Source: a virus. Taken from it: a stretch of DNA of 64,000 bases. Shown here piece by piece: positions 1 through 64,000 of this stretch. Each line of letters starts with the position of its first letter. Within the stretch, counting starts at the first letter, position 1. Under the pieces are notes generated by a model. That model was not told the origin of the DNA and searched no databases. It was given only the letters and a program-made list of their open reading frames with translations. Made by a program: the position numbers and the translations under genes. The stretch is from IMG/VR virus record IMGVR_UViG_3300047557_002769, positions 1 through 64,000 of that record; one strand, 5' to 3'.

Positions 1-500
1 ACATCAAAAAGATCAATACCCCTGGTTGTAGAGGACATTGGTAAAACTTTTTCTACACCAACTACAGCATCGTTCAGGGAAATATAACGATTATCAAAAT
101 TACCTAACGTAATAGAAGATAGAGTAGCAGTTGTACCAGTCGTACCACCGGTAATTGTCTCGCCAGCGGTAAACGTACCACTAACGTTCTTGACATTCAT
201 TCTATTACTGCTAACGTTAGCAACTACAGACGCCGTTGCACCAGATGTTGACCCGGTAATTTTCTCGCCGTTTTGAAAGCTTGCTGCGTTGATACCGGTA
301 ATTTGAATTAATGATGCGGTAATCTTTTCTGAAAGATAAACCAGCTCTACCGCATCATAATGAAATTCGCGATAGGTCTGGAATGCTTCGTCAATACGAT
401 CTTCGATCTGATCCTCATCCACGTTAATTTCAAGTACGGGATGGCCTAGCTTGCGTAAGCAATAATCGATTAGTTCTTGTCTGGTAGATGGATTAGCCAT
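1..500 (-). CDS. gp13: Neck protein gp13-like, N-terminal part (runs off window)
   Basis: Manual translation from ATG at 500: MANPSTRQELIDYCLRKLGHPVLEINVDEDQIEDRIDEA..., the typical T4-like gp13 N-terminus. Not in the ORF track because it is truncated. Confidence 0.9.
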   Translation of the reverse strand, partial: MANPSTRQELIDYCLRKLGHPVLEINVDEDQIEDRIDEAFQTYREFHYDAVELVYLSEKITASLIQITGINAASFQNGEKITGSTSGATASVVANVSSNRMNVKNVSGTFTAGETITGGTTGTTATLSSITLGNFDNRYISLNDAVVGVEKVLPMSSTTRGIDLFD

Positions 501-517
501 AGGTATCCTTTTTTAGA

Positions 518-525
518 TATTTATC
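518..525 (-). promoter_or_regulatory. T4-type late promoter variant GATAAATA upstream of gp13
   Basis: One mismatch to TATAAATA, 17 nt upstream of the gp13 start. Confidence 0.5.
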
Positions 526-3379
526 AACCAATTCTTCTCCATAAAGTAATCGATGAGACATACTCAATTACTTCTCCGATAGCTATTGAGTTATAGTTTG
601 TAACTATATCGCTAGTATAAGAATCATTAAACACACCTTCCACCTGTGTATACTCTAAAGCACCATTATCAGTATAGGCTATTGGTCCAAGATAAGGTAT
701 AAATTCAGTACCTGTATATTGAACCCCGGAGTTTACATAATCTTCACTAAAAGAAGATGTATAGTTAGTTTGTGTTAAAAAAGCTTGATTATATCCAGCA
801 TAATCAGCTTCATAGATCGAAATATTAGCGAATACTTTATCATAATACCCTATATAAACTAGTTGGTCAGAATAACTTGTATTATATGTATTAGTATAAT
901 TGTTTATTGAATTATCAAAAATCACCGCATCGAGCGGTGATGTATCCAAACCGGTGTATGTAGTGTTATAATTAGATTCGGAATATAAATTCACACTAGA
1001 ATAGTCTGTGGATCCAATATAAGCGTCAATAGTGTAAGTTGCTGGTGATGTGTATTCTGTTGTATAGACTTCCGCACCGCCACTACCACCCAGAAAGACA
1101 GTTACATAACCTATAGTGTAATTAGTATCAGCTGTATATACGATCGTGTTAGATATAAAGAGAGAAGTATATTCGATTGGACCTGTGTAGTTGGTATCGT
1201 ATTGACCTATATAGGACGTGCTAGGCCCCACGTAACCATCTATAAATCCTGCAAAGTCAATATCACTGGTATAAACACTAGCTACTACCGAATAATTGAG
1301 ATCTCCTGTATAGTTAATTAGGTACCCGGGTATACCCTGATACAGCTCAGAATAACCTAGAAATGTAACATAAGAAATATCATAAGTTGAATCAAATGTA
1401 ACAAATGATTGATCACCCGGTGAAGTATAAAATGCAGTTTGATCGTAGATCGTCGTAATAATATTTGTATATGCTACGCCTCCTTCGCCAGTATACTCGA
1501 TAGTGTACCCTATATCAGGGTCGGTGTATTGTAATAGGGTAGTATAAGTTAAATTTGGACCGGTGTATAAGATAGGACCGGCAAAATCTCTTGATCCTAG
1601 GTAAGTTAAACTCTCAAACGCTCCACCCGTGTCTCTTGCGTATATCGCATTACCGGTGTAGTAACCACCTACAACACCAATATAAACATCTGTACCAGTG
1701 TAGTAAGCAGAAATAATATATTGAACAGACCCCGGTCCGACGAAAGGTACATCGCGATTATAGTTGGTTGTGCCTGTATAAATTGGGTTAACAACAGTAA
1801 ATGTTGCAAAAGTCGAAAAGACAGTATCCGGGTCAGTATATACTGTACTAAATGTATCAAAAGTTGCGTACTCTGGTTCAACAATATTTGTATAATATGC
1901 TCCGCTGTTGTATATACTTGCTGCGTCACCTGTATAGCTAGCTAATGTGTAACTATTAGTAAAGGTAGAGGTAAAATCTAATTCATTACCACCAATGTAT
2001 TCTTTCTCGCTTAAGAAAGTAAACTCACCTGTATACGGTATCTGATATGCCAAACTATCATACCCGAAGATATACGGCGTGGTGTAATAAATGTCGTCTA
2101 AGGTATAGCTAGACTCACCTACAAATATAGTCGAGTAATCAGTGCTATCTGCAATACCGGTATATAGATTTGAAGCTCCGGTATAAATACTGACATTTAA
2201 AAAGTTTATATACGATTCTAAATCATTTGTGTAATCTATGTCACCGATAAATGTAGTTGCATTTGTATATACAATAAAACTAGTATAATCTGTATCATAA
2301 AATCTAGTCCCCGTGTATGTATTAAGGGGGCCGAAATAAGTACCACCTGGTCCAAAATAGTTAGTTGTTGCAATTGGTACAGCATTATTTTCGTAAATTA
2401 CATTGTATAAACTAGTAGGGCTGTTAAAGAAAGTATCTAGTGTATAGTTTATTGGACCGGTATAAAAAATAGGACCAGTATACGTCTCATTTAGATATTC
2501 TTCACCGGTGTACGCAATGTCACCAGGTCCGGTGTAAACATTATCATAACCAAATGGCCCTGTGTAGGAGACTGCATCTTTTAAATAGTCGGCGATATAG
2601 TTAATAGAATCATATGTTAGTATATAACCATCCGGGGTTAAATAAATCGTATCGGTTGATCTTCTTAGATCATAAATTGTACCTCTCGCTTCCCACACGC
2701 CGTTCTCTGGAGCTGATTCCTGCAATACATAATAATTTTTACCTGATGAATTAATATAGTCTTCAACTATTTTTATAGTGTTGTCAATATCTGCAACACT
2801 AAAAACCTGTAACTCACTGCTTACTAATTTGCTTGGACTTATGTAGCTAGAAGTTCCGCTGTCTATCTTCTGCCATAGATGGTATGTTGACTGAACCTCT
2901 GTAAAATTATTAAAAGTATCCTGTATACTTCCTCTACTAACCCAGGTATCGCCATCCGAAGGAGCAGACTCACCGAGATAGTAAGAAGTTATTCCACCAG
3001 ATAAAACAACGCTTAAAATTTCAGCAGCTACGTTAGCGTGAGTATCTTTATTTTCTTGTAAAATAGTTGTATTACCAACTAGATTCAATCCAATAAAATA
3101 GGGAGGATCAGTAGCTACCTGCGTTGATTGTATTTGAGATAAAGTATAAACATTAGATACAATATCTACGTTTGATCCGCCCTCACCGGAAGCACGTGCA
3201 GTATCAGTAAAATTACCAATAACGCTACCTTGAGCGTTACCGAAAATAATAGTACCTGTGTAAGTACCACCGGCCATACGGCGTAATACTTCGCGGTAGA
3301 AGCTATCAAGCTCTGACGCAGATGCTTCTAAAAGCTCTACACCAGATAGGGTGCTGGTGCTATATACAATACTGACCAT
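524..3379 (-). CDS. Giant Tyr/Thr-rich putative virion appendage protein (paralogue A, 951 aa)
   Basis: About 240-aa N-terminal repeated domain, then ~700 aa of YT/YTG(P) motifs; ends ITLWRRIG; in the structural region. Confidence 0.7.
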   Translation of the reverse strand: MVSIVYSTSTLSGVELLEASASELDSFYREVLRRMAGGTYTGTIIFGNAQGSVIGNFTDTARASGEGGSNVDIVSNVYTLSQIQSTQVATDPPYFIGLNLVGNTTILQENKDTHANVAAEILSVVLSGGITSYYLGESAPSDGDTWVSRGSIQDTFNNFTEVQSTYHLWQKIDSGTSSYISPSKLVSSELQVFSVADIDNTIKIVEDYINSSGKNYYVLQESAPENGVWEARGTIYDLRRSTDTIYLTPDGYILTYDSINYIADYLKDAVSYTGPFGYDNVYTGPGDIAYTGEEYLNETYTGPIFYTGPINYTLDTFFNSPTSLYNVIYENNAVPIATTNYFGPGGTYFGPLNTYTGTRFYDTDYTSFIVYTNATTFIGDIDYTNDLESYINFLNVSIYTGASNLYTGIADSTDYSTIFVGESSYTLDDIYYTTPYIFGYDSLAYQIPYTGEFTFLSEKEYIGGNELDFTSTFTNSYTLASYTGDAASIYNSGAYYTNIVEPEYATFDTFSTVYTDPDTVFSTFATFTVVNPIYTGTTNYNRDVPFVGPGSVQYIISAYYTGTDVYIGVVGGYYTGNAIYARDTGGAFESLTYLGSRDFAGPILYTGPNLTYTTLLQYTDPDIGYTIEYTGEGGVAYTNIITTIYDQTAFYTSPGDQSFVTFDSTYDISYVTFLGYSELYQGIPGYLINYTGDLNYSVVASVYTSDIDFAGFIDGYVGPSTSYIGQYDTNYTGPIEYTSLFISNTIVYTADTNYTIGYVTVFLGGSGGAEVYTTEYTSPATYTIDAYIGSTDYSSVNLYSESNYNTTYTGLDTSPLDAVIFDNSINNYTNTYNTSYSDQLVYIGYYDKVFANISIYEADYAGYNQAFLTQTNYTSSFSEDYVNSGVQYTGTEFIPYLGPIAYTDNGALEYTQVEGVFNDSYTSDIVTNYNSIAIGEVIEYVSSITLWRRIG

Positions 3380-6264
3380 CAGTTACCCCAGACAACATTA
3401 CCTGATGCGTCTTTAATTATCAGCAATCTATTCGAACTATCATACAACCCTGCTGATCTCATAGAACCAGTGAATACAGCATTACTTGCATTAATGTTTG
3501 CAGAAATTAACACATTACCGACTACATGTAAATTTGCTAACGGTGTTGTTGTGTTTATACCGACTTCATGTGCTATAGAATCAACATGAAGTACGTTTGT
3601 ATCAACGTTAAGGTTTCCAGAGATAGTAATATTTGATACTGTTGTAGATGAAATAGATGCTGCTAGTTGAGCATTCGACACAGCCCCAGTTGCACCGCCA
3701 ACCGAAGTTACTCCAGCAGAGATTGAAGCGTTAGCAGCGGAAGTTATTCTACCTTGATTATCTATAACAATTACAGGTACACTTGTTGTACCACCATAGG
3801 TATTTGCAGTAACACCGGTAGGCTGTAACTGAGAGGCTATAATATTACCAGATATATTGCTATTTGCAACTGTTATTGTTGCGTTTGCGGCCGATGTTAT
3901 TCTGCCCTGCTGATCAATAACAACTACAGGGGCAACGCTTGAACCACCATAAGTACTTGCTGTAACACCAGTAGGCTGAATCTGACTAGCAATAATGTTA
4001 CCAGTAATATTACTATTTGCTACCGTACTGGTAACGTTAGATGCCGAAGTAATTCTACCCTGGTGATCAACAGTAAATACTGCCTGAACTGCAGCGGCAC
4101 CATACGTTGTGGGTGTAACACCAGTAGGTTGTAGTTGACTAGCTAAAATATTACCAGTGATGTTTGAGTTAGAAACTGTTGTTGTAACATTAGATGCAGA
4201 TGTAATTCTTCCGAATGTATCTACGGAAATTACTGCTTGAAGTGCTGCAGCACCATAGGTACCTGCACTTACACCAGATGTAGCTAAAGCAATTGTGGGG
4301 GTAGCCCCTTCATTAGCTAAGTTTGTTAAGCTAATACCAGAACCCTGGACTAGGTTAGCAACATAAGAACCAGAGGTTTCTGTACCAAGAACAACATCTC
4401 TACCAGTGTTGTGGATTATAAATGAGGCAGCGCCGGTGTTAACTGACCATCTATCATTTGTCTCATCCCAAAATAACTCTACATTAGCTGATGATCCTCT
4501 ATTAACAATAATACCTGCATCCTGGGTAGGTGCACCGGTATGATTGGAATTTAAAACAATCTCATTGTCCGCTAAATCAATAGTCTCAGTGTTAATTATT
4601 GTCTGTGTACCGGAAACAATTAAGTTACCTTGCACAACAACGTCTCGTGCAACCAGGTTCGCAGTAAGTGAAAGAGCAGTACCTGAGGCAGTTCCAATAT
4701 TAGGTGTTGTTAGAGTAGGAGAGCTAAGTGTTGGAGAGGTGGAAAAGACTAGGTTACCTGACCCGGTCTCATCACTAATTACACCAGCAAGCTCTGCAGA
4801 AGTAGTAGCAGCAAAGGCTGATAGCTTAATACCAGATAATGCAACGTTAGCTGCACTAGTAATTCTACCCTGATGATCAACAGCTACAGCAGGAATATTA
4901 ACAGCACTTCCATACGTTGCAGGTGTAACACCTGTGGGTTGTAGCTGATATGCAATAATATTGCCGGTAATATTTGAGTTAGCAACTACAACTGTTACAT
5001 TAGATGCCGCGGTAATGTGACCTGTGCTATCAACGGTAAATACCGGTACAACTGATTGACCACCATACGTTGAAGCAGCAACACCAGAGTTAAGGTGTGA
5101 AAGAGTTAAAGAGGTGCCTGATTTAACAGCGCCTATTGGAGCAGTATTTGAAACAGTGTTAACAAAACCTGCACCTGTAATGTTAGCTAAAACCCTAGCG
5201 TTGGTAAAATAAAGATTAGTACCTTCAGTGACGTTAGATGTATTAAGCACACCAGAAGATGTAATTCCAGCTGCTAGTTGAACGTTAGATACAACACCAG
5301 CTGCACCACCTACTGATATAACCTTTGCATCAGTATACGTTGTTGATATCGATGTACCCTGCCACGTACCCGATTCAACTGTCCCAAGACGTGAAAATGT
5401 GAATGTGCCTGCTGTACCTGATACATTACCAGTAGTAACGTTGCCGGTCGCGGTAAATGGACCGGTATAGGTTAAAGCGCCGGTACCAGCTCTACCTAAA
5501 GTAGCTGCATCACCGGTGCCAAAATTTATATAAGCATTGGCGGGGTCTTGAATTCCTTTTATTCGTATAGCATTAGCTATATTATAATCACCTACCCAAG
5601 CATCATCACCTATACGGTAATTCTCACCATTGCCGTTGTTGTTTGAGATGAATCTATCTGCTGTTACGTTTGCAGTGAATGTCGCATTTGTAAGAGTTTG
5701 ACTGGTCACTGTAGCAGCAACTAGTTGTGCGTTTGATACGGCACCTGAATTAACACCGGCTACCGATGTAATAGTACCTGAACCTGCTCCAATTAAATTT
5801 GTGCTTACACCGGCGCCTGCTGTTGTCAGGTCAACATATACCCCTCTTGCATCACCGCCGCCTTCAAAAATACGCAGTTTATTTTGATAAATGTCGATTG
5901 CAACATTACCGGCAAGAGTCGTGTTGGTAGATGGTTTACCAAGATTTATTTGGCCACCTTCATCACCCCCAATGGCACCTAAGCTTAATTCTCCTCCGGC
6001 AAAAATTGCCCCAGAAAAACTAGCATTATCTAATTGCTGAGATGATATTGCTGTTTTTACTCTAGCATTAGAGAAATAAAGATTTGTACCTTCGGTGACG
6101 TTAGAGGTCGTACCCGCACCAATAACAATGACAGTACCGGAACCATCCTTTGTGTAAATGACTTTATCAGCTAAGTTTACAACCGGTTCGCCAACTAGAA
6201 CATTAGCAGAATCCGGTGTCTTTCCGGGTACGGAAGATCTTTTTAATTGAATATCAGCTGCCAT
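3379..6264 (-). CDS. Tail fibre-like protein (961 aa)
   Basis: N-terminal IQLKRS...GEP motif, EGTNLYF motifs, six GVxxxTYG...VDxxGRITSA repeats, G/T/S/N-rich. Confidence 0.8.
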   Translation of the reverse strand: MAADIQLKRSSVPGKTPDSANVLVGEPVVNLADKVIYTKDGSGTVIVIGAGTTSNVTEGTNLYFSNARVKTAISSQQLDNASFSGAIFAGGELSLGAIGGDEGGQINLGKPSTNTTLAGNVAIDIYQNKLRIFEGGGDARGVYVDLTTAGAGVSTNLIGAGSGTITSVAGVNSGAVSNAQLVAATVTSQTLTNATFTANVTADRFISNNNGNGENYRIGDDAWVGDYNIANAIRIKGIQDPANAYINFGTGDAATLGRAGTGALTYTGPFTATGNVTTGNVSGTAGTFTFSRLGTVESGTWQGTSISTTYTDAKVISVGGAAGVVSNVQLAAGITSSGVLNTSNVTEGTNLYFTNARVLANITGAGFVNTVSNTAPIGAVKSGTSLTLSHLNSGVAASTYGGQSVVPVFTVDSTGHITAASNVTVVVANSNITGNIIAYQLQPTGVTPATYGSAVNIPAVAVDHQGRITSAANVALSGIKLSAFAATTSAELAGVISDETGSGNLVFSTSPTLSSPTLTTPNIGTASGTALSLTANLVARDVVVQGNLIVSGTQTIINTETIDLADNEIVLNSNHTGAPTQDAGIIVNRGSSANVELFWDETNDRWSVNTGAASFIIHNTGRDVVLGTETSGSYVANLVQGSGISLTNLANEGATPTIALATSGVSAGTYGAAALQAVISVDTFGRITSASNVTTTVSNSNITGNILASQLQPTGVTPTTYGAAAVQAVFTVDHQGRITSASNVTSTVANSNITGNIIASQIQPTGVTASTYGGSSVAPVVVIDQQGRITSAANATITVANSNISGNIIASQLQPTGVTANTYGGTTSVPVIVIDNQGRITSAANASISAGVTSVGGATGAVSNAQLAASISSTTVSNITISGNLNVDTNVLHVDSIAHEVGINTTTPLANLHVVGNVLISANINASNAVFTGSMRSAGLYDSSNRLLIIKDASGNVVWGN
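3720..4275 (-). repeat. Tandem ~153-bp (51-aa) repeats within the tail fibre
   Basis: GVTxxTYG...DxQGRITSAxN...SNITGNIxASQxQPT units at ~153-bp spacing; boundaries approximate. Confidence 0.85.
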
Positions 6265-6293
6265 ATGGCTCCAATTAAACGGTTATATAACCG

Positions 6294-6482
6294 TTAGTTA
6301 GTAAATTCAGATTTCTTTTCTTTTTTATTTAGCTTGTTTAAATCATTTATTAGCTTTTGATTTTCTTCTAAAGCAAGCTGGAGCTGAGTCTCAAGTATTA
6401 ATACTCTTGACTGCAGCTCGTTTAACTTGCTGTTACTTCTTTCTAAAACTAACTTATAAAATGTAGCTTGATCAATTTCCAT
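6294..6482 (-). CDS. Small coiled-coil protein between fibre genes
   Basis: 62 aa with a heptad pattern; tightly packed between neighbours. Confidence 0.75.
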   Translation of the reverse strand: MEIDQATFYKLVLERSNSKLNELQSRVLILETQLQLALEENQKLINDLNKLNKKEKKSEFTN

Positions 6483-6489
6483 TTATAAC

Positions 6490-9261
6490 TCAATATGTTC
6501 CGCCGTCAACTTTACCATTGAAGTAATCAGCGTAAACGTTGCCTGTAATACCAACACCGCCAGCTACTCTTAACGCACCAGTTGCATTTGATACTGCAGC
6601 TGTATGTGTTGTATTCATGGTGATAACTTTAGTGCTACCGTCATTGAATAATGTAAAGTAGGCTTCGTCAGCCTGCATAGTAATCTTCTTACCGCTCTCT
6701 AGGTAAATTTTAGAATAAGAAGTAGGATAGTTACCAGCAGCAAGGGATAGAGCACCGGATGCATCGCCAAGACCACCTCTTACCTCTAGAATACTAGATG
6801 ACAGAGGTACAATTTGATTTTTTTCGTTACCGAAACTTAAAGCTGTAGATACGTTAGCGTTTGAAGCAACTAAATCCGCGACCAGAGTAGCTATTTCGTA
6901 CCCAGTGCCTGCAATGTTAATTGTGGAAGTTAAATTATCCTGGCCTTGTAATCCCTGGAATAATCTAAACTTACCATCAGAAGCATCTCGGAATAGACCA
7001 GCGTGCTCATGGGTACCACCGTCATTATTATAACTACCGTAGAAACCAATATCGATAGTATCCGCTAATATGTTGTTGTTAGCAAGCTGAATTAGTGAGT
7101 CTTCAACTACTAAGTTTTCAACCGGCAGAGCAACAACGTTACCGGTAACATATAGGTTACCAGAAACGGTAAGATCCCTAGCAATTGTAACGTCGTCTGG
7201 AAGCCCGATCGTAATATTACCTGTGCTTCCGCTTACGTTTATTTCGTTTACGGTACCGGTAACCGATGTAACACCATTGTTAGTTACAGTTACATTACCG
7301 TTGTTGGTATCAAGACTTATACCATGCCCGCCAGATAGTAATCTGGTAACACCGGTATTAGTAACTGTTACTGAACCGGTAGAAGAACTTACAGTTAAAC
7401 CGTACCCACCTGAGGCAAGAGCTGTTACACCGTCGTTATTAATGGTAAATGTATTACCTGACAGTGAGGTAGAAACGCCTGTACCACCTTTAACGGCTAG
7501 TGTTTCTGTTGCCAGGTTAAGGCTATCAGTACCAGTATCACCAACTAAGTTAACTAAGATATCTACGTTTGAAGCCGCAGATAATCTTCCATAAGAATCA
7601 ACTGTAAACGTTGGTACTTTGCCTGCTGTACCATATGATCCAGCACTAATACCTGTTGTATTAAGCGTGATGGAGATAGTAGTATTGCTGCCCTCAGACG
7701 TCAAAGACGTAGCAATACCATCCTGGCCATCGATGATGAGTTGATCACCGGTGTTAAATGTGTCTGTATTATTATCTCCACCTTTAATTGTAAAGGAAGT
7801 AGATATTGTTGTATTAGATGCAGATGTTATTCTACCGAACTGATCTACAGTAAATACAGGAATTGATGTTGTGCCGCCGTATGTTGTAGCTGTGACCCCG
7901 CTAGGTAGTAAGGTAATATTACCTGTAGCAGTATCGTATGCAATTGCATTACCACTTGTTAGCGAAGCACGCGCTCTTGCATTTGTGAAATACAGATTAT
8001 TTACTTCAACAACGTTGGCGGTTGTTAAGTGATTAGATGTGTACGCAGTTCTCTGTACAGAGTTATCAGAGAAAGTAATCTTACCATTAGTAGCATCTGT
8101 AAGATTTAATCCACCGAGAGTATCGATATCACCGCCGAACTTACCACCGGACTGTACAACTAACCAACCTGCATAGCTAGAATTTAAACCACCGTTATTA
8201 GTTGGTAAGGCTGTACCGACAAATAAACTACCTTCAATTCCAACGCTCATGTAATTTGAGCCGTTAACACCGAACGTGAATAGCGAATTATTAGCGGTTG
8301 GTGATGTTGCGTAGAAACCTGCTTTTAAATCACCAGTTTGAGCTACCCCGCTTTGCCCGCTCCAGTAGTAGGTACCGGTCCCCCCGTCAAGATTTAAATC
8401 AGAATTGCCAATATTAAACCCATACAGGGTAGGCATAGTATCCAGAACAACTACTGCACCACTTCCTGAATAACCAGTAATCTGATTACCTTGTATAGAA
8501 AACTTATTATTTGCCCCTACCGAGACATCATAAGTTTTATTCGTAAAAGTTGTAATGCTATCAGCGGTTACAAATACTGCAGTAGCTGAATTGGCTGCAG
8601 ATGTAATACGACCTTGAGCATCTACTGTAAATACAGGTATCGTACCTGATCCACCGTACGTATTAGCTGCTACTCCAGTGTTTGTCAGTGCAACAGTAGG
8701 AGTCGCAGTCTCACCGCCCTGGTTAGAAACTTCAATACCAGTACCAGCCAAGACGTTAGCAACATAGTCACCAGTAGTATCTGTACCCAGTGCAACAGAA
8801 TTAACGTTCGCTGTTGTAGTGATTGTTACATCAGATGTACCGTCGAAGCTTACTGTACCAGTTACATCACCTGCCAGAGTGATGTTGCGTGGTGTTGTTA
8901 AGGCATTTGCAAAGTTAGCAATATTAGCTGACTGAGCTTGACCAGTAACTGTACCGACAATGTTTCCAACCAGCGTGTTAGCAGTAATTACGTTAGCACT
9001 AAAATTTCCCGATGCGTCTCTTTGAACAAGAGCATTTGCTGTGTTCGCACTACTTGCCCCGTCAACCTTATCGGTGTAATATTTACCACCAACTATGTGT
9101 ACAACTTCATTATTACTTGAATCAACTGACTCAATATACAGCCGTGCCCCTACACCGTCATTAGCTTTATCTTGAGAGTAAGCTAATTCACCTACTACCA
9201 GATCAGATGTAGATGGTGCGGTTACATTAGCAGATCTTTTAATCTGAATAATCGTTGACAT
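6490..9261 (-). CDS. Tail fibre-like protein (923 aa)
   Basis: IQIKRS...GELAYS N-terminus, three TYG...GRIT-type repeats, C-terminal VDGGTY. Confidence 0.8.
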   Translation of the reverse strand: MSTIIQIKRSANVTAPSTSDLVVGELAYSQDKANDGVGARLYIESVDSSNNEVVHIVGGKYYTDKVDGASSANTANALVQRDASGNFSANVITANTLVGNIVGTVTGQAQSANIANFANALTTPRNITLAGDVTGTVSFDGTSDVTITTTANVNSVALGTDTTGDYVANVLAGTGIEVSNQGGETATPTVALTNTGVAANTYGGSGTIPVFTVDAQGRITSAANSATAVFVTADSITTFTNKTYDVSVGANNKFSIQGNQITGYSGSGAVVVLDTMPTLYGFNIGNSDLNLDGGTGTYYWSGQSGVAQTGDLKAGFYATSPTANNSLFTFGVNGSNYMSVGIEGSLFVGTALPTNNGGLNSSYAGWLVVQSGGKFGGDIDTLGGLNLTDATNGKITFSDNSVQRTAYTSNHLTTANVVEVNNLYFTNARARASLTSGNAIAYDTATGNITLLPSGVTATTYGGTTSIPVFTVDQFGRITSASNTTISTSFTIKGGDNNTDTFNTGDQLIIDGQDGIATSLTSEGSNTTISITLNTTGISAGSYGTAGKVPTFTVDSYGRLSAASNVDILVNLVGDTGTDSLNLATETLAVKGGTGVSTSLSGNTFTINNDGVTALASGGYGLTVSSSTGSVTVTNTGVTRLLSGGHGISLDTNNGNVTVTNNGVTSVTGTVNEINVSGSTGNITIGLPDDVTIARDLTVSGNLYVTGNVVALPVENLVVEDSLIQLANNNILADTIDIGFYGSYNNDGGTHEHAGLFRDASDGKFRLFQGLQGQDNLTSTINIAGTGYEIATLVADLVASNANVSTALSFGNEKNQIVPLSSSILEVRGGLGDASGALSLAAGNYPTSYSKIYLESGKKITMQADEAYFTLFNDGSTKVITMNTTHTAAVSNATGALRVAGGVGITGNVYADYFNGKVDGGTY

Positions 9262-9281
9262 GCTTGGCCCTTATTAATATT

Positions 9282-9521
9282 TTAATATGTTCCACCGTCA
9301 ACTGAAGCTATTGCGCCTGCGTCGACTGGTTGAGAAATCCATAGGTTAGTCTCTGAATCATATACCAGGGTATATCCATCTTGTAAGTTTGATGTATCAA
9401 CATTACTAAGACCCTGAATAGTCAGAGCACCGGCTTTCTTCACCACGACACTACCTACTGTCTGCGAACCCTGGCTAACAGTGATATTATTAGGGTTAGG
9501 TGTGCGAACAGTAACAGCCAT
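9282..9521 (-). CDS. Small virion/fibre-associated protein
   Basis: LSNVD...DGYTLVYD...W motif; ends VDGGTY like the neighbouring fibre. Confidence 0.7.
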   Translation of the reverse strand: MAVTVRTPNPNNITVSQGSQTVGSVVVKKAGALTIQGLSNVDTSNLQDGYTLVYDSETNLWISQPVDAGAIASVDGGTY

Positions 9522-9856
9522 TATCTTGTTGCCTCAGGATAAATTGTTACAATACCCTCAACAATTCTCTCAACCTTACCGGTTGCTGTCTCTACTAATT
9601 CGAGATCATACACGTAGCGCCCTTGTTTAAGAGCTGAAGTTTGTGTATTAGTAAGAGATAATGTAATTTCACCTTCAGAGGGATTTAAAATACTAACAGT
9701 AAAAGCGGTATTGCTGTTAGTGTAATACGATTTTCTTAGCTGTGATCTAGCAGTATAACCGGTTAAATTTCTAGCTGTACCGGTATCGTCCGTAACCGAA
9801 ACAGTTACAGTATACGTTGTGCCTTGATCTATAAAAAGGTTAGAAACGACAGCCAT
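9521..9856 (-). CDS. Conserved T4-like virion structural protein
   Basis: DQGTTY...GEITLSLT...GRYVYDLE...RIVEG pattern seen in fibre regions of T4-like phages. Confidence 0.7.
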   Translation of the reverse strand: MAVVSNLFIDQGTTYTVTVSVTDDTGTARNLTGYTARSQLRKSYYTNSNTAFTVSILNPSEGEITLSLTNTQTSALKQGRYVYDLELVETATGKVERIVEGIVTIYPEATR

Positions 9857-9877
9857 ATGGATCCTATTATGTTATCT

Positions 9878-9885
9878 TATTTATA
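9878..9885 (-). promoter_or_regulatory. T4-type late promoter TATAAATA
   Basis: Exact consensus upstream of the fibre genes. Confidence 0.75.
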
Positions 9886-10467
9886 TTATTCCGGTTTGAG
9901 ACCAAATTGTGTTTTTAAGAATTTTCTTTCGGTCTCAGAGAGATAAATCCACACAACAATAGCTTCACGCGCGCCAGATTTTATTTCTGTGGCGGTATGC
10001 TTTAAGAATGAAGGAAAAACGATGTAAGAACCGGCTTCTTTCTTAAGCTTATGAATGTTCTCACCAACTCTTACTAACAATTCACCGCCTTCGTAATCTT
10101 GTTCGTCAGATATATTGATAGAGAAGGTTAACCCTCTAGTTCTACCCCCCTCGCGATAGATATCATCTTGATGCCATTTGAAAAAACCACCAGGCTCATA
10201 TCTAACGTACTGTATTTCAGCAACATCAGTTACATTTAAATTCAAGCCTACATATTCAATAGCAATAGCGGATTGTAGGTAATTAAATATATAAGGTGTT
10301 TCTTTTGGTTTAGGGAAGTAAACAAAAGAATCTCTTACACTCAAGTTAACAGCCTGCTTACCAGTTATACTAGACACGAACTTTTTATCACGAAAAGCGT
10401 CAACTTCGCGTCTTATTCTTGCAAGCTCTGTGGGGGTAATCTTACCGTGTCTGATGTACTCGTACAT
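9886..10467 (-). CDS. 2OG-Fe(II) oxygenase (prolyl-hydroxylase/PKHD-like)
   Basis: YEPGGFFKWHQD (HxD), YEGGEL, FPSFLKH, distal R. Confidence 0.9.
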   Translation of the reverse strand: MYEYIRHGKITPTELARIRREVDAFRDKKFVSSITGKQAVNLSVRDSFVYFPKPKETPYIFNYLQSAIAIEYVGLNLNVTDVAEIQYVRYEPGGFFKWHQDDIYREGGRTRGLTFSINISDEQDYEGGELLVRVGENIHKLKKEAGSYIVFPSFLKHTATEIKSGAREAIVVWIYLSETERKFLKTQFGLKPE

Positions 10468-10481
10468 TTTTTCTAATATTT

Positions 10482-11162
10482 ATGAAGCTAACTTTAGGTA
10501 CGACTTATTATAACAACCCGGATTATCTGGAAAAGTTCATTAAGCGAAACCTTGATTATGTTGATGAGCTTATTATTGTTGACGACGGTTCTAAGCTACA
10601 CATAAGAGATTATGTAAAACCAACGAATAAGATTAGACTATTTCGTATTAAAGATGACCTGGGCTTTAATTCTCATGGCTGTAGAAATCTTATAATGAAG
10701 CAATCATCAAATGATTTTGTAATTCTTCTTGATATAGACAGAGAGTTTATCTTTGTAAAAGATGCTTATAAAGCTATCAGAGAAGCAAAGCTTAAAGACA
10801 ATGTACGCTATAGATTCATGGCTCATTCTAGTATGAATGAAACACATGGATCAGTTAATGACTACCTTATACATCGCAAGCATTTTTTCAGCGCGGGCGG
10901 TTATGATGAAGAATTAATTGGTGAACGCTGGGGAGATAGAGAATACTTCAAGCAGCTGCTACATTTCGGTAAAGAAAAATACCTCTATGGTGTTGATATT
11001 ATGCTAACAAGAAGGCCTTCCAGTTCCCTGAAAGGCCTCGCCACCTCACCCAAAGATAAAAAAATAAGTAAAGAGAATCAAGAACTCATAGATCGCAGAA
11101 TTAAAACACCTGAGCCTAATAAACCAATCTTAACATTTGAATGGGAAGAGATTACTTCCTAA
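10482..11162 (+). CDS. Glycosyltransferase, GT2/GT-A fold
   Basis: IIVDDGS, CRN, LLDID (DxD), GGYDEE...WGDREY. Confidence 0.88.
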   Translation: MKLTLGTTYYNNPDYLEKFIKRNLDYVDELIIVDDGSKLHIRDYVKPTNKIRLFRIKDDLGFNSHGCRNLIMKQSSNDFVILLDIDREFIFVKDAYKAIREAKLKDNVRYRFMAHSSMNETHGSVNDYLIHRKHFFSAGGYDEELIGERWGDREYFKQLLHFGKEKYLYGVDIMLTRRPSSSLKGLATSPKDKKISKENQELIDRRIKTPEPNKPILTFEWEEITS

Positions 11163-11739
11163 CTACAATCATAAACAGATCAATATTGACTGTCTGTCCT
11201 GATTTTTCTTTAGAATCGTTTTCAACTAGATTTAGATCTACCGCTACGTTTTTTGTCTTACTAGGGTAGACAGTTACGTTGGTATAACCTTTAGCTTTTA
11301 TAGCTTCAACTATCTCATCGCATTTGTAAAGAACATCCTCTATAACATAGACTTTTTTAAACTTACCGTGAAATACATTAAAGGTTTTTATTTGATCTTT
11401 ATAAAAATGTGACCCATCGTCAATAATCACATCTACACTAGGAAAATTGCCGGTAACTGACTGAACAGTTGAATCACCATTAACAATTCGGTTAGCTTTA
11501 GCATAGTTAATGTATTCTTTATCCTGGCTCTTGGGATTATTGTCTAAGCCATAGAGCTCAATTCCAGGGAACAAAGCTCTCCATGCTGCAAGAGATTTAC
11601 CCTGCTTAATGCCTATCTCTAATAAGGACTTTGTTTTTTCTGTAAAAACATCCTTATAATATAGATGATAGTCATGGGACTTAGCTTTATCAGTACCCAT
11701 AGCATTAAAAACCGTTAAATATTTTTCTGCATCATACAT
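11152..11739 (-). CDS. Class I SAM-dependent methyltransferase
   Basis: TDK...H.Y, LLEIGIKQGKSL, IIDDGSH, YVIED. Confidence 0.85.
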   Translation of the reverse strand: MYDAEKYLTVFNAMGTDKAKSHDYHLYYKDVFTEKTKSLLEIGIKQGKSLAAWRALFPGIELYGLDNNPKSQDKEYINYAKANRIVNGDSTVQSVTGNFPSVDVIIDDGSHFYKDQIKTFNVFHGKFKKVYVIEDVLYKCDEIVEAIKAKGYTNVTVYPSKTKNVAVDLNLVENDSKEKSGQTVNIDLFMIVVRK

Positions 11740-12742
11740 CTTTGTAATCCTCCAGTGTGAATTTAGTACCCTTCATCTTATTAATTTGAACCAGGTCATT
11801 ATTCTTCCATACCAGTACTTCGTTATCTTCGTATAAAAAATCACAATTTTTGCAGAACGGTACTTCGTCAAATCGATTCTCTGCATGCATCTGTCTTAAC
11901 CAGCGATAGCGTTCACCGTTCCACACCTCTTCGATTGATTTATCAGCAATAGAACCTAGATCAGCTTCATCGTCGCGACCTAGAGTCTGGCAGCAAGGTG
12001 CAATAGAAAGCTTACCACCAGTAGAAGAACCAGCTCTAATGGTTAGATCAGGAGAGAAAGGCCTACCGCATGTTCGTTTTTGGCCTCTTCGCTTATAGTC
12101 AGGGTCATACACACCTGACCAGTTATGCATTTTCCAGATTTCTGCATAGGTGCCTACAGGTTCGATAAAGTTCTTTTTATATTGCTCTACTTCAAAATCT
12201 ACTTTATCGTTATCTAAAATAAGGTGATAAGATGCAACAATACAATCACTTCTTGTCTCTTCAATATACGTTTTCATTTCGATAGCATTTTTCTTAATTT
12301 GATTAAAGCTATCTTGATTCATCCACTTAATATATTGAAGCTGATTGTATCCAATAACAGAAAAACGCGCTAATGCTAGACCGGCATCAACGCATTTCTT
12401 CATAAAATCACCTTTTAACTTAAATCCATTTGTATAGATAAAAGGCTTGGCGTTATATTTTCTAACGATTCTAATATAGTCAGGTAGATTGCTGTTAAGA
12501 GTAGGCTCACCCGAACCTTCAAGATTAACAACATTTAAACCGTAATGCGAAGCTTCTTCTACAATACGTTCAAAATCTACTAAAGAAATCTTTTTAAGCC
12601 AGTTCTTACCTCTACCGTCAGGCTCATTCGATTGAGGGCACATCTGACATGAGTAATTACACCCACCGTTAACCTCAATAACCGCTCTATCAACCGATAG
12701 GGGTATTGTAAAGTCTGTGTTCATTAGCGATCGCATGCTCAT
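11732..12742 (-). CDS. Radical SAM protein with SPASM/Twitch-type domain
   Basis: CNYSCQMC (CxxxCxxC), GSGEP, C-terminal C...CC...LG...W...CKNC. Confidence 0.92.
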   Translation of the reverse strand: MSMRSLMNTDFTIPLSVDRAVIEVNGGCNYSCQMCPQSNEPDGRGKNWLKKISLVDFERIVEEASHYGLNVVNLEGSGEPTLNSNLPDYIRIVRKYNAKPFIYTNGFKLKGDFMKKCVDAGLALARFSVIGYNQLQYIKWMNQDSFNQIKKNAIEMKTYIEETRSDCIVASYHLILDNDKVDFEVEQYKKNFIEPVGTYAEIWKMHNWSGVYDPDYKRRGQKRTCGRPFSPDLTIRAGSSTGGKLSIAPCCQTLGRDDEADLGSIADKSIEEVWNGERYRWLRQMHAENRFDEVPFCKNCDFLYEDNEVLVWKNNDLVQINKMKGTKFTLEDYKDV

Positions 12743-13469
12743 TCATATACCTTTGATGTTGCTTTTTTAGATCAATTATTTTATTCTCACTATCTTTTAT
12801 ATAGTAGTTAAGATCAGTCATTAAGAACTTTTCTGGGTCAGCTACTAAAGAAGCCTGTGGTATGAGTAACTTATTTAGCCCAATACGTTCACAAAGCACA
12901 ATTACAGGCTTCCACATAAATTTATAAATTTGATGAATTAAGCCATCGTAGCCAATACCAAAAGCACAATACTGTACCAATGATACAACTTCTTTCACCG
13001 AGGTTCGATATGTTACTTCAGTTACAGTGTACCCGTGATTCTCTATTTTTTTAATTATTCTATCCCAATGATGAATGGCTGGATCTTTACTTTTACCGGG
13101 GTAGCTTTTATTAAAGCGGCTGGACCATAATACAACATTTCTAGAAGTGCTCTGAGGTAGATCGCTATACCACAGGCCATGCAGCGGGTTAAATTCGTCA
13201 AATTGATTTAAGAATCTATATTCTAGTCTCTTATTATAAACATGAGAGACCTCTACCATTGGATTTGACCTCATTACTTTTTGAATGTAATGACATCTAT
13301 CAACAATGGTTTCAGGATCATCAGGTGAGAACAGATAATCTTCTGAATGCTCCCAGAAAAATTTTATATGTACAGGTGTTTGGTATTTGATTGAAGTTGT
13401 ATGAGCGTAACCTAATCCAGTTACAAAATCCCCATACCCTACGCCTGTACGCCAGTGAACGTTAAGCAC
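12690..13469 (-). CDS. Putative glycosyltransferase (GT-B-like)
   Basis: N-terminal GVGYGD and C-terminal GIGYDGLIHQ resemble GT9-like motifs; cluster context. Confidence 0.5.
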   Translation of the reverse strand: MLNVHWRTGVGYGDFVTGLGYAHTTSIKYQTPVHIKFFWEHSEDYLFSPDDPETIVDRCHYIQKVMRSNPMVEVSHVYNKRLEYRFLNQFDEFNPLHGLWYSDLPQSTSRNVVLWSSRFNKSYPGKSKDPAIHHWDRIIKKIENHGYTVTEVTYRTSVKEVVSLVQYCAFGIGYDGLIHQIYKFMWKPVIVLCERIGLNKLLIPQASLVADPEKFLMTDLNYYIKDSENKIIDLKKQHQRYMNEHAIANEHRLYNTPIG

Positions 13470-14148
13470 CTTTTTGCTCTAGAATACTCTTATCAAAATC
13501 ACCATCAGAAATTGTTTCAATCATATTAGCCCACATATCATGATGATTAAGAATGTAAGCTATTGAAACTCTCTGCTTCTTAGTCTCTGCGCAATGCCAA
13601 TAGACCATATCGGTTTCGGTTTTCTCGCTAGGATAATAACCAACCTTTACATTCCAACCCGGTTCGTCTTTGATCACGTGAATTGTCTTTGTGGCTTTCT
13701 CATACCACTTAAAACAACCTTCCCCGTCTTGGCTATAAGAAAAAAGAATATTATACCCAGGTGCATTACCGTTATGATGCCAGCCAATGTATCCTTTGTC
13801 AGGGTAAAGCATAGCTAAAGCATTAACAGGGGTACCTAAATATGCACCAATCTTTGCGACCTTACGCTGAGTTGGTTCAAACAGATCGTAGAATTGAGGG
13901 GGCGTTGACTGCATCGACATACCAAGCCCCAGACATGATCTCGGAAACCCGTACGTAGAAACAGGGTGCTTCATTGCCTCCTGTAAGTACTCATCTGAGC
14001 ATCCGTAGTTATTAGGCTGTAGGTCGTCTTTACGGTCGGCAGTCTTTTTGCCGAGTTCGACCATTTTAGGTGCGAAAAAGTCCTCAATTATATTGTTTAA
14101 TAGGACCTTTAAGCGGGGGCTTTTCAAGGGAATGGGCTTCATCTTCAA
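13462..14148 (-). CDS. Putative non-heme iron oxygenase (cupin/2OG-Fe-like)
   Basis: YPDKGYIGWHHN ... YWHCA ... RVSIAY pattern typical of double-stranded beta-helix enzymes. Confidence 0.55.
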   Translation of the reverse strand: MKMKPIPLKSPRLKVLLNNIIEDFFAPKMVELGKKTADRKDDLQPNNYGCSDEYLQEAMKHPVSTYGFPRSCLGLGMSMQSTPPQFYDLFEPTQRKVAKIGAYLGTPVNALAMLYPDKGYIGWHHNGNAPGYNILFSYSQDGEGCFKWYEKATKTIHVIKDEPGWNVKVGYYPSEKTETDMVYWHCAETKKQRVSIAYILNHHDMWANMIETISDGDFDKSILEQKGA

Positions 14149-14917
14149 TTCCTTTCTCTATAATTGCCCAAGCATGGGGTATCTTTTTCCAGGTACCTTT
14201 ATCTACTTGGACTATGACCGGCTTACCACCAATGTCTTCTGGTAAATCTTGACCGGTAGTATTATAACGTCTTTCGAGTAGTTTAATATTTAATGCCTTA
14301 AAACGATCAAACTCTTCGAATTTTCCAGACGTCATTCTCCATAACGTAAACATATCGAAAATCTGCCACTCCTTGGGGTGATTTTTACCGTATGGCCATG
14401 GGTTGTTAAGCTGCTCTAAGTATTTATCGAACCATGTCTGCATAAAATCTAAAGTAAGATCAGATTTATTGTACCCGCACAGTGAACCATGATACTTTGG
14501 TTGTTCGGTCTGCGCATGATCCATATAACCCCACTTAGGATTACCTACTGTATAGAGCAAACAGGTACCAAAAAACATATCACATTCATCAAGAAAATCA
14601 TGCATCTTCTTAATATCGCGATGCTTAATAATAGAATCAGCATCGTTATAGATAGTTTTTTGGTATGGGGTTCGAGCCATACACCACATCTTGGCTCTGT
14701 AGTGCACAGGGATATCAACGATGACATTATCGAACATTTTAGCAGCACGCTCGTCTACAAACCGCTCATGTGTGAATAGGGTTAGATGTGCTTCTGGGAA
14801 GTAATCGCGAAGACTTTGAGCAGATAGTAGCGCTAGTTCGTAGTACAGTCGATCACGGGATGCAACATAGATGAAGCCCCTGTCGCTGGTGCGACCATTA
14901 TTATGTAAATATTTCAC
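14084..14917 (-). CDS. Glycosyltransferase (GT-A, GT8/nucleotide-diphospho-sugar transferase-like)
   Basis: GFIYVA...SAQSLRD, K...TPYQKTIYNDAD (DxD). Confidence 0.75.
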   Translation of the reverse strand: MKYLHNNGRTSDRGFIYVASRDRLYYELALLSAQSLRDYFPEAHLTLFTHERFVDERAAKMFDNVIVDIPVHYRAKMWCMARTPYQKTIYNDADSIIKHRDIKKMHDFLDECDMFFGTCLLYTVGNPKWGYMDHAQTEQPKYHGSLCGYNKSDLTLDFMQTWFDKYLEQLNNPWPYGKNHPKEWQIFDMFTLWRMTSGKFEEFDRFKALNIKLLERRYNTTGQDLPEDIGGKPVIVQVDKGTWKKIPHAWAIIEKGIEDEAHSLEKPPLKGPIKQYN

Positions 14918-14919
14918 GA

Positions 14920-15432
14920 TTACGATTTGCTTTGTTGTGCTTTTTGCTGTGCTTCTTTGGCGTCTTGAATATCATCGAGCTCGTCAAATACATCAATGAA
15001 AGACATATTCTTTTCAGACATGTAATTCATCATTTGATGATGAATAATAATGTTTAGCATCAGCATATCAGGTGCACGTCTGATAGCTGTTTTAATTTTA
15101 TCTTCTGCATTAGCAATGAAAGGCATTTCGAATGCTTTCATTTTCGCATCGAAAAGAATTTTAAGCTTGTTATTCTCTTCTGCAGCAAGACGCTTTTTAC
15201 GATCAAATTCTTGTTGTCTACGACGACGCGTCTCCAGCTCATTACGCTCGCGACGCATCTTTTCAACATCGAACTCATCAAGGATACGGTCCCACATTGC
15301 ATTGACACCGCGGGCCATTTTCGGAGGCACGGTAAGTTCTGCAACGGATGTTACACCGCTATCATTAATAAGTTCAAAACGAACTTTAGTTTTTTCAACA
15401 TCAACGAAATGGGGGTTTTTAATAATACTCAT
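14920..15432 (-). CDS. Hypothetical protein, possible fibre assembly chaperone
   Basis: Likely start MSIIKNPHF, overlapping the upstream stop (ATGA); charged helical C-terminal half. Confidence 0.6.
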   Translation of the reverse strand: MSIIKNPHFVDVEKTKVRFELINDSGVTSVAELTVPPKMARGVNAMWDRILDEFDVEKMRRERNELETRRRRQQEFDRKKRLAAEENNKLKILFDAKMKAFEMPFIANAEDKIKTAIRRAPDMLMLNIIIHHQMMNYMSEKNMSFIDVFDELDDIQDAKEAQQKAQQSKS

Positions 15433-18400
15433 GCGATTCTTCTCCATAGAATGTATTCAGTTGCATCAATCACATCATTATTTATAACGGCTTCATTAGC
15501 TGCGACTTCAGATGTATATGTAGGTACAATATCCACGTTACCGGTATAATTAACAAGTAGGTTATATGCTTCTGAAACAGTATAGGATTCATTAAAGGTT
15601 GTAGTGTTGATGTAGTCTATTTCTGAGCCAGTGTAGCTATCTGCAACAAAATCTACAGTTGCGGTATATTCAATATCCCCGGTATAGATAACACCAGTTG
15701 GACCTACATACTCTACTGATGTGGTATATGTGTTTGTGTATTCTGGATCAGCAACTGTGTAAATAACTTGACCGGAATATTCAAGGGTTGTATCGTACTT
15801 ATCTTGAGTGTATTGTAAGGCTGTATAGCTCGTCACATAACTCACATCAGTATATAACGTAGGTTCTGGTATACTTAAAAATACCGAAAGATTATAACCG
15901 GCATAATCCGCCAGTAACGTGGTGTAAAAAGCGTTATAGTCAGTTGAATAATTTAACTCAGTTGAGGTATAGTAAACAACAAGACCGGTATATGGTATAA
16001 AAGTTGTATCTGATGTATATAATATACCCAATGTGTATTCGTTTGTAAGAGTGTACTGAATAGGCCCTATAAAAAATACTTCACCAGAGTATAATAGCTC
16101 TGCACCTGCAAATGTATCGAACCCAGGCCCGCTATAATCAGTTGCGTCTGGTACGCTATCATTCGTATAGTTTATAACAAGCGAGTAATTAATCGCAACA
16201 GTGTATATCGGTTCTTCGTTATATAATGTATTTGTAAATCCAAGAATGCGATCGTAAACTGCATTAAACGTACCGTCCCCTGTATAGTAAACGGCACCAG
16301 GTCCAGTATAGTACAACGGCGTAAAGCTATCGTAAGCGGTAGGTGCTGATCCTGTGTAGCTAGTTAAAGGGGTTGCATTCACATAACTTCTTAAGTCACC
16401 GAAAACATCATAACTTGTAGGCTTAATAATAGTACCCGTATAGAAATCAGCACTTATGGTGTATGATGAGGTAGGACCGGTGTACGTTATCAATCCAGTA
16501 TATACTACATCTATAGCATATAAATCTTCTCTTGTATATTCAACAGTTCCAGTGCCAATATAAAGATTTTTGTCTACGTTTAATGTAGAGTATTGAGGGT
16601 TACCATAGCCTACGTCTCTAACGTAGCCCGTCGACGTATCGTATAATAAATCAATAGTATAAGGTACTTCAATTGTATAGATATCTAAAGCGTATTCATC
16701 CCCGGTGTAGTCTACGGTTGTGTAAATATTTTCATATTGAGTAGTATATGTTCTATTAAAATCTTGAGCATAAAACTCGGGTTCTGACAAATATTCATCA
16801 TCTTGAGGACCAGCGAATCCTAAAGTATAAGTAGGTGTTGAAGCAAAGTTCACACTCTCGTACATTTCTGGTGCAGTATACCCAGGCAGACCTGAAAAAA
16901 TGTTTGTATACTGTTCACTGTACAAAGCAGCACTAAAACTAGTTAGCGGACCTGCAGGTGCTGGTATTGCAGGACCTTCGTATGATAATATATATTCTTG
17001 ATTAAACGTATTAATATACTCACTTAAAAAATAAACTATTTCTTTAATATATTGCGCACCGGTAGTATACGTGGCATTATAGTACTGAAGTTGCCCTCCA
17101 TATAATAATTCATTTGCTGTGTATTGTTCAGAGTAAAAAATATCCACACTTGGACCTGTATACTCACTGCTAAGTAGGTATTCACCTAAAATACCAGTAT
17201 AATAGGGATTTATTTGTGTATACACACCCCCGTCTTCAGTATTATATAACCGGGTAAACGTACCTACGTACCCGTCTTGGTATATAGTTACATAATACTC
17301 TTCTGTACCTTCTCCCATGTAAGTTGCTGGAGAAGGTACACTGTTTAAGTACTGGCCAGGTCCAACATACGAGATTGAATAAGCATTAGAAAATAAAGTT
17401 TCTGTTATAAAACTTATGTAAGATAGCGGGGATGTATATGTATTTACAGCAGCATTATAAATGTCGTCGTTGCGTTCATAGTACTCCGAAGGTGTAACCA
17501 TTTCTTGTACATAAACGGTATCACCACCAGTATATGTCAAGGGCTGCAAAAATATAGCGTACGCTACACCAACTTCTTCCGTATAGGTAAGTGTAGGCCC
17601 GGTGTATAAAGTATCATACACCGGTTCTAAGGTGTATGGGGTGCTTTCAAGATATTCTGTACTTAGTGTATAAGTAAGAACTGTAGAATAGGATAGTTGA
17701 TAATTTTCAATAACTGAGCCAAGGTATAACGATGTAGATGCGCCAACATAATCTATACCTACTGTATAAGGTGTAGCGGTCTCATAACTTAAAGTGTATT
17801 GAGTTTCAAGTCCAGAATATTCTTCTATGGAACTATAAACTTCACTGTCTTCAATCGAGTAGACATTATCTGCTACATCAGTGTAAGAACCGGGGCCTGT
17901 GTAAAGTGAAGCCTCTGGATCCCTTACATATGTTTCAGTTGAATAAATTGCTAGGTTGTACGAGTTAGGATCTTCATTAAAAATAAGCGTACTTGAGAAT
18001 TCACCGACAAGATAATCTTTTTCAGCAGAAAGATATGCGTTGTCTAGACTGTATGTAGTGGTGTAGTTGGTAGTAGTAGAAAATGCAGACACGGAGGCAT
18101 AGCTGCTTATACCAGAATTATATATATTTTCATCTGAGTAGGAAATACCACCAGTATAAGACGATGTTGAGTTATCTTGATAACTGGTAGAAGCTCCTAC
18201 GTATACCGTAGCTAATGTGTATAGCTCACCTAGATACAGCGGTAAGGAATCTTCGTAGGAAAGCTCTACATCTCCTTCATAGAAATTTCTTGTATAGCTT
18301 TCTAATGTATATGTAGCAGGGGGATTGGTATATGAACCGGGTCCAGAGTATGTTAATGGATCTGCGGTATATGAAGCATAGCTTACCCCTGCAGCTGTGT

Positions 18401-19706
18401 AAAGAATAGGACCAGTATATACTGAGGTGTATGCAAGCACGTAACCAGCGTAAACGTCACTGCTAACATTAATATAGCGAGGCTCACCCCCATACGTTTC
18501 TACATAAGACAGAACATATTCTGAAATATCTCTAGATTCATAGAGCTCTAAATTAACATAATTAACATTACTATAACTACTTGTAACTGCAGTATAATCA
18601 GTACCTATATTCTCGTAAATAATATCAGCGAACTTACCTTGATACTCAAGCTCATTAGTAATATATTGAGTAGTGGAAAACAACGTGCTGCTTTCATAAA
18701 CTGCAGCAATACCGGGCGCAGAGAACACGCCAATATCATTTACGTACGAGCTATTAGCATTATTATAGATCCCTGTACCGCCGTAATTAGTGCCTGAGTA
18801 GGATGAAGAAACAAAAGTATTTGTAGCACCAGTATAATCTAAGCTATAGCTAACGCTCTGTGTTCCAGCAATTCTTTGTCTTGTGTCGCGAACACTACCT
18901 ACATTTAACCAAGTACCTGTTGCAGGTGCTGTTGGGGCTAGTCTATAGGTACCAATACCCGTGTTAACAATCTTCTCGCGTATCTTTTTTGCAAATCTGC
19001 TTAACTCAATATCGTTAAGTCTTTGTAGTGTACCATCTCCATTAAATTTTAGAGGTCTATTTACACGTGGGATATCACCAGTTGAGTATAACTTTTTAAA
19101 TAAAAACTTGTTGCTGTTAGTTACTGTTGAGCTAAAAACATCGTCAATAGCACCTAGGTTCTGCCAGATGCCGTCATTAGGTACTTCGGATCTTAGAATA
19201 TACGAACCGGGGCCTTCCGAATCGATAAGGTATTGGTGTATTTCATCTACCAGTGCATCAATGCCTAATTTGATTGGAGCGGTATTAGAAAGATTAAGAA
19301 ATGCGACTTTAGGGGGTTCGGTACCAGTAGGTGTATTAAGATCCTGAAAAAATTGCTTTGCAATTATAGAGATAGATGCTGTAGAAGTTGTAGCAGACTC
19401 GTAGACAGCTGCCCCGGTATAATCTCTAGACACATCATAGAGAATAGATGTACTAGTATACCCCGTCGAGCCACTAACGTAAACACCTGTTCCAGAAATG
19501 ACCTCGTTAACGTTGCCTATTAGACTGGTGTCGTAAAAAGATCCAATAAAAGTTAAATTAGCTCCTGGGGTATCTGTTGTATAGATACTGCCTGGTCCAT
19601 CTTCTGAGGCAAATGCTTCTAGTACAACGTTTGCAAGTTCACTGAACTCAGCCTGAGTCATAGGCTGAACTGTTCCCTCGCCTCTGTATACGAGAGGGTA
19701 AGACAT
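15429..19706 (-). CDS. Giant Tyr/Thr-rich putative virion appendage protein (paralogue B, 1425 aa)
   Basis: Same architecture as 524..3379; ends YILWRRIA. Confidence 0.7.
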   Translation of the reverse strand: MSYPLVYRGEGTVQPMTQAEFSELANVVLEAFASEDGPGSIYTTDTPGANLTFIGSFYDTSLIGNVNEVISGTGVYVSGSTGYTSTSILYDVSRDYTGAAVYESATTSTASISIIAKQFFQDLNTPTGTEPPKVAFLNLSNTAPIKLGIDALVDEIHQYLIDSEGPGSYILRSEVPNDGIWQNLGAIDDVFSSTVTNSNKFLFKKLYSTGDIPRVNRPLKFNGDGTLQRLNDIELSRFAKKIREKIVNTGIGTYRLAPTAPATGTWLNVGSVRDTRQRIAGTQSVSYSLDYTGATNTFVSSSYSGTNYGGTGIYNNANSSYVNDIGVFSAPGIAAVYESSTLFSTTQYITNELEYQGKFADIIYENIGTDYTAVTSSYSNVNYVNLELYESRDISEYVLSYVETYGGEPRYINVSSDVYAGYVLAYTSVYTGPILYTAAGVSYASYTADPLTYSGPGSYTNPPATYTLESYTRNFYEGDVELSYEDSLPLYLGELYTLATVYVGASTSYQDNSTSSYTGGISYSDENIYNSGISSYASVSAFSTTTNYTTTYSLDNAYLSAEKDYLVGEFSSTLIFNEDPNSYNLAIYSTETYVRDPEASLYTGPGSYTDVADNVYSIEDSEVYSSIEEYSGLETQYTLSYETATPYTVGIDYVGASTSLYLGSVIENYQLSYSTVLTYTLSTEYLESTPYTLEPVYDTLYTGPTLTYTEEVGVAYAIFLQPLTYTGGDTVYVQEMVTPSEYYERNDDIYNAAVNTYTSPLSYISFITETLFSNAYSISYVGPGQYLNSVPSPATYMGEGTEEYYVTIYQDGYVGTFTRLYNTEDGGVYTQINPYYTGILGEYLLSSEYTGPSVDIFYSEQYTANELLYGGQLQYYNATYTTGAQYIKEIVYFLSEYINTFNQEYILSYEGPAIPAPAGPLTSFSAALYSEQYTNIFSGLPGYTAPEMYESVNFASTPTYTLGFAGPQDDEYLSEPEFYAQDFNRTYTTQYENIYTTVDYTGDEYALDIYTIEVPYTIDLLYDTSTGYVRDVGYGNPQYSTLNVDKNLYIGTGTVEYTREDLYAIDVVYTGLITYTGPTSSYTISADFYTGTIIKPTSYDVFGDLRSYVNATPLTSYTGSAPTAYDSFTPLYYTGPGAVYYTGDGTFNAVYDRILGFTNTLYNEEPIYTVAINYSLVINYTNDSVPDATDYSGPGFDTFAGAELLYSGEVFFIGPIQYTLTNEYTLGILYTSDTTFIPYTGLVVYYTSTELNYSTDYNAFYTTLLADYAGYNLSVFLSIPEPTLYTDVSYVTSYTALQYTQDKYDTTLEYSGQVIYTVADPEYTNTYTTSVEYVGPTGVIYTGDIEYTATVDFVADSYTGSEIDYINTTTFNESYTVSEAYNLLVNYTGNVDIVPTYTSEVAANEAVINNDVIDATEYILWRRIA
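15479..15486 (-). promoter_or_regulatory. T4-type late promoter TATAAATA ahead of the enzyme cluster
   Basis: Exact consensus in the 3' end of the 1425-aa gene, 46 nt upstream of the next start. Confidence 0.55.
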
Positions 19707-20258
19707 TTAACCCCCCCAGATCACAACATTAGATTCATCTAGTATGCGCAGCACTCTACCGGTGCTATCTTGCAAACTGCTTGTTTTAAGAGTTGTGGAA
19801 TTTAATGTACCGTTAACTATTATGTTTGCCAGATTACTTGCAAATTTATCAAATGTAGCAATGCTTGTACCAGCAATATTAGCAACTATTGTACCGTTCG
19901 TTAATGCAGTTAGTGTAGTTGTGCCGTTAACAATGCGTGTTGAATCTACAGAAATACCAGATAGTAGCGAACCGTTACCTAGAAAATAGTTACCAGATAC
20001 ATTACCAGATACAGTAATGTTACCACCTGCTGTAATCTCAACCTGGTTAGTAGCTCTTCTATAAACTTCATTAAGCGCTAAGACGATACTATCTGTTTCA
20101 GTTGTAAGAAGCAGTTCAGCATCACCTACTAGATTGTTAAGTGTTGCAATACTAGATATATTATTAGCTGATTCGCTGTTTAAACTTGTGAAGTTATCAT
20201 CAACTTCCTGATTTGTCAGCGGTCTTGCTACTACGTTCCGTAGGGTTAAACTTGCCAT
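19707..20258 (-). CDS. Virion structural/adaptor protein
   Basis: LTLR...PLTNQEVDDNF N-terminus; C-terminal LQDSTGRVLRILDESNVVIWGG resembles the end of the 961-aa fibre. Confidence 0.7.
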   Translation of the reverse strand: MASLTLRNVVARPLTNQEVDDNFTSLNSESANNISSIATLNNLVGDAELLLTTETDSIVLALNEVYRRATNQVEITAGGNITVSGNVSGNYFLGNGSLLSGISVDSTRIVNGTTTLTALTNGTIVANIAGTSIATFDKFASNLANIIVNGTLNSTTLKTSSLQDSTGRVLRILDESNVVIWGG

Positions 20259-20261
20259 TTT

Positions 20262-20477
20262 TTATTTCGTTAATAACTGTTTAAGCATCTGTTTAATCTC
20301 TGATACATCATTTTCTATTCTATCGATTCTACTACCATGAGTTAGTAGCTCAGTCATCATGCGCTTTTTGCGACGGTGCTCAAGCAGTGCTTGTTGATCA
20401 ACATTAAGCACTGCTTTTGACTCCATATCACGAACTAGATCTTTATGTTCTTGAACTTTAGCTAATATCTTAGTCAT
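20262..20477 (-). CDS. Small hypothetical protein
   Basis: LVRD...AVLN, C-terminal coiled coil; directly downstream of the DUF4815-like gene. Confidence 0.75.
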   Translation of the reverse strand: MTKILAKVQEHKDLVRDMESKAVLNVDQQALLEHRRKKRMMTELLTHGSRIDRIENDVSEIKQMLKQLLTK

Positions 20478-23400
20478 CTAGCGCAATAACTCTCAAGTCT
20501 CTAATCTGTGGAACTTTTGTAGTGTCAGATGATAGCATAACAATCTTAATAGCGAACGTCTTAAATCTATCACCATTAGCAAGTGCAGTATCAGTAGATG
20601 TTTTATATTTATACTCTACCCAGCCCGTTTCAGATGGTGTGCCAGCTGACTCAACAACCATTTCTTGCCATTCATTATCTTCAAAGAACGGATCATAGAC
20701 AGACGCGACTTTATAGTACACTTTAATGCTGGTGCTGGTTGGTAGATTGGCGAGCAGATAGGCCTTAAGATCCAGTGATTCGAAGCCCGGGGCTAGAGTT
20801 ACCTTACGGTTGATATACCTAGCTACCGCATTACCAGAATTAGCTAATGTTTCATTTGTTGAATCATTGTTAACAATGTTTTGGACTAAAACACTTGAAA
20901 GTCTATTAAGGTCGACTACAGGAGAAATATCTCTATTTTCAGTAGACATTACTACCTGCATTTGTAAATCAGATGGGTTGGTGCTTCTTACATGTTTACG
21001 CTCATCTAATGAGACATTTGAACCAGCTTGATATCTAACAAAGCTATCGGCATTGTTAGAGGTATCGGTAGTTTTGTAATAATATTCAATATTGGTCGCA
21101 GCAAAGTCAACCGTTTCACCTGATGCGTAGAATACATCGAATGGCACTGTACCATAGCCAGAAGGGATATCGGTATCCAGCGTTACAACAGCTGGTGTAT
21201 CAGTTTCAAATACACACTTGTTCAATTTAAATTGAATATCTTCTTCTTGAATCGGTGTCCAGGTGGATGCGTTTTGAGATTTAAACATCGAACCAATAGC
21301 AGGCTGTGTTGTAATTCTCTTAGTTACATCTGCTAACAGATTATCCCCGATTCGCGCAGTAAAAATTTCATACTCTGTAGTGTTGCAAAGTACTACAAAA
21401 GAATACTCACCTGGTGCGAGATACACAGGCGCATCAAATTTAAAATTAGTTGCTTCGGTTCCTGTAGTTGATATTGTAATATCATCAGGTGAAAGTACTG
21501 ATGTTGCAAACGGGAGTACGTCAACCGAAGAAGGATACCCGTTTACCGTAGGCCTGATCTGCACAGTAACCGGTAAAGTACTGGACTTAGATCGGAAATA
21601 CAGATCTAACGAATCAACAAACACACCATTTGGATACTGTTCTGCATCGACAAAAAAGGTCTGCGCAACTGGATCACTAAAACCTGGGGTTAAATCTCTA
21701 AAAATAGTAATCCTGCCCGATGCGCTGGCAGTAATACCCGATGATACAGTTCGCGCTGAATCAGTGTATAAGGTAACAGTACCGGAAATACGAATTGTAT
21801 AACTACCACCCCTGTTTGCTGGTACAAGAGCGTTAATTTGTGGTACCGCAGCTAAGGTTGTACTCCAGTCAGGTGCACCAGTTATTGATGAAAATGTAGC
21901 GTCGACACTGCTACTCGTGAGGGTTACACCTGCAATCGCAGCGCCTGTTGCATTATCAGTTACACTATCAATTGTAAGACCGGATATTCTTGCAAACCTT
22001 GGTGATGTTATATTACCAAAGATTAGTCGTCTCACAGTAAGCAGTGTGCTGACGGCTAAAGGTGTTAGTGCTATATTAACCGGCGGTCTGGCGCCACTCT
22101 CTCGAACGACAATAGTTCTATCTTGAATTTGTAGCCACACCGAACCGGAAACCGTAGGCGTCGGAGCAATGTTTGATGTTGGGCATACACCCGTAAAGCT
22201 CCATGCTGTTCCAGATATAGGCGCATCAACAATCAGTGTAGCAGTCGAAGGGGAGGCGAGTGTCTTATTAAATCTTAGTTGGCCTGAACCTGAACCCACG
22301 ACATCAGGGAATCCTAGAGCTCTCAGACGGCTGTTAAATGATGAGCTGCCAACAAAACCAGTTGTATATTCTTGACCATTCCAAATAATGGTGTAACGAT
22401 CTGGCACTGAGAATGCATTATAGTTAATACCACATGAACCGATATCTGAGCCGAAATTAAGCGTGAAGGTCTGACGGCCTACTCTACCGTTACCGTTTAC
22501 AGCCTGTCCACAATTGATACTTTGTGGTAGTGGTGGAGCTGGCGGCGGTGGTGGTGTAATATCAACGGTATTAGTCTGTGTACCTACCACGGCGGTAGAT
22601 TGTGTTGTCGTTGTTCGCCCTGCACCAATTTCAAGCACAGGGTTAATTGAAACGGACGCAACACGGGTTGCTACGATTGTCCTTTCCGTAGACTGTGACA
22701 TACCCTGAGCAACATACTTAGCAGCTGCCGCAGTGGTTGCTGCTGCACCTGGGGCGTCGTAAAGTTTAAATTCGCGCTCACCGGTTCTGAATCTTACATC
22801 TTCCGTGTTAGGTATAACGAATGCGCCTGCAATGTCACCAAGCTCGTTTGTCTTAAGTATTACATTACCGGAAATAGTACCAGTGTCAGTGGAGTAAATA
22901 ACCGTATTAGCTGTCGCCGTACCAATAGAGCTGCCTGACTCACTAAGAAAAGTAACAGCATTTCCCCCATAAATCAGACCTTCCCGCATGCTTACAAATA
23001 CACGGTCTGGTCTTGACATAATAATTCTGCCGCTAACAGACGCATTTGATGTTAACCGAATAGTCTTCGCGGTACTAGGAATCGTACCGGTAATAGTTAT
23101 TTGGGTAGCTGGCACGCAGTACTGTGTTACATCTATTCCATCAAAAGAAGCATTTAATGTAGTTGATGGCTTAAGGCTTTTTGCAGAAAAGTCTACAATT
23201 TTTGTTCTAATGAACGGTACTATAGACGTATCAACAATTCGCGTACCTATATCTCTGGTTATAGTGCGTGTAGCGCCAGTGGAAATTTCAGCACCGACTC
23301 TAGCAACAGTTTGATTAACTGTTGTAGTGGTTGTGTTAGTAGTAGTAGTGGTGGTGGTTTGTAAAGTTCTGCCTGCTACAGTTTGCGTTCCTACAGTTGT

Positions 23401-26400
23401 TGAAGTAGAAAGAGCATTTGTAACCTGTGGTGTGCCGTTTACAATGGTCTGCCAATCGTTCCATCTAACACCAGAAGCGGCTGGGTTGGTTACACTCGGT
23501 ACCAGCTGAGTAAAGACGTCATTCTCACCGTTAAGGTTAACTACAACATCAGGCTTAGTGTAAGTATCAACCCATGTATCTGTTGCGGGATTAAGAGTTA
23601 CAACACCATTCCAGTTGAATACAAAATAAGGGTTAAGGTTTACCCATGTAGATGCAAGAGGCTGATTTAAGAACGTCTCGGTAGTATAATCAAGCGTGAT
23701 AAGGTCATCTCTCTTTATGTAACCAGAACCGCTGTTCAACTTAAAGTTAAAGGATTGTGAAGAGAATCTTGGTCTTAAAACACGGTTTTCATAATCAATA
23801 GAACACTCATACTTAGGATTAGAAACATCCCCAACAGAATGCCCTGCAAACGAATCGACAACAATACCGTTCTTAAATCTGTCGAGCGTAGTTCCTGGAT
23901 CTACAATACTTTCGTCTTTTGCGGTCTTTTCTAATAAAGAAAGGGCTGTATAATACTCAAGTTTTTCAATACGTCGCTCAATACGGCCGATATCTCTCAT
24001 TGTATAACGTCTGTTATCGATGTATTGGAATGTGACGTCGTTAACAGTAGCAGTGTATGGTGCAATATCAATTAGATATAAAGACATTGCATCAGCAACG
24101 TCCAGCGGCACAACAGGAAACTCATCCGCGACACCATCAACTACTGTTAGCTTACGTTCCTTCGTTAACACTAGTCTTGCTTTGCGGCCTATGTAGTTAA
24201 AAAAGTCAGTTGTAATTCTTGTACCAGGTGCGCCAAAAGAACCAGATGAATATGCGGTAGCCCCGTCGTTTTGTCTGGGTCTAAAATCAAAACTATCACG
24301 TAAATTGTAAGTACGACCGGTTGAAGATGCAAAGATCGGAATATCTGTATATTCTATACCTGAGTTTGTATAAGAATCAACAGTAAGTACACCCTCACCG
24401 GTGTGGGTGAAGTAATCGAAATTAAATGTAACGTTAGCAATATTACCAGTATTAGCAGCGTAAATAGTTGCTGCAACATTGCTGTAATTGAATGCAGGAG
24501 AAACGTAGCCGGTTTTTAATGTAACAGAGCCATGATCATACGATATATCAGTTTGACCGTTATCAAGATCATAATAGTCTGAATAAGAAAAGACATTTGC
24601 CTGATCATCATATACTAGTACGGACGTCAGTGTGAAGATATCTGACTTGTCTAACGAAGATGTTTGAATTAAGTTAGCCCAATGTGCAATATTAGCCCCA
24701 CCAGTAATAACTTTTGTACCGCTGGTAAGGGTCTTAGTTTTAAAGGTCGGGCTTACAACAACAGTAGGTGCAGTAATAGATGCAACGAATGTTGAGTTAT
24801 CGCTGTAGCCACCGGTATAAGAAATGTTAATGCTGGTGCCTGAAACGTATTCTATCTCTAGGTCGCTTGGCTCTAATCTTAAACCAACAGGTATAGTTCC
24901 AGACAATACCGACGTGACAGTGACAATATAGGTGTTTTCTGCAAGCCCGGCATCAAATTGATGCGGTGAAGAAATATTAATAGGACCAGCGAATGCCAGT
25001 ACTGTATTAGATGTGAAAGTTACATCGCTAATAACTTTCAGTGATTCATAAGAGGTTTCAGAAGCTATAATATTTGCAACATACTGCTTAGGTAGCTCAG
25101 TAATATAAGCTAAATTTTCAGCAGTGGTTAGTGTTACAGTATTTGCACTATAGCTACTTAAATTAACATTTGAAACGAAAGCGCCTGCTAATACGTTTGT
25201 ACCTACTGCAACTGTACGAAGCGTCGCTATTGCATTAGCACCAATCTGTACATCGTCAATGTACAGCTTAAAAATGGTGTTAGAGCCAACAGTTGAATCG
25301 TAATCAATGTGTTTAATTCTAGCAGTTCCAATAATGTTTGCTGCAGAAAGATTTATGTTATTATAAAGATTAGCGACCGGGTTAGCGGTATAATCAACAG
25401 CGCCGTTAGGATTTTGAATATATACGAATTGCCCGTAATCAATGGTAATTGGAAATTCGTTGTTGAGAATAGCCGTTCTTGCTTTGCTCAGATCGAGATA
25501 GGTTGGCGCAATAGTTTCGAATTCATAACCGCGGACATAAGCCTTACCGGGTTCGACTCTTAGAGAAAGTAGCGTATTATCACCGTTAACATGCGGTTCA
25601 ACCTTTAAACCAAATGATTTAACAGTGTAATCACCAGACTCATCATAGGTTCTTCTTGCAAGTGTATTTTCTAGTTCTGAATAGATAGGCACCTGGTTAA
25701 CGTAAACCGCTGTACCATATACATATCTTGCTAGCTCAATGAAGTTCTCCGATGTGTTATCAGCAGCTTCGTCTGATGGTGTATAGTCGAAAGAGGTTAG
25801 GGTTAGTGTTATACTGTAGCGATTTGCGCCTGGTGCAGAGAAATTAAATGTGCCTCTAGCAGGGTCCAGTAAGGTCTCATCGTCTGATGTAGAAACGATA
25901 TCTTCAGTTATTTGAAGCCCAACTCTAGCAGTCGCTGATGTGTCATCAGTACCAATAATGGTAGTTTGCTTCTCGCAAAATACAAAGAAACCATTCACGT
26001 AATATACAGAGTCACCTATTGAAAAAGCAGTAGCAGTACCGGTAAAACTTGTTTCATCAACTAGTGTAAATGTATCTACACTGTTAGCAATATTTTCGTT
26101 TTGCTGAAATGGAATACCGTTAGTATATGTGAAATATATCTTGGATATATTATCTTCTATGTTGTTAGACACAGCAACAACATAGGCTTTTGCACCGGAT
26201 GTGCCGCCGGTAATTTCTGTATTAAGAAATACACTAACGTCAGTAGACAGAACTTTAACATAGTTAACCGATGCTGTGGAAATACCACCAGGGATAACTA
26301 CAGAACCATCCTTAAAGATATGATTACCAAACTTAGAGATCTGATTCTGAAGCAGAGTTTGAAGCTGTGTAAGCTCGCGTGCCTGCACAGCGTAACCAGG

Positions 26401-26475
26401 TCTGAATAAGATCTTATAGAACCCTTTGCGTTCATCAAAGTCATCGTGATAAGGGGAAACGTTTAGATCGATCAT
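20470..26475 (-). CDS. Large baseplate-associated structural protein (VrlC/DUF4815-like)
   Basis: PYHDDF...LFRPGYAVQARELTQLQ, RRYTMRDIGRIERRIEKLEYYT, DPVAQTF, SMFKSQNASTW. Confidence 0.88.
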   Translation of the reverse strand: MIDLNVSPYHDDFDERKGFYKILFRPGYAVQARELTQLQTLLQNQISKFGNHIFKDGSVVIPGGISTASVNYVKVLSTDVSVFLNTEITGGTSGAKAYVVAVSNNIEDNISKIYFTYTNGIPFQQNENIANSVDTFTLVDETSFTGTATAFSIGDSVYYVNGFFVFCEKQTTIIGTDDTSATARVGLQITEDIVSTSDDETLLDPARGTFNFSAPGANRYSITLTLTSFDYTPSDEAADNTSENFIELARYVYGTAVYVNQVPIYSELENTLARRTYDESGDYTVKSFGLKVEPHVNGDNTLLSLRVEPGKAYVRGYEFETIAPTYLDLSKARTAILNNEFPITIDYGQFVYIQNPNGAVDYTANPVANLYNNINLSAANIIGTARIKHIDYDSTVGSNTIFKLYIDDVQIGANAIATLRTVAVGTNVLAGAFVSNVNLSSYSANTVTLTTAENLAYITELPKQYVANIIASETSYESLKVISDVTFTSNTVLAFAGPINISSPHQFDAGLAENTYIVTVTSVLSGTIPVGLRLEPSDLEIEYVSGTSINISYTGGYSDNSTFVASITAPTVVVSPTFKTKTLTSGTKVITGGANIAHWANLIQTSSLDKSDIFTLTSVLVYDDQANVFSYSDYYDLDNGQTDISYDHGSVTLKTGYVSPAFNYSNVAATIYAANTGNIANVTFNFDYFTHTGEGVLTVDSYTNSGIEYTDIPIFASSTGRTYNLRDSFDFRPRQNDGATAYSSGSFGAPGTRITTDFFNYIGRKARLVLTKERKLTVVDGVADEFPVVPLDVADAMSLYLIDIAPYTATVNDVTFQYIDNRRYTMRDIGRIERRIEKLEYYTALSLLEKTAKDESIVDPGTTLDRFKNGIVVDSFAGHSVGDVSNPKYECSIDYENRVLRPRFSSQSFNFKLNSGSGYIKRDDLITLDYTTETFLNQPLASTWVNLNPYFVFNWNGVVTLNPATDTWVDTYTKPDVVVNLNGENDVFTQLVPSVTNPAASGVRWNDWQTIVNGTPQVTNALSTSTTVGTQTVAGRTLQTTTTTTTNTTTTTVNQTVARVGAEISTGATRTITRDIGTRIVDTSIVPFIRTKIVDFSAKSLKPSTTLNASFDGIDVTQYCVPATQITITGTIPSTAKTIRLTSNASVSGRIIMSRPDRVFVSMREGLIYGGNAVTFLSESGSSIGTATANTVIYSTDTGTISGNVILKTNELGDIAGAFVIPNTEDVRFRTGEREFKLYDAPGAAATTAAAAKYVAQGMSQSTERTIVATRVASVSINPVLEIGAGRTTTTQSTAVVGTQTNTVDITPPPPPAPPLPQSINCGQAVNGNGRVGRQTFTLNFGSDIGSCGINYNAFSVPDRYTIIWNGQEYTTGFVGSSSFNSRLRALGFPDVVGSGSGQLRFNKTLASPSTATLIVDAPISGTAWSFTGVCPTSNIAPTPTVSGSVWLQIQDRTIVVRESGARPPVNIALTPLAVSTLLTVRRLIFGNITSPRFARISGLTIDSVTDNATGAAIAGVTLTSSSVDATFSSITGAPDWSTTLAAVPQINALVPANRGGSYTIRISGTVTLYTDSARTVSSGITASASGRITIFRDLTPGFSDPVAQTFFVDAEQYPNGVFVDSLDLYFRSKSSTLPVTVQIRPTVNGYPSSVDVLPFATSVLSPDDITISTTGTEATNFKFDAPVYLAPGEYSFVVLCNTTEYEIFTARIGDNLLADVTKRITTQPAIGSMFKSQNASTWTPIQEEDIQFKLNKCVFETDTPAVVTLDTDIPSGYGTVPFDVFYASGETVDFAATNIEYYYKTTDTSNNADSFVRYQAGSNVSLDERKHVRSTNPSDLQMQVVMSTENRDISPVVDLNRLSSVLVQNIVNNDSTNETLANSGNAVARYINRKVTLAPGFESLDLKAYLLANLPTSTSIKVYYKVASVYDPFFEDNEWQEMVVESAGTPSETGWVEYKYKTSTDTALANGDRFKTFAIKIVMLSSDTTKVPQIRDLRVIALDD

Positions 26476-26481
26476 ATCTTT

Positions 26482-28668
26482 TTAAAAGCCTAAAACTGTT
26501 TTAATTGTTACTAACTGGTCGCCTGTTACATCAAAAGCTTCTTTGTTAACAATATATAGGAGGTCGCCTGAATAGAAATCTACATCTGGTTTTTCTACAG
26601 AAGCAACTACGAAGGATGTAGTATTATCTGTAATGGTAGCGCCAATTTCCGGTTCAATAGAGTTAACCATCTGTACTAGCATTCTATTATCTTCTACTTC
26701 AATCACAGTAAACAGACCGCCTGTGCTTGTTTGAATTAGTTGTGTATCGATAGGAAAACTACCACTGCTGAACGTACCTGTAATTAACCAGCACGCAGAA
26801 CCAGATAATTTTTTATAAAACTCTGTATTATTGTAGTCCTTAATGTTTTTAACAATACCAAGGCGTCTGTAATCATTAGCGGTTGTAAATCCTTTATTCT
26901 CTATCTTATACAGTTCGGTAGAGAGACCGAGCTTACTTGCAAATAATTCTCGAATTGCATTTACTCCATGGCCTCCGTTTGGAGGAATAATAGCTCGAGC
27001 ACTTGCACCTTTACCATTACCGGTTATAATAATTTCAGCATCGCTATAGCCGCTACCAGGATCAGTAATATTTATACGAGTTACTCTACCGTTAGAAACA
27101 GTTGCTGTGGCATTCGCACCAACCCCATCACCGGTTATTGTGACATTAGCTGTAGTATATCCGTACCCGTTACTAATCATTTTAATAGCGTAAATCGCAC
27201 CATCCACTGCTAGTTGTTCTACAGTGGTTTGTAGTGTGTCAATACCTCTTGTTGATAGGTCAACAATAACACGACCACCGGCACCATCTCCTACAACGTT
27301 AGCAGACGCATAGGTATAGCCAATACCACCATCAACAATTTGTACACCAGTAATCTGCCCACCAACAATAACTGGTTGTAAGTTAGCGCTAGTCTGTACA
27401 GTCTGAACAATAATATTAGCGTTAGCACCACCTGTAATTGTCACGTTAGGTGTAAAGAAATAACCATAACCCGGGTTTAAAAGGCCTACGCTTGTAATAG
27501 CATTAGATACCACATTTGCTTGTATTCTTGCAGTATTGCCTAGAAACTTTAAGCGAACCGATCCATTAAGAACAATACCAGATGTATGAACGGGGCCCGT
27601 TGATCCTGTTGTACCAGTTATTGTAGCGAGATAGATGTTATTAGCGTGATTAACTCTCGTACCAGCTGATACAGCGGTTGTAGCTGACCAGGCTACTGAA
27701 CTATAAGGTGGTTCGACAGTGACGTTGGCAGTAGTAAAACTATCGCCACTAACTAGAATATTAGCACTTACAATTCTCAGTTTATTTCCATCCTGATAAC
27801 CGTCACCGGTGACTTGTATAGAAGTATTTGCTGCAGTGTAACCGGAACCGCTCGCCTGTACTGCTGCACTAAGAATAGAACCGTTAGAGTAGAAGTTACT
27901 ATTGGTTGAGTTAAGAACCGGAATGTAATTAGCGGTTAAGAAGCGATTTCTAAGTGCATCTGGAATCTTATACAGGAATTTCCATTTATAGCCATCGGCG
28001 GTTGTAAATGGATCTGTTGTGGTTAAACTTGGTTTAGTATTTGATGCTACGCCGTTATTATTATCGAGACATTTATAAACATGAAAATCATCTGTTAAAA
28101 CATAAAACAGACATTCTTTAAGGTTAGTTTTGTTTGTCGAGCTAGCAGCTAACACAACAGTACCTGTAGCACCTGAGCCGGGATCACCATAAAAAGCCAC
28201 GTTGGCTGTTGTATACCCTATACCAGGGTTGTTAACAATAACTTTTGAAATAGCACCATCGCTCACTACAACCGAGACATTAGCATTCGATCCATTGCCT
28301 GTAATAACCGCATTAGCAGTTAAATTGGAATAGTTAGCGCCACCAGAAGTAATATTAACGCCTATAATCTCCGTACCGTATCGATCATCATACATGTCAT
28401 AAACAGTATTAGCTGTCCAATCAATACGTGGTATTAAATAAGAAGCCTCGCTTGGTATAATCTTTTTATAAAATACGCTAGATTTTCTAACCTCACGGAA
28501 ATTGTATTCATTGTTTATAGGCGTGGGTGGTGTAGTCTCATCTTCCCAGTCAGTAGCCTTACCTACGAATACATAGTAAGAAGACGTATTGAGATTAATT
28601 TCATTGATAATCGAATCAATGATACTGGTGCTATAAACGGGTGTTAACAGACTTGACATATTAGACAA
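26482..28668 (-). CDS. gp8: Baseplate wedge subunit gp8-like with inserted domains
   Basis: YVFVGK...W, RIDW, VYKCLDN, DGYKWKFLY, GHG...EL, DYRRLGIVKN, SGDLLYI. Confidence 0.85.
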   Translation of the reverse strand: MSNMSSLLTPVYSTSIIDSIINEINLNTSSYYVFVGKATDWEDETTPPTPINNEYNFREVRKSSVFYKKIIPSEASYLIPRIDWTANTVYDMYDDRYGTEIIGVNITSGGANYSNLTANAVITGNGSNANVSVVVSDGAISKVIVNNPGIGYTTANVAFYGDPGSGATGTVVLAASSTNKTNLKECLFYVLTDDFHVYKCLDNNNGVASNTKPSLTTTDPFTTADGYKWKFLYKIPDALRNRFLTANYIPVLNSTNSNFYSNGSILSAAVQASGSGYTAANTSIQVTGDGYQDGNKLRIVSANILVSGDSFTTANVTVEPPYSSVAWSATTAVSAGTRVNHANNIYLATITGTTGSTGPVHTSGIVLNGSVRLKFLGNTARIQANVVSNAITSVGLLNPGYGYFFTPNVTITGGANANIIVQTVQTSANLQPVIVGGQITGVQIVDGGIGYTYASANVVGDGAGGRVIVDLSTRGIDTLQTTVEQLAVDGAIYAIKMISNGYGYTTANVTITGDGVGANATATVSNGRVTRINITDPGSGYSDAEIIITGNGKGASARAIIPPNGGHGVNAIRELFASKLGLSTELYKIENKGFTTANDYRRLGIVKNIKDYNNTEFYKKLSGSACWLITGTFSSGSFPIDTQLIQTSTGGLFTVIEVEDNRMLVQMVNSIEPEIGATITDNTTSFVVASVEKPDVDFYSGDLLYIVNKEAFDVTGDQLVTIKTVLGF

Positions 28669-29089
28669 CAGTTAATGTCCAAGAAACCGCAATAGCTTCA
28701 TTGGAGCTTTTAGTGTATGGAGGAAATACCGATCTACAGACGAGTGTGCTATTACTAAACAAGCCTACTTCTGAAAGTGTACCGTTTGCATTGGCGTTAC
28801 CGAAGTTAGATGTGTAGGTAATAGCTGGGCCGATAACAGTCGCGTTCGTACTAAGAGCAGATCTGTCGATTTCGGTCTCTAGTTCTGTATCAGTGCTTAC
28901 AGCAGATGTCTCACCCACACCTACAGCGATAGAGTCCACCAATGCTGTATTTGCGGCAATTCTATTAGCAATAAACGTCTTACCTGCTGCAACTACCAGA
29001 TTAGGATAATCGCGAACAAGTTCTTTTTCTCCGTTGTCCAATATTCTTGAAATAGCTATTGAACCTACAACGTTAATGTAACTGTGCAT
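28661..29089 (-). CDS. Small baseplate/tail structural protein
   Basis: NLVV..GK, AVG.G, EVGLF, W-T-L-T end; position among baseplate genes. Confidence 0.65.
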   Translation of the reverse strand: MHSYINVVGSIAISRILDNGEKELVRDYPNLVVAAGKTFIANRIAANTALVDSIAVGVGETSAVSTDTELETEIDRSALSTNATVIGPAITYTSNFGNANANGTLSEVGLFSNSTLVCRSVFPPYTKSSNEAIAVSWTLTVV

Positions 29090-29099
29090 TTTTTACTCT

Positions 29100-30437
29100 T
29101 TAAATTACTTCGACTGTAAGCTCACCTGATAGTGAAGCCGTAATCTCATTATTAATTGTATAATTACCAAATAGTTTCGTACCTGCAGGATGTAGTATAT
29201 CAAGAACGGCTTGCTTATACTTCTTAAGCTGCTCGTCTAACTCAAGTACATAAGAATAAGGTTGATAGAAGTCCTGATCTTGTAGCTTAATATCATCACT
29301 TAGGAAGCCTTCGTTAGTAGCAAAGAAACCAGGGTATTTTGCTTTTGAACCTAGGAGAACTTCAATAGTAGCAGTATCACCGATAGCACCTGTGTCTTCT
29401 CTAGTATCATTAAAGAACGTTCTAACAATATCACCACAGTAAGAAAGATCCATGTACGGATCAATAGAGCTTGTAAATGTAAATCTATTAATATAACCTC
29501 TGTCAGTGAAACCGTCTAAAATATCAGAAATATATATGGTGTCACCAGATATAAAAAACACACTAGCATTAATTTGCTCTGCACCAGGTGCAAAAGAAAA
29601 CAAGAAGTTAGATTCGTAACCAATACCGAAGCGTATAAATTCTACTCTCTGAATTGTACCGGCAGTTCCTATCTCGGTTATTCTAATTACCGATCTTCTA
29701 CCATCACCGCTAATCAAGGTAAATGTTTGACCTACTCTAAAATTTGTACCACCGTCAAGAACATTAACTAAGGTGGTTGTAGCAATAACTATACCTCTAA
29801 ACGAACCGTATTCGATATAATTACCCGTTACAATAGTAGGGTTATTAGTATTATCAATGAATAGCTCTACTGCATCCGGGCTAGTTACTTCAGAACCTTC
29901 TATTGTTTCTATAACGTCACTCTTATCTTTAATAATAGTTGTATCAACAATTTGATCCTGAGATACTACATTAACTCTTTGACCGATAATAGCAGCGGGG
30001 TCCCCTGTCAGTACACGCACAAAAACTGATACCGGTTGTTGCCATTTACCATCCGATGCAATAAGAATACTTCTTCCCGGGTAGTAAAATTCTACTTTTT
30101 TGTTTAACAGTACGCCTAAAAGTACTGTAAAGCTTCTCTCGTTTCCTTTGTTACTGTATAAGTCTTTAATGTTCTTAATAAGAAGCTTCGGATCAGATAA
30201 CACATTAGACGGAAGTTGTGTAATGTAGTTCTTCTTAAAATACTGAATAAAACTATCTACTGTGCGATCAATATCGTTATAGCTTCTTATATTTTGTAAG
30301 AGTTCTTGAGGATACTGATCTTGTTCTAAAAAACGGTAGTAAGCCTGTAGAAAGGCTACAAACTGTGGATAGTCTTCCCTGATAAATTCAGGAAGCTGTG
30401 ATGGTACGAGCTGGGAAAGTTTATCTCTTATGTTCAT
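29100..30437 (-). CDS. Baseplate wedge protein gp7-like
   Basis: QLPEFIREDYPQFVAFLQAYY, KG..SF, SDGKW, LQD.DFYQ.YSY, HPAG. Confidence 0.8.
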   Translation of the reverse strand: MNIRDKLSQLVPSQLPEFIREDYPQFVAFLQAYYRFLEQDQYPQELLQNIRSYNDIDRTVDSFIQYFKKNYITQLPSNVLSDPKLLIKNIKDLYSNKGNERSFTVLLGVLLNKKVEFYYPGRSILIASDGKWQQPVSVFVRVLTGDPAAIIGQRVNVVSQDQIVDTTIIKDKSDVIETIEGSEVTSPDAVELFIDNTNNPTIVTGNYIEYGSFRGIVIATTTLVNVLDGGTNFRVGQTFTLISGDGRRSVIRITEIGTAGTIQRVEFIRFGIGYESNFLFSFAPGAEQINASVFFISGDTIYISDILDGFTDRGYINRFTFTSSIDPYMDLSYCGDIVRTFFNDTREDTGAIGDTATIEVLLGSKAKYPGFFATNEGFLSDDIKLQDQDFYQPYSYVLELDEQLKKYKQAVLDILHPAGTKLFGNYTINNEITASLSGELTVEVI

Positions 30438-32266
30438 GCTACACTAACAAGATTTACTCTTACACCTTCGATAGCACTTGTAAAGAAGTTTTCAGCGCTC
30501 TCATCTAAAACTAGTAGTTGATTTTTTCCTACTGTAATATCATAAGAACTCTTTTGCAGTTCAGTGTAGACTTTAATGTCGCTCGCCCCTGCAGGGTAAC
30601 CAATAGGGGTAATCGTCGAAATAGTTACCTCACCGGTAGCATAGTTTACTGTGCCTACATTTTGTATAGTGGTACCGGTTGTAGAATTGTAAAGCTGAAT
30701 ATCCCCTGTACCGCTGTAGTTAGGAGGCATATCAACAGGTACATCTCTCAAACGAGCAGTAACAGTGCTACCTGCAACTGTTACAAAGAAACTAGTACTT
30801 TGTAGTGTAGCCGGGTGTAGTTTATTTGCAAATTTTAAATCAAAATTATTCGATGTATTTAAGGAAGGAGAGATTCTCTGGTTAAGCGTAATCTCTATAA
30901 CACAGCTTAGTATAGAGGGATTAGCTGCTAAGATTGCTGCCTGTAGCTGCGAGTAGTAGAACTTGCTATTAAATCTTTGAAGGTTCTGATCAAAGAAATC
31001 CGATATAGCTTGTTTAACAGCAGCCTCCACACCAGCTCTCGTTGTCGTTGTGGTGAGCGGGTTGTATTTTATTTCAACATCAAAATTTACATAAACAAAT
31101 TCTGGGTCTACGAAAATAGGCTCTACCGTTAACATCGTTCTGTCAGCCAAAACGGTGTTAATAATAAAGTTCTTATCTGTATCAGTAATAATATAACCGT
31201 TCGTTGGCTTTAAAGAGATAAACACCCTACCGTAAGCAGGGGGATTATTTTCTTCTCCACCCCATACATTTATTGATTCAGCCTGTGTAAAGTTCTGCTG
31301 AATAAGCGTAGCGTAATCCGATACAGTTACTGCTCTATTTTGCGAAGCATAAAACTTAGGTGCATAGAATTTTAAAGAGGTAATATCTTCTTTACCTGCG
31401 CCACCGGTAGAGTTAGACTCAGTTGTAATTGAAATGTTAGAGCTTCCACCGATCGCCGTACCAGAGGTAAAATTCTGCTGAATTGTTGAAGAGACATTAC
31501 ATGCTTCACCGTTAGTAGCAATGTATTGAACTCGAATAATGTTACCAGCGGTTAATTTCTTTCCAATTACACCATCGCCAAAGTATATCTCAAAGCGCTC
31601 TTGCGCGCTTTCTTGCAGGAAATAGACTGTAGATGTTCCATCTAACCCTGCAATGTCATCAGCAAGAGTATAAACTGTTGTGCTAACATTAGTTGCAGAT
31701 TCTTGCACTGTCACTGTTATAGTCGATGTGTCAATGTTTTGATTAGGGATCTGAAACAGCTCTCCAGGTCCTGGATTAGCTGAAACAAAACTAAACTCAA
31801 ACGCTTGGCCTTCAAACACATCTACATCTGAGAATGTGTAAGTATTATTTGTTGGAGATGTAGTGTACTCTCTTGTTGTAAGAAAGGTATAGCTTGTACC
31901 GTTAATATTAGTTGTAAACGGGCTGTAGATAGGTAGGTTAAGTGTAGATGGTGAGCCTGTCGGGTTCAGCACATCAATAGTTAAGCGCGCTCTCGCACCT
32001 CTAGCTGATCTCGGTGTATAGCCTAGATGCTTAGATAAGGAAACTGCTGATGATCTCTTAACAGCGGAATCCAAAAACATCTCATTAACAAGCATGTTAG
32101 CGAGATATGCGTTATAGTGAGTATTGTAAGCAAGTAAGTCAATAAGAACAGATAGACCTGATCCTTCAAAATCATAGTCAGAAAATTCACTCTGATTGTT
32201 GAGAAATGCTTTTAAGTTTGCCTTGATTTCATCGAAATCAAGTTCTGCTATTCTTAGATTAGCCAT
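30434..32266 (-). CDS. gp6: Baseplate wedge subunit gp6
   Basis: LDFDEIK...FSDYDFEGSGL...LAYNTHYNA, QNRAVT..DY, WGGE. Confidence 0.95.
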   Translation of the reverse strand: MANLRIAELDFDEIKANLKAFLNNQSEFSDYDFEGSGLSVLIDLLAYNTHYNAYLANMLVNEMFLDSAVKRSSAVSLSKHLGYTPRSARGARARLTIDVLNPTGSPSTLNLPIYSPFTTNINGTSYTFLTTREYTTSPTNNTYTFSDVDVFEGQAFEFSFVSANPGPGELFQIPNQNIDTSTITVTVQESATNVSTTVYTLADDIAGLDGTSTVYFLQESAQERFEIYFGDGVIGKKLTAGNIIRVQYIATNGEACNVSSTIQQNFTSGTAIGGSSNISITTESNSTGGAGKEDITSLKFYAPKFYASQNRAVTVSDYATLIQQNFTQAESINVWGGEENNPPAYGRVFISLKPTNGYIITDTDKNFIINTVLADRTMLTVEPIFVDPEFVYVNFDVEIKYNPLTTTTTRAGVEAAVKQAISDFFDQNLQRFNSKFYYSQLQAAILAANPSILSCVIEITLNQRISPSLNTSNNFDLKFANKLHPATLQSTSFFVTVAGSTVTARLRDVPVDMPPNYSGTGDIQLYNSTTGTTIQNVGTVNYATGEVTISTITPIGYPAGASDIKVYTELQKSSYDITVGKNQLLVLDESAENFFTSAIEGVRVNLVSVA

Positions 32267-32273
32267 CTTATTC

Positions 32274-32666
32274 TTATCTTATTCTGCTTAAAGCAGTTGT
32301 TACAGTAATTGGTTTTTCGGAGTTAACAATTCTAAAATATACATCAACTGCAATACTGTTTTGATCTGGGGTTTCTCTAATTACTACATCATCGACAACA
32401 ACTCTTGGTTCGAATTTTTCAATTACCTGAAAAATCGTCTTTTTCATTATCTGCGTTGTTACTGGTGTAAAGTTCTCAAATAAAAGAGAGAAAATCTGAC
32501 ATCCGATCTCAGGATGAAATGGTCTTTCGTAGTTTCTTGTCGAAATTAAATTACGAACTGATGCCTTGACAGCTTCTTCGTCAAACTTTTTTGTTAGATC
32601 TGCTGTAGCAGGATTAATGCTAAACAGTAGATTAATATCTGAAAATTGTCTGGTTGTTCGTGCCAT
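32274..32666 (-). CDS. gp25: Baseplate wedge subunit gp25
   Basis: SDINL, AVKASVRNL, ERPFHPEIG, FEPRV. Confidence 0.93.
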   Translation of the reverse strand: MARTTRQFSDINLLFSINPATADLTKKFDEEAVKASVRNLISTRNYERPFHPEIGCQIFSLLFENFTPVTTQIMKKTIFQVIEKFEPRVVVDDVVIRETPDQNSIAVDVYFRIVNSEKPITVTTALSRIR

Positions 32667-32671
32667 TTAAT

Positions 32672-32679
32672 TATTTATC
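32672..32679 (-). promoter_or_regulatory. Late promoter variant GATAAATA, 5 nt before the gp25 ATG
   Basis: Sequence match and spacing. Confidence 0.55.
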
Positions 32680-32681
32680 TG

Positions 32682-34889
32682 TTAGAGAGGTAGCAGGTAC
32701 GCGATAGAGTTACTATATTTCTGATGATTCCAGAACGTCATCGCTTGACCTCTGTTACCGCTTGACTTAAGAGTTATGTGAATCCATGGCGTATTACTGT
32801 AGCTGGTATAATGTAGTATAAAAGTATCGTAAGCTACAATGTCTGCTATAATTTTAGCAATGTAGTATACTTCATCAGGACATTTACCTTTAAACTGAAT
32901 ATCAATAGCCTGACCAGTGTAGTGTAGAGAATTAGGTGTGCAGTTCTCTCTCTTTCTATATCCGCTTGCAACTTGACATGTTGGAAACGAGTTATAGATA
33001 GGTTCTAATACATTGATCGCAAGTAAATGAAGATTATATACGATAGTACCAAATGAATATTCTGTTGTTGGTGTAATCTCTTCTTTTGTTATGGTAGCTT
33101 TAGTTGATAACTTTTCAATGTTAAAATTAGGGGAAAGATAAAAGTTTTCCGGAAGTGCTGTTGCGCTAAGTAAGCTTGTCTTACCAGTTGATATAGATGT
33201 TTTACCCGAAACACTTGTGCTTTCTACTAATCTAGGAGCGCGCTCAAAATTAGCTAAACTAGAGAGACCGGATTTAGTAATTGTATCTTTATGGTCGCTA
33301 TAGGTTTGAGATGATTCATCCGGCTCACAAAGCTTCATTGCATAGTTGTCTGCAATGTTCAAGAAGTTTGGATCACAAATAGGATCTACAACTACATCCT
33401 TTCTGCCTGACATTACCCCTATGTTAGATGGACTAGCTTGCTGCAGCTCCTGATTAGGTTGAGAAAGACCGGAGTTAAAGTGAATCTCTCCACTATCCCC
33501 AGTTATTAAATCACCACTTAGTAAATGAATGGTTTTTTCTGACTGAATATAGTTATCAACTGTATATGTGTTGATTCTTGTGTTACTTTTTATATCTGTA
33601 TATTCAGAACTATGGAGGTTTAGATTCACACCTGTTTTTACATTACCGCTATAATATGCTTCTATGTTGACGTTACCACTGGTAATGTTTACCTCTTCTA
33701 CCGCAGATAAGTTCATTTTACCACCAGCCATGGCAGTAATATCATTATGACATGTAATGTTAGTATTACCTTCTACTTCAATATTAGCATCTTGACCCAC
33801 AAAAATATTACATGCACCATTTACTGAGATCTCTGCATTACCTGTAATAGCTATTTTACCGTTCTTGTCAATAATCTCATAAGATGACCCTTTAGTTCTC
33901 TTAACCACTGAACCGTTGGCATCTATCTCTATGAAAGTACCTGAACGATGCCATACGTGCAGTCTTTCGGAACCAGAAGTATCATCTATTTCAATTACAT
34001 GGCCAGATTCTGTTTGCGTTACTTTATTATACGGGTATTCTGCTCTGTAAGGAGAAAGAGGCTGGTCCCAGGCTTCTCCTCCAGGTAGCTTGGCACCTAC
34101 CATTCTATCCCGATTCTTCTCCATTACGATAGTACCGGCTACATCACCGGTGGCTAATTTATTCGTCTCTGTTCGGCCTTCGTATTCTTCCGATGGATAT
34201 TTTGCAACCGGGTCAATAAAGCCTTCTGTATTAGTAATAAGCTTTGCTTTATTATCTTCGTTATTGACGTCGAATGATGTTGCTTCTCTAAGATACTTGT
34301 CTGATGTTGTAGATGCAAAAGCTTCGTCGGTTTTTTCTAAAGATTCTTCTGAACTAAAGCCTGTAATTAGATTATTAAAATTATCACTTACCCCGGGTAT
34401 CTTTGCAGTAGAAGGAAACAGGCCAGAAGAAAAATTATTTAAGGCTGTACTAGCAATATTATTAAGGGTGCTGCTTAAACCAGTACTTAGCGAAGCTTCT
34501 AGATTGTTAAAGTTTAATAAGGCTGCAGCTGAAGGGGGAAGAGCTGTTCTAATAGTATTACCGATGCTATTAACAAGATTATTACTAACCTGGGGTACAG
34601 TACCTCCAACCACACTATTGGTAAGTAAGTTGCTAATATCTCGACTGTTAAGATTACTGCCAACAATATCAACAGGATTGACCGGCCCAATGGCGCTAGA
34701 GGGAATATTATTAACTTGGGAATTAGCATCAGTTACTACTTTATTGATAGTAGTAGCCGCTGTATTGTTAATAATAGGAGCTAAGAGATTATTAAACGCC
34801 CCAGGTGGTAAATTAATATTGTTATTTTTAAGCTGAGTATTTACCGCGTCCAGAAGTGCTTGCTGCGCTGCTTGTGTATTAGAATTCAT
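32682..34889 (-). CDS. gp5 C-terminal part (beta-helix spike) fused to an M15-type peptidase
   Basis: YPYNKVTQTESGHVIEIDDT..ERL..HRSGTFIEI (gp5 core); C-terminal SGYR...H..GQAIDI...WIHI (peptidase M15 Zn motif). Confidence 0.82.
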   Translation of the reverse strand: MNSNTQAAQQALLDAVNTQLKNNNINLPPGAFNNLLAPIINNTAATTINKVVTDANSQVNNIPSSAIGPVNPVDIVGSNLNSRDISNLLTNSVVGGTVPQVSNNLVNSIGNTIRTALPPSAAALLNFNNLEASLSTGLSSTLNNIASTALNNFSSGLFPSTAKIPGVSDNFNNLITGFSSEESLEKTDEAFASTTSDKYLREATSFDVNNEDNKAKLITNTEGFIDPVAKYPSEEYEGRTETNKLATGDVAGTIVMEKNRDRMVGAKLPGGEAWDQPLSPYRAEYPYNKVTQTESGHVIEIDDTSGSERLHVWHRSGTFIEIDANGSVVKRTKGSSYEIIDKNGKIAITGNAEISVNGACNIFVGQDANIEVEGNTNITCHNDITAMAGGKMNLSAVEEVNITSGNVNIEAYYSGNVKTGVNLNLHSSEYTDIKSNTRINTYTVDNYIQSEKTIHLLSGDLITGDSGEIHFNSGLSQPNQELQQASPSNIGVMSGRKDVVVDPICDPNFLNIADNYAMKLCEPDESSQTYSDHKDTITKSGLSSLANFERAPRLVESTSVSGKTSISTGKTSLLSATALPENFYLSPNFNIEKLSTKATITKEEITPTTEYSFGTIVYNLHLLAINVLEPIYNSFPTCQVASGYRKRENCTPNSLHYTGQAIDIQFKGKCPDEVYYIAKIIADIVAYDTFILHYTSYSNTPWIHITLKSSGNRGQAMTFWNHQKYSNSIAYLLPL

Positions 34890-34890
34890 G

Positions 34891-36003
34891 TTATGCTCTA
34901 GCTAATTGTAATAAATCGTTTTTCTCAGATTCAAATCTACTCCTCACACCAGCTCTAATTCCTTCTGAACTTGATTTAAAAAATGTATTCACATTGTCAA
35001 TTTTATACTGACTTACCAGTAAGATAATATCTTTATCAGTTAACTCACTCTTACCTAATAGAGGTGTAGTAAATATCGATGTTCTAGCAGGGCCAAACTG
35101 CACGGCAGTCGACCAGATCAAATCTTGCACACCCGGGCCGTATTTAGATAGATCTAAACCAGCACGCTGTAGGTTAGCGATCATTACATCATAGTACTTT
35201 CTTTGTACATAATCATGCTGATCCTTCTTGAATTCAGCTGAATTAGAAGAAGCAATACTTCTCCATTTAGAGTCGAACTCTGAGGTAGCTGGTACAAGAC
35301 CGTCAAACTGATCTCTAAACTTAGAATTAGCAATATATTGCTGTACAGGTGAATTATTGCTGTTAGGTCTTGCCTTATCACCCTTCATAAACTTAGGTAA
35401 GAATGAAGCGAATTGATAAGAACCGTATGAAGCGCCGCCTAAATCACCAGCAGCAGCTCCGTTGTAATCGTTAATAGTACCTGGGCCTTTACCACCTGTC
35501 TCATATTTTTCTGACGTCTTACCCAGCTCCCAACCCGGTACAGGTGGTATACCGGTTTGAATTGGCTGACCTTGACTATCTGTTACCGGTGCACCTTGGC
35601 TGTCTCTCAGAACACTGGTAGCAGCAGGATTCTCAACAATTGGTTTTTCAGGTGGGGTAGTAAACACGGGGGCTTTTTCCCCTGTTGTTGTCTCACCAAT
35701 TTTCGTTGAAATGCAACCGAAGTATGTTGGCTGCTGCATATCTGCGCCATCGAGAAAGAAACCAACAACCCATGTACCTTCGATAGGCCCTAATGGAGAG
35801 GAACCCACACCTGATAGAGCTGCCGAGGTTGATGGATGAATAGGAATAGCCCAAGGTAGATCTTTTGTTGGTAAGAGTACCTTGCTCTCTGAGTGATAGC
35901 CAAAGATACGAACCTTACAACGACCCATCTTTTCAGGGTCGCGACGATCTTCTACTACACCTATCCACCAGATAAAACCGTCTTTGTTAAATATTCTCTG
36001 CAT
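34891..36003 (-). CDS. gp5: gp5 N-terminal OB-fold fused to a lysozyme-like domain
   Basis: WWIGVVEDRRDP..GRCKVRI.G.H, LPWA, GTWVVGFFLDG; C-terminal YE...GGASYGSYQF...WSTAVQFG. Confidence 0.88.
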   Translation of the reverse strand: MQRIFNKDGFIWWIGVVEDRRDPEKMGRCKVRIFGYHSESKVLLPTKDLPWAIPIHPSTSAALSGVGSSPLGPIEGTWVVGFFLDGADMQQPTYFGCISTKIGETTTGEKAPVFTTPPEKPIVENPAATSVLRDSQGAPVTDSQGQPIQTGIPPVPGWELGKTSEKYETGGKGPGTINDYNGAAAGDLGGASYGSYQFASFLPKFMKGDKARPNSNNSPVQQYIANSKFRDQFDGLVPATSEFDSKWRSIASSNSAEFKKDQHDYVQRKYYDVMIANLQRAGLDLSKYGPGVQDLIWSTAVQFGPARTSIFTTPLLGKSELTDKDIILLVSQYKIDNVNTFFKSSSEGIRAGVRSRFESEKNDLLQLARA

Positions 36004-36004
36004 A

Positions 36005-37357
36005 TTATTCTTCCAACGTCAATGAATCTTTAACCAGTTCCATAACCATGGTATGTTCATTCTTATTAATTTTATGTCTTATAGCTGTAATTAAATAGTA
36101 ACCTGAATAGAGCAGGTCTTCTTTTCTCTGTGTCTTGTCTTTTTCGCTGGCAGCACCGAGTGTGGGGTATGTAAAGTATAGAATACGACCGACCTGAACA
36201 TCAGTACGACCTGGTACTGTAATAACCATTCGTAGGTTGGTAAGATCTAATAGACTGGATTTTCTATTTCCGTAAATGTCTTTTATTCTCTCGTTGACAT
36301 TATTTTTAAAATTGTCGAAAAGCTTTTCATTAACAGGATAGAAGGAAATATCAGTAGCTGCATTTCTCAGTGTATCTTTTGTAAAGATAGGTATTGATCT
36401 TTTACCTTCACCGGACGAGTGAAATTGTTTCTCGTATTCATTTACATAGTCATAATCTACAACTTCATATACCTTATTATACACATCTAGTGTAATGAGT
36501 CTATTTGCAAGATAGCCGTTAGTGTAATTCTTTACATGATCAGTTGTGTCGATCATCTCTATATCTTTAGCAATAAAGTACTCACGTGAGATATTCGGTG
36601 TGTTCGCACCATCTCTAATATTAGAAGCTGCGATAGAATATGTACCTATTGAAAGATCGTTCTCTTTAGATTCTTTAAAGATATAGTCTACGGAACCGAA
36701 ATAGAAAGCTTTTGTTGATTCAAAGAAAAGATAGTTTTTAGCAGTACCTTCTTTTGGTATAGCTTTTGATGCCAACCATGAAATACACTTAAATGGCGAC
36801 CAGCCCGGAGATACAAATTTGACTTTATTCTCAGTAGGATTTAAAACAACCAGCGGTGTGACTTGTTCTATTTCTTTTACTTTTGTAGCTGCCTGGTCGA
36901 TTTGGAAAGTACGGTTGGTGTTAATAAAATCTTCGTAAATTCGGCCTGCTACTTCGTGAACTGTGCCTTCGAAAGGAAGGAATAAAGGTAACAAAATATC
37001 ATAGAATAACTCGATAGATGCAAAATGCATCACGAACGTCTGAGTATTATTATCTCTTATAATATTTCTATCTGAGATTTTAAAAATACGGAAAGTTTTT
37101 TGAATCTTAGAATCGAAAGAAGGAGTTTTTATTCGTAGTATTAAGAGTTCTTCACCGACAATTTTTGCCTTTTCAATTAAGTTTAAACTATCAGATACAA
37201 CAATATTACCTTGAAGAAATGTAGAGAACATATCTTCAAAAATGTTTACTTCGACTAAGAACTCTGTTAAGTCGAAGACAATATTATCTGTGCTAATTAA
37301 TTTAAGCTCTTCAATGACAACGTCACCAGCGCGCTGTATACCTTCTTTACTGGGCAT
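36005..37357 (-). CDS. Baseplate hub/tail protein
   Basis: IFEDMF..FLQG..V.DS..L, YLFFE, VPG, YSGYYLITAIRH; between gp53 and gp5. Confidence 0.75.
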   Translation of the reverse strand: MPSKEGIQRAGDVVIEELKLISTDNIVFDLTEFLVEVNIFEDMFSTFLQGNIVVSDSLNLIEKAKIVGEELLILRIKTPSFDSKIQKTFRIFKISDRNIIRDNNTQTFVMHFASIELFYDILLPLFLPFEGTVHEVAGRIYEDFINTNRTFQIDQAATKVKEIEQVTPLVVLNPTENKVKFVSPGWSPFKCISWLASKAIPKEGTAKNYLFFESTKAFYFGSVDYIFKESKENDLSIGTYSIAASNIRDGANTPNISREYFIAKDIEMIDTTDHVKNYTNGYLANRLITLDVYNKVYEVVDYDYVNEYEKQFHSSGEGKRSIPIFTKDTLRNAATDISFYPVNEKLFDNFKNNVNERIKDIYGNRKSSLLDLTNLRMVITVPGRTDVQVGRILYFTYPTLGAASEKDKTQRKEDLLYSGYYLITAIRHKINKNEHTMVMELVKDSLTLEE

Positions 37358-38060
37358 TTACTTGCTCTAAAATATTTTTTAATTCGGTAATCACTGCTTG
37401 CACGTACTGTGGTTTAAGTACTTTAATTCTTCTTCTCGATTCATTTTGTTCATCTTCGTAAACCATATTTGTAACTGCAGTAATACCTGGGATGGTTTGG
37501 CTTTGAATAATATTAGCTGTAATGGATGAATTACTTAATAACCGTACTTGATCACCAGTTCCAAATCCGCCAGCTGTTACAACAACATTAACATTAGAAG
37601 AGCTTATCTTGGTCGTTATGTATCCTGTACCAGTATTAGTATTATTCACGATTACATCACCGGCGTTAAAATTAGTAAAGCCAGATGTCGAGTTTAAGTA
37701 CACATTACCATTAACTTCGTTAAGTGTTGTATCGTTTATGTAGTGATGTATTGCATCACGATCAGCATACTTACCGTCAGTATAAAGAGTAAGATCGTTA
37801 GTCGATAAGACCCAATCAAAACGGGGATCGAGTATTTCGTTTAAGTGCAAAATAATCCAATGAAGTTCGGGATTATTATAAAATTTATCGGCCACTATCT
37901 CAGGTGTATCACCATCTCTTACATCATACTCATCGTAAATAGATAAATTGTTTTTAATTTCCTGATCGATAACAATTCTTACTAGAATGTTCTTAACTAG
38001 CTGAGTCGTTTCTCTATCATCTAATGAATAGAGAGTATAAGGAAAGTTGGTGAAGTACAT
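37347..38060 (-). CDS. gp53: Baseplate wedge gp53
   Basis: YF.NFP, Y.VRDGDTPEIVA.KFY...HWIIL, YE..NE.RRRIKVLKP. Confidence 0.9.
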   Translation of the reverse strand: MYFTNFPYTLYSLDDRETTQLVKNILVRIVIDQEIKNNLSIYDEYDVRDGDTPEIVADKFYNNPELHWIILHLNEILDPRFDWVLSTNDLTLYTDGKYADRDAIHHYINDTTLNEVNGNVYLNSTSGFTNFNAGDVIVNNTNTGTGYITTKISSSNVNVVVTAGGFGTGDQVRLLSNSSITANIIQSQTIPGITAVTNMVYEDEQNESRRRIKVLKPQYVQAVITELKNILEQVNAQ

Positions 38061-39175
38061 TAGTAACCTTCCTTAATCATTTTCTTGGTAAGGATCTCGG
38101 TCTCTCTAAATGTTAGAGATAAATTAATTTCGGTTGGCTCTCCACCTCTAAACGAAGAAAACTGCTCACCACCATACGATACATCCATGCTTTCAAGCAC
38201 ACAGGAAGCCATCTTATGAAAATAAGTATTTTTCTCAGTACCATAATAATAGGTAATTTGAAATTCTGACGGATAGATAAAGAACAGCTTACCTTCAGAA
38301 ATTTCCGGGTGCATGTGAAACTTAAATAACTCGATTATACTCTTTACCTGTCTAACTTCTTCAGGGCTTTTAGGTAGAAATTTATACTTAAAAGCAAAAG
38401 CTCTAAAATCTACTGATTCAAATAATACTTCTTTAAACGGGTTGAGTGCTACTTTTGCGCTTGCGCCGACCAGGGCAGCTGCATCAACAGAACCAAAAGC
38501 TGATGGAATTTTAGCTAGCGCAAGGCCAGTTGCAGTCGCTGCTTCACCTGTAGTCTTTCCCGTGACAATACCTGCGGCGTTTGCTAGAATACCTGCAAAA
38601 GTACCCAGTTCTTTATTGGCATAATTCATACCGTATTTAACGGTAGGCGGACCATCCATGTATAGCGCAATTACATCCGATATACGAAATAATGTATCTG
38701 GTTTGAGTAAGGTGCTTGCATTTACTACAGTAGCTGCTGCAGCTGCACCTGCTGCCGCTCCGATGACGTTCACTGTTGTGCTTTGTTGTCTGTTGCCTGT
38801 GGAAGTAGGCGCACCACCAGTTCTACCAAATAGACCTTGAATTTTCTTTGTAATACCGTATCCGATTGCAGCCCCAGCCAGCCCTGCACCGGTAGTTACT
38901 GCTGTTTGTAGTTCTTTTTCTGTTAAGCTGGCATCTGACTGTCTTTTTACCTCAAACAGTCTTGCATCTTTGTTAAACTCAGACTTACCTCTCACATTGA
39001 TTTGAAACTCAACATAATGCTTAAGGTCTGAGCCGCCAAGGTCGGACGGGTAAACCAAAGTATTAATGTTGAACTTATTGTCTGCTGGACTAGATGACTG
39101 CTTGGCGCTATCGTTTCTAATAGCATCTTTGTATAGCGCAGTTAATCTATCTCTTGCGTCTTCTTGAATAGGCAT
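38060..39175 (-). CDS. gp48: Baseplate tail-tube cap gp48-like
   Basis: NPFKEVLFESVDFRAFAFKYKFLPKS..E, YPSEFQI, LTFRETEILT. Confidence 0.85.
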   Translation of the reverse strand: MPIQEDARDRLTALYKDAIRNDSAKQSSSPADNKFNINTLVYPSDLGGSDLKHYVEFQINVRGKSEFNKDARLFEVKRQSDASLTEKELQTAVTTGAGLAGAAIGYGITKKIQGLFGRTGGAPTSTGNRQQSTTVNVIGAAAGAAAAATVVNASTLLKPDTLFRISDVIALYMDGPPTVKYGMNYANKELGTFAGILANAAGIVTGKTTGEAATATGLALAKIPSAFGSVDAAALVGASAKVALNPFKEVLFESVDFRAFAFKYKFLPKSPEEVRQVKSIIELFKFHMHPEISEGKLFFIYPSEFQITYYYGTEKNTYFHKMASCVLESMDVSYGGEQFSSFRGGEPTEINLSLTFRETEILTKKMIKEGY

Positions 39176-39181
39176 CTTCTT

Positions 39182-39211
39182 AATAAATAGATGAGAGATT
39201 ATTTATTTATA
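39182..39211. promoter_or_regulatory. Divergent, face-to-face late promoters
   Basis: TATAAATA on minus (39204-39211) and AATAAATA on plus (39182-39189) at the strand switch. Confidence 0.65.
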
Positions 39212-39212
39212 C

Positions 39213-39659
39213 GTGATGTACAAAGGCTTCTACAAAGGTAAATACAAGGTACAATCCCCTTCAAAATATAAAGGCGACTTACAAAATATCGTCTATAGAT
39301 CCTCATGGGAGCTAAAATTTATGAAGTGGTGTGATACTAATCCTTCTGTTCTCGAATGGGGCTCAGAATCGGTGATTATTCCATATAAAAGCCCAGTCGA
39401 TAGTAGGGTGCATCGATATTTTGTCGATTTTTATGTTAAAGTAAAAGATAAAAATAATAAGATAACGAAGTACCTAATTGAAATCAAACCGGAAAAATTT
39501 ACTAAGCCCCCTGAAATACCGCAGCGAAAGACCAGAAGATTTATTGAGGAGGTATTTCAGTATGGTGTTAATCAAGCAAAATGGAAAGCCGCTAACGAGT
39601 TTTGCGAAGACCGAGGTATGAAGTTTCTCGTTCTAACAGAGTCAGATCTCGGTATTTAA
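39213..39659 (+). CDS. gp4: Head completion protein gp4
   Basis: KY.GD...YRSSWE..FM.WCD, HRYFVDF, IEIKP, NQAKW. Confidence 0.93.
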   Translation: MMYKGFYKGKYKVQSPSKYKGDLQNIVYRSSWELKFMKWCDTNPSVLEWGSESVIIPYKSPVDSRVHRYFVDFYVKVKDKNNKITKYLIEIKPEKFTKPPEIPQRKTRRFIEEVFQYGVNQAKWKAANEFCEDRGMKFLVLTESDLGI

Positions 39660-39663
39660 CCGG

Positions 39664-39671
39664 GATAAATA
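39664..39671 (+). promoter_or_regulatory. Late promoter variant GATAAATA
   Basis: 4 nt before the gp2 ATG. Confidence 0.55.
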
Positions 39672-39675
39672 ACTG

Positions 39676-40233
39676 ATGGCAACTAGTCCCTTCGAAAAGA
39701 TAAGAGCAAGCGCCGGAGATACTGAAAGATCAGTTAATTGGTATCAGCAGCAGATAAAAAAGATTTCCGGTCTTACTCCTAACAACCTAATAAGATCAGG
39801 TACGCTTGTAACCAAGGTAACCCCTGGGCATATGTACATGTTTTTTTATGACGCAAAACATAAAGATAAGCTACCTTATTGGGATATGTTTCCATTGGTA
39901 TTTCCGTTTAGAGCTGTAGAGGGTGGTTTTCTCGGTATTAACCTCCACTACATGCCTTATCTAATAAGAGCTAAGTTGCTGGGTAGATTGCATGAATATG
40001 TGAGTGACGATAGGATAGATGAGAATAGAAGGCTTCAAATCAGCTGGAATATGCTCAATAATTTTTCAACAGTAGCTCCTATTAAAAATTCGGTTAAGCA
40101 TTATCTTAACGAACATATTCAATCAAAGTTTGTTCACATACAGCATGAAGATTGGCTTATTGCTTCTCAACTACCCGTAGAACGGTTTGTTGGTGCAAAT
40201 AAGACAGATGTATGGAAGAACAGTCAAAGGTAA
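39676..40233 (+). CDS. gp2: DNA end protector gp2
   Basis: YDAKHKDKLPYWDMFPLV, GINLHY, KHYL. Confidence 0.92.
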   Translation: MATSPFEKIRASAGDTERSVNWYQQQIKKISGLTPNNLIRSGTLVTKVTPGHMYMFFYDAKHKDKLPYWDMFPLVFPFRAVEGGFLGINLHYMPYLIRAKLLGRLHEYVSDDRIDENRRLQISWNMLNNFSTVAPIKNSVKHYLNEHIQSKFVHIQHEDWLIASQLPVERFVGANKTDVWKNSQR

Positions 40234-40236
40234 CAA

Positions 40237-40947
40237 ATGTCAAGCTCACAGTTCAGTGTAGACAATTTTAGAACTGAGGTTTTAAGAACTTCTAGATTAG
40301 CCCGTACTAATAGATTTGAAGTGTTTATTAACACACAATTTCTAGCAGGCGGAGGAAGAGGTGTTACCGGTGATCAATCAAGTCTTGTAAGTTTGTATGT
40401 TGAACAGGCAAGCATACCGCTACTTAATATTGCTACTAAGGCATTTAAGATCTTCGGTCCAAGTTATCAACGCCCTATTACTTCGGAGTACGGTGGTGAA
40501 GGTATTTCACTAACATTTCATGTCGATGAGGATATGAAAGTTAGAAAGTTTTTTGAGAACTGGATGCATAGAATTATTGATCCAGAGACGTTTACAGTTG
40601 CTTATCAATCGGAGTATACTACTACGATTAACATAAGACAGCTTGACGATAAGAATAATGTAACGCATGAGATTCAACTGTTAGAGGCGTTTCCTAGAAA
40701 TATGAATATTATGGAATTAAATAATGCTTCTTCAAATCAAACTCATAGACTAAATGTTCTGTTCGCTTATAGGTATTGGAGAGATATTAATGCTACTTCT
40801 ACCCAACCTGAAGTAATACCTAGACAGTTTACTAGCCCACAAATACCTAGAAGCGATTTTTCAACAACACCTATTTTCAGACAGTTTAACCCATTAACAG
40901 GGGAATTAGGAGTAGATCAGGGTAGTGATCTGCCGCTTGGTCCTTAA
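40237..40947 (+). CDS. Tail tube initiator gp54/gp19-like
   Basis: LARTNRFEV, RKFFENW, L.EAFP, V.FAYRYW. Confidence 0.8.
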   Translation: MSSSQFSVDNFRTEVLRTSRLARTNRFEVFINTQFLAGGGRGVTGDQSSLVSLYVEQASIPLLNIATKAFKIFGPSYQRPITSEYGGEGISLTFHVDEDMKVRKFFENWMHRIIDPETFTVAYQSEYTTTINIRQLDDKNNVTHEIQLLEAFPRNMNIMELNNASSNQTHRLNVLFAYRYWRDINATSTQPEVIPRQFTSPQIPRSDFSTTPIFRQFNPLTGELGVDQGSDLPLGP

Positions 40948-40956
40948 GGAGATATT

Positions 40957-41652
40957 ATGGCTTTACCAAAACTAAATACACCAGTTTTTGAATTGAGTTT
41001 ACCTTCTACTAATCAAAAAATAAAGTATAGACCTTTTCTTGTTAAAGAGCATAAGACCTTGCTTGCAATGCAAAACGCAGATGATAATGAAGTTGCAAGA
41101 TTAGTAAGAGAGCTGGTCGATGTGTGTACGTACAATACTTTGGATATTGTTAAGCTACCTCACTTCGATGTAGAGTATATTTTTATGAATCTGCGTTCTA
41201 AGTCGATTGGAGAAAAGGTTGAGGTAATTGTTAACTGCCCATGTGGTAACAAAATTGACGCTTCATTTAATATTGACGAACTTAAAGTTGTAAAAAACTC
41301 AGAACATACTAACAAGATTATGCTGACAGATGATTTAGGCGTAGAGATGAGTTACCCTAATTTCGATACTGCATTAGGTATATTTAACTCCAACGATACC
41401 TCAAAAGCGGTTGATATGGTTGTTGATTGTGTGAAAGGTATCTTTAGTAAGGATGAATACTGGGATGCAAAGGAACAAACTAAAGATGAGCTTGAAGAAT
41501 TTGTTTTTAGTTTAACCAAACAGCAGTTTGAAAAGCTAGAGCAGTTCTTTGTTACGGCTCCTAAAGTTGTACAAGAAGTAAAAGCATACTGCGATCAATG
41601 CGGATTACATAACGAAACGAAGATAGAAGGATTAAGTAATTTTTTCGTATAA
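40957..41652 (+). CDS. gp26: Baseplate hub subunit gp26
   Basis: MALPK...YRPFLVKE.K.L, FDVEYIF..LRSKSIGE, CxxC near the end, ends GLSNFFV. Confidence 0.9.
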   Translation: MALPKLNTPVFELSLPSTNQKIKYRPFLVKEHKTLLAMQNADDNEVARLVRELVDVCTYNTLDIVKLPHFDVEYIFMNLRSKSIGEKVEVIVNCPCGNKIDASFNIDELKVVKNSEHTNKIMLTDDLGVEMSYPNFDTALGIFNSNDTSKAVDMVVDCVKGIFSKDEYWDAKEQTKDELEEFVFSLTKQQFEKLEQFFVTAPKVVQEVKAYCDQCGLHNETKIEGLSNFFV

Positions 41653-41702
41653 CCCTTTCCCAGGATAGTTTATCTAATTATTTTATTTTAAATTTTAATT
41701 TA

Positions 41703-41846
41703 ATGCAGCATCACAGTTATAGATTAACTGAATTAGAAGATATGATGCCTTGGGAGAGGGAGATTTACGTAGGGTTACTAGTTGATTATATCAAGCAAGA
41801 AAATGAAAAACTTAGAATGATTCAACAAAACAAAAAGTTTAGCTAG
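41703..41846 (+). CDS. gp51-like hub assembly protein (possibly expressed by -1 frameshift; frame open from 41640)
   Basis: Manual translation MQHHSYRLTELEDMMPWEREIYVGLLVDYIKQENEK...; MPWEREIY motif. Confidence 0.8.
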   Translation: MQHHSYRLTELEDMMPWEREIYVGLLVDYIKQENEKLRMIQQNKKFS

Positions 41847-41851
41847 CCATT

Positions 41852-44548
41852 ATGAAAAAGAACGACAGCTTTGGTAGATTACTAGAAGAATTAAAAAAAC
41901 AGAATGAAAGAAGCTTTCTGCTTCAAGCTATTCAGACTAAAGCTGAACGTGAAATCGCAGGTGAAGACAATGATAAGAGAGAAGAGCAGCTGCAGTCGGT
42001 AGCGGATTCTTTGGAAAAGATTTATAAAGCAGTATCACCTGATAGTGTAGTTTTAGGTATAAACAAGCTCGTTGATCTGAATTCCAACACTAATGAACTT
42101 CTTACCAAATCACTATCAGAGCTTTCCTTAATTAGAAAGATAAATGAAGGTTCGCTTGAATATGATAAGAATAGTGCTCAGTATAGAAACACCAGCGGGC
42201 GAGAATTAACTAGTAAAGTTTCTGGTAAACCTGTAAAGCCTGGTGGGTATGTAGATTTTGAAACAGCCTCTGATCGCTTATCAGGTCAGGCTAAACGGGT
42301 TCAATCAAATCCAGACAACCAGCTCAAGCTTAAAACCATTGAGCGCATTTTTACCCAAGCATCCCCTTCTAATACTAAACAACCAGTTACAGGGGGTGAG
42401 GTACTTAAAACAAAACTTAGTATACCCACATTAAAACAAAGCGATAAGACCTTTACTGAAAAGCTTAAAGAAGAAGTAGCAGCTACTAAGAGTATTTTTA
42501 GTTCTGCAGGTAAGGGTATATCTACTGCATTTAGTGTTGGTAAAGGGTTGCTTACATCTCCAAAAGAAACCTTTGGTAAAGGGGTTGAGAAGGTAAAGGC
42601 AGCAGGTTCCTCTGTTAAAGATATAATCACCACTAAATCTGATTACTCTGCTGAACAAGGTAGGTTTAAGCAACGAGCAGAAGAATTAGGTATAAAAGAC
42701 GGTGATAAACTATTTAATGATATTCTAGCGCGTAAAGAAAAAAGCGCTGCCGTAGAAAAGCAAAAGCCTATAGATGATTTATTAAAAAATAAAACTAAAG
42801 AAAAAGTTACTGAGCCTGCAGTAACACCTGTAAGTGATAAGAACGAAGAAAATGATAATTTTACTTCAGCACAAGAAGTTATAGCTGATAAAGCTAAAGA
42901 AAGCACAGATCTTACAAAAGAGATTCTTGATGTACAAAAAGAACAGTTAAAAGAATTAAAGATTATTAGTGGCTCTTTTGTATCAAAAACACCTTCAGAA
43001 CTTCCAGAGCAAAAAGTATCTACAGTATCGAAAAAAGAAGAACCAAGCGGGGATGAAGGCGGGGGTTTCAGTCCGTTAGATTTACTACCTGGCAAGGGGG
43101 CTTTAAAAGCATTAGGCCGCGGTGCCAGAGCAGTAGGTAGGGGTGCGCTTTCTGCAGGTAAAGGCTTACTTAAGTTTACAGGTTCAAGAGCGGGTATGAT
43201 TGCCGGCGGCGCGTTAGCTATTGGTGCTGGTGCATATACAGCCTATAAAGGTTATACCGGTGCAAGCGAAGAAGAAAAAGCCGGTCTAGAAGAAATAGAT
43301 GCTAAAGTAAAAGCAGGCGAATTAACCCCTGAAGAAGCGGAAGCACAAAAGAAGCAGCTGGGTGAAGCCACTGTTGAGAAAAAAGGCGGTGCTATCGGCG
43401 AAGGCGGCGGCATGGCTGCCGGAGCTATTGGTGGTATGAAAGCTGGTGCTGCAATTGGTACAATGTTAGGAGGACCAATAGGTACTGGCATAGGTGCGCT
43501 GGCAGGTGGAGCGCTAGGAGCATTTGCTGGCTCTAAAGCTGGTAAAGTCGTAGGTGAATATGGTGGTAAAGCTGTAAATGCTACCAAAAATTTCTTCGGA
43601 GGCGTAGGTGATAAGATTAAAGGTGCTTTTGGTGAGGTAGAGGATTCCTATAACCGTGGTACCGCAGGCACTGAAGCATTTCAAAATAAAGAAGAAGAAA
43701 TTGCACGTCGACAGCAAGCTGAAGGTGTTGAGTTTGGTTCTGAACGAGCTAATCAAATACGTAAAGAAGTTACCGCTGAAATATCAGCCGCTGACCCCAC
43801 AGCTAATCGTTTGGCTGATAGAGCCGTATCTGTAAATAAGCAAAGCACCAGTTCTGAAAAATCCCAGGGGGGTATGGTAACTAGCACATCTGCTTTTAAT
43901 AAAGGCATTACAGCAAATAAAACTTTATTTGGGAGTGAATTTCTTGGTAGTTTAGTAAGTAAAAAAGGTCTAGAGACCGGATCATTTTTAGGTATGGGTG
44001 AAAAGAGTAGATCTGTTGACTCTTCAACTGACTCAATGATGTCTTCTGATGACAATAGAACCACGACTTCTTCTAACTTACTTGGTAAAAGAGTATCCGG
44101 TGGGTTGTTTGGTAAAGACAAGTTCACTATTTCTGATAGCTCAGGTGAAGAAACTAGTGTGAGTAAGAGTCAGTATAATAAAATTCAGGCTCTTATTAAA
44201 GATAACAAGATGGAAGAAGCTCAAAAAGAGCTTAATACAATACGTGAAAACTCTAAGAAACTAGCCGGCGCTGAGGCTCTAATATCACCAGAAGAAAGTC
44301 TCACTCCCATAAGCGTAGTTCCGAGCTCTCGTACCAGTAGGGGTACTGATTTGATGCAGGCGTCAATCGAAAATAAGGATCTAAATAGAGAAGCTTCTAC
44401 TCAAAGCGCAAGCGTACAACCTATTGTATCTAATAACGTCAGCAATAACAATAAGACTGTTTATAACGCACCTAAACCATCTCCAAGAAACTCTGAATAT
44501 GATGGCAGTCCATTACGGGATTATCAGAGAAGAGCAATGGTATTCTAA
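41852..44548 (+). CDS. Putative tape measure / gp29-like protein
   Basis: 898 aa, helical, glycine-zipper segments; follows gp26/gp51. Confidence 0.65.
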   Translation: MKKNDSFGRLLEELKKQNERSFLLQAIQTKAEREIAGEDNDKREEQLQSVADSLEKIYKAVSPDSVVLGINKLVDLNSNTNELLTKSLSELSLIRKINEGSLEYDKNSAQYRNTSGRELTSKVSGKPVKPGGYVDFETASDRLSGQAKRVQSNPDNQLKLKTIERIFTQASPSNTKQPVTGGEVLKTKLSIPTLKQSDKTFTEKLKEEVAATKSIFSSAGKGISTAFSVGKGLLTSPKETFGKGVEKVKAAGSSVKDIITTKSDYSAEQGRFKQRAEELGIKDGDKLFNDILARKEKSAAVEKQKPIDDLLKNKTKEKVTEPAVTPVSDKNEENDNFTSAQEVIADKAKESTDLTKEILDVQKEQLKELKIISGSFVSKTPSELPEQKVSTVSKKEEPSGDEGGGFSPLDLLPGKGALKALGRGARAVGRGALSAGKGLLKFTGSRAGMIAGGALAIGAGAYTAYKGYTGASEEEKAGLEEIDAKVKAGELTPEEAEAQKKQLGEATVEKKGGAIGEGGGMAAGAIGGMKAGAAIGTMLGGPIGTGIGALAGGALGAFAGSKAGKVVGEYGGKAVNATKNFFGGVGDKIKGAFGEVEDSYNRGTAGTEAFQNKEEEIARRQQAEGVEFGSERANQIRKEVTAEISAADPTANRLADRAVSVNKQSTSSEKSQGGMVTSTSAFNKGITANKTLFGSEFLGSLVSKKGLETGSFLGMGEKSRSVDSSTDSMMSSDDNRTTTSSNLLGKRVSGGLFGKDKFTISDSSGEETSVSKSQYNKIQALIKDNKMEEAQKELNTIRENSKKLAGAEALISPEESLTPISVVPSSRTSRGTDLMQASIENKDLNREASTQSASVQPIVSNNVSNNNKTVYNAPKPSPRNSEYDGSPLRDYQRRAMVF

Positions 44549-44552
44549 AAAG

Positions 44553-44576
44553 AAAAGGGCCCTAGGGCCCTTTTTT
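44553..44576. terminator. Bidirectional intrinsic terminator
   Basis: Palindrome AAAAGGGCCCTAGGGCCCTTTT between convergent genes. Confidence 0.88.
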
Positions 44577-44592
44577 ATTGCTGTGCTAGAAA

Positions 44593-44757
44593 TTACTTCT
44601 TAGCAGGTTCAGCTTTCTTTTCTTCTTTCTTAGCAGCAGGCTTTGCTTCTTCCTTCTTAGCAGGAGCAGCTGCGGGAGCAGGCGCAGGCGCAGGGGTGGT
44701 AGCAGCGAAAGCAGCCGTAGCGAAAAGAGTTGCGAAAATGGTAGTAATAGTTTTCAT
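44593..44757 (-). CDS. Small secreted Pro/Ala/Lys-rich protein (54 aa)
   Basis: MKTITTIFATLFATAAFAA-TTPAPAPAPAAAPAKKEEAKPAAKK...; AGGAG RBS; not in the ORF track. Confidence 0.85.
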   Translation of the reverse strand: MKTITTIFATLFATAAFAATTPAPAPAPAAAPAKKEEAKPAAKKEEKKAEPAKK

Positions 44758-44858
44758 AAAGTTCTCCTAATTAATTAAAAATACAATTAGTTCGCCATCG
44801 TTCCAGGGCCTAAGTTACTAAGGTAACGAGTACCCTGGATTAGACTAGGACTACCTAA

Positions 44859-45779
44859 TTAGTCATCATTGGCCAACTTAGCAAAGTAGGACAAGGATTC
44901 TTCGTCATCGTCAAGATCAGTTTCTTGACGTTTTGCAGCAGGCTTAGCAGCTGCTGGTTTAGCAGAAGCAGCAAATCGCTTATCTTCATCTTCATCCAGA
45001 CTCACTGCATCAGCACGAGGCGCGGTTGAACCTTTCGCTGAAAGAACCATTTCTAGCTTAGCTTTGAGTTCTTCGTACGACTTAAAGTTCTTAGGATCCA
45101 GAAACTCTTGTAGCGAGTGTTGCTTACCCCAGATCTCTTCCAGCTTATCATCGTCGTTAGACAATGCAGAAGGAGCTTCAAACTCAGACTTATCGTAGTT
45201 ACGATAACCTTCAACATTACGAATCTTCAGCTTGAAGTTAGCACCCTTCCAGAAGTCGAAAGGGTTAACAGGATCTTCGTCCTCAAACTGAGGCTGCATA
45301 ACGTCTTTGATCTTATCGAAGATCTTCTTTCCGAACTTATACAGGAAGACCTGACCTTCATTCTCAGGATGAGCAGGATCTTTAACGACGTAGATATTAG
45401 CCGTGTATGTCAGACGGCGCTTTTGCTTGCGAACGATTTCTTTATTCGCTTCAACCCCGGTATTCCAAAGCTCAGTATTGAGTTCAGAAACAGGATCGGC
45501 TTTCCCTAGAGTGGTAAGAGAATTCTCGATATACCACTTGCCTGTAGGTCCTTGGAATCCATGATCCCAAATACGAACCCAAGGAAGGTCTTCACCTTTA
45601 GGAGGAGGGAGGAATCGGATGACTGCGTAACCGTTACCGGCTTTATCTACTTCTGGCTTCCAGAAGCGATCATCCTTAGAAGATTCTTGTTCTTGCGGCT
45701 TAGAAATCTTTTCGACTTCCTTCATAAGGTTATCGAAAGAACCGCGGCTCTTCTTAAGAGCAGAAAAATCGAATGCCAT
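44859..45779 (-). CDS. gp32: Single-stranded DNA-binding protein gp32
   Basis: DDRFWK..DKAGNGYAVIRFLP, WYIENSLTTLG, GKKIFDKI, FDFWKGANFKLKI. Confidence 0.97.
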   Translation of the reverse strand: MAFDFSALKKSRGSFDNLMKEVEKISKPQEQESSKDDRFWKPEVDKAGNGYAVIRFLPPPKGEDLPWVRIWDHGFQGPTGKWYIENSLTTLGKADPVSELNTELWNTGVEANKEIVRKQKRRLTYTANIYVVKDPAHPENEGQVFLYKFGKKIFDKIKDVMQPQFEDEDPVNPFDFWKGANFKLKIRNVEGYRNYDKSEFEAPSALSNDDDKLEEIWGKQHSLQEFLDPKNFKSYEELKAKLEMVLSAKGSTAPRADAVSLDEDEDKRFAASAKPAAAKPAAKRQETDLDDDEESLSYFAKLANDD

Positions 45780-45823
45780 ATTAATTCTCCGTATGTGCGT
45801 TGTATGAAAGTTTAAGCGTTGTA

Positions 45824-46018
45824 TTATCGACGTTTATCATAACTAAAGTTACCAACATAATTATGACTCATGTCGTCCTCATCGCTATCAGAATACTCTT
45901 CTTCGTACTCTGATAACATATTATATAGGCTTTTGCGATGTTTGCCAGACTTATCGGTACCTTTTTCGACTCTTTTTAATTTTTTATCCTGGTCCCATTC
46001 TGTATTGTTACGTTTCAT
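45824..46018 (-). CDS. Hypothetical protein
   Basis: 64-aa ORF, basic then acidic, in operon context. Confidence 0.65.
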   Translation of the reverse strand: MKRNNTEWDQDKKLKRVEKGTDKSGKHRKSLYNMLSEYEEEYSDSDEDDMSHNYVGNFSYDKRR

Positions 46019-46026
46019 TTTCTAAG

Positions 46027-46143
46027 TTACTTACCTCTGAAAATATTTTTTACCTTTTCCTTTAGCATTACCGCCCAATTAGGTTGCGGAATATGCCACC
46101 CAATAAATGCACCGACCAAAATCCAGAATAATGTTTCGAGCAT
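46027..46143 (-). CDS. Small membrane protein (38 aa)
   Basis: MLETLFWILVGAFIGWHIPQPNWAVMLKEKVKNIFRGK; fills the gap exactly. Confidence 0.75.
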   Translation of the reverse strand: MLETLFWILVGAFIGWHIPQPNWAVMLKEKVKNIFRGK

Positions 46144-46144
46144 T

Positions 46145-46366
46145 TTATTCCCCTTCGTCCTTATAAGGCACTGCAATGTACGGCCATTGAGAGACACGTT
46201 TTGTTATTTCAGACTGATTCTTAGCAAGTTTCATGATGAAGTACTGCGTCTGTTTAATTTCTTCAGCTAGCGTAGTAAGATTATCTTGAATAATACTTAT
46301 GTTTTTCTCAATTTCCGTAATTCTATTTTTCGTCAAGTCCAGTTGCTCGTCGTAATATTCTGCCAT
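46145..46366 (-). CDS. Small coiled-coil protein
   Basis: 73-aa ORF in operon context. Confidence 0.65.
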   Translation of the reverse strand: MAEYYDEQLDLTKNRITEIEKNISIIQDNLTTLAEEIKQTQYFIMKLAKNQSEITKRVSQWPYIAVPYKDEGE

Positions 46367-46934
46367 ATTTTTCTTTAGAGAAAGTAAGAAAAGGTTCGTA
46401 TTTTTTAATAATACGAGATAAATCAGGCCAGACTAAATCACCAGTAAGAGAGTTATCTAGGTCTGGGACAAAGTTGAGTAACTTATTGAGTATGACCAGA
46501 GTCTCAATAGACACATCACCTCTCAGGTACATCTTGATTATATATGGATGCTGAGAGTTTACGGTATGCAGCGCATCGCTGAAGTCGATATCTTTTTTAA
46601 GGCAGAATGTATTAACTCTACTAACTTCTTTTTCGAACGTATAGCTCATTGACTCAATACGTTTCTTCCAGGATAGATATCTTTCTTTAGCTTCGGTATC
46701 AAAAACACCACCCCATCTATCTCCAGACGTAAAGTTAGCAACCAGAAAGTCAACAATTTCTTTTTCTGAGTAAGACTCAGCTACCTTTTTAATTGCGAAA
46801 AGATCTGTCCGTTTATGAAAGGCCTGCCGCGAGGCTTTAACTCTTCCCTGTTGTTTAATAACGTCGTATTTTTCAGTTGTAAAATGAAGTCTCAAAGCGA
46901 GGTAGTAACGATATACCTCGAACGCATAATCCAT
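46323..46934 (-). CDS. gp59: Helicase loader gp59
   Basis: Y..YLALRLHF...YD, FLVANF, SIETLVIL, KY.PFL; likely start at 46934. Confidence 0.9.
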   Translation of the reverse strand: MDYAFEVYRYYLALRLHFTTEKYDVIKQQGRVKASRQAFHKRTDLFAIKKVAESYSEKEIVDFLVANFTSGDRWGGVFDTEAKERYLSWKKRIESMSYTFEKEVSRVNTFCLKKDIDFSDALHTVNSQHPYIIKMYLRGDVSIETLVILNKLLNFVPDLDNSLTGDLVWPDLSRIIKKYEPFLTFSKEKYGRILRRATGLDEK

Positions 46935-46970
46935 ATCATTATCCTTTGGTGTTTTGTCCATACAAAACAA

Positions 46971-47240
46971 TTAAAACGGTAGATGTCCTCTCGGCTTCAT
47001 CAAGTTAGCTTGTTCAGCTTCTACTTGAATTTTCTCTTTAAGTTTACTGTTTACAAGCGAACCGATTGCCTCGATATCAATATCAACCTCGTTACAATAG
47101 TTGATAATAGCCTCCATGTAGCTTATTTTGTACTTTACGACCATTTCGTCAATAAAGATAGAAAATTCATTGGGTGACCGAAAGCGCTTGGTAATAACAA
47201 ACGTATCGGTAAGAGTTCTAACATCAGTTTCGTCAATCAT
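46971..47240 (-). CDS. gp33: Late transcription coactivator gp33
   Basis: SYMEAII.YC....D, LKEKIQVEA...N; adjacent to gp59. Confidence 0.88.
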   Translation of the reverse strand: MIDETDVRTLTDTFVITKRFRSPNEFSIFIDEMVVKYKISYMEAIINYCNEVDIDIEAIGSLVNSKLKEKIQVEAEQANLMKPRGHLPF

Positions 47241-47557
47241 AGAAAGAAGATAAGTCCTAGTAGTACTGCCTGAATGGCAAATCCCACACCAATAGTAACT
47301 ACCATCAGCATGTCTTTAAGTATAGTCGATCTAATGAAGTAAAGCAATAGACCGGCCCATAAGAGTAGCGTCATATCTAGGGAAGGTAACTTATCCGACA
47401 AACCAGCTTTAACTGCAAGAAGGCTAGGGATAGTTGCACAGTTCATTACAATAATGGACAGCCAGGCAAATGTATCGGCTGTACCTTGAGATAGACCAGA
47501 AAGAGAGTTACTGGCCGACTGTTTTACAGAATTAAGAACTTCAGTAAATTTAATCAA
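47237..47557 (-). CDS. Small multi-pass membrane protein
   Basis: About three hydrophobic segments in 106 aa. Confidence 0.7.
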   Translation of the reverse strand: MIKFTEVLNSVKQSASNSLSGLSQGTADTFAWLSIIVMNCATIPSLLAVKAGLSDKLPSLDMTLLLWAGLLLYFIRSTILKDMLMVVTIGVGFAIQAVLLGLIFFL

Positions 47558-48090
47558 GATTTTTCTCCATAAAAAATATGACGACCAATTTTAGTAATAC
47601 GAGGTAGATTCCAGTTAGGGTTTACATAGTCGGCGTGGTAATACATTGCACCATGTAATGAGGGAAGTCTGAAGTTCTCCAGTAGTACCTTCTTTGCTAC
47701 TTCTTCCGATTCAATAAACTCTTTAGAACGTTTTGCTACCTTAGGACCTGGTTCGCAATACCAGGAAAATTGACAGATGACTCTATCGTAAATTTTTGTC
47801 TTTTGAAATACTACATCACAAATATCATCTGGAAATTTACCTGAGTTAGCACGATTAATAGTAACCTGCGCAACTGCTACTTTACCTTCAAATGGCTCTG
47901 TTGCAGCTTCGTAGTAGATGTTTTTAGAAAGACATCCAAGTTGCTTTTCTCTCTCAGCCATAGTAATATATTTTTGATTGTATTCTACGGTTTTAAGATT
48001 TTCAATCTTAAAATGTGTAATGTAATATACCCCATAGCCAATAGCAATCATGGACAATAGACGTACTATCCAAGTGATTAACTTAGACAT
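47554..48090 (-). CDS. Cell wall hydrolase, SleB/Hydrolase_2 family, with N-terminal TM
   Basis: CLSKNIYYEA..E...GKVAVAQVTINR, CQFSW, YYHADYVNPNW, IGRHIFY. Confidence 0.92.
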   Translation of the reverse strand: MSKLITWIVRLLSMIAIGYGVYYITHFKIENLKTVEYNQKYITMAEREKQLGCLSKNIYYEAATEPFEGKVAVAQVTINRANSGKFPDDICDVVFQKTKIYDRVICQFSWYCEPGPKVAKRSKEFIESEEVAKKVLLENFRLPSLHGAMYYHADYVNPNWNLPRITKIGRHIFYGEKS

Positions 48091-48113
48091 TTGATCTCCT
48101 TTAAAAGGCTAAA

Positions 48114-48458
48114 TTAGCCGTTGTAGACTTTGGCTAATCCTTCAGCCACTAAAAGTTCGCTAACAGATGGCTTATCTGGGCTCAGATAGATATCTGCTAG
48201 CCAACGACCGTACTTATCTGTCTTATGAGACTTAAGTAACACAGGCTTGTTTAATACAAGCTCGGTCAAACGCTGCTTTGCAGCCCTTGCGGATTCTCTT
48301 AGTTGAACGTTAGGGTCATTCATCTCTTCCGTATCAATGCCCTTAAGACGGAAACGTACGTTAACAGAAACAGTAAAGCCAAGCTGCACTGTTGCATCAA
48401 CGGTATCACCGTCTACTACGTTTGTGACTGTTGCGTTGTAGATGTATTGTTGTTTCAT
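48114..48458 (-). CDS. Thermonuclease (SNase-like)
   Basis: VVDGDT, RL.GIDT.E, DKYGRWLA, GLA..Y. Confidence 0.9.
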   Translation of the reverse strand: MKQQYIYNATVTNVVDGDTVDATVQLGFTVSVNVRFRLKGIDTEEMNDPNVQLRESARAAKQRLTELVLNKPVLLKSHKTDKYGRWLADIYLSPDKPSVSELLVAEGLAKVYNG

Positions 48459-48465
48459 AATAGTT

Positions 48466-48775
48466 AGCGCTGGTTGATTCTGTTTCCAAGTTCAACCAGC
48501 AAAACTCAGATGGCTTAAGCAGCCATCAAGAATTGCTCATCGTTTGCAATTACTCTTTTTGCTTCTACGGCCGGGAATTCCCAACCCTAACGGCTTTCGC
48601 ATTGCCGGATCGTCCATCTTACTACTCTTTACCCTGTCGAAACCAGTGCATCCCCATCAAAAGCACATCTAATTCCTCACCTTGTGGCGTCTCATATTTC
48701 GGAGCCGAGCCTGATATGCTTTTGGTGGAGATGGCGGGAGTCGAACCCGCGTCCAGAACACTTTTCGTTTAACTT
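48466..48775 (-). ncRNA. ssrA: Circularly permuted (two-piece) tmRNA
   Basis: T-arm GCGGGTTCGACTCCCGC plus CATCTCCACCA (CCA end at 48723) precedes 5' GGGGATG (48655); G3:U acceptor pair; tag ORF 48547-48515 ANDEQFLMAA*; outer boundaries approximate. Confidence 0.93.
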
Positions 48776-48782
48776 CATACGA

Positions 48783-49364
48783 TCATACAGTCAGAAGTAA
48801 GTAACCTTCTTGATTATAGAACTTACTGACCTGGTAATTATATTTATCTAAGAAGGATAAATCAAGCCCAAAACGGTTACGTTCCGCCCAATTACCACCT
48901 TCAAATGGACCATCTTCGTAAATTCTCAAATCGTCACAAATAATGACGTCCTTTTTACCTGATCGATGTTTACTAATGATCTCGATCTCTTCCTCGAGTG
49001 GAAAATTAAGATCTGAATCCATGATTACGTTTCCGTTATTCTTATCATGTTCCGGTAGATGTGCATCTAGATAGAACACGATTGATTCTTCATCGCTAAG
49101 AATAGGTAGTAATACGTTAAGATAATCTATAGAATTATTATGATAGATAGTAACTTTTGACGAATCAAACTTACTTCTACAAAGATTAACCATCTCAATA
49201 TCAACATCACAGCTGAATAAATGATTGAAATCGAATTCAGCTAAAGCATAGCTCAACGAATTACCTCTAAAGCAACCGGTTTCTACAAACATCGTTGAAC
49301 CATTAAGCTTTTTAAGGTACTTTATCTTTTCACAACGTTCATTAAAGTTAATCAATGATCCCAT
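48783..49364 (-). CDS. Methyltransferase-fold protein
   Basis: FVETGCFRG, SCDVD, FYLDAH, ICDD. Confidence 0.65.
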   Translation of the reverse strand: MGSLINFNERCEKIKYLKKLNGSTMFVETGCFRGNSLSYALAEFDFNHLFSCDVDIEMVNLCRSKFDSSKVTIYHNNSIDYLNVLLPILSDEESIVFYLDAHLPEHDKNNGNVIMDSDLNFPLEEEIEIISKHRSGKKDVIICDDLRIYEDGPFEGGNWAERNRFGLDLSFLDKYNYQVSKFYNQEGYLLLTV

Positions 49365-49385
49365 TTCTCATCCCTCCACATATGC

Positions 49386-49414
49386 ATTTTACAGTCAAGG
49401 CAATATAAAATCAA
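49386..49414 (-). promoter_or_regulatory. Sigma70-like promoter
   Basis: TTGATT-N17-TAAAAT upstream of a GGAGG RBS. Confidence 0.6.
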
Positions 49415-49417
49415 TGG

Positions 49418-49747
49418 TTAAACTGGCTTACCTAAGTTTAATTTACCGAAACCCGTTGATATGATGCAAGCAACACCTGTATCCTTGAGTAGCATTACAG
49501 TCGTATAGTCACCGGTCTTTTCATTCAATAATAATATTGTGACCAGATTGTTTGGTTTTTCGTTAGTATGAAAATTGTCTGAGCCAACGAATACTGGTAC
49601 CTCCCCTCCATCCTTAAGATTCTTAAGCAGCTCGGCTGCTGGCATGCACAGGACAGGGAGTGGTACTTGCTTCGGTGAACTAAGTTGAGCTGACGAGGTT
49701 AAACTTAGACTCGTAAAGATCGCGATAGCGAATAAGCTCTTTAACAT
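49418..49747 (-). CDS. Secreted hypothetical protein
   Basis: Signal peptide; two cysteines. Confidence 0.7.
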   Translation of the reverse strand: MLKSLFAIAIFTSLSLTSSAQLSSPKQVPLPVLCMPAAELLKNLKDGGEVPVFVGSDNFHTNEKPNNLVTILLLNEKTGDYTTVMLLKDTGVACIISTGFGKLNLGKPV

Positions 49748-50351
49748 GGTTGTCTCTCTTTTCTACAAATATTTGAGGGTCGTCATCTTCTACTGCAATT
49801 GCAACAACAATTTGACTTACCGGTATCTCGAATCTCTCCTCAAACATAATAGCGTAAGCAGAGCATTGCATAAAGTAATTACCTATGCTATCTTTGTCTT
49901 TTTGCTTAGATGCTGTCTTAAAGTCAATAATGGATAGTCTTCCATTAAAAAAAGCTACACAGTCGACTGTACCTGCCATCCTTAAATGGTCAGAGTACAT
50001 GCGTATTTCCTGTGCATGTATATTATCGATTTGATGTAAGACGGGTTTAAATTTTGTAAATAGTTCGACTTCTAACGGTGTTTGTAGTTTAGGTGGTGTA
50101 TTGTTAAGGTAATCCTCACATGCTTTATGTAACTTTGTACCTCGAGTAGATGCTCTTCTTGAGATAGCATTAGCCTGCTCATCTCCAACTCTTTTTCTCC
50201 ATTCGAAAATATACTTGCTATTATAAGCGGACAATACAGTAGTCACCGAAGGGTACTTATTGCCCTCCGGTGTAACATAATATCTAGTACCATCCTCATT
50301 TAGCTGCGTAAGCTTTGGTACAGATTTTTCTAATTTTACATGTGTAAACAT
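49680..50351 (-). CDS. PD-(D/E)XK exonuclease
   Basis: YPSVTTVL, RGT.LH, AGTVD, IIDFKT, Q..AYA. Confidence 0.9.
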   Translation of the reverse strand: MFTHVKLEKSVPKLTQLNEDGTRYYVTPEGNKYPSVTTVLSAYNSKYIFEWRKRVGDEQANAISRRASTRGTKLHKACEDYLNNTPPKLQTPLEVELFTKFKPVLHQIDNIHAQEIRMYSDHLRMAGTVDCVAFFNGRLSIIDFKTASKQKDKDSIGNYFMQCSAYAIMFEERFEIPVSQIVVAIAVEDDDPQIFVEKRDNHVKELIRYRDLYESKFNLVSST

Positions 50352-51122
50352 TTACTCGGTTGAGTCCTCATATTTTAGCTTAGCAAGAATATAATCTCTA
50401 ACTAAAGAGCTTCTTACAATATCATCTACTTCAAATTCAATTCTAGTAAAAGCATTCATATGATGTGCAATGTCAAAGAACTTTAACAGGCCGGATTTAT
50501 CATTACTCTTTTTAAGATCAGTCTGTCTATAATCACCGCACCAAATAATTTTCGATCGATAACCGACACGAGTCATTACGGTATCAATCTCTTCAAAGTT
50601 CATATTCTGCATCTCATCCACAATAATAATTGCATCGTCAAAACTCATACCCCGAATGAACGATGTAGAAATGAATTCTATATGACCTTGTTCAGAAAGT
50701 CTATCGTATGCGTCTTTCCTGTCGAATAATGTATGACAAATTTGTCTATATGGTTGTTGATAAATTTCTAGCTTCTCGTCTACGTCACCAGGTAGGTGAC
50801 CCATCTCGCGGGACTGTACAGCTGATCTTACTACAATGATTTTATTAAAGGGATTAGTTTTTTCGAGGACTTCCTCTAGTGCTTTATAAAGTGCAATGAA
50901 AGTTTTTCCTGTCCCAGCTACCCCGTGTAATGCGATAAAATAGTCTCCACGTTTATAAGCTTCAAAAAATCTTTTTTGATTTTCCGTTAATGGGTTAAAT
51001 GTTCTTAAATTGTCTAACTTTAATTTTAGTGTGTTGTTTGTGCTTGGTTGTTTTGTATGTGGGCGTTCTTCAGTATTTGTTTCGTTTGTGACAGTGTGTT
51101 TTGCAATTCTTTTGTTAGACAT
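50352..51122 (-). CDS. phoH: PhoH-family ATPase
   Basis: GVAGTGKT, GHLPG, RGMSFD, DEMQN, GD..Q.DL, IVRS; start at MSNKR (GAGG RBS). Confidence 0.95.
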   Translation of the reverse strand: MSNKRIAKHTVTNETNTEERPHTKQPSTNNTLKLKLDNLRTFNPLTENQKRFFEAYKRGDYFIALHGVAGTGKTFIALYKALEEVLEKTNPFNKIIVVRSAVQSREMGHLPGDVDEKLEIYQQPYRQICHTLFDRKDAYDRLSEQGHIEFISTSFIRGMSFDDAIIIVDEMQNMNFEEIDTVMTRVGYRSKIIWCGDYRQTDLKKSNDKSGLLKFFDIAHHMNAFTRIEFEVDDIVRSSLVRDYILAKLKYEDSTE

Positions 51123-51132
51123 AATACCTCTA

Positions 51133-51164
51133 CAAAAAAAAGACCACAGGGGGCCCTGTGGTCT
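51133..51164 (-). terminator. Intrinsic terminator upstream of phoH
   Basis: GACCACAGGG..CCCTGTGGTC followed by a T-run on the minus strand. Confidence 0.8.
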
Positions 51165-51197
51165 AGGTGGAGTTAAAAGAAAAGAATAGTTCAATAA

Positions 51198-51443
51198 TCA
51201 TTTTCTAGACAATTTATCGGAAAGATTACTCTTGTAATTAGCAGCACCAATTCTCGATAAAACCTCTCGGAAACCGTCATCCGTTCTACGGATACCTAGA
51301 CGTACCGAATCACCCATTGCAGGCGCACCCATTACAATCTCCAAATTTGGATTCTGTTCAAGGTATTCCTGCCGCGAGGAATAGGACATCAGCTTATCAA
51401 AAACTTCACCGGTTTCTTTATTTAAGAAAGTGTACGTAGGCAT
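51198..51443 (-). CDS. FmdB-like small protein
   Basis: MPTYTF.N..TGE, DGFREVL.RI. Confidence 0.75.
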   Translation of the reverse strand: MPTYTFLNKETGEVFDKLMSYSSRQEYLEQNPNLEIVMGAPAMGDSVRLGIRRTDDGFREVLSRIGAANYKSNLSDKLSRK

Positions 51444-51448
51444 ATTTT

Positions 51449-51456
51449 TATTTATA
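51449..51456 (-). promoter_or_regulatory. T4-type late promoter TATAAATA
   Basis: Exact consensus 5 nt before ATG 51443. Confidence 0.7.
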
Positions 51457-51985
51457 CAAACCAACTAGGAACTTCTCTTTTTTTCCAGCTTGCAAAAGAT
51501 TTTTTCGCACCTGTGTAATAATTACGGTAGCTATGGATCGCATTAGGTACTTTATATTCGTCGGGCATTGCCGGGGTAGGATCTGATAACCAGCCTTTAA
51601 TAGGAATATTATTAGGAGGAGTCTCAAACCATACCTTCATTCGCTCGGCCGAATGAACTTTATCGTACCTGTACGTATATTCTTTAAGCAACTCTACCCA
51701 GAGGGAGAATAGCCAACGGTAGTGAGTAATAGAAGCTCTTACCCAGATACCAGATGGATGCTTTACATGAGATGCTTTCCAGATATGTTGCTCCCTCTCA
51801 TCCTCAAGTAACCACCTCTGAATATTACGGTTATTAACCGTCTTACCGGTATACGGAACACCATCAAGAACACGATGCGCAGTTGACATAAGTTGCCCGT
51901 ATTCTAGTACCATCTTAACAACATGCTTATCTACATGCTGCGTAGCACAATCAGTAGGCTCATTACTTAAGAAAAAGATATTCAA
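51452..51985 (-). CDS. Pyrimidine-dimer DNA glycosylase-like protein
   Basis: MNIFFL...DKHVVKM.LE..QL.STAH, HP...W, EY..RY.K.H, AMP..YK. Confidence 0.75.
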   Translation of the reverse strand: MNIFFLSNEPTDCATQHVDKHVVKMVLEYGQLMSTAHRVLDGVPYTGKTVNNRNIQRWLLEDEREQHIWKASHVKHPSGIWVRASITHYRWLFSLWVELLKEYTYRYDKVHSAERMKVWFETPPNNIPIKGWLSDPTPAMPDEYKVPNAIHSYRNYYTGAKKSFASWKKREVPSWFV

Positions 51986-52176
51986 AGGGACCTCGTAAAT
52001 ACATCTTCAATCACGTAAACATTAAAAGAGACCTCTTCTTTTGTTTCACGCATAATTTTAGCTTTAGCTTCTTCAACTGCTGGTACACTTGCAAACACAC
52101 CTACATGCGTACTTTTTTTAGCGCGCCCAATTTTATCGAGAACGCTATACTCTAGATTATATACACAGCTTCTCAT
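51982..52176 (-). CDS. Hypothetical protein
   Basis: 64 aa, overlaps both neighbours by 4 nt. Confidence 0.65.
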   Translation of the reverse strand: MRSCVYNLEYSVLDKIGRAKKSTHVGVFASVPAVEEAKAKIMRETKEEVSFNVYVIEDVFTRSL

Positions 52177-52451
52177 GCTGCATTAATCCCTAGAGAAGTT
52201 TCACCAGTAAGTTGCTGGTACATTTGCTCGAACTCTTCATGATCAGCAACTTCGTTAGAGAAGTTTTGCTTATGATAAGTCTTTACCAGTTTACGGAACG
52301 TTTTCTTATTAAGCTGATATTCTTCGCTGATGTTTTTAATAGCTTCACGAATAAAATCTCGCTCACCTTCAATACGAGTCAACGAACTAGAAATTTCGAC
52401 CATACAGTCTTTAATAGCCTTTCGGGCTGCGGGATCTTGCGGCAAACTCAT
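52173..52451 (-). CDS. dsbA: dsDNA-binding protein, T4 DsbA-like
   Basis: EISSS..RIEGERD.I, KK.FRKL.K.YHKQNF..E. Confidence 0.8.
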   Translation of the reverse strand: MSLPQDPAARKAIKDCMVEISSSLTRIEGERDFIREAIKNISEEYQLNKKTFRKLVKTYHKQNFSNEVADHEEFEQMYQQLTGETSLGINAA

Positions 52452-52481
52452 TCACACCTCCAATAGTTAAACAATTATAAA

Positions 52482-52835
52482 TTAACGCCTCATCGATGCA
52501 ACATCTTTCGCTGCATCGTCGTTAAAGATAGGAACCAGATTAGACTTATGCATAGCAGCAATACCGACAATTTTATCACCGGTATATACCTTACGCTCTC
52601 CACAAGTCACCGCACCCTTAACATGCAAGTTAAGGCTAGGAACCGTAGCACTTTCTCTAACAGGGGATTTAGCATAGATAGTAGGCGCGCTAGACGTTTT
52701 AAGTTTCTTGCTTCGCGTCTTACCAGTAGGATCAATTCCGTACTTCGCACACCAAGCAGCATATTCGTCTCGCTCACGCTTAGACTTCTGCTTAGGCTTT
52801 ACCTTAGAAGAATAGTTAGTATAGATCAGACTCAT
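52482..52835 (-). CDS. Conserved phage hypothetical protein
   Basis: YTG..IVGIA.MHKSN.VP motif; GGAG RBS. Confidence 0.8.
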   Translation of the reverse strand: MSLIYTNYSSKVKPKQKSKRERDEYAAWCAKYGIDPTGKTRSKKLKTSSAPTIYAKSPVRESATVPSLNLHVKGAVTCGERKVYTGDKIVGIAAMHKSNLVPIFNDDAAKDVASMRR

Positions 52836-52860
52836 ATCAACTCCTTAACAAAGTTAAGAC

Positions 52861-52889
52861 ATTATATAATAAAACAATTATAATTTCAA
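52861..52889 (-). promoter_or_regulatory. Sigma70-like early promoter
   Basis: TTGAAA-N17-TATAAT. Confidence 0.75.
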
Positions 52890-52990
52890 GTTACGTTTGA
52901 TATTCTTTACATTATATGATCTCTCTGCAGAAGAATAGCTGGTATTAACAACCCAGCTTTCTTTTTTCTTAAACCACTTGCAGAGAGATT

Positions 52991-53455
52991 TTAAGCTAAA
53001 GGGGACTCTGCCTCTTTTGAAGCTTCTTTAGGAGGTAAAGCATTAGGGTAAGCCTCCCGTACAATATCTTCTTTTAGAGACTTATACTTCTTAGAAAGAT
53101 TTCTATCCTTAGCTAGACAAATAAGTTCAGCTTCTGATACGTGAAGCCCTTCAAGCATTTCGATAAAAAGACGTTCTTTTCTAATCGGAGTAATTTTCTG
53201 GTTAGGATCTAACCAAATGTAAAAACGTCGGTACTCTAGATGCAGGGTACTTTCATGATAGCCGATAGGCTTACCTGTTTCTTTACGGAAAGGTGGCTCG
53301 CCTTCCGGTAGACTCATTTTTACGTTTTTATCAAAGTTAATCCGCATTAGAGCTCGTAAAACAGGTGACTCATACTTTTTAAGCACGGCAACTTTTTCTT
53401 GTTTTGTCTTTGCCTTTTCAAACAAATCAAGAATCTCAGATTGTAGTAATGACAT
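52991..53455 (-). CDS. Conserved T4-like hypothetical protein downstream of rnh
   Basis: LPEGEPPF, RKERLFIEMLEGLH..EAEL. Confidence 0.8.
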   Translation of the reverse strand: MSLLQSEILDLFEKAKTKQEKVAVLKKYESPVLRALMRINFDKNVKMSLPEGEPPFRKETGKPIGYHESTLHLEYRRFYIWLDPNQKITPIRKERLFIEMLEGLHVSEAELICLAKDRNLSKKYKSLKEDIVREAYPNALPPKEASKEAESPLA

Positions 53456-54339
53456 TAAAACTCCTCTAGATGCTCCATTAGCATCTTCATTCTGTTAGCG
53501 ATAAAATAATCCAGAATCTTACTCTTGTCATTCTTTTGGTAAGATACGAAAGTATTTATGATACTGTCTTTAATATTGGAAGGAATGCAAGTAAAGTCTA
53601 CTAGCATCTTATTACGATCAAAGTTACGCTGAAAGATCACATCGGTAGGCCTACTAGAAGGGTTATTGAACCATTCAGTAAGTTTCTTTGAAGAAACTGG
53701 TCTCTGTCTTTCACCTTTAATAAAGGCATCATCCGGTGTAAGTACATTAGGAATACCATCCCCTGTATCACCCTTAATAATATGTTCAAAGACGTAAGCG
53801 TCAGGGGTTGAATCAGGTTTAATAAACTTCTTATGAACCGGGGAGAACTGCTTTACATGCTTATATTTTTGCAGTTGAATAAAGTCATGATCACCGGAGA
53901 TAATAAGTAGAGGATTGGGTTCTGAAATTAACGTACCTTCCTTTACATCATTATCCACACTCCACTCTGCTAAAGCTGCAATTACGTCATCAGCTTCAGC
54001 GCCTTCTATCTCAATAACTTTATACGGGAATACAGCTTTAATTTCTTCCTTAATTGTATTGATACTGTCAAAGATAAGAGCCCAATTTAGACCGGATTCT
54101 TCTCTGTTCTTTTTACGATTAGCCTTATAGTATGGGAAATGCTGTTTACGCCAATACTTCTTACTGTCACAAGCAAGAACTATGTCACCGTATTCCCGTT
54201 GAAATTTTACCTTATGACTCCTAATAGTATTAAGAACCATATGGCGGAGCAAATCTACCTCAATTTCAACGTCACGTCTATTACCAAGCTCAGCCATTAG
54301 ATTAGAAATAATGGTCTGGCTATAATCAATAATAATCAC
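53455..54339 (-). CDS. rnh: T4-type RNase H (5'-3' exonuclease)
   Basis: YWRK..FPYYKANR, EADD.I, SGDHDF.QL, GD.GDGIPN. Confidence 0.95.
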   Translation of the reverse strand: MIIIDYSQTIISNLMAELGNRRDVEIEVDLLRHMVLNTIRSHKVKFQREYGDIVLACDSKKYWRKQHFPYYKANRKKNREESGLNWALIFDSINTIKEEIKAVFPYKVIEIEGAEADDVIAALAEWSVDNDVKEGTLISEPNPLLIISGDHDFIQLQKYKHVKQFSPVHKKFIKPDSTPDAYVFEHIIKGDTGDGIPNVLTPDDAFIKGERQRPVSSKKLTEWFNNPSSRPTDVIFQRNFDRNKMLVDFTCIPSNIKDSIINTFVSYQKNDKSKILDYFIANRMKMLMEHLEEF

Positions 54340-55409
54340 TTTATTACTCTCACAATCAAACAGTCTTCGTTAATACGACCGGTAACAGGCGACTCTTTAG
54401 TAGTCAGCTCGCTAAGAATTCTACGTAGTTGGGTTTTACCCGCATTAAGCAATTTAGTAAGAACTTCTTGTGGCTTGCGAAGCGTCTTTTGTTCACATTT
54501 CTCAGGATCGTAATTCTGCAGGCTTGTACCTTTAACCTGAATACCATCAGAAGAGTCCGAACGATACGCTGCAAGCTTTTTATACTTAGTATTATACACC
54601 CATACCTGCTCTGCCCCTACAATAGTTGTAGGATGAACAGATTTAATTTTAAGTTCAGGATCCTCGACTTTATACTTCAGCTTAGCGATCTGCACACCGG
54701 CAGGCTTTTTCTTTTTAACTCTAGGCTTACGATTTGCTTTCTTAAACTGGTCGTAAACTGTAACCGCGTCAAGCCAGGCTTTGAGAAGCTTAATAATCTT
54801 AGGAGTTTTCTTCTTTACAGCTTTAGAATAGCCTTCTGAAAAAGCGGGATCTTTATCCTCATAAAGAGTAATAAACTCTCCAGCCTTTCTCTTAATCCAT
54901 GCTTCAATAAAAGTATTATACGCTCCAGGAATAGAACGAGCTTTCATATCAGACTGCAGGTCAAGCTCTTTACCTTCTGTAATAAAAAGATCAAGAGCAT
55001 GCTCGAGCTCGCCAATATACTCCTTGGCTCTTTGCTCCGTATAATCCCTTACGGTAGGCTTATTATTAAGTACCGCAGGTGTAATTTCTCTTAACGGGGT
55101 GTTATTAAGCAAGACATCGACATACTCACCAAGCTTATTTTGATGAATAGGTTTTAGCTGGTTGCCGTTGACAACTAGCCTAGCCAACCATCCCATTACT
55201 ACTTGAATATGGGCTTCGGGTATACGGTCGAAAATTTTTAGAGGTTCGCGACCGAACTTAGCAATAACGTAATTTCGAATATAACCACGAGCTTCCTTTC
55301 TATCAACGTTCGTATGATACCAAGTAAAAGCTCTGGTAAGCGCAGAATTATAATCCACCATGGTTGGCGTAATGCCAGCCGGTTCTAGAATCTTATGCCG
55401 CAAGTTCAA
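54336..55409 (-). CDS. Conserved T4-like hypothetical protein
   Basis: 357 aa; YNTKYKKL, KTLRKP, GRIN motifs. Confidence 0.8.
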   Translation of the reverse strand: MNLRHKILEPAGITPTMVDYNSALTRAFTWYHTNVDRKEARGYIRNYVIAKFGREPLKIFDRIPEAHIQVVMGWLARLVVNGNQLKPIHQNKLGEYVDVLLNNTPLREITPAVLNNKPTVRDYTEQRAKEYIGELEHALDLFITEGKELDLQSDMKARSIPGAYNTFIEAWIKRKAGEFITLYEDKDPAFSEGYSKAVKKKTPKIIKLLKAWLDAVTVYDQFKKANRKPRVKKKKPAGVQIAKLKYKVEDPELKIKSVHPTTIVGAEQVWVYNTKYKKLAAYRSDSSDGIQVKGTSLQNYDPEKCEQKTLRKPQEVLTKLLNAGKTQLRRILSELTTKESPVTGRINEDCLIVRVIK

Positions 55410-55686
55410 ACCTCACACGAGTAATTGCATCGTAACGAAATGAACGCCATTCTTGTTTGTCAAGATCGAATACTGCACATACATCTTCATTTACTGCTTT
55501 GGTTCGATCAGTCTTTTTTTCATATGACTTTACTCTCGACTCGCTAAGAGTGCAGTGCATTTCACGAGTTGTCCCGTCTTTCTTAAGAAAGGTAACGTAA
55601 ATCGGGCCATGCTTTAGATGTTCATTAAGCCATTCCCTAAAGGAAGCTTTATCTTTATCGTCAAATTTACTGTAACTATTTTCCAT
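55393..55686 (-). CDS. SH3-fold/WYL-like protein
   Basis: VTF.KKDGT.R.M.CTL, VFDLDK..WRSF. Confidence 0.8.
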   Translation of the reverse strand: MENSYSKFDDKDKASFREWLNEHLKHGPIYVTFLKKDGTTREMHCTLSESRVKSYEKKTDRTKAVNEDVCAVFDLDKQEWRSFRYDAITRVRFELAA

Positions 55687-55704
55687 AATTTCACCTCTTG
55701 TCAT

Positions 55705-55732
55705 ATTATAAAAGCTTTCAAAATGAGTTCAA
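55705..55732 (-). promoter_or_regulatory. Sigma70-like promoter
   Basis: TTGAAC-N16-TATAAT. Confidence 0.5.
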
Positions 55733-56677
55733 CTATTTACGGAATACCTTATCCATAATCTCTTTTGGTATCTCATGAATTTTTGATCTTTGGATTCTTA
55801 CTTCGCTCGGATCCCTCTTTATACGATTATAGAATACTTTGTTCCATGTTCGTTTTTGAATAGGTTCTTCCGATTCTGGTTTAGATTCTGGTTCAAGAAA
55901 ATTTATTTCTTCTTCCGGTGCTTCAGGTGGTTTGTTACGTAGAGAAATATTAGCTGCAATCAATAGCAAAATAGCTAAAGGATCAAAGACAAATATCAAT
56001 GTAATGATGACCCATCGTACAGCTTTTTCTAATGTATTTACTTCTGGGTCGTCACCATAAATTAGTGCAGCAATATATTTTATAGGTCCGACCTCTGCTT
56101 CGACTTTTCGAAGTTCTGCTGCTTTCGGTGCTCTTTCTTCGTTAAGTCTTGCAATTGCGGATTGACTTGTTTCGATTTGCTTTGCAAGAGCTGCTCTTTC
56201 TCGTGCCTGTTGTTTTCGGATATTGACAGACTTATCGACACCGGATTCGGAGTTACCTCTGGTGAGGGCTTGGTTGACTTGTTGATCAAGTTGAATAAGC
56301 GCGGCACGAGCATCATTTATGTTGTCCCTTTCAACTTTGATTTTTTCGTCAATTATAGATAGTTTAGCTGATACTTCTCCGGTTGGCATCGCCTGGTCTA
56401 AATGGGCTTTAGAAAGATAGCCAAAAATACCCATTGAGGTAATAAGAGAAAGTATTACAACTGAACCCGTTAGATAATACTTAATGGATCTAGGTGAGAT
56501 ATCCCAATTACGGTACAGCCAAGATGCAGTGACAAGTTTGGCTAGCTCTAATACACCACCCATAACTGCAATAGAGATAGGTGCAGCTGCAAAAATAGCA
56601 ATTAAACCTACTACTGAAAAGTAAGCCGCGACCCCTGAAAGAGCCACTGCAGTAGCTAGCGTTAGAATTGAAAGCAT
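55733..56677 (-). CDS. Membrane protein with coiled-coil
   Basis: Three N-terminal TMs, coiled coil, GPIKYIA, C-terminal TM (IFVFDPLA). Confidence 0.8.
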   Translation of the reverse strand: MLSILTLATAVALSGVAAYFSVVGLIAIFAAAPISIAVMGGVLELAKLVTASWLYRNWDISPRSIKYYLTGSVVILSLITSMGIFGYLSKAHLDQAMPTGEVSAKLSIIDEKIKVERDNINDARAALIQLDQQVNQALTRGNSESGVDKSVNIRKQQARERAALAKQIETSQSAIARLNEERAPKAAELRKVEAEVGPIKYIAALIYGDDPEVNTLEKAVRWVIITLIFVFDPLAILLLIAANISLRNKPPEAPEEEINFLEPESKPESEEPIQKRTWNKVFYNRIKRDPSEVRIQRSKIHEIPKEIMDKVFRK

Positions 56678-57078
56678 TATAGTTTAACGTGACTTTTGTG
56701 AATCTTACACTGTATCCACGAGTTATACCACTTATCTCTATCTTCTAATACACAGCGTACGAATTGCTCTTTAGCTTCTAAGTAATTAGTTGTGCCTTTA
56801 TTAGGACACAAATGGATGATTTCTCTCTTAAAGTTTTCTTTGCCTAGTTGCTCGATATCTGCTTTGAGCTCATCAGAAGACGACCAATACTCTTTCCAGT
56901 CGGATTCTGCTTTGTATCTTTTTCGGACTTTGTTGACCTGTTTCCGTTTTGTTGACCAGAAGAATTTTTTCCCAATGTATTGTCTACCAGATAGCAGATT
57001 CGTGATGATGTATACAAAACCATAATATTCTCCAGGTGTCAAGAAAGGTTCATTATTATAAAGCCATTCACTATTCAT
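56677..57078 (-). CDS. GIY-YIG-like nuclease domain protein
   Basis: GFVYIITN...QYIGKK, ESDWKEYW.S, FKREI. Confidence 0.75.
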   Translation of the reverse strand: MNSEWLYNNEPFLTPGEYYGFVYIITNLLSGRQYIGKKFFWSTKRKQVNKVRKRYKAESDWKEYWSSSDELKADIEQLGKENFKREIIHLCPNKGTTNYLEAKEQFVRCVLEDRDKWYNSWIQCKIHKSHVKL

Positions 57079-57224
57079 TCAAAGTCTTCCGTTTCATTGT
57101 CGTCATCTTCTTCTATTTGACCACCACAAAACGGACAGAAGTTTACTTCGTAGTAGGTTTCATCTAAGGAATGTTTAACTTTAAATTCAGCATCGCAACT
57201 ATCACAGTTATAGTTTCTTTGCAT
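57075..57224 (-). CDS. Small zinc-ribbon protein (49 aa)
   Basis: MQRNYNCDSC...FCPFCG plus acidic tail; overlaps neighbours. Confidence 0.8.
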   Translation of the reverse strand: MQRNYNCDSCDAEFKVKHSLDETYYEVNFCPFCGGQIEEDDDNETEDFE

Positions 57225-57657
57225 CGTCGGTTTCCTTTTCTTTCTTTAACTGAGCTTCTGCAACCCTATTGCGTAGCTCCGTTGTTGAAAAGCTATGCTG
57301 TCTACTGTTAAAGTAAACTTCCATGGGAAGATTAAACCCGGTAAATTGTTTATCCTTATACTCTTCTCCGATAATTCGAACATCAATAGGATAAGAAAGC
57401 AGAATATCCATTAGTTCTTTTTCGGTAGTATAGGGTACTACTTCATTAACATATTTACACGATTGCACCTGAATAAAACGCTCAAACAAAGTCTGAACAG
57501 GTTTATTTTTCCAGGTACGATCAACAGTTGGATCAGACTGTAGACCAACAATTAGATAATCACATTGTTCTTTTGCTTCTTTAAGCATCATATTATGGCC
57601 GGCATGAAAAAGATCAAAAGTACTAGCTGTAAATCCAATACGCATATTATTCTTCAT
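57208..57657 (-). CDS. Cytidylyltransferase (TagD-like)
   Basis: FDLFHAGH, LIVGL, ER, V.EV, R.HSFSTT. Confidence 0.9.
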   Translation of the reverse strand: MKNNMRIGFTASTFDLFHAGHNMMLKEAKEQCDYLIVGLQSDPTVDRTWKNKPVQTLFERFIQVQSCKYVNEVVPYTTEKELMDILLSYPIDVRIIGEEYKDKQFTGFNLPMEVYFNSRQHSFSTTELRNRVAEAQLKKEKETDDAKKL

Positions 57658-58087
57658 GTATCACCTCTACATTGCACTTTCTTAAAAATTCTACACCGTC
57701 ATTATTTCTGTAATGATTGCGATAGTATACTTTACTTATACCAGCACCGTAAATAAGCTTTGCGCACTCCATACACGGCGCATGTGTAATAAACATATCT
57801 GAATTAAGACCTGATTCAGATGACCGCGCTAGCTTTGCAATTGCATTTGCTTCAGCATGAATAACTTCAGGCTTGGTTTTTGTTGAGTATCTTGTGACTG
57901 ATCCGGTATTTTCTAAGATCATATCTTCACAATTGTTGTCCCAACCAGAAGGTGTACCGTTATAGCCAATACTTATAACTCTATTTTCTTTTACGACAAT
58001 AGCACCAACTTTAAGGCGTTTAGCTTTTGAAAGGGCAGCGTACGTTTCTGCTACTTTCATATGAGCTTTGATCATTTCAGTCTTCAT
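57647..58087 (-). CDS. dCMP deaminase
   Basis: GYNG, HAEANAI, PCMEC. Confidence 0.95.
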   Translation of the reverse strand: MKTEMIKAHMKVAETYAALSKAKRLKVGAIVVKENRVISIGYNGTPSGWDNNCEDMILENTGSVTRYSTKTKPEVIHAEANAIAKLARSSESGLNSDMFITHAPCMECAKLIYGAGISKVYYRNHYRNNDGVEFLRKCNVEVIHEE

Positions 58088-58607
58088 TAATCAGCATGTC
58101 CCCTGATCCGGGTTTAAGCGTACCTTCTTTTTCAGCGCGTTTAAACATTCGATCTTTATCTTTTTCGGAAGCTGTAAATGCCATGCGCCCGGTCTTCTTA
58201 CCAACAATCCTAGAAATTTCACCCCAGCCATGAAACTTATGATCTGGATCATGCTTTTTATCTTCTGGAGCTTCAGGTACGATAATATCACCGCTAGCGT
58301 CTCTTACTGCATGAATACAACAAACGACAGTATCTGGAGTAAGAGCTGTGATTTCGTGCTCTCTAAATGAACGAGTTACAAAGGTTGAAACAGCTTCGTA
58401 CTCTTTTGTTTCTTCTTGAATACCGACCTCAGGAACAGCGGAAAACTTGACTCTTACCCTACCAGCTGCGACCATTGTTACATGATCATAATCATGATGA
58501 TGCCCACAGTAAGTCTGATTTGCCTCGGTAAATCGCATCTCCTTAACATAGATGTTATGCTGGAAGATATGATTAACTTCCATTTTTAAGTTTTCATTCT
58601 TATTCAT
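58077..58607 (-). CDS. Cupin-fold protein
   Basis: GHHHDYDH...G.V, H.I.AL, CCIH. Confidence 0.7.
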   Translation of the reverse strand: MNKNENLKMEVNHIFQHNIYVKEMRFTEANQTYCGHHHDYDHVTMVAAGRVRVKFSAVPEVGIQEETKEYEAVSTFVTRSFREHEITALTPDTVVCCIHAVRDASGDIIVPEAPEDKKHDPDHKFHGWGEISRIVGKKTGRMAFTASEKDKDRMFKRAEKEGTLKPGSGDMLINED

Positions 58608-59605
58608 GCTTTACCCCAGACATCATCCCAGCTACCAGACAAGGCACCCTTAGCATAGTCCGTTGCGCGGTTCTCAAAGAAGTTGGTATGCGTTGGTGCA
58701 TTGATCATTTCTTCAACCCAGGGGAGCGGATTTTTCTTAACCTTCATAATTCCCTTAAGGCCCATGCTGAGAAGGCGACGATCAGCAATATAGCGGATAT
58801 ACTGTTTAACGTCACCACTGTCCAGATTAGCCATAGGACCCATAGCAAATGCCAGGTCAATAAACCGATCTTCGAGTTCCACCATTTTTTCAGCAATTGT
58901 ATACAGCTTTGCTTTAAGCTCATCGTTCCAGATCTCCGGATTTTCTTTTATATATTCCTTAAAGAGCTTAATCATATTTTCTGTATGCTGAGTCTCATCA
59001 ACGATAGACCAGGTAATGATCTGCCCCATACCTTTCATTTTACCATGACGAGGAAAGTTAAGCAGCATGATAAAGGAGCTAAACAACTGCATACCTTCGG
59101 TAAAGGCAGAAAACACAGCGATATGAGTAGCAGTAGACTCAATAGTTCCATTCTTACTAGAAACTTCTAGTACATAGTCATGCTTGTCTTTCATCTCCTG
59201 ATATTCTAGAAACTCGCTATAGGTAGTCTCGGGCATACCTAGCGTTTCAATAAGATGAGAGTAGGCGGCAATATGAAGCGCTTCACGAGCAGCAAAGCCC
59301 AGTAGCATCATACGTACTTCTGGCTGAGGAAAATAAGGTAGATAGTTCTTTACATATCCCCCGGCTACGTCAATATCACCCTGAGTAAAGAAACGGAAGA
59401 TATGGGTTAGGAACTTCTTTTCATTTTCAGCTAGCTTCTTCCAATCTTTTACATCTTCTACCATTGGAACTTCGGTATGAAGCCAATGACTTTGTTCGTG
59501 CTTTAACCAGGCGTCGTATGCCCAGGGGTATTGAAACGGTTTAAAGTAGCTACGCTCGTCCATAAGCGTAAGAGAATTAGCTTTTTTGATCATTGGCTTA
59601 CCCAT
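58604..59605 (-). CDS. nrdB: Ribonucleotide reductase class Ia beta subunit
   Basis: FFTQGD.DV, REALH..AYS, EGMQLF.SF, DE..H, NFFE. Confidence 0.97.
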   Translation of the reverse strand: MGKPMIKKANSLTLMDERSYFKPFQYPWAYDAWLKHEQSHWLHTEVPMVEDVKDWKKLAENEKKFLTHIFRFFTQGDIDVAGGYVKNYLPYFPQPEVRMMLLGFAAREALHIAAYSHLIETLGMPETTYSEFLEYQEMKDKHDYVLEVSSKNGTIESTATHIAVFSAFTEGMQLFSSFIMLLNFPRHGKMKGMGQIITWSIVDETQHTENMIKLFKEYIKENPEIWNDELKAKLYTIAEKMVELEDRFIDLAFAMGPMANLDSGDVKQYIRYIADRRLLSMGLKGIMKVKKNPLPWVEEMINAPTHTNFFENRATDYAKGALSGSWDDVWGKA

Positions 59606-59832
59606 TGTTGAAGAACGGTTGATGTTACAGCTCCAGAAATACGTTTAATTTCAGTATTACCTTCTAACAAAACCATAGTAGGAACTGAACGAATACCGAA
59701 GTCCTGAGCAATTTCAGGGTTTACATCAATATCAACAATCTCAATAGGAATGTTTAAGTTTGTATTTTCAATAGTTTTAGCAAGTGCTTTACAAGGCTGG
59801 CACCAGTCAGCAGTGAATCTAATAATTCTCAT
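59590..59832 (-). CDS. Thioredoxin
   Basis: WCQPC, SVPT. Confidence 0.92.
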   Translation of the reverse strand: MRIIRFTADWCQPCKALAKTIENTNLNIPIEIVDIDVNPEIAQDFGIRSVPTMVLLEGNTEIKRISGAVTSTVLQQWVSQ

Positions 59833-59834
59833 TT

Positions 59835-61661
59835 TTAACCTTCGCATGCGAGACACGTATCGCCTTCGATGATGGCTTTCATGTCGAGTTCTTTGATAGC
59901 TGCTCTTTCTACTTTCCTAGCAACCTTGTCTGCTTTTCCAATCTTCTCTGAACGGCAATAGTAAAGTGTCTTAAGGCCTTGTTTCCAAGCCATAAAATGT
60001 ACTGCGTGCAAGTACTTCACATTGACATCAGGTCTAAAGAACAAATTCAGCGATTGCGCTTGATCGATATACGGTTGACGATCAGCAGCGTGCTCGACAA
60101 CCCAGCGCTGATCGATTTCCATAGAGGTCTTAAAGACGTCTTTGTTCCAATCGTCCATCCAGTCCAGATGTTGAACTGATCCATCGTTAGCAATAATAGA
60201 ACGCCATACGTCATCTGCCCACCCCTCAGGGTGTGATTCGGCTTCTTTCTGAATGATAGCGTCTAAGTAGCGATTTTTATTTAGGTGAGCCCCGGAAAGA
60301 GTGTCTTGACGATAGGCATTAGCGCGATAAGGCTCAATACTAGGGCTAGTATTACCCATAATAATTGAACTACTAGCATTAGGAGCAACAGCCATAACGT
60401 GACTGAATCGTCTACCGGTCCCTGCAGCGTCGGGAGCCTCACCTCTAATCTTTCCAAGAGCGAGGTTAGCATGATCTAACTCAGTCTTTATGTGTTTAAA
60501 GATTTGTAAATTTCTTGACTTCGCGAGGGCAGACTCAAAAGGAACATTATTCCGTTGGAGATAGGCATGATAACCAAGAGCACCCACGCCAATAGAACGC
60601 TCGCGCCCAGCGGAAAACTTAGCCCTTGAGATAGTGTCAGGAGCATTATCAATAAAGTACTGAAGTACGTTATCAAGCATCTCTGCAACGTCCCGCAAAA
60701 ATAATTTATTAGATTTCCAATCATCAAAGTACTCCAGGTTAACAGAAGACAAACAACATACAGCCGTTCTATCTTTATCAGTAGGCAGAATAATCTCACT
60801 GCAAAGATTAGATTGCTTGATTGACAGACCTAGCTTCTTTTGAAACTCAGGCATGCTACGATTACTAGTATCAATAAAGTGAAGATAAGGCTCACCTGTC
60901 TGCATTCTCAGATCGAGTACTCGCTGCCAAAGATCTCTAGCTGATACCACCTCACGTACCTCTCCGTTATGCGGGTCGATAAGAGGCCAGGAATCGTCTG
61001 CATGAGCATCAATCATACATCTCTCAATAATCTCCATAAAGCTATCAGGAATATTAATTCCATGATGTAGATTAAGAGCACGCATATTAGGGTCACCCGT
61101 CGGCTTTCTCATTTCAAGAAAGATGAGAATGTCAGGATGAGAAATATCAAGATATGCAGCGTAACTACCGCGACGAGTCCTGCCTTGTCGATAAGCGAGC
61201 GATGACGCGTCATACGTACGAAGATGCGGCATGACTCCAACCGATTTGTCATCCGATGCACGAATACCAATACCAAGTCCAACACCACCACCTAGCATTG
61301 ATAGCCAGTTAACTTCAGAAAGTGTATCTACCAGACCTTCAGCCGAGTCGTCAAGATAAGGTAGGAAGCAGCTAATAGGCAACCCACGCGACGAACGACC
61401 AAATGACAAAATAGGTGTGGAATATGATAACCAATGTTTACTGGCATATTCATATAGTCGCTGGGCGTGCTCCTCATCTGTACTGAATGCAGCTGAAACG
61501 TATGCCAGTCTTTCTTGAGGCGACGTTTCATCTTCCCTCATATAACTTTCTTTTAAGCGCTTGATACCCAGCTCATCGAATAAAGAATCGCGAGACGGGT
61601 CGATAAAAATAGTTCTATTTTTTTCAGCGAAATTTATAGCAATACCATGTCTAGTGGTCAT
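59835..61661 (-). CDS. nrdA: Ribonucleotide reductase class Ia alpha subunit (no ATP cone)
   Basis: PISCF, RRGS, SNLCSE, APNASSS, LYY, C-terminal CLAC. Confidence 0.97.
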   Translation of the reverse strand: MTTRHGIAINFAEKNRTIFIDPSRDSLFDELGIKRLKESYMREDETSPQERLAYVSAAFSTDEEHAQRLYEYASKHWLSYSTPILSFGRSSRGLPISCFLPYLDDSAEGLVDTLSEVNWLSMLGGGVGLGIGIRASDDKSVGVMPHLRTYDASSLAYRQGRTRRGSYAAYLDISHPDILIFLEMRKPTGDPNMRALNLHHGINIPDSFMEIIERCMIDAHADDSWPLIDPHNGEVREVVSARDLWQRVLDLRMQTGEPYLHFIDTSNRSMPEFQKKLGLSIKQSNLCSEIILPTDKDRTAVCCLSSVNLEYFDDWKSNKLFLRDVAEMLDNVLQYFIDNAPDTISRAKFSAGRERSIGVGALGYHAYLQRNNVPFESALAKSRNLQIFKHIKTELDHANLALGKIRGEAPDAAGTGRRFSHVMAVAPNASSSIIMGNTSPSIEPYRANAYRQDTLSGAHLNKNRYLDAIIQKEAESHPEGWADDVWRSIIANDGSVQHLDWMDDWNKDVFKTSMEIDQRWVVEHAADRQPYIDQAQSLNLFFRPDVNVKYLHAVHFMAWKQGLKTLYYCRSEKIGKADKVARKVERAAIKELDMKAIIEGDTCLACEG

Positions 61662-61680
61662 AATTGTACTCTCGATTTTT

Positions 61681-61950
61681 TTATTTTACTTGATTGAATA
61701 TACTTCTTTGTTCATTATACCACTCAATCCAAAGCTGCACTTTAGCTCTGCATTGATGGTATTGACCATAATTTTGCGTGACTATGCTGATGACGTCGCT
61801 AAGCTTGGTCGTGTCAGCAGGGGTTGATTTTAATTCTGGGCAACTTTCCATGAGCTCTTTTACAGGCTCAGGAAACGTACGCTGAACCGGGACGCTTTGG
61901 CATCCAGCCAGCAATACTAATATTATAGAGGAAAAAAGGATCTTTTTCAC
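61681..61950 (-). CDS. Outer-membrane spanin-like lipoprotein (Rz1-like)
   Basis: Lipobox LAGC, Pro-rich segment, further cysteines. Confidence 0.75.
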   Translation of the reverse strand: MKKILFSSIILVLLAGCQSVPVQRTFPEPVKELMESCPELKSTPADTTKLSDVISIVTQNYGQYHQCRAKVQLWIEWYNEQRSIFNQVK

Positions 61951-62390
61951 TTCTTTTCGGTAACAGCGTTAACTGCTGCAGCATTTAGTAGTTCAATAGC
62001 TTCTGAAGAGACTGTGCATTGTTTATCAATTACTGTTGCTACTTCTTTAATTCTATCTTGAACAACTGTCTGTACTTCTGTTACTACTTTCACCCGATCA
62101 ACATACTTATACTTTACTACTTCATTAACCGTCTTAGCTTTTTGTTCAGCTAATTCAACTTTATGTTCTAAATCCTTTACCTTAGCTTCCCATACTTTTT
62201 GATTGTTATCAGCACCAGCGAAATACGAACCAGCTATTATCGTAACTACACTTAGAACGGCAATCAACTCTTTAAACTGGTTAAATGGTGTAATGTACGG
62301 TATTAAAAGCGTTGAGACGATCAACCCCAAAACACCTGCAACCATTAAAAAATAAAAAACCCAGACGGGTAAAAGATCTAGAACAAACAT
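61947..62390 (-). CDS. Inner-membrane spanin-like protein (Rz-like)
   Basis: N-terminal TMs, coiled coil, C-terminal Cys; overlaps the lipoprotein gene. Confidence 0.72.
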   Translation of the reverse strand: MFVLDLLPVWVFYFLMVAGVLGLIVSTLLIPYITPFNQFKELIAVLSVVTIIAGSYFAGADNNQKVWEAKVKDLEHKVELAEQKAKTVNEVVKYKYVDRVKVVTEVQTVVQDRIKEVATVIDKQCTVSSEAIELLNAAAVNAVTEKK

Positions 62391-62396
62391 AGTAAG

Positions 62397-63140
62397 TTAT
62401 TTATTATCTTGCTCTACGAATTCACTAGCCATTGGGAAAATTTTTGCAATTACTTTAGCGCATTCTTTAGCAATCATAATATGTTCTAACTGTGTGCCGT
62501 TTGCTGCGCGCAATTGTATATAGTGAATCCAGGACCTCAAGGTACCGTTCATATACAGTCTAGAAACCGTATTGCCTTCTGGTAGAACGGCGCGAGCTTG
62601 TTCTTTTGCAATACCATGTTCTACTGCCCATGCATATGCGTCCTTGGCTTTAAGAATAATACTGCGTTGTAGATTCTCCCACTGATATGCAATCTGTCTT
62701 TGCCTATCGTCATTAATATCTAGCGCAATACTATTCTGTCTATTTTTGGTATCCTGAAGTCTTGCCTCACGAATAAGAAAATCTAGATCTTGAGTAGGAT
62801 CGGCATATCGCTGACTAAACTCCTGAAAAGAGAATGACCGGTGGCGAAGGATCTGACGAGCAATATCACGGGTAGTGGTGATCTCTAAACACACTGAGAC
62901 CATTTCAAGAGGTGACCAATGTTGATGTTTGATCAGATATCGAATAAGTTTTTCAGATGTTTCTTTATTCATCTGATTAGATGGGTTTGAGACACGAGCA
63001 CAAAATGCAACCAGCTCCTGCATGTTATCCATGTCAGGTGCTACGGGCTGAGAATAAGAAATAAGCTTTACATGTCTAACTTCATCAATCATACGTGATG
63101 CCCACATTTCCTCATTTTCTAAAACTTCAATTTTTTCCAT
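62397..63140 (-). CDS. thyX: Flavin-dependent thymidylate synthase
   Basis: HWSPLE, RHRSFSFQEFSQRY, E.ARAVLP, TQ.EH. Confidence 0.97.
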   Translation of the reverse strand: MEKIEVLENEEMWASRMIDEVRHVKLISYSQPVAPDMDNMQELVAFCARVSNPSNQMNKETSEKLIRYLIKHQHWSPLEMVSVCLEITTTRDIARQILRHRSFSFQEFSQRYADPTQDLDFLIREARLQDTKNRQNSIALDINDDRQRQIAYQWENLQRSIILKAKDAYAWAVEHGIAKEQARAVLPEGNTVSRLYMNGTLRSWIHYIQLRAANGTQLEHIMIAKECAKVIAKIFPMASEFVEQDNK

Positions 63141-63141
63141 A

Positions 63142-63396
63142 TTATTCCTGCCAGATTTTATCTTGATAAAATTTCTTTTCTTGAATGGTTAGTTCCTTAA
63201 AAAGTTTTCTCGGATTGCCACACATAGGGCATTTAGGAATACCGCAGTTCATTGCAGCATGGTCCTGTAACCTATGCTTGTCACTCTGTTTGATTTCTAC
63301 ACCATGAGCTTTAGCGATTTTAGTTTGCTTTTTGATGTAGTTTTCTTTCTGCAGCATGCGCTTAGAGTGCTGAATTTTTTCATGTTCACTGCTCAT
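63142..63396 (-). CDS. Hypothetical protein with CxxxxCxxC.NPR motif
   Basis: CGIPKCPMCGNPR. Confidence 0.75.
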   Translation of the reverse strand: MSSEHEKIQHSKRMLQKENYIKKQTKIAKAHGVEIKQSDKHRLQDHAAMNCGIPKCPMCGNPRKLFKELTIQEKKFYQDKIWQE

Positions 63397-64000
63397 TTAA
63401 CACCTCTTCCATGCGATAAACCTAGCTTTAGCAGCCAGATCTTTATAGGTATTTTTTAATATGATATTATTAACGTCAATACCTGCTTGCACCATCTCAT
63501 TAATATCTTTTTGCGAGATATTCTGAGGCCATATAACAACATTGAATCCTTGATCAATACATCTTTCAAGAATACCGCATACCTCTTTGTTACGCGGCTG
63601 GTTATCAATTATTAGTACAAGCTTTGCTTTATCTAAACCTAAGGTATCAATTTTCGCAAATGTTGTACCAGCAACTGCTATACCATTATTTAAAAACAGA
63701 CTATCAATAGGACCTTCTACAACATAAATCGGTTTCTTCTTATCTACATCACCAAGACCAAAAATCAGCGGTGTGTTAGATTTAACTTTAACCGTGATGT
63801 ACCTTAATGCTTCACCTCTTAAGGCACGGCACGTAACACCAGCCAGTTGATCTTTGTCATCATAAAACGGAATAACTAATCTAGGTTCCTCACCCTTAAT
63901 TGACTCTTTACAGTCTTCGTTAAGCTGTACAATATCTTTTATATTCTGTATATAGTACAGCCGATTAAATTTTTCACGTGGAATCTGCCGAGAAAGACAA
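63397..64000 (-). CDS. gp61: DNA primase gp61, C-terminal part (runs off window)
   Basis: Manual translation: PRLVIPF, VVEGPIDSLFL, DNQPRN, KDINEM, ends AWKRC. Confidence 0.92.
   Translation of the reverse strand, partial: CLSRQIPREKFNRLYYIQNIKDIVQLNEDCKESIKGEEPRLVIPFYDDKDQLAGVTCRALRGEALRYITVKVKSNTPLIFGLGDVDKKKPIYVVEGPIDSLFLNNGIAVAGTTFAKIDTLGLDKAKLVLIIDNQPRNKEVCGILERCIDQGFNVVIWPQNISQKDINEMVQAGIDVNNIILKNTYKDLAAKARFIAWKRC

Follow-up and report, generated by a model that had tools for sequence, protein, structure and literature searches.

Adhesins of the gp38 type, known from T2- and S16-like phages, are encoded downstream of a fibre gene, carry a hypervariable Gly/aromatic-rich region and cap the trimeric fibre tip. 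A beta-prism fold of internal threefold pseudo-symmetry is shared by the MABP domain, the MACPF C-terminal domain and the perforin-2 P2 domain, the last of which also has a beta-hairpin that protrudes. In T4 gp37, a D10 collar is built from two separate segments (residues 811-881 and 1010-1026) that flank the D11 needle (PMC6957217). The locus studied here lies between VrlC/DUF4815 and the neck genes, in a region that has been named the host recognition cluster (PMC7029224). Within a window of 64,000 nucleotides (the whole stretch of viral DNA that we analysed), this locus encodes two Tyr-rich paralogues, P0001 and P0002. They represent a previously unannotated family, probably of tail-module proteins of T4-like aquatic myoviruses. 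Here, we ask how these proteins are built and how they compare with the systems above.

Results

Base domain of P0001

P0001 is a protein of 951 aa encoded on the minus strand (524..3379, stop codon at 524-526); its ATG start overlaps the upstream stop codon by 1 nt (TGATG). A sequence-only reading of this DNA had proposed about three N-terminal repeats of ~90 aa, and family profiles bear this out (hhalign E values from 1e-13 to 3e-28). Repeat 1 comprises aa 1-90 (3110..3379, minus strand; AF2 and hhalign), repeat 2 aa 91-176 (2852..3109, minus strand; alignment, AF2 and hhalign), where the loop is short and YHLWQKI is the closing strand, and the N-terminal part of repeat 3 aa 177-245 (2645..2851, minus strand; same evidence). 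The short repeat-2 loops quoted earlier for both paralogues are found in the sequences. In the AF2 model of full-length P0001, the base domain has pLDDT >90 and the order of secondary-structure elements is identical across the three repeats: E5-10, E13-18, H21-37, E44-46, the hairpin strand E52-62 and the closing strand E73-82 in repeat 1; E96-101, E104-109, H112-126, E133-136, E145-155 and E162-173 in repeat 2; and E182-186, E189-192, H195-212, E217-220 and E229-240 in repeat 3, which has no closing strand of its own at this place.

Pairwise alignment of repeats 2 and 3 gave z 8-13, a score attained by none of 300 shuffles; by single-sequence alignment against shuffles, the similarity of repeat 1 was not significant (z<2). 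Comparison of family profiles with hhalign gave E values of 1.4e-13 for repeats 1 and 2, 1.3e-14 for repeats 1 and 3 and 3.7e-25 for repeats 2 and 3 without the C-terminus. By family profile, all three repeats are homologous.

Predicted closure of repeat 3 by the C-terminus

The strand missing from repeat 3 had been proposed to be ITLWRRIG in P0001 and YILWRRIA in P0002, and these segments are indeed located at the extreme C-termini of the two proteins. In P0001 the Tyr-rich acidic tract (aa 246-925; 605..2644, minus strand) is followed by a conserved return segment (aa 926-951; 527..604, minus strand) that ends in TLWRRIG and was delimited by AF2, a split-chain test and hhalign. In the full-length AF2 model, the strand at aa 938-949 (nt 533-568) has a pLDDT of ~98, against <50 for the tract. 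When residues 1-262 and 912-951 were given to ESMFold2 as separate chains, the pair scored 0.90, and the best of 3 controls scored 0.00. Of 80 solved complexes, 58 attain a mark of 0.90, as do 2 of 110 mismatched pairs, counts that are only approximate here because the analysis supplied its own alignment. Three runs share at least 77% of their contacts, with a partner pLDDT of at least 57, and place residues 935-951 against 212-224 and 227-245 of repeat 3. No solved complex resembling the base with its C-terminal strand was found. With the tract removed, hhalign matched repeat 2 to repeat 3 plus the C-terminus at E 3.2e-28, aligning EYTLWRRTD with TVSLWLRTA, and in P0001 itself TLWRRIG then matches the closing strand of repeat 2.

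The structural evidence consists entirely of predictions, and a single alignment source underlies the base-domain models. Within that frame, models and family comparison show the extreme C-terminus of P0001 as the closing strand of repeat 3. It follows that residues ~245-925 would be, topologically, inserted into the hairpin that ends repeat 3, and that the chain, having left the base, must return to it. The proposal that the chain leaves and re-enters its base domain thus gains support, as a closed-loop topology, from both the models and hhalign.

A protein family with one variable loop

Since MAFFT misplaced repeat 1 when aligning the paralogues, the profile search was limited to repeats 2-3. 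It gave 286 relatives at E<=1e-3 (209 at E<=1e-10), each a cluster representative at 50% identity, with lengths of 226-2484 aa and the base domain nearly always at residues ~80-250. Among the best 151 of these 286, 134 end exactly in L-[WY]-x-[RK]-x-x, as P0001 does (LWRRIG), with L in 134/134, W in 128 and R in 133; the other 17 are mostly truncated. The terminal strand is followed by no residue in 120 of 121 measured members and by one residue in the last.

Whole-protein hmmalign sent the C-terminus to a trailing insert, and four element HMMs were used instead; ~20 rows carry an artefactual cross-match between repeats 2 and 3 (loop 1 ~+100, loop 2 ~-81), and the E4 match is missing in 11 long or divergent members. 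Across the 121 measured members, loop 3 ranges from 3 to 856 aa (median 169; longer in others, 681 aa in P0001), loop 2 does not vary and loop 1 mostly has 9-12 aa, so that nearly all length variation in the family falls in loop 3. Homologues with variable or nearly absent inserts, which a tract of tunable length had led one to expect, therefore exist: they retain the terminal strand, with loops of anywhere between 3 and well over 1,000 residues. In some members the repeat-1 hairpin, too, carries a Tyr-rich insert (P0004, ~470-520 aa; P0129; P0146; P0002). Length variants inside one 90% cluster differed in start codon only and are therefore uninformative on how the arms grow.

The family had no match in Pfam, PHROGs or NCBIfam, nor in a PDB sequence search. 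Pfam and PHROGs also gave no family, gp38 included, for P0001, P0002 and ten short relatives. Searching 50,697 GenBank phage records by tblastn with P0001, its base domain and the 287-aa member P0093 gave no match, as did megablast with positions 1-12000 of the window and a pattern scan of viral contigs with the two-paralogue alignment; a word-indexed homologue search with residues 1-260 recovered the query alone. No family member is present in Pelagibacter phage HTVC008M, which by gp6 (37.5% identity) ranks among the closest relatives in culture; the Melnitz phages reach 39%.

Neither PDB nor BFVD gave a Foldseek match at E<=1e-3. The four leading structural matches were the same for both independent models (MABP domain, MACPF C-terminal beta-prism and perforin-2 P2 domain; PDB 3tow, 2qp2, 8b6v and 6sb1), with Z 7.4 (rmsd 3.8, 115 aligned), 7.3, 6.6 and 5.8 for P0093 and Z 6.2 (rmsd 3.7, 119 aligned), 5.9, 5.5 and 4.8 for P0001. 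These scores lie well above those of unrelated rows, yet under the tool's clear-match level, and the aligned range takes in the C-terminal strand. The modelled base domain thus resembles a beta-prism, a middling similarity (Z 7.4 and 6.2) from which we draw no claim of ancestry.

Composition of the Tyr-rich tract

The tract is real and non-random. Tyr makes up 14.6-14.9% of it; the 685-aa tract of P0001 has 7 K+R against 75 D+E, with W, H, C and M absent, and His is missing from both the 685-aa and the 1115-aa tract. Y-x-Y does not occur (14.6 and 24.7 expected), and Y-x-G and Y-T are both about three-fold commoner than expected, Y-x-G (31 observed, 9.3 expected) being a signature common to the short hairpin members. 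Tyr spacing is irregular (modes 4 and 6, mean 6.9). Y, T, I, V and F account for ~48% of the tract, which is beta-prone and aromatic, unlike typical disordered regions. We found no DNA tandem repeat behind the tract, BLAST of the tracts against themselves detected no internal repeats or modules, and full-length AF2 assigned no secondary structure to the tract of P0001 (pLDDT 30-46). A Rhs/YD-repeat shell protein was rejected as an identity for P0001: its Tyr spacing is 4-8 aa rather than about 20, and no YD repeat was matched in Pfam at E<=1.

Hairpin geometry along the length series

For the minimal member, P0093 (287 aa), AF2 gave a model with pLDDT 95.8 and pTM 0.90, in which each of three units runs strand-strand-helix-strand-strand-strand and the last hairpin is plain and two-stranded (E241-257, turn A258-G259, E260-285). 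The turn motif of the smallest members is aromatic-aromatic-[AGS]-G; of 9 short members in which a regex matched it, 8 have it at 0.45-0.56 of the tract. In unseen members scored with a PSSM (>=6), the turn falls at 0.476-0.526 of the tract in 9 of 17 cases (binomial p 1e-5). All 9 central cases are among the 13 members with tracts of <=176 aa; the other 4 of these 13 medium-length cases are off-centre. A turn at the midpoint in tracts of up to ~176 aa implies that both arms grow together. Repeat counts are equal between the arms in P0134, P0129 and P0151, and in P0017 two different 8-mer repeat types switch near the tract middle. Tracts of more than ~290 aa, that of P0001 among them, showed no central turn motif, the sole FLGGSGG-like site of P0001 lying at 0.76 of its tract.

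The sequence-only reading is supported in the main, each of its three proposed checks having favoured it. Its long out-and-back hairpin is backed by the AF2 model for the minimal member and by the turn motif for tracts of up to ~176 aa, and for P0001 what holds is the closed-loop topology. Antiparallel pairing, which it also predicted, is seen with high confidence in the P0093 model and is backed in longer members, up to ~176 aa, by the midpoint turn.

Paralogue and gene neighbourhood

P0002 (1425 aa; 15429..19706, minus strand) has a base domain at aa 1-285 (nt 18852-19706, minus strand) whose repeat-1 loop holds a ~60-aa Tyr-rich mini-insert; its tract (aa 286-1400) is followed by a return strand ending in YILWRRIA. 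In all 11 contexts read, a fibre-like gene lies immediately upstream of the family gene and touches or overlaps it. For P0001 the fibre-like gene encodes 961 aa (3379..6264, minus strand) and ends in SNRLLIIKDASGNVVWGN, a C-terminal motif common to other upstream partners; for P0002 it encodes 183 aa (19707..20258, minus strand) and ends in TGRVLRILDESNVVIWGG. A clade-specific motif of this kind ends 9 of 10 sequenced upstream partners, and we regard the 961-aa product as a candidate docking partner of P0001. Radical SAM/SPASM, 2OG-oxygenase and glycosyltransferase enzymes are conserved neighbours, encoded in this DNA at 9886-12742.

Discussion

Our results lead us to favor an architecture in which a self-closed base carries an out-and-back Tyr loop, would dock on the upstream fibre-like protein and would bring the distal loop into contact with the host, a reading that we consider likely. 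By models and family comparison, the ~245 N-terminal aa form three tandem repeats of ~80-90 aa packed as one compact base domain, each running strand-strand-helix-strand-hairpin-closing strand, and the C-terminal TLWRRIG supplies the last strand of repeat 3. The insertion is a plain two-stranded beta-hairpin in the smallest members; in tracts of up to ~176 aa its arms, made of Y-x-G-x units, extend in step, and the matching hairpin of repeat 1 can sprout a similar tract. The 680-aa tract of P0001 may be a longer, more irregular, beta-rich out-and-back appendage. The base would dock on the C-terminal hairpin motif of the upstream fibre-like protein, and the Tyr-rich loop, from its position, would be the distal, length-variable, host-contacting part.

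One could instead suppose that the terminal L-W-x-R-x-x is a separate signal outside the base domain, such as a virion docking peptide or a chaperone tag. Many docking motifs are likewise short and placed at a terminus, and directly downstream of P0002-type genes lies a gene for a small conserved K/R-rich coiled-coil protein that could be a chaperone. This account is nonetheless highly improbable: the C-terminal strand lines up with the strand that closes repeat 2, repeat 1 closes at the equivalent place in the models, two different predictors seat the strand on repeat 3 with controls at 0.00, and in P0093 the strand ends a continuous hairpin. A more serious challenge, to which we give somewhat less than an even chance, keeps the topology and has the tract of P0001 fold into several hairpins or into a compact, irregular and beta-rich mass, or stay flexible as a Tyr-rich brush. 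AF2 gives the tract no confident structure, the turn motif is off-centre in every tract longer than ~290 aa, internal repeats are lacking and Tyr spacing is irregular; in addition, the off-centre case P0078 has two tip-like motifs, and more than one hairpin is therefore possible. Against this, the tract is beta-prone and aromatic rather than typically disordered, it retains the Y-x-G pattern seen in short hairpin members, and the members form a continuous length series that starts at a modelled hairpin.

It is also conceivable, though unlikely, that three out-and-back hairpins intertwine as a six-stranded needle like T4 gp37 D11, with the bases as collar. T4 gp37 has the same split-collar topology and is trimeric (PMC6957217), the family gene is located among fibre genes, and a lone two-stranded ribbon whose arms measure tens of residues would probably not be stable. 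Yet the base of one chain is already pseudo-threefold, the gp37/gp12 collar had no Pfam, PHROG or PDB sequence match here and is absent among the fold matches, and the His-x-His iron sites of the gp37 needle are not found: with no His in either tract, gp37-type iron sites are impossible. Less probable again is a new kind of appendage, a self-closing two-armed Tyr/Gly zipper ribbon with both ends in the pseudo-threefold base, lengthened by Y-x-G-x units in both arms. Fully extended, at 3.3 A per residue, such a ribbon could reach roughly 100 nm in P0001, and the conserved enzymes encoded nearby (radical SAM/SPASM, 2OG-oxygenase, glycosyltransferase) might stiffen or decorate it.

The favored base-plus-loop architecture accounts for proteins of 287 aa and 2484 aa being one and the same, and it yields an annotation rule (three repeats, a Tyr-rich tract of any length and a terminal LWxRxx) for a large new family, unannotated in Pfam, PHROGs, NCBIfam, PDB and the GenBank phage records, whose predicted fold is confident and has no clear counterpart among solved structures. 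Uncultured T4-like phages that are abundant in marine and fresh water carry the family in their host-recognition region. Its natural series of lengths could be used to model how beta-hairpin appendages grow and, if the tract is the receptor-binding part, the family would offer a way into host range among relatives of phages that infect SAR11-like bacteria.

Among known folds, the MABP domain, the MACPF C-terminal beta-prism and perforin-2 P2 show the leading likeness to the base domain, with identity of 8-12%, an extra helix per repeat in the present family and Z under the clear-match level. Adhesins of the gp38 type resemble the family in a gene directly downstream of a fibre gene and in a hypervariable Gly/aromatic-rich region that is likely host-facing, and here too a single chain could conceivably cap a trimeric fibre tip; the fold is unlike, and the variable part is far larger in the P0001 family. 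The sequence-only reading had set the looped tract apart from trimeric tail fibres, which overlooks T4 gp37, with its split D10 collar around the D11 needle (PMC6957217). The genes for gp37 and for the present family alike lie in the tail-fibre region of T4-like phages, and in both proteins an elongated insert within a small two-segment base takes the chain out and back. The gp37 insert is ~130 aa, of fixed length, holds seven His-bound iron ions and is an obligate trimer, whereas that of the P0001 family spans 3 to >1,000 aa, is Tyr/Gly-based and His-free, and springs from a three-repeat domain contained in one chain. As modelled, the family thus has its closest precedent in gp37 D10/D11, a precedent of topology only and not of homology.

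Genes and genomic position

The 951-aa protein P0001 (window 524-3379, minus strand) and its 1425-aa paralogue P0002 (15429-19706, minus strand), located by a six-frame search of the window for LWRRI, have the same C-terminal ending and share 25% identity over their N-terminal ~240 aa (E 4e-8, pairwise alignment). The source record is a complete virus of 163,234 bp with terminal repeats, whose nearest cultured phages by gp6 (Methylophilales phage Melnitz and Pelagibacter phages HTVC008M and Mosig) are only 36-39% identical. The window has the gene order expected of a T4-like tail module: a gp5-like hub with lysozyme, a gp6-like wedge protein (phrog_219, E 3e-166) and further wedge proteins are followed by a giant 2001-aa protein (20470-26475, minus strand), ~20 kb that encode fibre-like proteins and enzymes, and a gp13-like neck gene (3-500). 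By position, the giant protein corresponds to the VrlC/DUF4815 baseplate protein, and genes syntenic to it at loci L006, L008, L011 and L012, which carry other family members, match DUF4815. In metagenomic pelagimyophages, VrlC forms one edge of the region, extending to the neck genes, that is termed the host recognition cluster and where fibres, glycosyltransferases and radical SAM cassettes are recorded (PMC7029224). The matching region in the window is bordered by P0002 on the VrlC side and by P0001 on the neck side.

Predicted closure of repeat 3 by the C-terminal strand

The base domain of these proteins consists of three N-terminal repeats that are clearly homologous by profile comparison. 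When pairwise alignments were scored against shuffles, repeats 2 and 3 of both paralogues stood out (z 8-13) and repeat 1 had no support at the level of single sequences (z<2); family profiles relate repeat 1 to repeats 2 and 3 with E values of 1.4e-13 and 1.3e-14. The AF2 model of P0001 gives all three repeats one common arrangement: two strands, a helix, a third strand, a long hairpin strand and a closing strand, the sixth element of repeat 3 being the C-terminal strand, residues 938-949.

The sequence-only reading had observed, correctly, that in both paralogues the terminal LWRRI strand lies at the extreme C-terminus, after a Tyr-rich tract, and had proposed that it returns to the N-terminal domain. 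Four lines of evidence, all of them prediction or comparison, agree in supporting this central proposal. In the minimal family member P0093 (287 aa, 71-row alignment; pLDDT 95.8, pTM 0.90), repeat 3 is modelled as ending in a continuous two-stranded hairpin (strand 241-257, turn A258-G259, strand 260-285) that finishes with the LWLRTA strand. For full-length P0001 (111-row alignment), AF2 places the base domain above pLDDT 90 and strand 938-949 at ~98, with residues 274-933 below 50 and devoid of secondary structure. When residues 1-262 of P0001 were paired with 912-951 as separate chains in ESMFold2, the pair scored 0.90, compared with 0.00 for the highest of three controls; 58 of 80 solved complexes attain that mark, as do 2 of 110 mismatched pairs, counts that are rough here given our custom alignment. 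Contact agreement between runs was at least 77% and partner pLDDT at least 57, with residues 935-951 predicted to contact 212-224 and 227-245 of repeat 3 as well as 132-135 and 55-60. Because no similar complex has been solved, this result does not reflect recall of a known structure. Finally, once the tract is excised from the family alignment, the profile alignment of repeats 2 and 3 continues through the C-terminus, EYTLWRRTD aligning with TVSLWLRTA, and its E value improves from 3.7e-25 without the C-terminus to 3.2e-28 with it.

Length variation in a single loop

From a set of 1.84 billion representatives, a profile built on repeats 2-3 of the two paralogues retrieved 286 proteins at E<=1e-3 (209 at E<=1e-10) that range from 226 to 2484 aa and almost all carry the base domain at residues ~80-250. 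The exact terminal motif L-[WY]-x-[RK]-x-x is present in 134 of the top 151 relatives (L in 134, W in 128 and R in 133 of these), and the remainder are mostly cut off inside repeat 3 or inside the tract. Four element HMMs that cover the domain allowed gaps to be measured in 121 members, 120 of which have no residue beyond the terminal strand and one of which has a single residue. The last hairpin of repeat 3 varies from 3 to 856 aa (median 169) in this set, thus providing the homologues with variable or near-absent inserts that the proposal called for, and exceeds 856 aa in P0002 and two other members, P0004 and P0043. Since the repeat-2 loop is constant and the repeat-1 loop is usually 9-12 aa, one loop accounts for nearly all of the nine-fold length range.

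In P0004 the corresponding repeat-1 hairpin (residues ~60-590) holds a second Tyr-rich insert, ~470-520 aa long, and smaller Tyr/Phe-rich inserts occupy this hairpin in P0129 (~60-165) and P0146. The window paralogue P0002 likewise carries a Tyr-rich mini-insert of ~60 aa at this site (residues ~60-120; window ~19347-19526). Two of the three pseudo-symmetric hairpins are therefore able to carry such appendages.

Other members have unrelated domains in different repeat-1 loops or between repeats 1 and 2. Such inserts are present in P0072 (~60-390), P0024 (~45-280), P0108 (~45-115) and P0102, P0143 and P0144 (~100-225); examples are the Gly-rich segment of ~330 aa in P0072 and domains of ~100-230 aa that lie within repeat 1 or separate it from repeat 2.

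The tract as a proposed out-and-back hairpin

The same reading held that the tract runs out and back as a long hairpin or looped filament. Arms of equal length on either side of a conserved turn are expected of an out-and-back ribbon and not of a one-way solenoid. The turn in the P0093 model coincides with an aromatic-aromatic-[AGS]-G motif that recurs across the family, and in short members a single regex match starts at 5 of 11, 5 of 12, 14 of 28, 18 of 36, 22 of 44 (twice), 31 of 62, 38 of 68 and 35 of 70 tract residues, with one outlier at 31 of 43. A scoring matrix built from nine short-member sites and applied to members outside that set gave 17 with a score of at least 6. In nine of these the top-scoring position falls at 0.476-0.526 of the tract (binomial p 1e-5 relative to uniform placement), and each of the nine belongs to the 13 whose tracts span 79-176 aa. 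Repeat units are similarly disposed: three TSPNYTT[DN]F units flank the turn on either side in P0134, as do ~5.5 SSGYDRG.F units in P0151, and in P0017 about ten TTPSNFVG units switch near the middle to about eleven LTPANYDG units. In Y-x-G-x units, Tyr and Gly would share one strand face, such that the Tyr ring could lie over Gly.

The hairpin reading is supported by the P0093 model and by the central motif in tracts up to 176 aa, but the matrix scan found no central site in tracts longer than ~290 aa. The rule also fails in four medium-length cases, among them P0078, whose 144-aa tract has one tip-like motif at about 0.32 and another at about 0.69, an arrangement that suggests two hairpins rather than one. 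The acidic P0001 tract, almost without K or R, keeps the family signature, with Y-T and Y-x-G enriched (45 observed versus 14.9 expected and 31 versus 9.3) and Y-x-Y absent (0 versus 14.6). We found no internal repeats, central turn motif or confident AF2 model for this tract, and therefore for P0001 the evidence extends to the closed-loop topology only.

Gene context and candidate partners

In all 11 contexts read (two in the window, plus loci L004-L009 and L011-L013), a fibre-like gene upstream abuts or overlaps the family gene, with gaps of -1 to 16 nt. P0002-type members follow a DUF4815/VrlC giant, a small protein and a fibre-like protein (directly or a few genes on); P0001-type members, and also the 2145-aa P0043 in L013, directly precede gp13-gp14-gp15. 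The upstream partners (window 3379-6264 and 19707-20258, both minus strand; L004:6386-7027, L005:2-202, L006:9453-10001, L007:8539-9999, L011:9759-10001, L012:8341-9264 and L013:2288-2647) span 80 to 961 aa and have a common hairpin-like C-terminal motif, which reads D.S.R.L.I[KR]D.SG..VWG in six and [FL].[IV][YF][NS].SG..L.P in three; a tenth partner has neither. Motif type tracks the clade (LWRRIA-type or LWLRTA-type) of the downstream family member. From this context, we envision a scenario in which the base domain docks on the C-terminus of the upstream protein and the Tyr-rich loop would form the distal, host-facing part.

Directly downstream of P0002-type genes, five contexts encode a small K/R/E-rich coiled-coil protein of 137-186 aa (window 14920-15447, minus strand; L004:7901-8461, L006:12208-12711, L008:10905-11318 and L012:10219-10644). 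This protein matches no family and is a candidate chaperone for assembly. Genes for radical SAM/SPASM proteins, methyltransferases, GT2 glycosyltransferases and 2OG-Fe(II) oxygenases lie near family members in four of the contexts with enough flank (window 9886-12742; L004:12495-15899, with four consecutive radical SAM genes; L006:14903-19101; L008:14851-16023). These enzymes could modify the Tyr-rich proteins.

Fold and relation to known systems

Foldseek found no match in PDB or BFVD, and at the sequence level PDB, Pfam, PHROGs, NCBIfam and GenBank phages likewise yielded none. An exhaustive structural aligner gave the same four top entries for the P0093 and P0001 models: the Plu-MACPF C-terminal domain (2qp2), Mp2Ba1 (8b6v), the MABP domain (3tow) and the perforin-2 P2 domain (6sb1). 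The best matches (Z 7.4, rmsd 3.8 over 115 residues for P0093; Z 6.2, rmsd 3.7 over 119 for P0001) have aligned ranges that reach the last residue. These entries are well separated from unrelated rows yet fall under the aligner's clear-match level, and we therefore call the base beta-prism-like and claim no membership.

The nearest topological precedent is T4 gp37, in which the D10 collar is composed of residues 811-881 and 1010-1026 that flank the D11 needle (PMC6957217). The D11 needle, a His/iron trimer, has a fixed length, whereas the P0001-family tracts examined contain no His. Because gp37 already has an elongated element within a split base domain, the arrangement described here is not a wholly new principle; what is new is a large family, so far without annotation, that follows a clear architectural rule and offers a natural series of loop lengths.

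Follow-up and report, generated by a model that had tools for sequence, protein, structure and literature searches.

A circularly permuted two-piece tmRNA gene of beta type in the genome of a T4-like aquatic phage

Two-piece ssrA has been described in the T4-like Methylophilales (OM43) phage Melnitz (Buchholz et al. 2022, PMC9004378). In the same study tmRNA was counted in 402 of 18,146 phage genomes, 53 of them two-piece and 50 of these from aquatic phages, and 17 of 47 Melnitz-like contigs carried a permuted tmRNA (PMC9004378). Other phage tmRNAs, those of the mycobacteriophage Bxz1 group and of Bacillus phage G (PMC4131195), are one-piece with the standard gene order, and the huge phages (PMC7162821) carry standard-order tmRNAs as well, some together with SmpB; all of these are phage-borne rescue RNAs presumed to use the host translation system. 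The Menderavirus group of Stenotrophomonas phages (Mendera, Moby and vB_SmaM_Bhz51, ~160 kb) carries a permuted gene of beta type (118.5 bits with RF04321 and 92.1 bits with RF01850), for which ssrA is annotated in some GenBank records while most have no annotation at the site. Stenotrophomonas itself has a standard one-piece tmRNA. Among bacteria, a betaproteobacterial two-piece tmRNA was reportedly described by Sharkady and Williams in 2004.

The DNA analysed here, referred to as the window, covers positions 1 to 64,000 of an IMG/VR virus record of 163,234 bp, which has direct terminal repeats and is rated complete. The sole RNA gene that ARAGORN calls in the 64-kb window is a tmRNA in permuted order (tmRNA*), located on the minus strand at 48424-48815 and encoding the tag ANDEQFLMAA*. 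The Rfam model tmRNA_permuted (RF04321) matches 48515-48784 at 129.2 bits (E 5.6e-25; model positions 1-213 of 213, untruncated), against a curated cut-off of 47 bits. The beta_tmRNA model (RF01850) matches 48464-48855 at 98.9 bits (E 7.8e-29; model positions 1-331), a modest margin over its cut-off of 84 bits when set beside the 169-329 bits of its bacterial members. The ARAGORN and Rfam matches are far beyond chance. A preliminary description, made from the sequence alone, had read the locus as a phage-encoded, circularly permuted two-piece tmRNA and had proposed ARAGORN or Infernal with permuted tmRNA models as a check; ARAGORN, RF04321 and RF01850 all return that call. Because two independent detectors agree, the virus record is complete, the helices covary and the genomic slot is conserved, this core reading is supported, and by its sequence the locus is very probably a functional ssrA gene, circularly permuted, of a phage lineage of beta-type two-piece tmRNAs.

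The likeness to Melnitz is close in genomic setting. Both are permuted tmRNA genes in T4-like (Kyanoviridae-like) lytic phages that have no smpB, both are frequent though not universal among relatives, and both occupy the same slot, 3' of PhoH and a PD-(D/E)XK nuclease and 5' of a gp33-like coactivator, gp59 and gp32. The RNAs themselves differ. The Melnitz gene is alpha-type (RF01849, 106.7 bits), encodes a tag of 14 residues, ANDNYVPVDYALAA, and has a glutamine riboswitch at its 3' end, whereas the window gene is beta-type with a 10-residue tag, and a search for the riboswitch in the window gave no match at E <= 1. The Menderavirus gene is likewise beta-type and shares the acceptor stem GGGGAUG/CAUCUCC, an encoded CCA and a stem-closed spacer (56 nt), but it belongs to an unrelated phage group, lies within a tRNA cluster and encodes the 14-residue tag VAANDDSYTVRIAA; only ~80 nt can be aligned with the window gene by BLAST, at 81-83% identity. 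The vB_SmaM_Bhz51 gene lies at 2983-3356 of its record (locus L002), and 16 other Menderavirus records share the beta-type permuted tmRNA. Unlike the Bxz1-group and phage G genes the window gene is permuted, and unlike some huge phages the window phage has no SmpB.

Compared with the betaproteobacterial two-piece tmRNAs modelled by RF01850 (Rhodocyclaceae, e.g. Dechloromonas and Azonexus), the window gene exceeds the model cut-off, its tag is near-identical (ANDEQFLMAA against ANDEQFAIAA), and the loop motifs of their 3' hairpins are related. CCA is encoded in 81 of 89 phage genes but in only 10 of 58 bacterial beta-type genes, the median spacer is 89 nt in phages (67 nt in the window) against 28 nt in bacteria, a second hairpin ahead of the tag is often added in the phage forms, and the window gene is without the last hairpin of the bacterial model, whose terminal 9-bp hairpin is deleted in the Rfam alignment. 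In some phage relatives a terminator hairpin replaces it. At the bacterial loci (L003-L122), CCC stands in place of CCA in 34 of 58 and CCT in 13 of 58.

The window gene is thus a well-supported further member of a published, common class; the class, its genomic slot and its proposed roles are already in print, and it opens no new question. The new points are modest: a beta-type phage clade, an encoded CCA with a conserved spacer stem, and alpha- and beta-type genes sharing one slot. What sets it apart from Melnitz is its beta type, its place in a phage-only clade and the lack of a riboswitch. Its value for annotation is that of a clean minimal example, with an empty spacer and no riboswitch, of a class that is frequent in aquatic T4-like phages and that many database records leave unannotated.

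Structure and covariation of the two pieces

All features described below are on the minus strand. The permuted order runs from the CCA end at 48723 through a 67-nt spacer to G1 at 48655. The acceptor piece (48723-48784 in the Rfam alignment) comprises the 5' strands of helix P2 (GAUCG 48784-48780, UGU 48760-48758 and CUG 48756-48754), a T arm of 5 bp with a 7-nt loop (GCGGG/UUCGACU/CCCGC, 48750-48734), the acceptor 3' strand CAUCUCC (48733-48727), the discriminator A48726 and the encoded CCA (48725-48723). The coding piece (48469-48655 in the Rfam alignments) begins with the acceptor 5' strand GGGGAUG (48655-48649), which pairs with CAUCUCC in a 7-bp stem containing G3:U. It continues, by the same alignment, with the D-loop analogue CACUGGUUUCGA (48648-48637) and the 3' strands of P2 (48636-48608). 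The T arm and acceptor end with CCA at 48723, the intervening segment of exactly 67 nt (48722-48656), the 5' GGGGATG at 48655 and the alanine-type G3:U pair had all been pointed out in the preliminary description and are present in the sequence as it gave them. Its span for the gene, 48466-48775, holds for the elements it listed, all of which lie where it placed them, but falls short at the 5' side, where the gene starts about 9 nt further out with the P2 strand GAUCG (48784-48780).

Covariation was assessed in 36 phage sequences against a null of 500 shuffles and of slid partners. Paired cells make up 86.5% of the total in these sequences compared with 69.7% in shuffles, and cells changed on both sides number 245 compared with 72; neither value was reached in any of the 500 shuffles. 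Sliding the partners lowers pairing from 86.5% to ~42%. Across the 36 phage sequences pairing is complete (100%) in both the acceptor stem and the T arm, and compensatory changes affect 3 pairs of the former and 4 of the latter; all 36 have G3:U, and A73 is invariant. In the same set pairing reaches ~95% (94.9%) in P2a and 98.6% in P2c/d, and 10 of 11 pairs carry two-sided changes. The Rfam-predicted P2b segment UUAA/UAAG, at 24.3% pairing in the 36 sequences, is unsupported.

Between P2 and the tag lie hairpin P3 (48607-48591, 98.5% paired in relatives) and a second pre-tag hairpin (48586-48569, 97.2% paired in relatives). A pseudoknot between the P3 loop and downstream sequence was considered, but none was seen by eye and the region reads as two consecutive hairpins. 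The stretch ahead of the resume codon (GUAA..GCA) is conserved. The tag frame called by ARAGORN at 48515-48547, GCA AAC GAU GAG CAA UUC UUG AUG GCU GCU UAA (ANDEQFLMAA*), starts on the alanine codon GCA and ends GCU GCU UAA, a hydrophobic ..AA and a stop. Compared with the family consensus ANDEQFALAA, a string absent from the papers searched, the window tag has synonymous codons for D, E, Q and A and two conservative replacements. Because the tag peptide is kept through synonymous changes, the peptide, and not the RNA alone, appears to be under selection. Among relatives in a sample drawn through the adjacent exonuclease, 14 different tags occur; all start AN[DE], one with an extra leading A, and all end [LIM]AA.

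The 3' domain covaries likewise. The fold places a stop-codon hairpin GAUGGCU/AGCCAUC at 48509-48527, with the stop codon in and beside the loop; in relatives the hairpin is 84.5% paired, with compensatory changes, and is offset by 3 nt from that of the window. Downstream, covariation of two stems supports an H-type pseudoknot (48469-48507) with a loop containing the conserved motif AACAGAA. Stem S1, GAGU/ACUU (48507-48504/48491-48488), is 98% paired in relatives, and stem S2, GCUGGUUGA/UCAACCAGC (48500-48492/48477-48469), reaches 87.7% pairing, with two-sided changes at 6 of 8 pairs. In the nearest relative, L249, S2 reads GUAAGUUGA/UCAACUUAU, three compensatory double changes away from the window. 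The tag and the GATGGCT/AGCCATC hairpin noted earlier are thus both present, and what had been taken for a terminal hairpin at 48500-48469 is there too, as stem S2 of this pseudoknot. Relatives split into two 3'-domain types, so that a column-wise transfer of the window's 3' hairpins onto an alignment of mixed type gave no fit; the pairing figures for the stop-codon hairpin and the pseudoknot refer to relatives of the window's matching type only.

Genomic slot, phage relatives and phylogeny

The neighbours of the gene are of T4 type: gp32, gp59, PhoH, a PD-(D/E)XK exonuclease and a cell-wall hydrolase. The gp32 protein is closest to those of Synechococcus myophages (58-59% identity), but a reading as a cyanophage was set aside, as neither psbA nor psbD is present in the genome. 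The 163-kb genome has a GC content of 39%, carries 28 tRNA genes elsewhere and contains no integrase. Given the T4-type neighbours and the lack of integrase, psbA and psbD, we take this to be a lytic T4-like aquatic phage, one that probably infects a heterotroph. It adds to the evidence that lytic phages carry parts of translation quality control beside large tRNA sets. The tag might also be thought to indicate the host, since in bacteria ANDEQFxxAA* is found mainly in Rhodocyclaceae; in the tree described below, however, phage and bacterial genes fall into separate groups. The GC content of Rhodocyclaceae genomes is far above 39%. In view of this separation and the GC mismatch, we draw no host conclusion from the tag.

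The tmRNA gene exactly fills the gap between two protein genes. The upstream one (48783-49364) encodes a conserved hypothetical protein of 193 aa with 280 homologues, at up to 70% identity over 99% of its length, and with no match to a Pfam or PHROG family; its stop codon overlaps the first P2 strand. The downstream one (48114-48458) encodes a staphylococcal-nuclease-like endonuclease of 114 aa (Pfam SNase, 1.8e-14; PHROG 452 endonuclease, 2e-29), and its start at 48458 lies 11 nt beyond the pseudoknot. No U run follows the pseudoknot, and there is no intrinsic terminator between the tmRNA gene and this next gene. A candidate promoter, TTGATT-17-TATAAT (48837-48865; 10 of 12 matches in a consensus scan), lies ~45-50 nt upstream of the acceptor piece, within the 3' end of the upstream gene, although promoter-like sites in the region as a whole are no more numerous than in shuffles. 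TATAAT- or TAAATA-like boxes stand just upstream of the tmRNAs of relatives. The final ~80 nt of the 193-aa gene carry tmRNA promoter-like motifs.

In T4-like aquatic phages the order of the slot is PhoH, PD-(D/E)XK exonuclease, tmRNA, cell-wall hydrolase, gp59 and gp32, and the same slot and neighbours are found in at least ~45 IMG/VR loci among the relatives collected by tag pattern. The 193-aa gene, a 109-aa gene upstream of it and the SNase-like gene (together 48114-49747) were not found by tblastn in relatives sharing the outer neighbours. The absence of these three adjoining genes indicates that the tmRNA gene sits in a variable patch of the replication module.

Scanning IMG/VR with the tag pattern ANDEQFxxAA* returned at least 119 stretches, and ARAGORN calls a permuted tmRNA in at least 94 contigs, nearly all with the tag ANDEQFALAA; these represent at least 82 distinct sequences and at least 69 clusters at 92% identity. 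Over the coding piece the window gene is ~75-79% identical to the nearest relatives among the matches listed. To sample relatives independently of the tmRNA itself, 39 loci were found through the adjacent exonuclease; 19 of the 39 carry a permuted tmRNA; for the 31 loci whose downstream sequence is long enough, the figure is 18. Rfam typing of 13 of these tmRNA loci gave 11 of beta type, one matching the general permuted model only and, as the most distant, one of alpha type. Phage tmRNAs had been described beforehand as uncommon, which is true overall (2.3% of isolate genomes, PMC9004378) but not within the phage group of the window, where 18 of 31 sampled relatives carry one. Among bacteria, only 4 of 151 genomes sampled from the order of the Rhodocyclaceae reach the RF01850 cut-off; one of the negatives, G028, is an unpublished genome.

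In a quick maximum-likelihood tree the window gene, on a long branch and with no more than 75% identity to any of the relatives found, falls in a set of 60 rows (SH-aLRT 100) apart from the bacterial rows. This set, marked with a star in the tree, consists of the window, 57 phage rows, the Melnitz outgroup and one MAG contig; the alignment has 261 columns, the rooting is unsure, and the joining of Melnitz to the phage set is flagged as a likely long-branch artefact. Within the bounds of this quick tree and its unsure rooting, the window gene does not descend from inside the bacterial, Rhodocyclaceae-type clade but belongs to the phage clade. We raise, as a tentative and on balance doubtful proposal, that aquatic phages maintain a long-lived clade of their own of beta-type two-piece tmRNAs, apart from the Rhodocyclaceae lineage. 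If this proposal is true, the presence of alpha- or beta-type genes in the same slot of related T4-like phages would mean repeated replacement. Under the same proposal, phages could have been the source of one bacterial two-piece lineage, or the transfer could have run the other way.

A phage-type permuted tmRNA (119.7 bits, tag ANDEQFALAA) also occurs on a 23-kb contig of a Haliscomenobacter MAG (L019; G003:C90), whose largest contig has a second tmRNA match. L019 is probably a phage contig binned into the MAG, and is possibly a hint of a host.

Proposed role of the tmRNA in infection

By analogy with known tmRNAs, the likely role of the RNA is trans-translation with host SmpB during infection. 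Transcription from the candidate promoter inside the upstream gene's 3' end would give a single precursor. RNase P would cut 5' of G48655 (with U at -1), trimming would leave the encoded CCA at 48723 as the 3' end, and the stem-closed spacer of 67 nt would be lost; with no terminator 3' of the gene, the 3' end of the coding piece is probably set by processing at the pseudoknot. The acceptor and coding pieces would be held together by the acceptor stem and helix P2, and host AlaRS would charge the RNA by way of G3:U and A73. It had been remarked that the window has no smpB; that is so, and none is present in the whole 163-kb genome either, so the phage must rely on host SmpB accepting its RNA. 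Host SmpB and EF-Tu would then bring the charged RNA to stalled ribosomes, where translation would resume at GCA and append ANDEQFLMAA, marking the unfinished protein for host proteases and freeing the ribosome. The benefit would likely be that ribosomes are kept available late in lytic infection, a stage at which the host no longer makes RNA and many mRNAs are broken. The locus offers a compact test case of whether a phage tmRNA works with a foreign host SmpB.

A more specific and speculative purpose, raised as a possibility in the preliminary description, would be counter-defence, that is, ribosome rescue after host toxin RNases or abortive-infection nucleases have cut mRNAs or arrested translation. 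This would be compatible with everything presented for general trans-translation, and the optional presence of the gene in relatives (18 of 31) and its variable flanking genes are typical of accessory or host-interaction genes. However, no defence or anti-defence gene is linked to it, its neighbours being genes of replication, nuclease and lysis functions, and the sequence does not separate such a purpose from general ribosome housekeeping; we consider counter-defence unlikely to be the explanation.

Considerably less probable is that the RNA acts as a decoy, binding host SmpB or AlaRS and thereby shutting down host trans-translation. That the phage has no smpB would suit a decoy, phage tmRNA-like decoys have been discussed in print, and this function was proposed for the RNA of mycobacteriophage DS6A, which consists of the tRNA-like domain only (PMC4131195). 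Yet a decoy needs no message, while here the tag frame is intact, its peptide is kept through synonymous changes, the GUAA..GCA stretch is conserved, and the stop-codon hairpin and 3' pseudoknot covary, all of which speaks against a pure decoy.

Although tmRNA genes often serve as integration sites and ssrA fragments are found in prophages (PMC4383910, PMC9004378), the notion of an inert gene, whether an assembly chimera, chance host DNA or a leftover of integration at ssrA, is by now nearly refuted and has a very slight probability, for the gene is full length and not a 3' fragment, exactly fills the space between two genes in a genome without integrase, is syntenic and covarying across dozens of lytic T4-like contigs, and in the tree lies within a phage-only clade apart from the bacterial beta-type tmRNAs.

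The spacer and its variants in relatives

Maturation presumably removes the intervening segment (48656-48722). A stem of 10 bp (48722-48713/48669-48660) closes it, GAU precedes G1, and reading its sequence revealed no ORF of more than 8 codons in the 67 nt. Across the 36 phage sequences 90.4% of the closing stem is paired, and each of its 10 pairs shows two-sided changes. Under the tentative proposal of a separate phage clade, the encoded CCA and the long spacer with its covarying closing stem may be maturation features specific to phages, and the free slot that the spacer provides may be what favours the permuted form in phages.

Folded alone, the acceptor and spacer give ~20 bp of almost uninterrupted duplex (-32.4 kcal/mol, z -4.1). 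In this fold (48649-48733) the acceptor stem stacks on the closing stem of the spacer, with the duplex interrupted by single unpaired bases only. The predicted duplex would be long enough to be a possible substrate of RNase III type.

Longer spacers, of 115-232 nt, occur in some relatives (L135:7955-8212, L138:3059-3603 and L133:406-618). Some of them enclose small ORFs, among them a hydrophobic ORF of ~37 codons in L135; the ORF in L138 is longer, and the L133 spacer contains the tRNA-like fragment GGTTCGAATCC. A subgroup of phage permuted tmRNAs (L133, L135, L137 and L199) has the odd T loop GGCAGUG where others have UUCGANU, and the same subgroup has the D-loop analogue CACAGGAUCGAUUGGG in place of one ending in UGGUUUCGACAGGG. 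Judging by their sequences, the T loop and the D-loop analogue seem to change as a pair in these four genes.

Follow-up and report, generated by a model that had tools for sequence, protein, structure and literature searches.

Among the described systems closest to the locus considered here is the dnaX gene of Escherichia coli, whose tau and gamma products depend on an A_AAA_AAG heptamer followed by a 3' stem-loop, a signal of the same kind as the one proposed below and bearing the very heptamer found in most relatives of the gene under study. The dnaX signal also includes an upstream Shine-Dalgarno-like stimulator. Gene 10A/10B of phage T7 and the lambda-type G/GT pair likewise involve a -1 slip near the end of a phage open reading frame (ORF) that yields a C-terminal extension. 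In both, this extension is carried by a minority of the molecules. The accepted frameshifts of tailed phages lie nearly all in tail-chaperone or capsid genes, whereas the case presented here, in a gene for a protein of family DUF6433, lies in an early replication cluster. The annotated phage examples are, indeed, almost all tail chaperones (PRFect; PMC10885494). Outside these, an A_AAA_AAG-like heptamer and a downstream structure also serve to fuse the overlapping frames of OrfAB in IS3/IS911 (PMC4066793). Literature searches returned no publication on frameshifting in the DUF6433 gene, and no paper in the literature searched mentions the name 'DUF6433'.

The stretch of DNA analysed, hereafter the window, is the first 64 kb (64,000 nucleotides) of the viral record IMGVR_UViG_3300047557_002769, which in its complete form comprises 163,234 bp with direct terminal repeats. 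Judged from the sequence of this locus and of its relatives, the DUF6433 gene very probably uses programmed -1 ribosomal frameshifting, which would give two isoforms of 154 aa and approximately 192 aa. The features concerned are these:

53455-54339, minus strand: rnh (T4 RNase H / 5'-3' exonuclease; Pfam PF09293, PF02739)
52991-53455, minus strand: DUF6433 gene, 154 aa in the 0 frame (PF20025)
52997-53003, minus strand: slippery heptamer C_CCU_UUA in the phase X_XXY_YYZ, read from the sequence
52990-52996, minus strand: 7-nt spacer holding the 0-frame stop TAA (52991-52993), read from the sequence
52919-52989, minus strand: putative stimulatory stem-loop, from folding, local controls and subclade folds
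52878-52997, minus strand: -1 extension of 39 codons plus TAA (stop 52880-52878), basic, with predicted helices at both ends, from translation and conservation
52861-52889, minus strand: sigma-70-like promoter of the 117-aa gene, TTGAAA-N17-TATAAT, with 11 of 12 consensus matches
52482-52835, minus strand: next gene, 117 aa, phrog_27048, followed by dsbA
52173-52451, minus strand: dsbA, after the 117-aa gene

The source virus is a T4-like myophage, and the locus belongs to that part of its genome which serves early replication and nucleotide metabolism. On the minus strand a 357-aa protein is followed in order by rnh, the DUF6433 gene, the 117-aa protein and dsbA, with phoH further on, and upstream of the rnh cluster lie genes for ribonucleotide reductase, thyX, dCMP deaminase and a segE-like endonuclease. 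A segE-like GIY-YIG homing endonuclease is encoded at 56677-57078 (minus strand), between membrane-protein and cytidylyltransferase-like genes. These are not the surroundings of a tail-assembly chaperone, the neighbours being rnh, dsbA, phoH and nucleotide-metabolism genes with no adjoining tape-measure gene, and the initial annotation was correct in assigning the signal to a non-structural phage gene. At 53455 the last base of the rnh stop codon is also the first base of the DUF6433 gene (TAATG), an overlap that suggests translational coupling of the two genes. At its other end, the DUF6433 gene is followed by the promoter of the 117-aa gene, whose -35 box is contained in the final codons of the -1 ORF, a layout that recurs in relatives. 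In the loci L013, L015 and L020, the -1 stop is followed by AAAAAGATGTTATAAT or AAAGGTGTTATAAT ahead of the -10 box. The cultured phages nearest for the DUF6433 gene are cyanophages, at less than 47% protein identity, and the carriers of the arrangement form an abundant group of uncultured T4-like phages that are represented mostly by metagenome assemblies.

The 3' end of the DUF6433 gene reads TCC CCT TTA GCT TAA on the minus strand, and the positions initially reported for the gene end, the heptamer, the spacer, both stems and the 39-codon -1 frame all hold on the sequence. The outer stem is a perfect helix of 11 bp (52989-52979 with 52929-52919) and an inner stem of 6 bp is formed by 52958-52953 with 52942-52937. 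The segment 52880-53010 folds at -32.2 kcal/mol (z -3.46), a stability attained by none of 200 shuffled sequences, and the stem-constrained energy of -28.3 kcal/mol is to be set against -11.6 +/- 7.6 kcal/mol in 61 other windows of the same DNA, none of which reaches it. Complementarity between the loop and downstream sequence, as would be expected of a pseudoknot, was limited in 10 subclade members to weak AU/GU-rich matches in non-homologous places, which do not support one. The combination of heptamer and open frame is itself uncommon in this DNA, since 86 X_XXY_YYZ heptamers lie in frame within those ORFs of the window that measure 120 aa or more, the median length of the open -1 frame beyond them is 6 codons, and just two, the C_CCT_TTA site and a T_TTT_TTC at 41640, are followed by a -1 frame open for at least 39 codons. 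The second of these heptamers (41640-41646, plus strand) is situated three codons from the end of an ORF at 40957-41652, and the -1 frame there is open for 68 codons.

The mechanism that we propose would begin with a ribosome on C_CCU_UUA whose P and A sites hold tRNA-Pro and tRNA-Leu, respectively, at which point the stem starting 7 nt downstream would resist unwinding. A fraction of the ribosomes would then re-pair both tRNAs one base back, on CCC and UUU, and read a further 39 codons in the -1 frame, while unshifted ribosomes would terminate two codons later to give the 154-aa protein. Because simultaneous slippage makes the frame-0 Leu the junction residue, the long product would consist of residues 1-153 followed by the 39-aa tail. 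This basic tail would comprise a short amphipathic helix, a linker bearing an invariant Trp and a second short basic helix. In E. coli, C_CC.U_UU.A is among 18 under-represented heptamers that shift at >0.10% without a stimulator and A_AA.A_AA.R is in the top class, while C_CCU_UUA lies outside the top efficiency class (PMC4066793). The lower standing of C_CCU_UUA follows from the near-cognate nature of the A-site re-pairing from UUA to UUU (PMC4066793). What the sequences show is the anatomy of the signal, its conservation, coding selection on the tail and the lack of a start codon; that slippage occurs, at what rate, and what the tail does are points that we infer.

The -1 extension is a conserved protein-coding sequence under purifying selection. 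It spans 113 nt of the 155-nt gap that separates the DUF6433 gene from the 117-aa gene (52482-52835), and the third positions of its -1 codons are the most variable. Downstream of the 0-frame stop, the median dN/dS is 0.385 for the main clade (98% of pairs below 1) and 0.49 for the subclade of the window; between the window and its closest relative (L139, body 83% identical) dN is 0.23 and dS 2.26, a ratio of 0.10. The tail consensus of the subclade displays a first amphipathic helix, the invariant Trp, a Ser-Tyr-Ser region and a basic Asn-Val-Lys-Leu-Ile-Lys-Arg end, and the extension is basic, as the initial annotation had described the C-terminal tail of the longer isoform. Modelled alone, the tail yields two short helices at low confidence (pLDDT 61). 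A profile search of 1.84 billion representative proteins never found the tail fused in frame to the body, and in that collection it occurs only as ORF calls of 37-46 aa and as one call of 93 aa. The 93-aa call (P0007) was considered as an in-frame fusion and rejected, as it merely reflects a -1 frame that is open further upstream, in L033, with A_AAA_AAG in phase. The tail peptide had no match among 50,697 cultured phage records.

For the wider comparison, 122 loci with a DUF6433 gene were gathered from viral contigs, metagenomes and assemblies, a set to which 5 loci found by metagenome scanning and 8 closer relatives were added. The tail profile matches 45 of the 122 loci, every time in the -1 frame (43 strong matches, 2 weak) and never in frame 0 or +1. 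The same extension is present at about 45 distinct junctions of related phages. A body-domain tree unites the loci that bear the tail in a single clade (SH-aLRT 97), which also includes a few loci without it, so that the tail arose once and was lost several times; the constancy of the -1 frame is therefore partly a matter of inheritance. The tail is lost or truncated in L003-5, L023-26 and L142, and since several lineages have undergone such changes, it is dispensable in some phages. In L003-L005, whose body is 66% identical, the tail, the 117-aa gene and dsbA are all missing from this place and a homologue of ORF 51982-52176 stands directly after the stop.

Across 35 distinct junctions, an in-frame A_AAA_AAG, A_AAA_AAA or C_CCT_TTA is present in all except one small clade, and these heptamers sit inside the frame overlap, immediately ahead of the tail's first, conserved helix. 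Distances from heptamer to 0-frame stop take values of 9, 21, 27, 30, 39, 63, 66, 84 or 93 nt, and it is this range that indicates a 0-frame end that is free to vary in length after the heptamer while the -1 peptide is kept. The eight closer relatives, which together with L001, L042 and L122 make up the DNA set for the subclade of the window, have C_CCT_TTA/G at 9, 15 or 24 nt from the stop, with the exception of L145. In that locus A_AAA_AAG is found 21 nt before the stop and the same -1 peptide follows, including a Pro-Phe-Ser-Leu-Lys stretch, and on this sequence evidence L145 appears to link the two heptamer types. In all, C_CCU_UUR is present in about 10-11 relatives of the subclade, as C_CCU_UUA in about nine and as C_CCU_UUG in L143 and L146. 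Relatives drawn from protein collections reach 83% identity to the body of the window protein, and 20 of 28 such relatives (63-83% identity) end in x-Pro-Leu plus 0-6 residues, mostly one, before the stop, with variable residues around them; this ending is apparently the protein-level trace of C_CCU_UUR. A tail profile built from the main clade only still detects the tails of the subclade (E 2e-5 to 2e-3). The heptamer, the hairpin and the -1 ORF, for which the initial annotation had looked to homologues, are thus all three conserved.

The stem differs in character between the clades. In the subclade, minimum-energy folds pair offsets 8-18 after the heptamer in 10 of the 11 members with C_CCU_UUR, and the spacer measures 6-8 nt in 10 of the 11. 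The identity of the pairs varies, offset 8 being A-U in four members, G-C in five and C-G in one; offset 11 being U-A in three, G-C in five and C-G in one; and offset 17 being C-G in two, G-C in six, and U-G and G-U in one each. Relative to the window, L139 differs at one pair (U-A to C-G) and L140 at another (C-G to G-C), L141, L142 and L143 form quite different stems at the same distance from the heptamer, and the position of the 3' arm in the window is not homologous to that of the 3' arm in L001. The conserved feature is therefore a stem placed 6-8 nt after the heptamer, and not its sequence, with covariation in the subclade. These pairs derive from per-sequence folds, which favour pairing, and the local-control test serves as the safeguard: the window, L001 and L122 are each equalled by none of 36-61 local controls and L042 stands at 0.086, and when all clades are taken together, 16 of the 35 junctions rank within the bottom 5% of their local controls. 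In the main clade the stem begins 5-6 nt after the heptamer and its arms are codons of the conserved helix, encoding Phe-Phe-Glu and Phe-Lys-Glu by reverse-complementary codons. RNAalifold found no covariation among 20 main-clade sequences, the core of 6 bp being invariant, and because of this invariance and of the coding role of its arms the main-clade hairpin is without independent support.

It is very unlikely that the -1 ORF stands as a small gene of its own, or is translated by termination and reinitiation, without ever being fused to the upstream protein. The reading draws on the L035 (2480-2641), L037 and L045 clade, in which an ATG that overlaps the stop (TAATG) opens the tail ORF, the first helix is lost and an A_AAG tetramer before the stop takes the place of any heptamer, as well as on L038, with an ATG and a Shine-Dalgarno-like sequence inside the ORF, and on the 37-46-aa ORFs listed by gene callers. 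Independent initiation is possible in the L035 clade, where the tail is possibly made as a free 46-aa peptide. For the window, however, it is excluded by the want of a usable start codon, the sole ATG, GTG or TTG in the -1 ORF being a TTG three codons before the stop. Of the heptamer-bearing junctions, not one has any of these codons before the heptamer or in the first 9 codons after it, eight junctions have none at all, and the starts that do occur fall downstream of the conserved first helix of the tail. A separate gene, moreover, gives no reason for an in-phase heptamer at shifting positions. Slippage could instead be the work of RNA polymerase, in which case an extra base would be present in the mRNA and the ribosome would not slip. 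Many relatives have runs of 7-8 A at the site, where one inserted A would give the same protein, but such runs are short for efficient polymerase slippage, C3U3A/G, the sequence in the window and 10 relatives, is no homopolymer and would not allow the same mimicry, and a covarying stem 6-8 nt downstream suits a ribosomal mechanism; this origin of the long isoform is accordingly highly improbable.

There is equally little likelihood that the region is a conserved non-coding element, be it a processing site, an attenuator or a promoter-upstream element, in which the -1 frame is open by accident. This reading draws on the high stability of the hairpin, on the overlap between the last codons of the ORF and the -35 box of a strong promoter and, in the main clade, on a tail motif whose end corresponds to the DNA TTTGACAAA, perhaps conserved as such, with the terminal Phe-Asp-Lys codons reading TTGACA. 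The C-terminal end of the tail may, given these overlaps, be constrained as DNA too. Against a purely non-coding role stand dN/dS values well below 1, with many synonymous changes along the whole tail and not just in the promoter, and a frame that is open in 45 of 45 scored loci in AT-rich DNA where -1 frames close at a median of 6 codons. An Rfam scan of 52400-53500 gave sub-threshold chance matches only, so no known family is matched. An intrinsic terminator at 52919-52989 was also considered and rejected: a terminator scan calls none, and because the stem is followed by CAUAUAAUG and by no U-tract, the hairpin is not an intrinsic terminator, contrary to the alternative named in the initial annotation, a hairpin acting only as a terminator or processing site. 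An assembly error or a decaying pseudogene, in which a single frame has been broken by a 1-base error, is a general possibility in metagenome assemblies with nothing specific in its favour, and it is practically negligible in view of a two-frame layout that recurs in dozens of independent assemblies from different projects and of the lack of any in-frame version among 1.84 billion proteins.

Programmed -1 ribosomal frameshifting remains the preferred reading, and the body would be common to both isoforms. The 0-frame product matches PF20025 over profile positions 1-115 of 115 (E 5e-34; 117.1 bits against a gathering cut-off of 38.9) and also matches phrog_461. An AlphaFold (AF2) model built from 15 homologues (pLDDT 79) finds its best Foldseek matches in the DNA-binding domains (DBDs) of T4 DNA ligase and other ligases, with TM values of 0.58/0.66 to 5wfy. 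Exhaustive comparison by VIA-align gave Z 13.9 to the T4 ligase DBD (5wfy; 130/132 residues, rmsd 3.4), and the next 11 matches were all ligase DBDs (Z 13.8-6.1) before a drop to Z 3.9, the top four (Z 13.9, 13.8, 13.6 and 10.5) representing phage and bacterial ligases. Sequence identity to 5wfy is only about 14%, a Pfam search found no match of the DUF6433 protein to PF04675, the ligase N-terminal family, and searches of PDB sequences with the DUF6433 body, in single-sequence and profile form, found no ligase. No NTase or OB domain is present on the chain, which is a stand-alone protein of 154 aa. In its predicted fold, the DUF6433 protein reads as a stand-alone relative of the DNA-binding domain of ATP-dependent DNA ligases. 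An ATP-dependent ligase was not detected in the complete 163,234-bp genome (PF01068, homologue of the L038 ligase), and the relatives L035 and L038 encode a ligase of 444-448 aa a few genes downstream.

Given this ligase-DBD fold and the position of the gene in the rnh-dsbA replication cluster, the DUF6433 protein would plausibly act as a nick- or DNA-binding accessory protein, to which the tail would add, or in which it would change, a contact. The T4 clamp-binding motif LDFLF (PMC6212786) prompted a complex prediction for gp45 of this phage, the sliding clamp, with the tail of the window; its score of 0.01 speaks neither for nor against binding. In L002:1953-2004 and other main-clade loci, the 0-frame C-terminus reads ...Lys-Lys-Lys-Ala-Ser-Leu-Asp-Ala-Ser. 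This main-clade terminus resembles the start of the clamp-binding segment of T4 DNA polymerase, ...Lys-Ala-Ser-Leu-Asp-Phe-Leu-Phe-Gly (PMC6212786). A more specific proposal, which we regard as speculative and rather unlikely, is that the frameshift sets a fixed ratio of two ligase-DBD-like nick-binding forms, of which only the long one docks through its tail to a component of the replisome or repair machinery, for instance the clamp, RNase H or, in phages that like this one encode no ligase, the ligase of the host. If this were true, the heptamer and the stem would have been exchanged in evolution while the ratio-setting device was kept.

The junction has consequences beyond this one genome. 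Gene callers miss the long isoform or call a spurious ORF of 40 aa in its place, which distorts annotation. The relatives also provide a natural series for the replacement of recoding signals, with two heptamer types, spacers of 6-8 nt and many stems serving one tail. DUF6433 is, furthermore, widespread in cyanophages and marine myophages, and a predicted ligase-DBD fold together with a regulated tail may be the first functional lead for the family.

Each of the known systems shares some of these properties and departs from the DUF6433 gene in others. T7 10A/10B and G/GT are virion or assembly genes, whereas the DUF6433 gene belongs to an early replication and repair cluster beside rnh and dsbA, and their heptamers and structures differ from those of the present site. 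In IS3/IS911, the second frame provides a large catalytic domain and possibly has its own start, in contrast to the tail of 39-55 aa without a start codon that follows the DUF6433 body. T4 DNA ligase (5wfy) and other ATP-dependent ligases share the DBD fold of the DUF6433 model but carry NTase and OB domains that are absent here. The closest parallel is dnaX, likewise a replication-linked gene whose isoforms share an N-terminal body and differ C-terminally, the differing part in dnaX being partner-binding, although the two proteins are not homologous. Slippage in dnaX yields the shorter product, since a stop follows at once, whereas in the DUF6433 gene it would yield the longer, and should the fixed-ratio proposal prove true, the gene would represent a phage counterpart of the tau/gamma logic of dnaX for Okazaki-fragment processing.
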